Shown here: positions 1 through 20,000 of the stretch, piece by piece | Position numbering within the stretch: position 1 is the stretch's first letter | Layout of the letters: every line of letters starts with the position of its first letter | Notes under the pieces: generated by a model | Database searches by the model: none | What the model saw: the letters and a program-made list of their open reading frames with translations, nothing else | Told to the model about the DNA's origin: nothing | Sequence record: SRR20825019_3094 | Length of the DNA stretch: 20,000 bases | Direction: 5' to 3' (one strand) | Program-made: the position numbers and the translations under genes

Positions 1-189
1 TCGCTCAGAACAGGCATTCTGTTCATCCCGGGCTGGGGATGGGTTGACTTCCCACTAACTGAAAGTGTGATAAAACCCGAGTCCATATCAACTCCTACTG
101 CACCATGCCAGAGTAGTCCTGGTCATCTTGTAGTTGCAACCATCTCTTTTAAATATCGCGATCATTGGCGTGCGTCAGTATTGCATCCA

Positions 190-1117
190 GTAGCGCCGGC
201 ACAGTTGGCATCCTCGGCCGGCGAAGCTCTGCTGAGCGCGGGTCGGAATCCGGGTCCAGCAAGCACACAGCAACGGCTTATCCACCAAGCTGAAAGAGTA
301 GAGGTGCTGGTCGGCTCCTCAGGGTTGAGTGGGCCTCGAGGTCCCACTCTCGCCTCACTGAGTCTCGGTCTGCGCGCAGGCGCGGCCAGGGCGCGGCGGT
401 GCTAATCCCGTGGCTTGGTGGCCGGGCCCCCCGGGTGGCGGCCCCAACGCCAGGGCGGACTGGGGACCGGGACAGTCCATCCGGCCGCGCACCACGACCG
501 CAAGCGCGACTCATCATCACTCACCAGGACTGGAGACAGGTTTGAATTCCCTGAAGGCACATACATAATGTACAAATGTCAACCGAAGATGTCTTTTGGC
601 GAGTGTGTATGAGAAACCATGCGGATCCTTACGGTTGTTCGTGGAAGCAGCGCATCGCGTCCGATACGACTCACGGCGTGCTCCGACCCCGGCGAGCAGG
701 GAGAAGCATTGTTGGGAGTGGTGACGACGTCTCTTGGGGGCGCCATCATGATGACCGTGCGCCGCCCCCCTCCCCTCTATCCGGCACCCCGTCGTCCCAT
801 CTCCGGGGGCCGTCAGTGGTCTCGTCACACTCAGTCTGACCAACAGGGGGGCGCGACGCGGACCGGGGGCCCGAAGTGTGGCCCGGTCGTGGGCAAGCGC
901 AGTCATGGCGGACGTCGCTTGCGTGTTGAGTGCCCTCTCGGGCTGGGTTGTTGGGTTGCCATGTTGGGTGGGGCCTGCAGGAATGCGGGCGGCGGTCGGG
1001 CCTGCCAGCCATGGGTGCCTGCGCGCTCCAGCCTGTGATCGCTGCTCTGTGATCGCTACCCCAAGCTAACTTACAAGTATTAGGACAAATACAACGAGAA
1101 AGTTTCGTACACATACA
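190..1117. promoter_or_regulatory. GC/CpG-rich upstream region of iPGM (probably a second divergent promoter)
   Basis: There is no credible ORF here. GC-rich blocks (~190-540 and ~620-1060) flank a more AT-rich core (~541-620), the same layout as 4911-5821. Confidence 0.45.
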
Positions 1118-2947
1118 ATGGCCGGAGAAAAGAAAGCTTGTTTGATTTGCATCGATGGATGGGGTCTTTCTGATAAGGCTCACGGAAACTCGATTATGGC
1201 TGCGAAAACACCCGTGATGGACTCTTTTAAGAAAGATCATCAGTTTGCGCGTGTTGACGCGAGTGGCCTGTCTGTTGGCCTTCCGGAGGGAGGTGTGTAT
1301 CAAATTTGTGGTTACACATTGAACTTGCCTGTAGCTGACTTCTATATTTTTGCAGTTATGGGCAACAGTGAGGTGGGTCACTTGACCATTGGTGCTGGTC
1401 AGTGCGAATACCAAGATTTGGTCCGTATAAATCTTGCTCTTGAGGATGGCAGCTTTTTCAAGAATGAAGTCCTTCTCAACGCGTTCAAACGTGCAAAGGA
1501 AGGCAACGGCCGCTTCCACCTTCTTGGTCTCCTTTCTGACGGCGGTGTCCACAGGTATAACACTTCTATGTACCAGTAAATGATTGTGTACTGAGCATTT
1601 TGTAGTCACCAGAAGCACCTTTATGCCTTGTTGAAGGCAGCCAAGGAGAATGGTGTGCCGCAGGCTTATGTGCAGGCCTTCATGGATGGCCGAGATACTC
1701 CTCCCACAAGCGGTGCCGGATACATGCAGCAGCTCCTTGACGTGATCTCCGAGCTTGGCTATGGTAAGGTGGGCACGATTGGTGGGCGCTACTATGCCAT
1801 GGACCGCGACAAGAGATGGGATCGGGTAAAACTTGGATATGAGGGCATTGTTGCGGGAATCGGTGAGGAGAACTCCGACCCTATTGCAGCGATTAAGGCC
1901 CGATATGAAGCTGGAGAGAATGATGAATTCCTGAAGCCCATCATTGTCGACAAGGAGGGATGCGTCAAGGATGGAGACACCTGCCTTTTCTTTGACTTCC
2001 GCGCCGATCGCATGCGTGAGGTATGCATGCAGATTGCTGATTTCTTCATGTCTTACTATGTTTCAGATTGTCGAAACTATGGGCATTAAGCCTCCTTTCA
2101 AAACTGATCATATCCGCAAGGATGTAAAGGTGGTCTGCTACACCCAGTACAAATCCGAGTTCCCTCTGGATGTCGTGTTCCCTCCCCAGCAGTTGAAGAA
2201 TGGCCTTGCGGAATGGATTTCGAAGAAGGTAATTTGCAAGTGTTGCAATTCATGAATTTATATTGATGCACTTGTAGGGTCTGAAGCAATTTCATACAGC
2301 GGAAACTGAAAAGTATGCCCACGTCACGTTCTTCTTCAATGGGGGGCGTGAGGATGCCTTTGAAAACGAGGACCGTGAAATGGTACCTTCGCCCCAGGTG
2401 GCAACTTATGATCTTAAGCCCGAGATGAACGCTGCTGGAGTCGCAGAATCAGTATGTAGGGCTATGGACAAGCAAGAATACGCACTGGTGATGTGCAATT
2501 TTGCTCCCCCGGATATGGTTGGCCATACTGGATCCTACGAACAGTGCATTGTTGCTTGTGAGGCTACTGACAAAGCAATTGGTGAGATCTTTGAGGGTTG
2601 CAAGAAGAATGGGTACCAGGTATGCAATGATTTACTCCACTTTTGCGTAGATCTAACTGAGGTGTGATGCAGCTGTTCATAACATCTGATCATGGAAATG
2701 CTGAGGCTATGATCGATGACAACAACAACCCCATCACAAAGCATTCTACCAATTTTGTTCCTTTCATTATGGCCAATTCTGAGCACAAATTTAATCGCGG
2801 TGAAGGTACGCTGTACGCATGGACATAATTGAATGTGGCTAATCTTGATTTGGTTGCGTAGGCACTGTTCGCGATGTTGCGCCAACCATTTTGGCCACTA
2901 TGGGTATTGAGCCTCCCTCCGAAATGACCGGCCAATCATTTGTATAA
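1118..2947 (+). CDS. gpmI: 2,3-bisphosphoglycerate-independent phosphoglycerate mutase (iPGM), 7 exons, ~503 aa
   Basis: Exons 1118-1292, 1356-1554, 1606-2020, 2067-2228, 2278-2619, 2673-2805, 2862-2947 (1512 nt, in frame, TAA at 2945-2947). Splicing restores the iPGM motifs IDGWG, GLPEGVMGNSEVGH (catalytic Ser), SDGGVHSH, DGRDT, GRYYAMDRDKRWDR, DFRADR, AETEKYAHVTFFFNGG, NFAPPDMVGHTG, TSDHGNAE and DVAPTIL...EMTG. Confidence 0.97.
1293..2861 (+). other. Six spliceosomal GT-AG introns of the iPGM gene: 1293-1355 (63 nt), 1555-1605 (51), 2021-2066 (46), 2229-2277 (49), 2620-2672 (53), 2806-2861 (56)
   Basis: Donors GTGTGT, GTATAA, GTATGC, GTAATT, GTATGC, GTACGC; acceptors YAG; branch-like GCTGAC, ACTGAG, CTAAC, GCTAAT. 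Each removal rejoins a conserved iPGM motif in frame. Confidence 0.93.
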
Positions 2948-2962
2948 AACCTTGGCCTGATT

Positions 2963-4910
2963 TCACAATAGCGCTGCTCGCGAAATACAAACCATATGTA
3001 CATTCCTTTCGTCTCTTAGACTTGCATGTATGGAAGGAGCGACACGTTGCCATTGTAGCTTTGTGCTGTATCGTTCCGAGTTCAACAGCTCGAAGAACTT
3101 ACGTTCATGACCACGTATCTTGAATGTTAGGATGGCTACGCACTTGGAGCCGCCATTTCCGACAATCAAGTCTTGAAGAGTCTGAAGGAGAGCGGGGTAA
3201 ACCTCTGGAGCGTATAAGAGGTCGGCTCCTAAGACCACATCCGCCCTCACGCCCTGAGAAGATGAGCATCCCCACTCAAGTGCCTGTGTTGAAACCTGCC
3301 CGCACAGGCCGTTCTTGACAATGTTTTGTCTTGCCAAATCAAGTATTGTTGGGCCATCTGGCAGTTCCAGCTCCAAATCTGTAAGCAGCACGCTCGAAGC
3401 ACCATGTAGCGATGCCGAGAGGCCCGCTAACCCTGGACCACAGCCAAGTTCCAGAACCCTCTTTTGACTTATGGCAATGTCCCCAAGCGAATCGATTCCA
3501 GTCCTGATGGATCCACTCTCCATTGTTTCAGTCAAAACTTCTGCTGCCTCCCATATAACCGCCCCAACATTCACCGGTTCAAATTCTACGCCTTGTTTCA
3601 GACACAAATATCTGGTTCCTACCCTGAATACTCTTTCTCGCCACATCCTGGTCTCCTTCGCCGGATATCCGCGGATTTTCAGATCTCTTTCATTTCCGTA
3701 CATGCCACTTTGAACTATCTCACGGGCAACGTTCAACCATTCAAGATCATCCTCCGCCAACTTCCAATACTTTGCTTCAGTAGAGAAGGCGCATTCATGC
3801 CTTCAGTCAATGTTAGCTACGGAAATAGAGGCCGATGCCGCAAATATGAATACCTGTGTATAAAATGTCTGCAAATCATGTGCAAAGCAGGGACCTTAGT
3901 TGTAATAGAAGTCCTGTCGATGTAGTCATGGACGGGTTGACTCCAATGTTCAAGTACTGGAGGTGCACTGGCCAAGCTACGAAGTATTGACACGTCACGA
4001 CCATACATTAGATGCAACTCTGCCAAAGACATTCTATTGACACCTTGCTCAGCCATCTTCATATTCATTTTGTGGGGAATGTACATACATGGCAATTACA
4101 TCAGGAAATCCACGAGCTTCCCGGTCCATCGAGAAGGAAAGGCCTTCAGAAACTAGGCGAAGGTGCCCCGGTGCTTTAGAGGCTCGGCTCCACGCAAGTA
4201 CACTGTGCACGAAGTATTCATGTGCAGTTGTACCGGATGCCGGTAAGCATGAAGTTGAATATCTAGCCATGCCCTGGAGCACCTTCCACATCGAAACATT
4301 GGAGAAAACAGTGTCTCCTACCCAACACTTGGAAATGTACTCTCCCCATGAAGTCGTCCATTCCCTCATGATGCATTGCTCCTCGGCGCAAAGTGCAGGT
4401 ACCGCGCCATCATTTTCCTCAAAGAACCCATTATCAGCCGCCATACATGGCAAGCTACCCTCGTCGTCCATCTGCTCAAGACACCCATACGAAAAGCACT
4501 GAAGGCTTTGCCGGTTGTCACAACTCGACAAATCAGAACCTATACGAGCACAGTGGATTTCCACAAGCTGCCTTGTCAGTTTCAAAAGGAGTTCTTTCCT
4601 ATGTCCTCGAGTTTCAGGCGAGCCCAGGAATTTTTCTCTGCACTGAGCACACCCAAGCATGGTTCGATTCAAAACCTGTTTCAACACTTTCTCCGCTTGG
4701 AAACCATCAGGAGGCCCTGACGGCAAGCCACCATTGACTTCCCGTGGTCGCTTTCCACACAGCCTGTCTTTAACAATATGTTACACTCTCAGGAGTTCTA
4801 AGCAGAATATCAACAAGGCTACCTTGCAAACTCTTGGGCAAGGAAATTACCAGGATGTCATCATCTTGCCGCCTTTGAGTTGTCCTCGCAAGCGAAGTGC
4901 ATGAGTCCAT
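2963..4910 (-). CDS. Class I SAM-dependent protein (lysine) methyltransferase, METTL21/EEF2KMT-like (Methyltransf_16), with long uncharacterised N-terminal region; 4 exons, ~594 aa
   Basis: The C-terminal exon has VGAVIWEAAEVL, motif I VLELGCGPGLAGL, post-I VLLTDL, QALEWG and motif II DVVLGADLLY (DxxY type). The track ORFs 4049-4726, 3817-4095 and 2963-3760 join in frame through introns 4088-4034 (55 nt, GTATGT...GCTGAG...TAG) and 3853-3801 (53 nt, GTATTC...GCTAAC...AAG). The first exon 4910-4823 and intron 4822-4768 (55 nt, GTAGCC...GTAAC...AAG) are less certain. Confidence 0.8.
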
Positions 4911-5821
4911 ACTGACCTTTCTTCAATAGTAGAACTTAGTTAAACTTGTCCGTTGTTGCTTGAAGAACTCTGAAGCAGGCCGCCAATGCTCCGCATTCGG
5001 CTCACTGACGAGCCGGTAGCGCCTCGAGGCGGAGTCGACGGCGGGCACACTGGCATTCTGAACGGCCGCGACCCGCTGCGCTGCCAGGCAAAGCGGCCTG
5101 AGCCGAGTGCCGCAGGGCTGGAGTTAGCTTGACGAGCGGCCGGGCCCGGCCGGCGGCCCGCCGGGTCGCCCGTGGTTTGGTCCAGGGTGTCAATGGTCCA
5201 TACATGATAGTTGATCACCTTTCACATCCTCACATTCGGCCAGCCGTCACAGTCAGATAACGGTGAATCAAAACTCCGACTAAACTCCAAATATATACGG
5301 GAATACTATTCAAGATATTGCGGTTTATATTGGGGTTTCGATGCGATCGATGGCTGACGTCCCGACAGTACGACTGCCTTCTCGATTCGAGCCCGCCCGG
5401 TCGCCGTGACCTGACCCCGCGACTCCTCGATCCGGAGGGCCGGTGGTGGCCCCGATCGGCGTGCGGGTGCCCCCCCGCTCGCCCGCTGCCGCTGCCCGCC
5501 GGGCCCTGCGTGTGTGAAGTCGACCAATGATCACGCCAAAAACCCCCTCGGAGTCATTCCAGGGCCAAACCAATTGGTCTGACTCCGTGGGGCCGCACAC
5601 AAGCCACCTTCGAATACGGGTTGCGACGGGAGACCGCGGGGCTCCCCAACCTGACAGGTGAGCCCCGAACGGGCCGAGCGCCTCGCACATTCGCTCTGGT
5701 CAACCCTATCCAATATCCCAAGCCTGGCACTACACCCGCTACATGTTTTTCCGCATAGCTTGAAATATGGCAAGAACCACTATTTGCTTTCTTTGGTGGT
5801 ACAAGGCTGAGCAGGGCTGCC
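4911..5821. promoter_or_regulatory. Divergent promoter region between the methyltransferase and multi-bromodomain genes
   Basis: The genes are head to head. GC/CpG-rich blocks (~4975-5190 and ~5340-5700) flank an AT-rich core (~5265-5340) that carries TATATA (+, 5292-5297) and TATAAA (-, 5329-5324). Confidence 0.6.
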
Positions 5822-8800
5822 ATGGATGGCCCATTTGCCTGGCTAAGGTTGGGTCTACCAAGTCGTGCTCAATATGCTCCTCAGCTGTTCGACGAGGTGT
5901 ATTATCTGAAGCATGCTCATCTTCAGCAAATTAACCGATTCAATGACAACCCCAAAGATGCCCACGAAGAGGATGTGGTTGAGTGCATTGTTGTTGACAT
6001 CAAGTATGTAAAGGAAGGGGACGACAGTCATGTCCATTGCAAAGTTCGACTCTTGCCTGTGAGGGGTGGATCCACTTTCGCGGTGCGATATCACGACAGT
6101 GACACCGAATTCCTTGTTTTGAAGAAGGCTTATGAACGAGCTTTGTCTATGGATTTGGCTGTGGGAGTTCCCGTTCAGATGTTTTGGGCTGATGCAGAAG
6201 AGGGGAAGGGCAACTTTTACCTTGGTAAACTGACCGAAGTTAAAGAGAACTGGAAGGTGGAAATGTGTAATGCGGTGAAAGTACTATGGGACGGTCCGGA
6301 CGGAGAGGAAACTGAGGCAAGCCCATGGGAGCTTTTCCCTCCGGGTGAATCCCTCTCCCCACTGGATCCCAGCGATGATCCGGCAGTTTTGGCGGCATGT
6401 GATAAAGTGGCTAGGTGGATTAGCAAGGACTTGAAGCAGAAAGCGAAGAAGTTTGAGATCTTCATCCAGGATCCAGCAGCACAGTTAGCAGGCTTTGTAG
6501 ACGTTGTTCCAAGACCAATGTATTTGGACTTAGTCTATCGAAGGTGCAAGTCAATCTTTTATCGTCACCCTGAAGCTCTTCGGCGAGATTTGGAAAGTAT
6601 TGCGAAGGGAAGTGCAGAATTCAACAAGAGATCAGGACAACCAGAGTTTGTGAAGATTGCCGATCAGTTTGGTGCAGCGGTGTCCACACTAATGAACTCA
6701 GTCTCGGATCAACTTTTTGACGAGACTAGAGCTCTTGCAACTGAGGCCCCCACTCTTGTTGACAAGTTGGGACTCGCTGAGGGAGGGAGCCTTTTCATGC
6801 AGCCTGTCAACTTAGAAGAGCATCCGAACTACACTGAGGTTATTGAAAATCCAATGGACTTGGCCACTGTCAGCGCACTGTTGATGCGAAAAAAGTATCG
6901 GACATTAGATTCTCTCTACAGTGACCTGCGCTTGATATATAACAATGCTCTCACTTACAATGCAGTTGGTACCGGAGTCTATAGATATGCCGAGAAAGGC
7001 CTTGCGAAGCTGGAGCGTGACATTGCGAAGCTGGACGCCAAGGTAATTGGTCGTGGGGCATCCCTCCGGACTCCAAGGGCTCCGCGACCTTCCTTAGTTA
7101 TGAAGTTGAAGCCGCCTTCATCCGAACGAGAAAGTACTGATGATACTGCCGAAGCACCTGAGAGTTCGAAAGGAAAGCCTGGACGACCACCAAAGCCTCG
7201 AGATGAGGAGTCCCCTGCACCAAAGAAGCCAGGCAGGCCGCCGAAGACACCGATAACTCCTAACAGTGACAATGAATCTGCGGTGTCATCGAAAAAAGGG
7301 AAAACATTGCTTAAAATCAGAGCGACTAGCCGAGCAAACGTCGTGCCGGCAGGGTCAGAGTCACAAGTTAACATTCAAATATACCGCAAAATCTTGGACC
7401 AACTGAACATTACCGATGATAAGAAGTGGTTTGCATCACCTGTTGACGTGATTGGATTGAAGCTTAAGGACTACTATGATATTATCAAGGTTCCCATGGA
7501 TCTTGGCACGGTGAAGGTATGTCTTATTGCAAGAGTATTGGTAACGACCCGCCGCTAATGTGAAGCAACCAGGACCGGTTGGAGAAGGGTGTCTATAAAT
7601 CCAACGAAGCCGTTGATTCGGATATCCGTCTGACCTTTGGGAATGCCATGAAGTATAATTCATCGCAGAATGCAGTCCACATCAAAGCAAAGGAGCTGCT
7701 AGAATCATTTGAGTTAATGAGGTCGAAACTGGTCGGTTCTGGCGTCAAGGCCGAAGAGGAACCTATGGCGGAACCAACCACTCCGGCTAGTGCAAGGCGT
7801 AGTTCTATTTCGGTTTCTGCGTCGAGCAGGGAGGACAGTTGGTATGAGCACTGCAGGAATATTCTTAATACCTTGTCGAGACACCCGCGGTCAAAGAATT
7901 TCAAAGTGCCTGTGACGGACGAGATTGCTCCCAACTACTCACAAACAATCAAAGAGCCCATGGACCTCGGCACGCTGAGAGAAATGTTAGAAAGCAGAAA
8001 CATAGGTTCAAAGGAAGAGTTTCATCGGCTGGCCACTCTCATCTTCACAAACTGCATCGCATATAATGGAAGGCATGCACCAATCGCTGATGATGCCAAC
8101 CGTCTCTTTGAGATTTTCAACAAGAATTACCGCGCTAAGTTTGGCGCTGGTGATCAGAGCGATGCTGGAAGTGCTTCTAATGTAACACAGGAGACACGTG
8201 GAACTGGCTTTGTGGCTCAAGGGAGTTCTTCTGGACCTAGGGAGACTCCGCCTAAAGCTAAAGACTGGAGAGCAGTGTGTCACACAATTATTGAAGAGAT
8301 GATGCGAGACAGAAACATGGAAATGTTCTGGAAGACTGACCCGGAACGTGATGGGCTTGTCAACTATCGAGAGGTCGTTACTAGGCCGATGGACTTGGAG
8401 ACAGTCCAGAAGCATCTGAAAAAGAAAATCAAGTCAATGGATGAGTTTGTGGAGAAGGTCCTTCTTATATTTGAAAATGCTTTCACCTATCACGGCACAG
8501 CGTCGCAGATCGGCCGTTTGGCCAATGAATGTTTGCTTGTGTTCTATCGTCTAGCGGATGAAATGTCTGTGTCGCATCGCAAGGTGAACGTCTCCGGTTT
8601 TCCTAAGACTCAAGCTTCTATGGCTGCCTCATCTACCCAGGGGCCTTCTCCGGATGTGCGCGGACAGGATTGGCGCAAGGTAGCACTGAAGATTATTGAC
8701 CGCCTCTTTCGTGATGAGGAGTGCAGGGCCACTTTCTCGGCCCCGGTTGACGCTGAAGCTTTGGGTATTCCTCATTATCGGACCATGATCCAGAGACCTA

Positions 8801-11800
8801 TGGACCTCGGTACCATCAAGACTCGGCTTCAGTCCAAGGGTGAGATTGCTTCACCCTCCGAGTTTATTGAGTTGGTCAACCTGACCTTCCAGAATTGCAT
8901 TACATTCAACGGCCTGTCCTCACCCTACGGAAACATGGCTACAAGGCTGCAAGGTGTCTTTAGTACTTTGTTGTCTGACTTGGGTTTCTCGTTTGCTGAT
9001 CAGGAATCTTCGATGGTATCCAAGATTTCTGCTCCAAGAACACCGGCTCCTACGGCGGCTCCCACGCCATCGAGCGGGAAGGGGCGGAAGAAGAGTGATT
9101 GGTTTCACAAGGCTTCGAGCATTCTCTCGAAGTTGCAACAAGAGCAACATGCAGAATTTTTTAATGAACCGGTGGACCCAGTCAAGATGGGTATTCCTGA
9201 TTATTTCAATGTGATATCTAACCCGATGGACTTGGGTACTGTCGCGAGGAAACTGGCCGCCAAGGATTATTCTCTGCCACAAGAGTTTAAGGCGGACATT
9301 TTGCTTGTGTTCGAGAATGCAACGACATACAATTCTCCGGAATCGTTGGTGCACAACGCGGCGAATAGCTTGAAGAAAAAGTTCTTTCGAGCCTACGATG
9401 ATGACGATATGGCCTCACGAGTAGCTGTGAATTCTAGTGAAGCACCTGTGACCCCGGCACAGAAGCCTCCGAAGGCAACATTTGTTCTGAAAGGGCCAAG
9501 AACACCTGCAACCGCTACAGCGAAAGCCGCTGTTACCCCGACTTGGAAAGCTGCTGCCCTTGATGTCCTTCAGAAGCTGAAGAAAAAGGAGAACCACCAC
9601 TTCTTTGCCAATCCTGTAAACCCAGAACTAGATGGGGCGCCCGACTACTTTGAGAGAATAGAGACGCCTATGAGCTTAAGTGAGGTGGAAAAGAGACTTA
9701 TGGAAGGGACTATTAAGTCTGCCGATGAATTCACGACGTGGGTGTCCTTAGTTTTTGACAATGCTGTTCAGTATAATGGTCCTAATCACCTTGTCGGATC
9801 GGCTGCTTTAAAGTTGAAGGGAGATTTCACCAAGCTATTCAAGCAGCGTCTGTCAGAAGCTACTGCGTTCCCTTCTACTCCGCCTGCCGCGCTCGAACGA
9901 AAGCAGTCGACTGGCTTGTCGGTCTCGTCCTTGAAGAAGGAAAAGCCACCCCTTGCCCAGTCATCCAACGAATGGGTCCGGCATGCTAAGGGTATGATTG
10001 CACAATTCTTAAAGAAGGAGAAGGATGGGCACTGGTTTTCTCGACCTGTGGATCCTGTCAAGGACGGAGTCCCCGAGTACTTCAGTGTTATCACGGAACC
10101 CATGGATCTGGGCACCATCGACGCGATGCTGAAGAAGGGAGAAATTAGTGGTCATGAAGAGTTTGCACGCTTGGTCCGTCTCACATTTGAAAACTGCATC
10201 AAGTTTAATACACTCAATGATTATGTTGGAAAGACAGCCGATATATATTTGAAGAAGTTCGAGAATATGTATGCTCACTTCGTCCGCAACATGAAAGAAG
10301 GTACCCTAAAAAAGAAGCCCGGGCGACCACCGTTGGAGCCGGGTGCTATGAAAACACCTGGGCGGCCCCGTGGGTTCCCTGAGGCGCCACAAACTGCCCC
10401 GCAAATGCGAGGGCGACCGCGAACTACGGGTTCTTGGCATGCAGGAGCTCGATTGATATTGCAACATTTGAAGGCAAAGGACACTATGTCCATATTCGCG
10501 CAACCTGTAGATCCCGTCGCTCTGAACATCCCAGATTATCCAAATGTTGTAAAGGATCCAATGGATCTTGGTACTGTCGAGTCTTTGGTTGGGTCTGGAA
10601 AATGCGACAACCCTGAAGAATTTGCCCGTCTGATCCGCTTAACCTTTGACAACTGCATTTTGTTCAATGGAGATAACGAGATTGGGCGCTTTGCTGTTGA
10701 CATGAAATCTGACTTTGAGGTTTTATACAAAAAGAAGATTGAAGGGCTTCTTGGTTCGACAATGGCCAAGCCTCCTACTGCTCCCGGTGCAGAATGGATT
10801 GCTGTAGCCAAAGAAATTTTGAAGAAGATCAAGAACGATAAGAAATCTGATGAGTTCCAACGCGATATCAACCAGGTCAAGGCAACCTGTCCGCAATATG
10901 ATGATGTCGTGAAAGAGCCGATGGACTTAGTCATCATTGGGCGCCACCTGAATACTGGGCGAATTAAGGATATGGAGGAGTTCTGTCGCCTGATGAAGCT
11001 GACCTTCCTGAACAGCATTAAGTACCACACCCTGAATGCAGATATCAGCCAAGATGCTGTAGTTTGCTTGATCAAATTCGTAGAAGAAGTTCGAAAGATT
11101 ACTGGCAAGAAAGACAATGATTGGCGAGAGAAGGCTTTTGGTATTCTTCATTTTATGCTTGATATTGACCCTGACGAACACTTCACTGTTGATCCACTTA
11201 CTTTCAATCTTGAGGGCTATGCTGACATGATCAAGGAGCCGATGTCGCTCAGTTGGATTCAACGAGAACTTGCCGATGGGGGCCAAATTCAAGACTCGGA
11301 TGAGTTTAACCGGTGCATGCACTTGGTGTTCATCAATTGCATTACCTACCATGGTCGTGACTCCGACTTTGGAAACCTTGCATATCATATGAAAAGATTC
11401 TATGAGTCGTTGAGGAAGAAAAGAAAGCTAGAGGTTTCGTCGGCGGCTGAAGTCCCCTCAGTAGATCTCGCTGTCAAATCTAGTCTTGGTGATGGGGCAT
11501 CTCCAGGTGCTAAGTGGCTACTTTGCCCTGCGGAAGACAATTGGAAGGAAGGGGCGCGCCGGCTTCTCCTGAAAATTCTCTCCGAGGTCCATGGACCCAT
11601 GTTCTTCTACCATGTTCCAGATTTGATTCCGGAGTACTCCCAGAAGATCAAGGAACCCATGGACTTCTTCACTATCCAGTCAATGTTTGCTTCGGGGTCT
11701 ATTGCATCCCCGGAAGAATTCAAACGACTGGGCAGCCTGTGCTTCGACAATTGTGTGGAATTTAATTCTAACAATGAGGACATCGTAGTCATTGCACGAG

Positions 11801-14469
11801 AGTTCAAGAAACAATTTGACGAACTGTACTCAACGTGGGTACTGCAGCCAGAGTCCTTGGTAAAGCATGAGACTAGTTGGTTGGGGCCCGCACGGAAGAT
11901 TCTTCAGTCTCTATCGCGGCACCCTTGCGCGCACTGGTACAATGTTCCCGTCGATTATGTGCAGCTAGGGCTCACACATTACCCCGTGATGATTAAGAAC
12001 CCTATGGATCTTGGAACGGTGGGTGAGATGGTGAAGAACAAAAGGATTGGGACTCGCGAAGAGTTTGCTTGCCTCGTCCGCTTGGTTTTCACCAATGCCA
12101 TGGTGTTCAACAAGCCTGAACACGATGTATACAAGGTGTCAGATAGTCTTTATCAAAAGTTTAATGAGGCTTTTGAGGAGAAGTTAAGCGCTGCTGCTAT
12201 AGCGCAGAGCAAATTGAACCGGCTGGACGACGAAGGAAGGAAGGAGCAACGCCGTCATAGATCCAATTCGGTCATTAGCATTGAGTGCGAGTTTGATGGT
12301 TGGCAGGACAAGGCTATCGAGATGCTTGACAAGCTTAAAGACAACCAAATCGCTGATGTGTACTCAAAACCTGTGGATACATCGGCACCTAGGATGCACA
12401 ACTACTTGCAAGAGGTTCATGAACCAATGGATCTGGGGCAAATAACAAGCGATTTGCAAGCAGGCTCTATCAGTTCTTACAGTGAATTTAAGCGCCGGGT
12501 GAGGCTAGTGTTTGATAATTCTATTCTCTTCCACGGAATGAATTCAGTGTATGGCACTCTGGCATTTACACTGTTGAACAAATTTGAGGATTTGCATGAG
12601 GAACTGTTGATAGCTCAAGGCTTGAAGAAACCTCCCGAGGATGTTGAAGCCATCCAGAGTCAGAAACAGAGTCAAAAGCGGGGTGCGCGTGTTCGGTTTG
12701 GGCGTGTTATATCGCAGCTGCTTCGGGGCCCTGGCGGTAAACTGTTTGCCATACCGGTTGACCCCGAAAAGCACGGATGCAGTGACTACTTAGAAATTAT
12801 CAAAAAGCCTATGGACTTTGGTACCATTGAGCAAATGGTGGATGACGGAAAGATTGAATCCCAGACCGAGTTCAATGACCTTGTTGAACTAACCCTCACT
12901 AATTGTCTTTTTTACAATGGAGATAGCGAGAATGGGTTGCATATTAGCGAGTATGCCCTGAAGTCGTTCAAAACTTGGGAGGAAACAGATCCCCAGAGGG
13001 CGAACCGCATGTCGAAAATCCGGATGCAATGTGCTGCGCGAATCAAGCGCCGTATGGCTGAACATCAGCGAATGAAACGCGAAGAAGCTGGCCGCGATGT
13101 GGCTGTTGACGATGTTGCCGATGAAGATGACGTTCCCCTGGCCCGGGTTAATCTTGCTTCCAAGGCTAAGGACATATCGAAGAATTTGATGAAAAAGTGT
13201 GCTGAGATTGTATCGTATCTTAACAAGGCGGATCAGAGGCATGGACTCTTGTCGAAGGGGGTGGGCTTGGTTGTCGGGCTACAAGAGATCCAACGACGTC
13301 TTCGCAATCAGTTGTACAGCGTTCACAGCGATTTCGCATTGGATGTGTCCACGCTTTTCCGGGGCGTTCTGGCGGCAGTTCCTAGCAAGAGTAGTATCAT
13401 TATGGAGATGTTCAGTGACTTCAACAAGATGTATCGCCCCATCGTTGAGCAAGATCGTTTGGTCCAGCTGGAAGAGATGACGTTAAGATTAGAAACCAAG
13501 AAGCGCGTCCATGAAGATGAAAAGCCCAAGGTTGACGTCTCGAAAGACGTGGAAAACGTCCTAGCCAAGAAGGACCCCAAGAAGTCCAAGTATAGTGTTC
13601 CCCAAGAAATTGACACAAATCGCTCGAGCAAGTTTTCGATGTCCTTTAAGAAGCGCTCACCCTCACGGTTAGGTGGAAAGGTTTTGGTTGAGCCAAGTCC
13701 AAAGAGGTTGCGTGCGTTTGAGGAAGATGAAGCTGACGACGAGATGGAACTCGACGTTCCTCCTGAGTACATTCGTTGGGAGGAGAAGGCAATTCACTCT
13801 GCAAGAGCGGCGCCCAAGATAGCTCCTGCGTTTGTTGACCCGGTGTCGCTCTTGACAGCCAATGGCGAGAAGAAAGACTCCAGGGTTGTCACTTTTGGTT
13901 TCCCTGTCAAGGTCCCTGAATTCCGTCGCGAGGCATATGCCCTTGCTAAAGGCCATTGGAAGAAGATGTTTGGACCATGCCCAAGCGGGCATCTCCTGTC
14001 CCATGATGTCGACATATTTCGAAAGAAGGACAATGCTGACCTGCTTCCTTGCCAGCTTATGATGTACACTCTTAGGGTGATGTGCCCAGAAGGGAACTGG
14101 AATCGAGGCAAGGTTGCGGTGTCGGTGACGAAGGATGAGTCCTTTGATGACCTGGAAACTAGCCTTGCGAGTCTCCTCAGCGATGTTGAAGAGTTGAAGA
14201 ACTACGATGACGAGGGTGACGAAGCCCTGACAATGATGTATGAACCAGCTCGTGTTAAGTCCATTTTGGACTCGTATTCTGATCTCTTGTCCGAAAATTT
14301 CCATTACCACCCCCAAGGCTTCTATCTTTCAACGAAGACAGAGCACCGGGGTGGACTGACTTTCCTAACTTTGAAAGTGCTCGGCCTGGAGGGAACCCTC
14401 TCGGTAAGCTATGACGAGTGGACAGTACCCTTAGTTGGACCTGTGCAGTCGTGTATTCCGTCCCGCTAA
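5822..14469 (+). CDS. Giant multi-bromodomain protein with N-terminal PHIP/BRWD-like cryptic Tudor region; 2 exons, ~2863 aa
   Basis: Exons 5822-7516 and 7573-14469 are joined by a 56-nt intron (GTATGT...GCTAAT...CAG) that restores PMDLGTVK|DRLEKGVY inside bromodomain 3. There are 16 repeats of the F..PV...Y...I..PMDL..I...L......F......L.F.N...[YF][NH] bromodomain signature. The N-terminal YAPQLFDEVYY..AH / RYHD..EFLVL / V.WD...SPWEL motifs resemble the BRWD/PHIP region preceding the bromodomains. Confidence 0.93.
6400..13440 (+). repeat. Tandem array of 16 bromodomains plus one degenerate copy (protein-level repeat)
   Basis: The cores in order are PMYLD, PMDLA, PMDLG, PMDLG, PMDLE, PMDLG, PMDLG, PMSLS, PMDLG, PMDLG, PMDLV, PMSLS, PMDFF, PMDLG, PMDLG and PMDFG. 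A degenerate unit (GLQEIQRRLRNQLY..HSDFALDV..LF) lies at about 13190-13435. Confidence 0.9.
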
Positions 14470-14473
14470 GCCT

Positions 14474-14529
14474 AATAAATCCTTGTTGTACTTGAATTGA
14501 AACCATTTGAGTATCATGTCATTTTTATT
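14474..14529. terminator. Pair of opposed AATAAA polyadenylation signals in the 62-nt convergent spacer
   Basis: AATAAA on + at 14474-14479 begins 4 nt after the bromodomain stop. AATAAA on - at 14529-14524 begins 2 nt after the EGF gene stop. Confidence 0.6.
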
Positions 14530-14531
14530 GA

Positions 14532-17500
14532 TTACTTGGCTGCAGTCTCCTTACGGAGGTTGCCAGCAATGAGTGTCCCACAGTTGTCTCCGGTCCATGC
14601 CGAGTCACAGGTGCACTGACCAAAGTGGCAATGGCCATGTCCACTGCAATCGTTTGGACAAAACTCTGAGGCGCAGTCGAGCCCGGCCCAACCATTGAAG
14701 CAACTGCATTCTCCCAGAGTGCAAGTGCCATGCCCCGAGCACGGGTTGTCCTCCCCACCAGGGCACGCTACCTTACCACAATCAGCCCCATAATATCCCT
14801 TAGAGCAATGGCATATTCCATCCACGCAAGTTCCACGACCCGTGCAGCCATGGAGGCAGTTGTGCACCGAACAATCATGGCCGCCAAACCCAGGCTCACA
14901 AACGCATACACCATCCAAGCACTTCCCGCGATTTGAACACTTGTTCATACACACCTCACCTCCACAGTCAGTGCCTGTGAAGCCGGCATAGCACTGACAT
15001 ATTCCGTCTTCAAGACACTTTCCGTGTCCCATGCATCCATGCAAACAAAGGCGCTTCGAGCAATCATCGCCTTCGAAACCTTCGTCGCATTCGCACTCGC
15101 CCGATACGCACGTACCATGTCCCGAACACCTATTCCGGCACAGGTTGACCCGTGTCCAGCAGTCCGCTCCGGTATATCCTACATGGCAATGGCACACTCC
15201 TTCAACGCATTTGCCGTGTCCATGGCAATTACTACGGCAAAGGTCGGACAAGACGCTGCAACTGGCTCCCGTATAGCCACTATGACATTCGCATATGCCA
15301 TCAGTGCAGACACCATGCCCGGAGCAATTCTTCCGACAAAGATCCGCAAGCGTGGCACAGCTAGCCCCAGTGTAACCCTCAACACAATGACAGATTCCAT
15401 TGTGGCAGGCACCATGGCCAGTGCAGTTGTTTCGGCACAAGGATGCTTCCTTCCAACAGTCTGAACCAGTGAATCCGTCTTCACAATAGCAAATACCCCC
15501 AACACATTGACCGTGCCCGCTGCAGTTATTCCGGCATGCGCGTACTTCTGAGAAGCAGTCGGTACCTGTGAACCCGTCCATGCAGTAACAGACGCCTCGG
15601 TCGCACTTTCCATGGCCGTGGCAGTTGTTGCGGCAAAGATTAGCCTCAACAGAGCAGTCAGCGCTAGTGTAGCCGTCCTTGCAATGGCACACACCATTGT
15701 CGCATACACCATTACCAGAGCAGTTGTTGCGACACAGATTGCTGAGCATCATGCAATCCGCTCCAACGTAGCCCTGAATGCAGTGACACACCCCCGCCCG
15801 ACAAAGACCGTGGCCGGAGCAATTGTTTCGACATTCATCTTCAAGCACGGAGCAGTCATCACCCTCAAAGCCGCGGATGCAGTGACACACACCCTGGTTG
15901 CATCGTCCATGCCCACTACAGTCATTCCGGCACAGATTGGCCAAAACCTTGCAGTCGTCACCTTCATACCCGTTGTTACAGTGGCAGACTCCTCGGTAGC
16001 AGTCACCGTGACCACTACAATTGTTGCGGCAGAGGTTGGACATAGTGGCACAGTCATCACCCTGATAACCATCCTTACAGTGGCACACTCCACGGATACA
16101 GTGCCCGTGGCCCGAGCATCCTCGTCGGCACAAATTAACCTGAACTCTGCAATCATCGCCCTCAAACCCAGCGAAGCAATGGCAAACCCGCCCTTGGCAG
16201 AGACCATGCCCTGAACAGTTTGTGCGGCAAAGATCGGCAAGAGTGGCGCAGTCGTCGCCTTCAAACCCTTCTACACAGTGACAGACACCCTCATGGCAAG
16301 CACCATGCCCACTGCAATTGTTGCGGCACAAATCAACCATAACCTCGCAATCATCGCCCTCAAACCCTTCCTCGCAGTGACACACACCATCGACACATGT
16401 TCCGTGATCGGAGCAGTTCTTGCGGCAGAGGTCTGCGCGAATGGCGCAATCATCGCCCTGGAAGCCATCCTCACAATGGCAGACACCGTCAATGCAGTCA
16501 CCGTGTTGGCTGCATTCATTACGGCAGAGATTAACAAGAATCTCGCAATCGTCACCTTCGTAGCCTTCCTCACAATGGCATACTCCAGGATCGACACATT
16601 GCCCGTGACCACTGCAGTTGCCCCGGCACAAGTCGGCAATGGCCCAACAGTCCTCGCCGAAGTAGCCATCATGACAGTGACATACGCTGTCAACACAAGT
16701 GCCGTGACCGTTGCAGTCACTAGGGCAGTCCTTCACTCCACAGTCCGCCCCCGAGAAGCCGCGGAAGCAATGGCAAGTACCTCCAAGATCACAAAAACCA
16801 TTGAAGTAACACTCGTGAGGGCAAGTTTCAAGCTGGCATTGCTGGCCCTTGTATCCTGGGTAGCAATGGCATCTGCCGCGGTAGCAGAATCCCTTCTGGG
16901 AACAGTCGGCAGGGCACGGAATCGGAACCGAGCAGTCGTTGCCTGTGAATCCTTCCTCGCACTCGCACTTTCCGTTGACGCAAACCCCGCGGTAGCTGCA
17001 CGCAGGGGTGCACACTTGATCACTGCATGTGGGGCCGACAAATCCGCGCTCACACTCACAGGACCCCTTGTTGCATTCGCCGTGGCCGGAGCAGTTATTG
17101 CTGCACACCAAACAATCCTCGATGCACACCTTGGTTGCTTTTGGGTCTTCCATGTGATGCAGAGCACACATTGACACGCATGTCTTGTTAGCAATTTCCA
17201 TTCCATGCATCCACGAAAATCCTCCAGGAAGAATGGGCCATTTGTTTGCTCGAGCCGTGCGGACACAGTTCTTACTGCAAAGATCCGCAGCCACGGTGTC
17301 GTGAGGATGAGCCCAGGCACAAGAGAACACGCAAGTGCGCGACTGCACTTGAGATGGAAGCATTTCAACAGCCACAACCTTACCCTTGCCATCTGTGCTT
17401 GGTTGCGATATTACAGTCTGCTGTGTGTCGTAGCAATCAACTCCTCCAAAACCGTCATTACATTTGCACTTTGTGTCACGGCAGAGGCCATTTCCACTAC

Positions 17501-18791
17501 AATCATTCTCACATACTGTGCTGTTACAGGTGTCTCCTCCAAAACCATATTCACAGAAGCATTGTCCCCACATGCACTGCCCATGAGATGAACAGGTGGG
17601 ATCGACGCAAGAGGCTACTTGTGAACAATCAATCCCCCTAAACTCCGGTTTGCAGTGGCACGTTCCTCCCCAGCACGCGCCATTATTGGGACCACTGCAG
17701 TCGTTTGGGCACAGAACGACATCACAGGCGTTGCCAGAATATCCATCGTCACAATGGCACAAACCGTCGCTGACACAAACGCCGTGCCCTCCACAGTTGC
17801 TTGGACACTTCGCCTTTCGGGAACAATCCCTTCCGCCGTATCCTGCCGCGCACAGACACTCGCCATTCTCCCGGCACACACCATTGTTCGAGCAGTCATT
17901 AATGCAAGCAACGGATTCACAGAACGCTCCCCGGAACCCATGTTCGCATATGCACATGCTGTTATGGCACACACCGTGACCAGAGCAGTGTGAACCGCAG
18001 TCACTAGTAATTGGTCGCTCACAGTTAAAACCTCCCCAGCCCTCTACACAAGAGCAGTGGCCTTGCACGCAGCTACCATGCCCGGAGCAACCACCCGAGC
18101 ATTCCAGAAGGGTGCAAGTGGCCCCAGAGTAACCTGGCTGACAAACACAGCCATGAGAAGTGCATGTTCCAAACTCCCCGCACCCCTCCGCAGGGCATGC
18201 ATCTAAAGAGCAGTCCACACCAGCCCAACCAGACTCGCAATCACAGCTGTGAGTCACAGCATTACAGTCACCGTGCCCGCTGCATTCATTAGGACAAAGT
18301 AACAGGTTGCAAAGAGAGCCTGTCCATCCTTGATCGCAGTAACACTGCCCCCCCACACAAATTCCATGGGCCAAACACTCTGTTGGGCACGCAGACCCGG
18401 GCTCTTGAGTTATTGAGTGTGGTGTCGCAACCGGAAGTACGATAGGGGCATCCTCTGTCACAGATTCCGTGGGTGCTATCTCGTGAGGTCTTTCTTCCAT
18501 ATTGGCTATAGAGTTTAGCATGGTTGCCTGACTGTGAACTCGTTCCTTCTTATTCTTCTTTGGTTCTCCGGCCCATCCTTTCTCAAGACCGTGAACAGCT
18601 GCGGTATGCGAGTGTTCCGCCTTCGAAATATGCCGCTTAGAAGGATTGGAGTGCCTCACCAGCGTGGCCTCTGATACGACCAGCTTGGTCATCGACTCCT
18701 CATGACTATTGGTGGACTGACCAATGACGATGAGTGACAACAAAACCAGAATCACCCCGGCCACGCCAGAATAGACTGAAGACGCCGCCAT
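14532..18791 (-). CDS. Secreted tenascin-type EGF-repeat protein (36 EGF-like repeats), intronless, ~1419 aa
   Basis: The first ATG is at 18791 (the track start at 18824 is TTG) and is followed by a signal-peptide-like hydrophobic stretch (GVAGVILVLLSLIVIG). Repeats follow C-x3-C-SGHG-x-C-x4-C-x-C-x2-G[FYW]xGxDC, with 10 in 18389-17433 and 26 in 17105-14580. No C-terminal TM helix, FNIII domain or fibrinogen domain is visible. Confidence 0.93.
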   Translation of the reverse strand: MAASSVYSGVAGVILVLLSLIVIGQSTNSHEESMTKLVVSEATLVRHSNPSKRHISKAEHSHTAAVHGLEKGWAGEPKKNKKERVHSQATMLNSIANMEERPHEIAPTESVTEDAPIVLPVATPHSITQEPGSACPTECLAHGICVGGQCYCDQGWTGSLCNLLLCPNECSGHGDCNAVTHSCDCESGWAGVDCSLDACPAEGCGEFGTCTSHGCVCQPGYSGATCTLLECSGGCSGHGSCVQGHCSCVEGWGGFNCERPITSDCGSHCSGHGVCHNSMCICEHGFRGAFCESVACINDCSNNGVCRENGECLCAAGYGGRDCSRKAKCPSNCGGHGVCVSDGLCHCDDGYSGNACDVVLCPNDCSGPNNGACWGGTCHCKPEFRGIDCSQVASCVDPTCSSHGQCMWGQCFCEYGFGGDTCNSTVCENDCSGNGLCRDTKCKCNDGFGGVDCYDTQQTVISQPSTDGKGKVVAVEMLPSQVQSRTCVFSCAWAHPHDTVAADLCSKNCVRTARANKWPILPGGFSWMHGMEIANKTCVSMCALHHMEDPKATKVCIEDCLVCSNNCSGHGECNKGSCECERGFVGPTCSDQVCTPACSYRGVCVNGKCECEEGFTGNDCSVPIPCPADCSQKGFCYRGRCHCYPGYKGQQCQLETCPHECYFNGFCDLGGTCHCFRGFSGADCGVKDCPSDCNGHGTCVDSVCHCHDGYFGEDCWAIADLCRGNCSGHGQCVDPGVCHCEEGYEGDDCEILVNLCRNECSQHGDCIDGVCHCEDGFQGDDCAIRADLCRKNCSDHGTCVDGVCHCEEGFEGDDCEVMVDLCRNNCSGHGACHEGVCHCVEGFEGDDCATLADLCRTNCSGHGLCQGRVCHCFAGFEGDDCRVQVNLCRRGCSGHGHCIRGVCHCKDGYQGDDCATMSNLCRNNCSGHGDCYRGVCHCNNGYEGDDCKVLANLCRNDCSGHGRCNQGVCHCIRGFEGDDCSVLEDECRNNCSGHGLCRAGVCHCIQGYVGADCMMLSNLCRNNCSGNGVCDNGVCHCKDGYTSADCSVEANLCRNNCHGHGKCDRGVCYCMDGFTGTDCFSEVRACRNNCSGHGQCVGGICYCEDGFTGSDCWKEASLCRNNCTGHGACHNGICHCVEGYTGASCATLADLCRKNCSGHGVCTDGICECHSGYTGASCSVLSDLCRSNCHGHGKCVEGVCHCHVGYTGADCWTRVNLCRNRCSGHGTCVSGECECDEGFEGDDCSKRLCLHGCMGHGKCLEDGICQCYAGFTGTDCGGEVCMNKCSNRGKCLDGVCVCEPGFGGHDCSVHNCLHGCTGRGTCVDGICHCSKGYYGADCGKVACPGGEDNPCSGHGTCTLGECSCFNGWAGLDCASEFCPNDCSGHGHCHFGQCTCDSAWTGDNCGTLIAGNLRKETAAK
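15057..16643 (-). repeat. Homogeneous 99-nt (33-aa) tandem sub-array of 16 EGF units (consensus xxxNLCRNNCSGHGxCxxGVCHCxxGFxGDDCx)
   Basis: 1587 nt = 16 x 33 aa + 1 aa. At DNA level gcagtcgtc/gcaatcatcgccctcaaacc and gcagttgttgcggca recur at ~99-nt spacing on the + strand. Confidence 0.9.
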
Positions 18792-19424
18792 AGCCTTTCG
18801 TACTATCACGTATGAGTTTCTCAACTAGAGAGCGTACCGCATAACCTTCACCCCAGTGGGCTGTGTTGCTCTCTTTCGTCCTGCTGGAGGACATATGGGC
18901 GTGAACCACATATTTGTGCGAAGGAACTAGGGGAAGACTGCTTTTGCCGCCCTCGATATTGGATGAGACCTTCGAGACGAGAAAGAGTTGGTTCATAGGG
19001 CCGTGAAGAACGTAAGATCGACGGTCGAATGTCGAGGCAACGGGCCCTCGTGGCGAAACTGAGCCCACGGCTCGTCGTCGCGTAGGATAAACCGCAAAGG
19101 TGAGACTGACCACTGCCGTGAGCAATGACCACGGGGGCCGAATCGGACACGGCAAGTGTCAGTGGCTCCTAACGTTGGAAGATACGCAAGATTTTGCTAG
19201 AGGGTGGCCTACAAATGCCAGTTATATTTAAGTATCAACCGCTAGATGGTCTATTCTATTTTTAGGACAAATCATTGAAAGGATAAGGATTGAGAGTTTA
19301 TTTTGTTCGTTGGCTCCACACCGGCAAAGCCGCAAGGGGCTAGCAATATGCGAGGAAAGCACCCTGCCCACGACTGAACCAAGCCTGAAGAGGGAAGGAA
19401 AGACTGCCATTGGAACTCAGTATT

Positions 19425-20000
19425 CTACAAGTCATCATCCTCATTGTTTTCTCTAGCCGGGTTCATTACCATCTCCATCTGGCGGTCTGCTTCCTCTAGA
19501 TTCTCCTCATGTTTTCGGGCAATGGTTTCTGCGAGTTTGTGGCTCTTGAGAACTTCTCTCTTTTTCTTCGCCTTAACAATCTTGTAATGAATGCAACCAA
19601 TTGTGAAGGTGAGGCCAATGCAGGCCATAGTAACCGAGGCGCAAGTCACAGTCGTCGCAATAATAGTAACGCCAAAGAGCTCCCAGAATGTTACTTCGTT
19701 TGAAATTCCAACAGTGGTTGCTACATCCACAGATGCAGACTGTTCCACTGCACCCGTTGGAATGCGCACACGAATTTCTTCGCTTGACGTAATGTGATAG
19801 GAAGATGAGCCGGGAATAGTGATAGTCACCACCGTGTCAGAAGTTCGTACCACGGTCTCTTGGCGGATGTTCTTCGCAATCAAACTATTGAATCCATTCT
19901 CTTCTTGTTGGAGAGATTCGATACCATCAATTATATTTCCACGCTGGGCATTGAAAAGGTAGCGAGTTTCATCAGTCCCTCCGACCCATGTAGTACCAGC
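19425..20000 (-). CDS. 3' part of a single-pass (type I-like) membrane protein, truncated by the window edge
   Basis: The frame is open from 20000 to the TAG at 19427-19425 (AGTTWVGGTDETRYLFNAQRGNIIDGIESLQQEENGFNSLIAK...). A beta-rich VVRTSDTVVTITIP segment is followed by a hydrophobic stretch (FGVTIIATTVTCASVTMACIGLTFTIGCI), a basic stop-transfer motif KIVKAKKKR and a charged, helical-looking tail. Confidence 0.85.
   Translation of the reverse strand, partial: AGTTWVGGTDETRYLFNAQRGNIIDGIESLQQEENGFNSLIAKNIRQETVVRTSDTVVTITIPGSSSYHITSSEEIRVRIPTGAVEQSASVDVATTVGISNEVTFWELFGVTIIATTVTCASVTMACIGLTFTIGCIHYKIVKAKKKREVLKSHKLAETIARKHEENLEEADRQMEMVMNPARENNEDDDL

What the first reader, a model, noticed from the sequence alone, without database searches (positions are those of the whole stretch)
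5822..14469. A ~2,860-aa protein with 16-17 tandem bromodomains: a candidate multivalent acetyl-chromatin reader
Seen: one spliced ORF encodes 16 clear bromodomains and a degenerate 17th, separated by S/T/P/K-rich linkers. No HAT, ATPase, PHD, BAH or ET domain is recognisable. Established: polybromo/PBRM1 has six bromodomains and BET proteins have two; I know of no characterised protein with this many. Inference: this may be a reader-only scaffold that spans several nucleosomes, senses acetylation density or bridges or condenses acetylated chromatin.
Basis: partly seen in the sequence, partly recalled or inferred. Interest (0 to 1): 0.92.

Follow-up and report, generated by a model that had tools for sequence, protein, structure and literature searches.

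The report
A sixteen-bromodomain chromatin reader protein
An intact gene of an unidentified eukaryote encodes a 2,863-residue protein with 16 acetyl-lysine-reading bromodomains behind a PHIP/BRWD-type Tudor-like domain, far more than in any studied protein, so it may grip long stretches of acetylated chromatin at once.

Summary
ATG 5822 to TAA 14469, with one 56-nt GT-AG intron (7517-7572), gives a 2,863-aa protein. Pfam finds only bromodomains: 3 + 14 stretches, one split by the intron, so 16. Fifteen are full-length and one (BD01) is atypical. The "17th" is not significant (E 0.22).

The domains are 23-34% identical to one another and there are no DNA repeats. This is an old array, not an assembly artefact.

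- Residues 1-420 are collinear with the crypto-Tudor-BD1-BD2 module of PHIP/BRWD proteins, without their WD40 propeller.
- Five AT-hook-like GRP motifs sit in two linkers.
- A roughly 320-aa C-terminal region has no relatives.

A profile search of 1.84 billion representative proteins found at most 9 bromodomains in one protein. Literature phrase searches found no single protein with more than six.

Best reading: a multivalent reader of acetylated chromatin, derived from PHIP/BRWD and expanded by internal duplication. The function is inferred. A single 8.7-kb mRNA is not shown. Verdict: a new variant of a known kind, interest about 0.6.

The parts
5822..7516 (+). Exon 1 (start codon ATG 5822; residues 1-565)
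   Evidence: Open frame 5759-7558, ATG at 5822 in gccATGg context. A run contig begins at 5794. No coding-looking + strand frame lies in the 1 kb upstream.
7517..7572 (+). 56-nt GT..AG intron inside bromodomain 3
   Evidence: GTATGT donor and CAG acceptor. Splicing keeps the frame and restores the ungapped bromodomain consensus. Not covered by any run contig.
7573..14469 (+). Exon 2 (residues 566-2863, stop TAA 14467-14469)
   Evidence: Single 2,301-codon open frame.
5831..6355 (+). PHIP/BRWD-type ancillary (crypto-Tudor-like) domain, residues 4-178
   Evidence: phmmer hits 14 of 14 BRWD-named proteins just upstream of their first bromodomain, E 1.4e-7 to 1.6e-3. A BRWD-only HMM scores 22.0 bits against at most 7.4 in 2,000 shuffles. 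Pfam ARF_AD is sub-threshold at E 0.022. Atlas lead BRWD_AD 0.86.
6413..6637 (+). BD01, atypical bromodomain (short ZA loop, Phe for the ZA-loop Tyr, Asn kept); aligns with BRWD BD1
   Evidence: Pfam 30.7 bits against cut-off 21.7. Own profile E 2e-5. Alignment and key residues.
6692..7039 (+). BD02, canonical (Tyr, Asn); aligns with BRWD BD2
7169..7255 (+). Two AT-hook-like motifs (K-P-G-R-P-P-K) in the 105-residue BD02-BD03 linker
   Evidence: Regex search and shuffles. The motif definition is recalled.
7355..7752 (+). BD03 (spans the intron), canonical
7798..8157 (+). BD04, canonical
8227..8586 (+). BD05, His in place of the acetyl-lysine Asn
8626..9000 (+). BD06, canonical
9064..9423 (+). 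BD07, canonical
9502..9867 (+). BD08, canonical
9925..10287 (+). BD09, canonical
10309..10428 (+). Three AT-hook-like GRP motifs in and just after the BD09-BD10 linker
10396..10743 (+). BD10, canonical
10765..11109 (+). BD11, His variant
11104..11433 (+). BD12, His variant; abuts BD11 with no linker
11527..11844 (+). BD13, canonical
11860..12204 (+). BD14, canonical
12259..12624 (+). BD15, His variant
12643..13014 (+). BD16, canonical
13279..13362 (+). Possible relic of a 17th bromodomain (helix-B-like stretch); not significant
   Evidence: Own profile E 0.22. Weak BLAST matches of this stretch to helix B of other bromodomains, best E 0.018. Pfam finds nothing.
13495..14466 (+). C-terminal region, residues 2540-2863, of unknown kind
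   Evidence: No Pfam family above cut-off. No homologue among long proteins. No Atlas hit. The AlphaFold model is unusable, mean pLDDT 41.
14474..14479 (+). AATAAA just after the stop; run contigs end at 14491 and 14497

Best explanation
This is one real, intact nuclear gene of a eukaryote. It has two exons and encodes 2,863 aa. The protein is a chromatin reader descended from the PHIP/BRWD lineage.

It keeps that family's chromatin-binding module: a crypto-Tudor-like domain, an atypical BD1 and a BD2. It lacks the WD40 propeller. It carries 14 further bromodomains that arose mostly by old duplications inside the gene.

Inferred mechanism:
- The 11 canonical domains with Asn and Tyr each bind an acetyl-lysine weakly.
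- Joined by short linkers, with a mean repeat of 134 residues, they bind with high avidity only where many acetylated tails lie close together.
- The Tudor-like domain may add a methyl-lysine contact, and the AT-hook-like motifs a DNA contact.
- The protein would then hold to, and perhaps bridge, runs of hyperacetylated nucleosomes.
- The unexplained C-terminal region is the likeliest docking site for a partner.

Shown: the gene structure, the domain count, the PHIP/BRWD-like N-terminus, the conserved pocket residues and the rarity of the architecture. Inferred: all binding, nuclear location, avidity and bridging.
For: Gene structure:
- The spliced frame is open over 8,592 nt.
- The intron restores the domain consensus.

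Domain count and age:
- There are 16 Pfam bromodomains.
- The domains share only 23-34% identity, and the DNA holds no long repeats.

Pocket residues:
- 11 of 15 full domains have the Asn, and 15 of 15 have the ZA-loop Tyr.
- The Asn column aligns with the 'MYN' of yeast Gcn5 in a solved structure.

PHIP/BRWD-like N-terminus:
- Residues 1-420 align collinearly with 14 BRWD proteins at 23-29% identity.
- The Tudor-like part is significant against shuffles, 22.0 bits against at most 7.4.
- It matches 14 of 14 BRWD proteins at the right place.
- In human PHIP this module reads H3K4me, H3K14ac and H4K12ac together on one nucleosome (PMC8653789, abstract and section 8).

Internal duplication:
- For 10 of the 13 domains BD04-BD16, the best match among 848 outside bromodomains plus the 15 inside ones is an inside one.

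DNA contact:
- There are 5 GRP motifs against 0.5 expected, and 0 of 2,000 shuffles reach 5.

Transcription:
- Run contigs at 99% or more identity cover 5794-7105 in four pieces and 11962-14497.
- They stop 12-18 nt after an AATAAA.
- They carry loose ends that look, from recall, like a template-switch oligo and a Nextera adapter. This hints at cDNA.

Precedent:
- Multi-bromodomain proteins such as BRD4 make acetylated chromatin phase-separate in vitro (one passage of the review PMC8621359).
Against: - No binding was tested.
- Four of 15 full domains have His where the acetyl-lysine Asn should be, against 21 of 848 outside domains.
- BD01 has a shortened ZA loop. Some domains may therefore not read acetyl-lysine.
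- The Trp-Trp of the BRWD Tudor-like domain aligns with Phe-Tyr here. In PHIP a Trp (W1081) is needed for H3K4me binding (PMC5710144, one passage). I could not map that residue exactly, so methyl reading is uncertain.
- The defining WD40 propeller of PHIP/BRWD is absent.
- No orthologue was found, so conservation across species cannot be shown.
- The AT-hook reading rests on a recalled motif.
- Both structure models failed, with mean pLDDT 46.6 and 41.1.
Confidence: 0.6

Rival explanations
1. The locus gives several shorter products rather than one 2,863-aa protein. These could come from internal promoters, alternative ends or an unseen splice.
For: No contig of the two runs lies on 7106-11961 or on the intron. 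One contig carries a template-switch-like loose end at 13263, which could mark an internal 5' end.
Against: The frame is open for 2,301 codons with no stop. There is no intergenic-looking stretch, and linkers are mostly 5-36 residues. The loose end is as easily explained by reverse transcriptase stopping early on a long RNA. The 5' part (5794-7105) is present in the same run as the 3' part.
Confidence: 0.1
2. It is an expanded orthologue of polybromo (PBRM1, Rsc1/2/4). It would be the acetyl-chromatin targeting subunit of a SWI/SNF-type remodeller.
For: Polybromo-1 is the top solved chain by summed score. Both proteins are chains of bromodomains with no enzyme domain.
Against: No BAH or HMG family appears in Pfam. 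The N-terminus is PHIP/BRWD-like. Per domain, the array profile scores BET BD2, Gcn5 and apicomplexan bromodomains at about 97-104 bits. The whole six-domain polybromo scores only 230 bits.
Confidence: 0.1
3. Most domains no longer read acetyl-lysine on histones. The array would be a structural spacer, or would bind non-histone proteins or nucleic acid.
For: There are His variants in 4 of 15 full domains and a truncated BD01. From search listings only, papers report PBRM1 bromodomains associating with RNA and TAF1 BD1 binding DNA.
Against: The Asn is kept in 11 of 15 domains and the Tyr in 15 of 15, despite only 23-34% overall identity. That is the pattern expected if the pocket is under selection.
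Confidence: 0.15
4. It is an assembly or reading artefact, such as a collapsed or expanded repeat or a chimeric contig.
For: Long repeat arrays are a known source of misassembly.
Against: No tandem repeat with a period above 15 nt was found. No direct repeat exceeds 47 nt at 60-77% identity. Run contigs that may not be independent agree at 99% or more over about 3.6 kb.
Confidence: 0.02

Closest known systems
PHIP / BRWD1 / BRWD3 (bromodomain and WD-repeat proteins)
   Same: A crypto-Tudor-like domain is followed directly by two bromodomains, collinear over residues 1-420 at 23-29% identity. It matches 14 of 14 BRWD proteins at that position. The Pfam ARF_AD match is sub-threshold, as reported for PHIPs (PMC11685440, passages). 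The PHIP module is a multivalent nucleosome reader (PMC8653789).
   Different: There is no WD40 propeller, so no CRL4 substrate-receptor part. There are 14 extra bromodomains. BD02 has Asn where the BRWD rows have Thr, the position reported as T1396 in human PHIP. BD01 has a shorter ZA loop. The C-terminal region is unrelated.
Polybromo-1 (PBRM1/BAF180) and yeast RSC bromodomain subunits
   Same: A chain of bromodomains acts as the acetyl-chromatin targeting part, and the domains cooperate (abstracts).
   Different: Polybromo has six domains, not sixteen. It also has BAH and HMG domains, which are absent here. The N-terminus differs.
Unnamed bromodomain-only proteins with 7-9 domains from environmental assemblies (P0067, P0069, P0072, P0081, P0085, P0088, P0203) and Norrisiella sphaerica P0133
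   Same: They are long chains of bromodomains with little else in Pfam. Some are cut at both ends and may be longer.
   Different: They have at most 9 domains. They share only 25-30% identity over the arrays. Neither the N-terminal Tudor-like domain nor the C-terminal region matches. None is characterised.
Mucoromycota TFIID-subunit-like proteins with six C-terminal bromodomains (P0003-P0010)
   Same: They are the best named hits to the array, at E 1e-72 to 1e-94, with six bromodomains each.
   Different: Their bromodomains sit behind a large TFIID-subunit/aminopeptidase-like body (PF25316, PF25577, PF01433), which is absent here.
BET proteins (BRD2/3/4)
   Same: Per domain they are the best-scoring solved bromodomains, about 98-104 bits for BD2. 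Tandem domains scaffold acetylated nucleosomes (abstract of 10.1101/699967; passage in PMC8621359).
   Different: BET proteins have two domains plus an ET domain. No ET domain is found here.

Membership tests
Bromodomain (Pfam PF00439) | Profile match above the curated cut-off | tested here: met
   116.4 and 688.4 bits against cut-off 21.7, with 3 + 14 stretches. BD01 alone scores 30.7 bits.
Bromodomain (Pfam PF00439) | Acetyl-lysine pocket residues: BC-loop Asn and ZA-loop Tyr (roles recalled; the Asn role is also stated in PMC8653789, section 8) | tested here: met
   Asn in 11 of 15 full domains and His in 4. Tyr in 15 of 15. BD01 has Phe and Asn. The Asn column aligns to Gcn5.
Bromodomain (Pfam PF00439) | Binding of acetylated lysine | not testable with these tools
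   Needs peptide or nucleosome binding assays.
PHIP/BRWD | Crypto-Tudor (double Tudor-like) domain directly upstream of the bromodomains | tested here: met
   Sequence level only. 14 of 14 BRWD proteins are hit at that position. The HMM scores 22.0 bits against at most 7.4 in 2,000 shuffles. Collinear alignment. The fold is not confirmed, because the model has pLDDT below 50 over most of residues 1-300.
PHIP/BRWD | One or two bromodomains after the Tudor-like domain | tested here: met
   BD01 and BD02 align with BRWD BD1 and BD2. Fourteen more follow.
PHIP/BRWD | N-terminal WD40 propeller of seven or eight repeats (PMC11685440, passage) | tested here: not met
   No WD40 family in Pfam for the exon-1 frame. 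The Tudor-like domain starts at residue 4. No coding-looking + strand frame lies in 4700-5822.
PHIP/BRWD | Trp of the methyl-lysine site (W1081 in human PHIP; PMC5710144, passage) | tested here: inconclusive
   The Trp-Trp of the BRWD rows aligns with Phe-Tyr here. No PHIP sequence was on hand to map W1081.
Polybromo / RSC bromodomain subunits | BAH domain(s), and an HMG box in animals (recalled) | tested here: not met
   Neither family appears in Pfam at E <= 0.01, or at E <= 10 for the ends.
BET | Two bromodomains plus an ET domain | tested here: not met
   No ET family (PF17035) in Pfam, although it is listed for true BET hits.
AT-hook DNA-binding motif | Gly-Arg-Pro core flanked by basic residues (recalled consensus) | tested here: inconclusive
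   There are 5 GRP cores at residues 454, 471, 1482, 1495 and 1512, all within about four residues of a Lys or Arg. Only two (1495, 1512) have an Arg directly after the core. Expected 0.5, and 0 of 2,000 shuffles reach 5. No profile test and no DNA binding test.

The most novel reading that the evidence does not exclude
This is a natural 'acetyl-chromatin glue'. A single chain of 16 bromodomains, a methyl-lysine Tudor-like domain and AT-hooks would bind only where acetylation is dense. It would then bridge many nucleosomes into a separate compartment. That makes it the natural, extreme counterpart of the multi-bromodomain proteins that drive phase separation of acetylated chromatin in vitro. 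It would have evolved from a PHIP/BRWD ancestor that shed its ubiquitin-ligase adaptor half.
Probability: 0.3. Interest if true: 0.8.

Novelty: new variant of a known kind. Interest (0 to 1): 0.6.

Why it matters
Bromodomains bind acetyl-lysine weakly one at a time, so how cells read the density of acetylation is thought to depend on multivalency. The studied cases stop at two domains (BET, TAF1, PHIP) or six (polybromo).

A natural protein with 16 domains, 11 of them with an intact pocket, gives an extreme test case for avidity, spacing and nucleosome bridging. It also gives a ready-made scaffold to compare with engineered multi-bromodomain constructs.

It shows that the PHIP/BRWD chromatin-binding module can exist without its WD40 half and can serve as the seed of a large array. 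The four His-for-Asn domains offer a natural series for asking what that substitution does.

Tried and rejected
- **Whole genome.** None is held for this window.
- **Earlier notes of the scan.** Nothing relevant by place, words or sequence.
- **RNA runs.** No RNA holder is listed. The two runs are one sample and one study, of unrecorded kind. They gave no contig on 7106-11961 or on the intron, so splicing and a single mRNA are not shown.
- **17th bromodomain.** E 0.22 with my own profile and no Pfam match. I do not count it.
- **C-terminal region.** The only Pfam match is DUF5575 at E 0.021, below its cut-off. No homologue was found among proteins of 1,265-4,027 aa. The Atlas gave no usable hit.
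- **Structure.** Both AlphaFold jobs gave unusable models, mean pLDDT 46.6 for residues 1-420 with 17 rows and 41.1 for residues 2380-2863 alone. I therefore ran no fold search.
- **Solved structures.** Sequence search matched only the bromodomains, not the Tudor-like part.
- **Orthologues.**
  - The word-based search gave no hit above 33% identity with wide coverage.
  - The best array matches in the representative library are 25-30% identical and lack both end regions.
  - The first metagenome scan found no relative.
  - The second, with the N-terminal alignment, gave 80 loci. None holds more than 2 bromodomains in six-frame search, and nearly all match BD02 only.
- **Organism.** A 140-aa piece of the neighbouring phosphoglycerate mutase has best identities of 54-66%, to a glaucophyte, fungi, an amphioxus and unnamed records. 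The organism is not placed.
- **Upstream WD40 exon.** No coding-looking frame was found.
- **Literature.**
  - Searches gave no paper on a single protein with more than six bromodomains.
  - Passages of the chromatin-evolution preprint 10.1101/2021.11.30.470311 do not mention such arrays.
  - Its supplementary tables, which may list architectures, were not available to me.

Full report
**Gene structure**

The + strand holds two long open frames, 5759-7558 and 7564-14469. They translate into bromodomain-rich protein. The first in-frame ATG with a good context is at 5822. Between the frames lies a 56-nt stretch, 7517-7572, that starts GTATGT and ends CAG.

Joining 5822-7516 to 7573-14469 in a script gives 8,592 nt. 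This starts with ATG, ends with TAA and has no internal stop, giving 2,863 aa. The junction falls inside the third bromodomain. After splicing, that domain aligns to its siblings without a gap. The neighbouring phosphoglycerate mutase gene has a similar GT..AG intron of about 52 nt, so such introns are normal in this genome.

Upstream of 5822 there is about 1 kb of G+C-rich DNA with no coding-looking + strand frame. Beyond that lie genes on the other strand. An AATAAA sits at 14474-14479, five bases after the stop.

**Domain count**

Pfam finds only PF00439. There are 3 stretches in the exon-1 frame and 14 in the exon-2 frame. The intron-split domain is counted once in each, so there are 16 domains.

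A profile I built from 15 of them finds those 15 at E 1e-33 to 1e-46. They match it by construction. It finds BD01 at 2e-5 and one further stretch, residues 2468-2495, at E 0.22. BD01 alone passes Pfam's cut-off, 30.7 against 21.7 bits. The "17th" is not significant. It has only weak BLAST echoes of helix B, best E 0.018.

My count is 15 full domains, one atypical domain and one unproven relic.

**Age of the array**

Thirteen of the other domains are 23-34% identical to BD07. Tandem Repeats Finder reports nothing with a period above 15 nt. The longest direct DNA repeats are 26-47 nt motif echoes at 60-77% identity. This rules out a recent amplification or a repeat misassembly.

I compared the domains with 848 bromodomains from all proteins fetched up to that call.
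- For 10 of the 13 domains BD04-BD16, the best match was an internal paralogue.
- BD06 and BD16 had an internal one at ranks 3 and 2.
- BD07 (rank 66), BD02 (rank 210) and BD03 (rank 131) are closer to outside domains.

The outside set was itself selected with a profile of this protein, which makes the test conservative. I read this as an old expansion inside the gene, seeded by a few ancestral domains.

**Pocket residues**

The column that aligns with the Asn of the Gcn5 'MYN' in a solved structure holds Asn in 11 of 15 full domains. It holds His in four: BD05, BD11, BD12 and BD15. The ZA-loop Tyr is present in 15 of 15. BD01 has Phe and Asn. Among the 848 outside domains the same column is Asn in 758 and His in 21.

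That Asn is the acetyl-lysine contact. I know this from recall, and it is also stated in section 8 of PMC8653789.

By profile, the array resembles BET BD2, Gcn5 and apicomplexan bromodomains most closely per domain, at about 97-104 bits. Polybromo-1 leads only by summed score, at 230 bits.

*A PHIP/BRWD-type N-terminus.*
- Residues 1-190, searched with phmmer against the 213 proteins then stored, hit all 14 proteins that their sources name BRWD1 or BRWD3. The E-values are 1.4e-7 to 1.6e-3.
- Each hit lies in the roughly 180 residues just before that protein's first bromodomain.
- An HMM built only from those 14 regions scores the real N-terminus at 22.0 bits. The best of 2,000 shuffles scores 7.4.
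- Pfam gives a sub-threshold ARF_AD match at E 0.022. The Atlas's nearest cluster is BRWD_AD at 0.86, which is a lead only.
- MAFFT aligns residues 1-420 collinearly with the Tudor-like domain, BD1 and BD2 of the BRWD proteins at 23-29% identity.
- Passages of PMC11685440 say three relevant things about PHIP/BRWD proteins. They have an N-terminal WD40 propeller, a crypto-Tudor domain and one or two bromodomains. They are widespread in eukaryotes. Their Auxin_resp match falls below cut-off, as it does here.

The WD40 part is absent from this gene.

*AT-hook-like motifs.* Five Gly-Arg-Pro cores near Lys or Arg sit in the BD02-BD03 linker (residues 454, 471) and around the BD09-BD10 linker (1482, 1495, 1512). 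The expectation is 0.5, and 0 of 2,000 shuffles reach 5. Calling these AT-hook-like rests on a recalled consensus.

*An unexplained C-terminus.* Residues about 2540-2863 have no family, no homologue and no usable model.

**How unusual is it?**

A profile of 14 of the domains was run against 1.84 billion representative proteins. It matched 29,800 proteins at E <= 0.001. Total score grows with the number of domains, and the 150th hit still scored 236 bits. A protein with ten or more recognisable bromodomains should therefore have been listed.

| Source of count | Result |
|---|---|
| Tool, best 150 | most stretches 9 (P0067); 8 in P0069, P0072, P0081 and P0207 |
| My recount, 149 of these | one with 9, three with 8, four with 7, 38 with 6, and the rest with 3-5 |
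| Pfam | P0067 9; P0072, P0069, P0081 8; P0085, P0088, P0203 7; P0207 6; P0133 5 |

Most of these are unnamed records from environmental assemblies. P0133 is from the chlorarachniophyte Norrisiella sphaerica, and P0068 (six domains) is from the chytrid Blyttiomyces helicus. P0069 and P0081 begin and end inside bromodomains, so they may be pieces of longer arrays.

The named best hits of the word-based search are eight Mucoromycota TFIID-subunit-like proteins with six C-terminal bromodomains.

None of these shares the N-terminal or C-terminal regions of the window's protein. Array identity is 25-30%.

Phrase searches of the open literature gave no single protein with more than six bromodomains. 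Judged from the listings alone, the papers that mention seven or eight concern complexes, bromodomain classes or inhibitor panels. Two caveats apply:
- The library holds predicted proteins only.
- Supplementary tables of the surveys were not available to me.

**Expression**

Two runs of one sample and one study, of unrecorded kind, hold contigs at 99% or more identity.
- Four pieces lie on 5794-7105.
- Two overlapping pieces lie on 11962-14497.
- A second-run piece lies on 13263-14491.

The contigs stop 12-18 nt after the AATAAA. Separate, much deeper contigs start at 14509 and 14548 for the convergent neighbour. Two loose ends read like a template-switch oligo and a Nextera adapter, from recall. 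Together these hint that the runs are cDNA.

Nothing covers 7106-11961 or the intron, so a single mRNA is not shown. The one difference seen in both runs inside the gene, 13437 C>G, is synonymous.

**Mechanism**

In human PHIP the Tudor-BD1-BD2 module reads H3K4me, H3K14ac and H4K12ac on one nucleosome, and binding rises when the marks are combined (PMC8653789). Polybromo's six domains cooperate on H3K14ac (abstracts). Multi-bromodomain proteins re-induce phase separation of acetylated chromatin in vitro (PMC8621359, one passage).

By analogy, I think this protein is a high-avidity reader of densely acetylated chromatin. It would have 11-12 competent pockets at a mean spacing of 134 residues, perhaps helped by a methyl-lysine contact and by DNA contacts. 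Its C-terminal region would recruit something unknown. All of this is inference.

The rivals are several shorter products, an expanded polybromo orthologue, a largely non-reading scaffold and an artefact. They are set out with their evidence in their own section.

**Verdict**

The architecture is a new variant of a known kind: a WD40-less PHIP/BRWD-type reader with a record array of 16 bromodomains. Interest is 0.6.

Noticed in passing
window 14532-18824, - strand: A 1,430-residue open frame with a hydrophobic N-terminal stretch carries about 36 tenascin/teneurin-type EGF repeats (Pfam EGF_TEN E 1.6e-255; EGF_Teneurin 36 stretches). It converges on the bromodomain gene, and the two stop codons are about 60 nt apart. 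Its run contigs are far deeper, 132 and 261 against 13 and 92.
   Followed up: partly
window about 1116-2900, + strand: This is a gene for 2,3-bisphosphoglycerate-independent phosphoglycerate mutase, split by short GT-AG introns. A 140-aa piece has best identities of only 54-66% to any protein in the 5.8-billion-cluster collection. The source organism therefore has no close annotated relative there.
   Followed up: partly
window 2963-3802, - strand: An open frame matches Pfam Methyltransf_16, a lysine methyltransferase family, at E 1.6e-23.
   Followed up: no
window 1-1000 and 5000-5700: These are G+C-rich stretches (62% and 59%, against 46-51% in the bromodomain gene) without coding-looking frames. 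The second lies just upstream of the bromodomain gene's start.
   Followed up: no
proteins P0003-P0010 (Mucoromycota): Eight Mucoromycota proteins join a TFIID-subunit/aminopeptidase-like body (PF25316, PF25577, PF01433) to six C-terminal bromodomains. Related proteins of Basidiomycota have three, and one of Calcarisporiella thermophila has two. That the body is TAF2 is my reading, because the source names are cut off in the listing.
   Followed up: partly
window 8227-8586, 10765-11433, 12259-12624 (BD05, BD11, BD12, BD15): His replaces the acetyl-lysine-binding Asn in 4 of the 16 domains here. Among outside bromodomains it does so in 21 of 848. What His does in this pocket is unknown to me.
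   Followed up: partly
window 13437 and 14748: Both runs read G for C at 13437 (synonymous, Arg 2520) and C for G at 14748 in the neighbouring gene. The sequenced cells therefore differ slightly from the assembly.
   Followed up: partly
window 4049-4780, - strand: A 243-residue open frame has no Pfam family (best E 0.43). Whether it is a gene is unknown.
   Followed up: no

What the first reader, a model, noticed from the sequence alone, without database searches (positions are those of the whole stretch)
5834..6630. PHIP/BRWD cryptic-Tudor + BD1 module without the WD40 propeller
Seen: WL....P....YAPQLFDEVYYLKHAH...F.VRYHD..EFLVL...FW...FYLG...VKVLWD...SPWEL, then a divergent bromodomain PMYLDLVYRRCKSIFYR. 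An in-frame TAG lies at 5756-5758, and only ~900 nt of GC-rich DNA separates the ATG from the neighbouring gene, too little to encode a WD40 propeller. Established: PHIP/BRWD1/BRWD3 consist of WD40 (DDB1-CUL4 adaptor), a cryptic Tudor domain (H3K4 methyl reader) and two bromodomains. Inference: this is a BRWD derivative that lost the E3-adaptor part, kept a possible H3K4me reader and massively amplified its acetyl readers.
Basis: partly seen in the sequence, partly recalled or inferred. Interest (0 to 1): 0.78.

Follow-up and report, generated by a model that had tools for sequence, protein, structure and literature searches.

The report
WD40-less cryptic-Tudor protein with 16 bromodomains
This gene of an unidentified microbial eukaryote encodes a giant predicted chromatin reader that joins the methyl-lysine-reading "cryptic Tudor" domain of the PHIP/BRWD family to sixteen acetyl-lysine-reading bromodomains, and it lacks the ubiquitin-ligase adaptor part found in named BRWD proteins.

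Summary
A two-exon gene (ATG 5822, predicted 56-nt intron 7517-7572, stop 14467-14469) encodes about 2863 aa. Residues 1-176 are a true homologue of the PHIP/BRWD cryptic double Tudor. They score 81.5 bits (E 3e-24) against a profile of 13 BRWD cTudor segments, against 7.5 bits for the best of 1000 shuffles. The alignment-based AlphaFold model (pLDDT 87.7) matches only ARF DNA-binding-domain scaffolds at Z 12.2-13.2. PMC11685440 shows that this scaffold descends from the PHIP cTudor. Sixteen full bromodomains follow, 12 of them with the acetyl-lysine Asn. There is no WD40. The upstream 912 nt end at the cDNA 5' end of a divergent gene at 4910, and none of its 12 plus-strand ORFs hits WD40. One is that the gene is a BRWD that lost its propeller, rather than a shuffled cTudor-bromodomain cassette. 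The other is that the array grew from BRWD's own bromodomains; profile scores point elsewhere. No orthologue was found. The function as a multivalent methyl/acetyl chromatin reader is inferred. I rate it a new variant of a known kind, of moderate interest.

The parts
4911..5821 (.). Intergenic gap, putative bidirectional promoter and 5' UTR. It is GC-rich and has no WD40-coding potential.
   Evidence: The cDNA 5' end of the minus-strand neighbour lies at 4910 (loose end carrying a template-switch-oligo-like tail). GC is 0.589 for 5001-6000. Of 12 plus-strand ORFs of at least 30 aa, 0 hit WD40 or any family above threshold.
5756..5758 (+). In-frame TAG upstream of the start codon
5822..14469 (+). 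Whole coding region: exon 1 5822-7516, predicted intron 7517-7572, exon 2 7573-14469 including the stop. About 2863 aa.
   Evidence: ORFs. The GT..AG intron is read from the sequence. The spliced product has no stop. cDNA contigs lie on part of bins 5337-7337 and on 11962-14497.
5822..6349 (+). Cryptic double Tudor (cTudor, equal to the ARF DD-AD scaffold without B3), aa 1-176. The first barrel is about aa 17-101 and the second (Tudor/AD) about aa 108-177.
   Evidence: AF2 pLDDT 87.7. Foldseek E 1e-7 to ARF DBDs. Z 12.2-13.2 over model 1-175. The two halves match EF-P/UHRF1-TTD-like and PHF1/SMN Tudor folds at Z 6-7.5.
6401..6718 (+). Bromodomain 1 (divergent: PMYL instead of PMDL; BC-loop Asn268 kept)
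   Evidence: Pfam 26.3 bits. 24.7 bits against a profile of 56 foreign bromodomains..
6737..7054 (+). Bromodomain 2
   Evidence: 67.8 bits
7169..7252 (+). Two GRP-core (AT-hook-like) motifs in the BD2-BD3 linker (aa 454, 471)
   Evidence: Regular-expression match only
7379..7752 (+). Bromodomain 3, split by the intron
   Evidence: The spliced domain scores 78.9 bits and 86.0 bits against the TAF2-type profile. Unspliced, the frame stops at 7556-7558.
7517..7572 (+). Predicted 56-nt GT..AG intron
   Evidence: Sequence. Neighbouring genes have verified 46-63-nt GT..AG introns. This intron itself is not covered by RNA contigs.
7843..13011 (+). Bromodomains 4-16 (13 domains). BD5, 11, 12 and 15 have His in place of the BC-loop Asn.
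   Evidence: 39.5-96.6 bits each
10321..10425 (+). Three GRP-core (AT-hook-like) motifs between BD9 and BD10 (aa 1482, 1495, 1512)
   Evidence: Regular-expression match only
13261..13455 (+). Weak bromodomain-like remnant (aa 2462-2526)
   Evidence: 6.9 bits, partial profile match. Not reported by Pfam.
13456..14466 (+). C-terminal region with no recognisable family
   Evidence: No Pfam family at E<=0.01. No homologue. No Atlas hit.

Best explanation
The gene encodes a nuclear, non-enzymatic, multivalent chromatin reader. It has an N-terminal PHIP/BRWD-type cryptic double Tudor, 16 bromodomains, five AT-hook-like GRP motifs and an unassigned C-terminal region. Shown: the domain content and the absence of a WD40 propeller in this gene. 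Inferred: the second Tudor barrel binds a methylated lysine, by analogy H3K4me, through a cage formed by W122, Y133, W156 and W169. Inferred: the 12 Asn-bearing bromodomains bind acetyl-lysines on the same and on neighbouring nucleosomes. Binding to methylated and hyperacetylated chromatin would then be strongly avidity-driven, as in PHIP's trivalent Tudor-BD1-BD2 reader but on a much larger scale. Without the WD40 and BRWD1_N part it cannot itself act as a DDB1-CUL4 substrate receptor. Any effector would have to be recruited through the C-terminal region or through partner proteins.
For: cTudor homology:
- phmmer hits to BRWD proteins that carry WD40, BRWD_AD and bromodomains, for example P0003 at E 4.8e-7 for a library of 1.84 billion proteins.
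- 81.5 bits, E 3e-24, against a profile of 13 BRWD cTudor segments, with 7.5 bits for the best of 1000 shuffles.
- The profile of A1 retrieves 16 proteins, of which 12 carry WD40 families and several are named BRWD1 or PH-interacting protein.
- The PDB profile search hits only ARF DBDs strongly, at E 2e-24 in two pieces flanking B3.
- AF2 model with pLDDT 87.7 and pTM 0.82. The top 14 Foldseek hits are all ARF DBDs. VIA Z is 12.2-13.2 with 143-164 residues aligned, and the next tier is at Z<=7.5.
- PMC11685440 (passages read) states that the ARF DD-AD derives from the PHIP cTudor.

Bromodomains: 16 full domains. The BC-loop residue is Asn in 12 and His in 4 (with BD2 read).

No WD40. The neighbour's cDNA 5' end is at 4910, and iPGAM and methyltransferase genes lie further upstream.

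Function by analogy: PHIP Tudor-BD1-BD2 binds H3K4me, H3K14ac and H4K12ac cooperatively, and W1081A abolishes methyl binding (PMC5710144 and PMC8653789, passages read).

Transcription: cDNA-like contigs lie on the 5' and 3' parts of the gene.
Against: - Pfam's curated BRWD_AD model (PF25313) does not report the window's domain at E<=10. Only ARF_AD appears, at 15.2 bits, below its cut-off of 27.
- The conserved PQxGD and QGH motifs are altered to PQLFDE and KHAH.
- The mapping of PHIP W1081 onto Y133 rests on spacing in a frog BRWD1-like protein, not on a human PHIP sequence.
- PMC11685440 reports that the homologous cage in ARFs is dispensable and blocked by a loop, so cage conservation does not prove reading.
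- No orthologue with this architecture was found, so purifying selection on the architecture is untested.
- The intron and the transcription start are not covered by RNA data.
- The AF2 model depends on an alignment of BRWD homologues, and ARF structures were probably in AlphaFold's training data (recalled).
Confidence: 0.7

Rival explanations
1. It is an ordinary BRWD/PHIP orthologue whose WD40 exons lie upstream and were missed, so the WD40-less architecture is a gene-model artefact.
For: The transcription start of the gene is not mapped. AG dinucleotides preceded by a T-rich stretch lie between the TAG and the ATG (sequence), so an acceptor there is conceivable. RNA cover of the 5' end is thin (depth 1 in bin 5337-6003).
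Against: Only 912 nt separate the ATG from the 5' end of a divergently transcribed gene at 4910. A propeller alone needs about 900-1000 nt (established knowledge). None of the 12 plus-strand ORFs there hits WD40. Further upstream lie a methyltransferase gene on the minus strand and an iPGAM gene. The first conserved cTudor residue (W7) sits 6 residues after the ATG. No contig joint enters the region from upstream (table 5).
Confidence: 0.05
2. The gene is not a degenerate BRWD. It is a poly-bromodomain protein of the kind seen in TAF2-fused and stand-alone forms, and it acquired a mobile cTudor(-bromodomain) cassette by domain shuffling. The WD40 was never part of this lineage.
For: Bromodomains 3-16 score higher against TAF2-type and oomycete-type poly-bromodomain profiles than against BRWD BD1 or BD2 profiles in 14 of 14 cases. 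The best whole-array hits are TAF2-poly-bromodomain proteins of early-diverging fungi, at 342 bits or less. The nearest named-source cTudor hit (P0002/P0031, from a Rhodomonas transcriptome) sits in a WD40-less protein with DNMT1-RFD, Tudor, Agenet, WSD and one bromodomain, so the cassette does move between architectures.
Against: Those profiles were built from more and more generic sequences, which inflates their scores. In the quick tree, 12 window bromodomains form a group beside BRWD BD2s, and BD2 falls beside the BRWD BD1 clade, with weak supports of 84-92 SH-aLRT. The order cTudor then bromodomain is the BRWD order.
Confidence: 0.35
3. The cTudor is only a structural or dimerising scaffold, as in ARFs, and reads no histone mark. 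Chromatin targeting would be done by the bromodomains and AT-hooks alone.
For: PMC11685440 (passages) reports that cage mutations in ARF ADs have no phenotype. The window's domain hits Pfam ARF_AD weakly but not BRWD_AD. Its core motifs are altered.
Against: All four cage-equivalent positions are aromatic (W122, Y133, W156, W169). There is no B3 insertion, and Pfam finds nothing ARF-specific.
Confidence: 0.25

Closest known systems
PHIP/BRWD2, BRWD1 and BRWD3 (DCAF14/19 family)
   Same: The cryptic double Tudor is followed directly by bromodomains. It aligns full-length to BRWD cTudors at 20-33% identity. The Tudor-then-bromodomain order is the same as in PHIP residues 940-1434 (PMC8653789).
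   Different: There is no BRWD1_N domain and no WD40 propeller, so no predicted CRL4 adaptor function. There are 16 bromodomains instead of 2. GRP motifs and a 340-aa unassigned C-terminus are present. Pfam BRWD_AD does not detect the domain.
Auxin response factor DNA-binding domain (DD-B3-AD; PDB 4ldx, 6ycq, 6sdg)
   Same: It is the only solved fold matching the whole 175-residue module (Z 12.2-13.2; E 2e-24 with the profile). Both halves align, on either side of the place where ARFs carry B3.
   Different: There is no B3, no PB1 and no middle region. A short loop replaces the B3 insertion. ARFs are reported as streptophyte-specific (PMC11685440).
Polybromo-1 (PBRM1, six bromodomains) and fungal or algal TAF2-poly-bromodomain fusions
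   Same: Long tandem bromodomain arrays. TAF2-type proteins are the best hits to the array.
   Different: The 12 relatives scanned have 3-9 bromodomains, against 16 here. No BAH or HMG (PBRM1, recalled) and no TAF2 domains were found. None of the 12 starts with a cTudor; only P0132 carries one, preceded by about 330 aa.
Rhodomonas abbreviata transcriptome protein P0031 (2253 aa)
   Same: A WD40-less protein with a cTudor followed by a bromodomain. Its second barrel is 37% identical over 87 residues.
   Different: It carries DNMT1-RFD, Tudor, Agenet and WSD domains and a single bromodomain. Its cTudor has an insertion of about 85 residues between the barrels.

Membership tests
PHIP/BRWD family | N-terminal BRWD1_N plus a 7-8-bladed WD40 propeller (DDB1-CUL4 adaptor) | tested here: not met
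   No WD40 or BRWD1_N family in either exon at E<=1. Of 12 upstream plus-strand ORFs, 0 hit WD40. Upstream DNA is occupied by other genes.
PHIP/BRWD family | Cryptic double Tudor (DD-AD-like) domain | tested here: met
   81.5 bits against a BRWD cTudor profile, with 7.5 bits for the best shuffle. Library hits. Fold.
PHIP/BRWD family | Match to the curated Pfam model BRWD_AD (PF25313) above its cut-off of 40 bits | tested here: not met
   Not reported at E<=10 for the window, while 12 of the 14 alignment members match it.
PHIP/BRWD family | Bromodomains directly C-terminal to the Tudor | tested here: met
   BD1 at aa 194-299 and BD2 at aa 306-411 follow the cTudor, which ends near aa 176. There are 16 in all, not 2.
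PHIP/BRWD family | Methyl-lysine cage including the residue equivalent to PHIP W1081 | tested here: inconclusive
   By alignment the equivalent is Y133, and W122, W156 and W169 are also aromatic. The mapping of W1081 is inferred from spacing in P0017. No binding data exist.
Auxin response factors | B3 DNA-binding domain inserted in the DD, plus a PB1 domain | tested here: not met
   No B3 or PB1. Query 20-80 and 80-174 align to ARF1 35-100 and 254-355 with nothing in between.
Bromodomain (PF00439) | Pfam match above the gathering score, and a conserved BC-loop Asn | tested here: met
   116.2 and 687.6 bits for the two exons. 16 full-length domains. Asn in 12 of 16 and His in 4.
Polybromo/PBRM1 | BAH domains and an HMG box after the bromodomain array (recalled) | tested here: not met
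   No such Pfam family at E<=1.
AT-hook | R-G-R-P core in a basic context that binds the minor groove | tested here: inconclusive
   Five GRP cores found by regular expression, of which one is RGRP and four are PGRP. No profile or binding test was done.

The most novel reading that the evidence does not exclude
The cTudor-bromodomain cassette is an independent, mobile chromatin-reading unit that predates or escapes the CRL4 adaptor context. In this lineage it heads a 16-bromodomain reader long enough to engage many acetylated tails over several nucleosomes at H3K4-methylated sites. Such a protein would scaffold or bridge hyperacetylated chromatin rather than target a ligase.
Probability: 0.3. 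Interest if true: 0.65.

Novelty: new variant of a known kind. Interest (0 to 1): 0.5.

Why it matters
PHIP/BRWD proteins are described as ubiquitin-ligase substrate receptors brought to chromatin by a Tudor-BD1-BD2 reader. It would be a natural test case for how far multivalent reading can be scaled. Together with the cryptophyte protein, it also adds WD40-less contexts to the history of the cTudor fold that plants later reused as the ARF DNA-binding scaffold. My searches for such an architecture in print listed none, but the library lacks most subscription journals. Of the supplementary tables of PMC11685440 I saw only the first part of one file.

Tried and rejected
- Single-sequence AlphaFold of aa 1-303 was useless (pLDDT 34).
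- No whole genome is held for the window. A separate canonical BRWD, DDB1 or CUL4 gene therefore could not be sought.
- C-terminal region: no homologue among 7996 scored candidates, no Atlas hit and no Pfam family.
- Metagenome contig scan with exon 1: 131 pattern matches, none confirmed.
- Earlier findings of this scan: three look-ups returned nothing.
- An Atlas search with the iPGAM fragment gave no usable taxonomy.
- Sequencing runs: no RNA holder is listed. The single holder, X1, is of unrecorded kind. Its contigs skip GT..AG introns and end in a template-switch-oligo-like tail (identified from recall), so I treated it as cDNA.
- X1 contigs leave 7338-11339 without cover, so the predicted intron at 7517-7572 is untested. 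No 5'-end tail was listed for this gene.
- P0001 (7637 aa) and P0004 (344 aa, Ig domains) were dropped as spurious, because they give only repeated short matches to query residues 35-103.
- The ARF hit P0012 was left out of alignments A1 and A2, and P0002 was left out of A2.
- The bromodomain tree has few columns (106). Only 5 of 69 inner branches are strongly supported, so it is a hint only.
- A term search in the supplements of PMC11685440 found none of my terms.
Full report
**Gene model**

The window is eukaryotic. cDNA-like contigs of run X1 skip GT..AG introns of 46-63 nt in the neighbouring genes.

The finding lies at the start of a long plus-strand gene. The ATG is at 5822, in the context GCCATGG, and an in-frame TAG lies at 5756-5758. 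The frame runs to 7516. Left unspliced, it stops at 7556-7558.

A GT..AG interval at 7517-7572 (56 nt) joins it in frame to the ORF that ends at 14469. The splice rebuilds a bromodomain: the spliced BD3 scores 78.9-86.0 bits. The product has 2863 residues and no internal stop.

X1 contigs lie on parts of 5337-7337 and on 11962-14497, so the gene is transcribed. They do not cover the intron or mark the transcription start.

**Surroundings**

- iPGAM gene, plus strand, with its cDNA 5' end at 1109.
- A minus-strand gene from about 2860 to 4910. It holds a Methyltransf_16 ORF and an upstream ORF joined by three introns.
- The 912-nt GC-rich gap, 4911-5821.
- The bromodomain gene.
- A convergent EGF/teneurin-like repeat gene at 14509-18882.

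The loose end at 4910 carries a tail that I recognise, from recall, as the template-switch oligo of SMART cDNA synthesis. That would mark the capped end of the neighbour's transcript. None of the 12 plus-strand ORFs of at least 30 aa in the gap matches WD40 or any other family above threshold. An upstream propeller is therefore practically excluded.

**The N-terminal module**

Sequence evidence:
- Pfam gives only a sub-threshold ARF_AD match (15.2 bits) and no BRWD_AD match.
- phmmer against PDB sequences hits ARF1 DNA-binding domains in two pieces: query 20-80 to ARF1 35-100, and query 80-174 to ARF1 254-355. These pieces lie on either side of the B3 insertion.
- phmmer of aa 1-185 against 1.84 billion representatives finds 16 proteins at E<=1e-3 and none below 1e-10.
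- Two of these are Ig-repeat artefacts and one is an ARF. The other 13 carry the cTudor in BRWD-type or bromodomain-bearing contexts, several with WD40 and BRWD1_N.
- A profile built from the window plus 13 hits retrieves proteins that their sources name BRWD1 or PH-interacting protein, from frog, ctenophore, ferns and flowering plants.
- A profile of 13 BRWD segments that excludes the window scores the window at 81.5 bits over nearly its full length. The best of 1000 shuffles scores 7.5 bits.

Structure evidence:
- With a 22-sequence alignment, AlphaFold2 gives a confident model (pLDDT 87.7, pTM 0.82).
- Its 14 best Foldseek matches are all ARF DNA-binding domains (E 1e-7 to 1e-5).
- VIA-align gives Z 12.2-13.2 with 143-164 residues aligned across model 1-175. 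The next tier is at Z<=7.5.
- In that tier the first half matches EF-P/UHRF1-TTD-like barrels and the second half matches PHF1, SMN, TDRD3 and PHF20 Tudor domains.
- The profile search found no chain with a PHIP cTudor sequence in the PDB copy.

PMC11685440 (passages read) reports that the ARF DD-AD scaffold is homologous to, and derived from, the PHIP cTudor, a double Tudor without B3. The ARF match is therefore the expected structural signature of a PHIP-type cTudor.

**Is the methyl-lysine cage kept?**

PHIP W1081A abolishes H3K4me binding (PMC5710144 and PMC8653789, passages). I hold no human PHIP sequence. I therefore used the spacing between the BD1 asparagine, the SPW tryptophan and the WWxG motif in the frog BRWD1-like protein P0017. 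From that spacing I infer that W1081 is the second W of WWxG, which aligns with Y133 of the window's NFYLG.

The other Tudor cage-equivalent positions are W122, W156 and the invariant W169. All four are aromatic, so reading is plausible. This is inference from alignment. In ARFs the homologous cage is reported to be dispensable.

**Bromodomains**

A profile of 56 bromodomains from other proteins finds 16 full-length domains (24.7-96.6 bits) and a weak partial seventeenth (6.9 bits). Pfam counts 3 stretches in exon 1 and 14 in exon 2, with BD3 split between the two.

| Feature | Result |
|---|---|
| BC-loop Asn | 12 of 16 domains |
| BC-loop His | BD5, BD11, BD12, BD15 |
| BD1 identity to the others | 13-24% (most divergent) |
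| BD3-16 pairwise identity | 19-39% |
| DNA-level repeats within the gene | none found |

Any amplification is therefore old.

In a quick tree, 12 of the 16 group together with one oomycete domain, beside BRWD BD2s. BD2 falls next to the BRWD BD1 clade. Support is weak throughout. Profile scores point the other way: BD3-16 all score higher against TAF2-type or oomycete-type poly-bromodomain profiles than against BRWD BD1 or BD2 profiles.

The best database matches to the array are TAF2-poly-bromodomain fusions of early-diverging fungi, at 342 bits or less. Twelve such relatives that I scanned have 3-9 bromodomains. PBRM1 has six (abstracts listed). Sixteen is the largest number I saw.

**Origin**

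The closest cTudor from a named source (P0002 and its cluster mate P0031, from a cryptophyte transcriptome) sits in a WD40-less protein with DNMT1-RFD, Tudor, Agenet, WSD and one bromodomain. The cTudor-bromodomain unit therefore occurs outside the CRL4-adaptor context.

Whether the window's gene is a BRWD that lost its N-terminal half, or a poly-bromodomain protein that gained the cassette, is open. I give the shuffling reading about one chance in three.

No orthologue of the whole architecture, or of the C-terminal 550 residues, was found. No genome is held for the window, so the presence of a canonical BRWD elsewhere in this organism is untested.

**Mechanism**

The most likely function is a multivalent chromatin reader or scaffold. 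This rests on analogy with PHIP's cooperative Tudor-BD1-BD2 binding and on the domain content shown here. The cTudor would supply methyl-lysine recognition. Twelve canonical bromodomains would supply acetyl-lysine avidity. Five GRP cores might add contacts with AT-rich DNA. The unassigned C-terminus would be the only candidate effector or partner surface.

The domain content is shown. All binding activities are inferred.

**Verdict**

This is a new variant of a known kind: a PHIP-type reader module without the ligase adaptor, with an exceptional bromodomain count. My literature searches listed no description of such a protein. The library lacks most subscription journals, and I saw only one part of one supplementary table of PMC11685440.

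Noticed in passing
window 14509-18882 (-): A 1430-aa ORF made of EGF/teneurin-like repeats with a 99-nt period (Pfam EGF_TEN 843 bits). It has the highest contig depth in X1 (132) and a cDNA 5' end at 18882. One contig joint skips 459 nt (16618 to 17078, no GT..AG) inside the repeats, which is probably a repeat-number variant or an assembly collapse.
   Followed up: partly
window 1109-2900 (+): A gene for 2,3-bisphosphoglycerate-independent phosphoglycerate mutase. Six GT..AG introns of 46-63 nt are all spliced out in an X1 contig, and the cDNA 5' end is at 1109.
   Followed up: partly
window 2860-4910 (-): The Methyltransf_16 (lysine methyltransferase) ORF at 2963-3802 and the family-less ORF at 4049-4780 are linked by contig joints (3799-3853, 4033-4089, 4767-4823). 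They are probably one gene, head-to-head with the bromodomain gene.
   Followed up: partly
window 1-1000 and 5000-5600: Both gaps between divergently transcribed genes are GC-rich islands (0.62 and 0.59, against about 0.48 elsewhere). This may be a feature of bidirectional promoters in this genome.
   Followed up: no
window 5766-5768: An out-of-frame upstream ATG, in a good context, lies 56 nt before the main ATG. No plus-strand ORF of 70 aa or more other than the main frame covers it.
   Followed up: no
window 7169-7252 and 10321-10425: Five GRP-core, AT-hook-like motifs lie in two inter-bromodomain linkers.
   Followed up: no
P0031 (Rhodomonas abbreviata transcriptome protein, 2253 aa): This WD40-less protein combines DNMT1-RFD, Tudor, Agenet, WSD, a cTudor with an inserted segment of about 85 residues, and one bromodomain. 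It is another undescribed context for the cTudor.
   Followed up: partly
P0041-P0078: TAF2 fused to 5-6 bromodomains is widespread in early-diverging fungi (Mucoromycota, chytrids). It also occurs in a green alga (Chloropicon).
   Followed up: no
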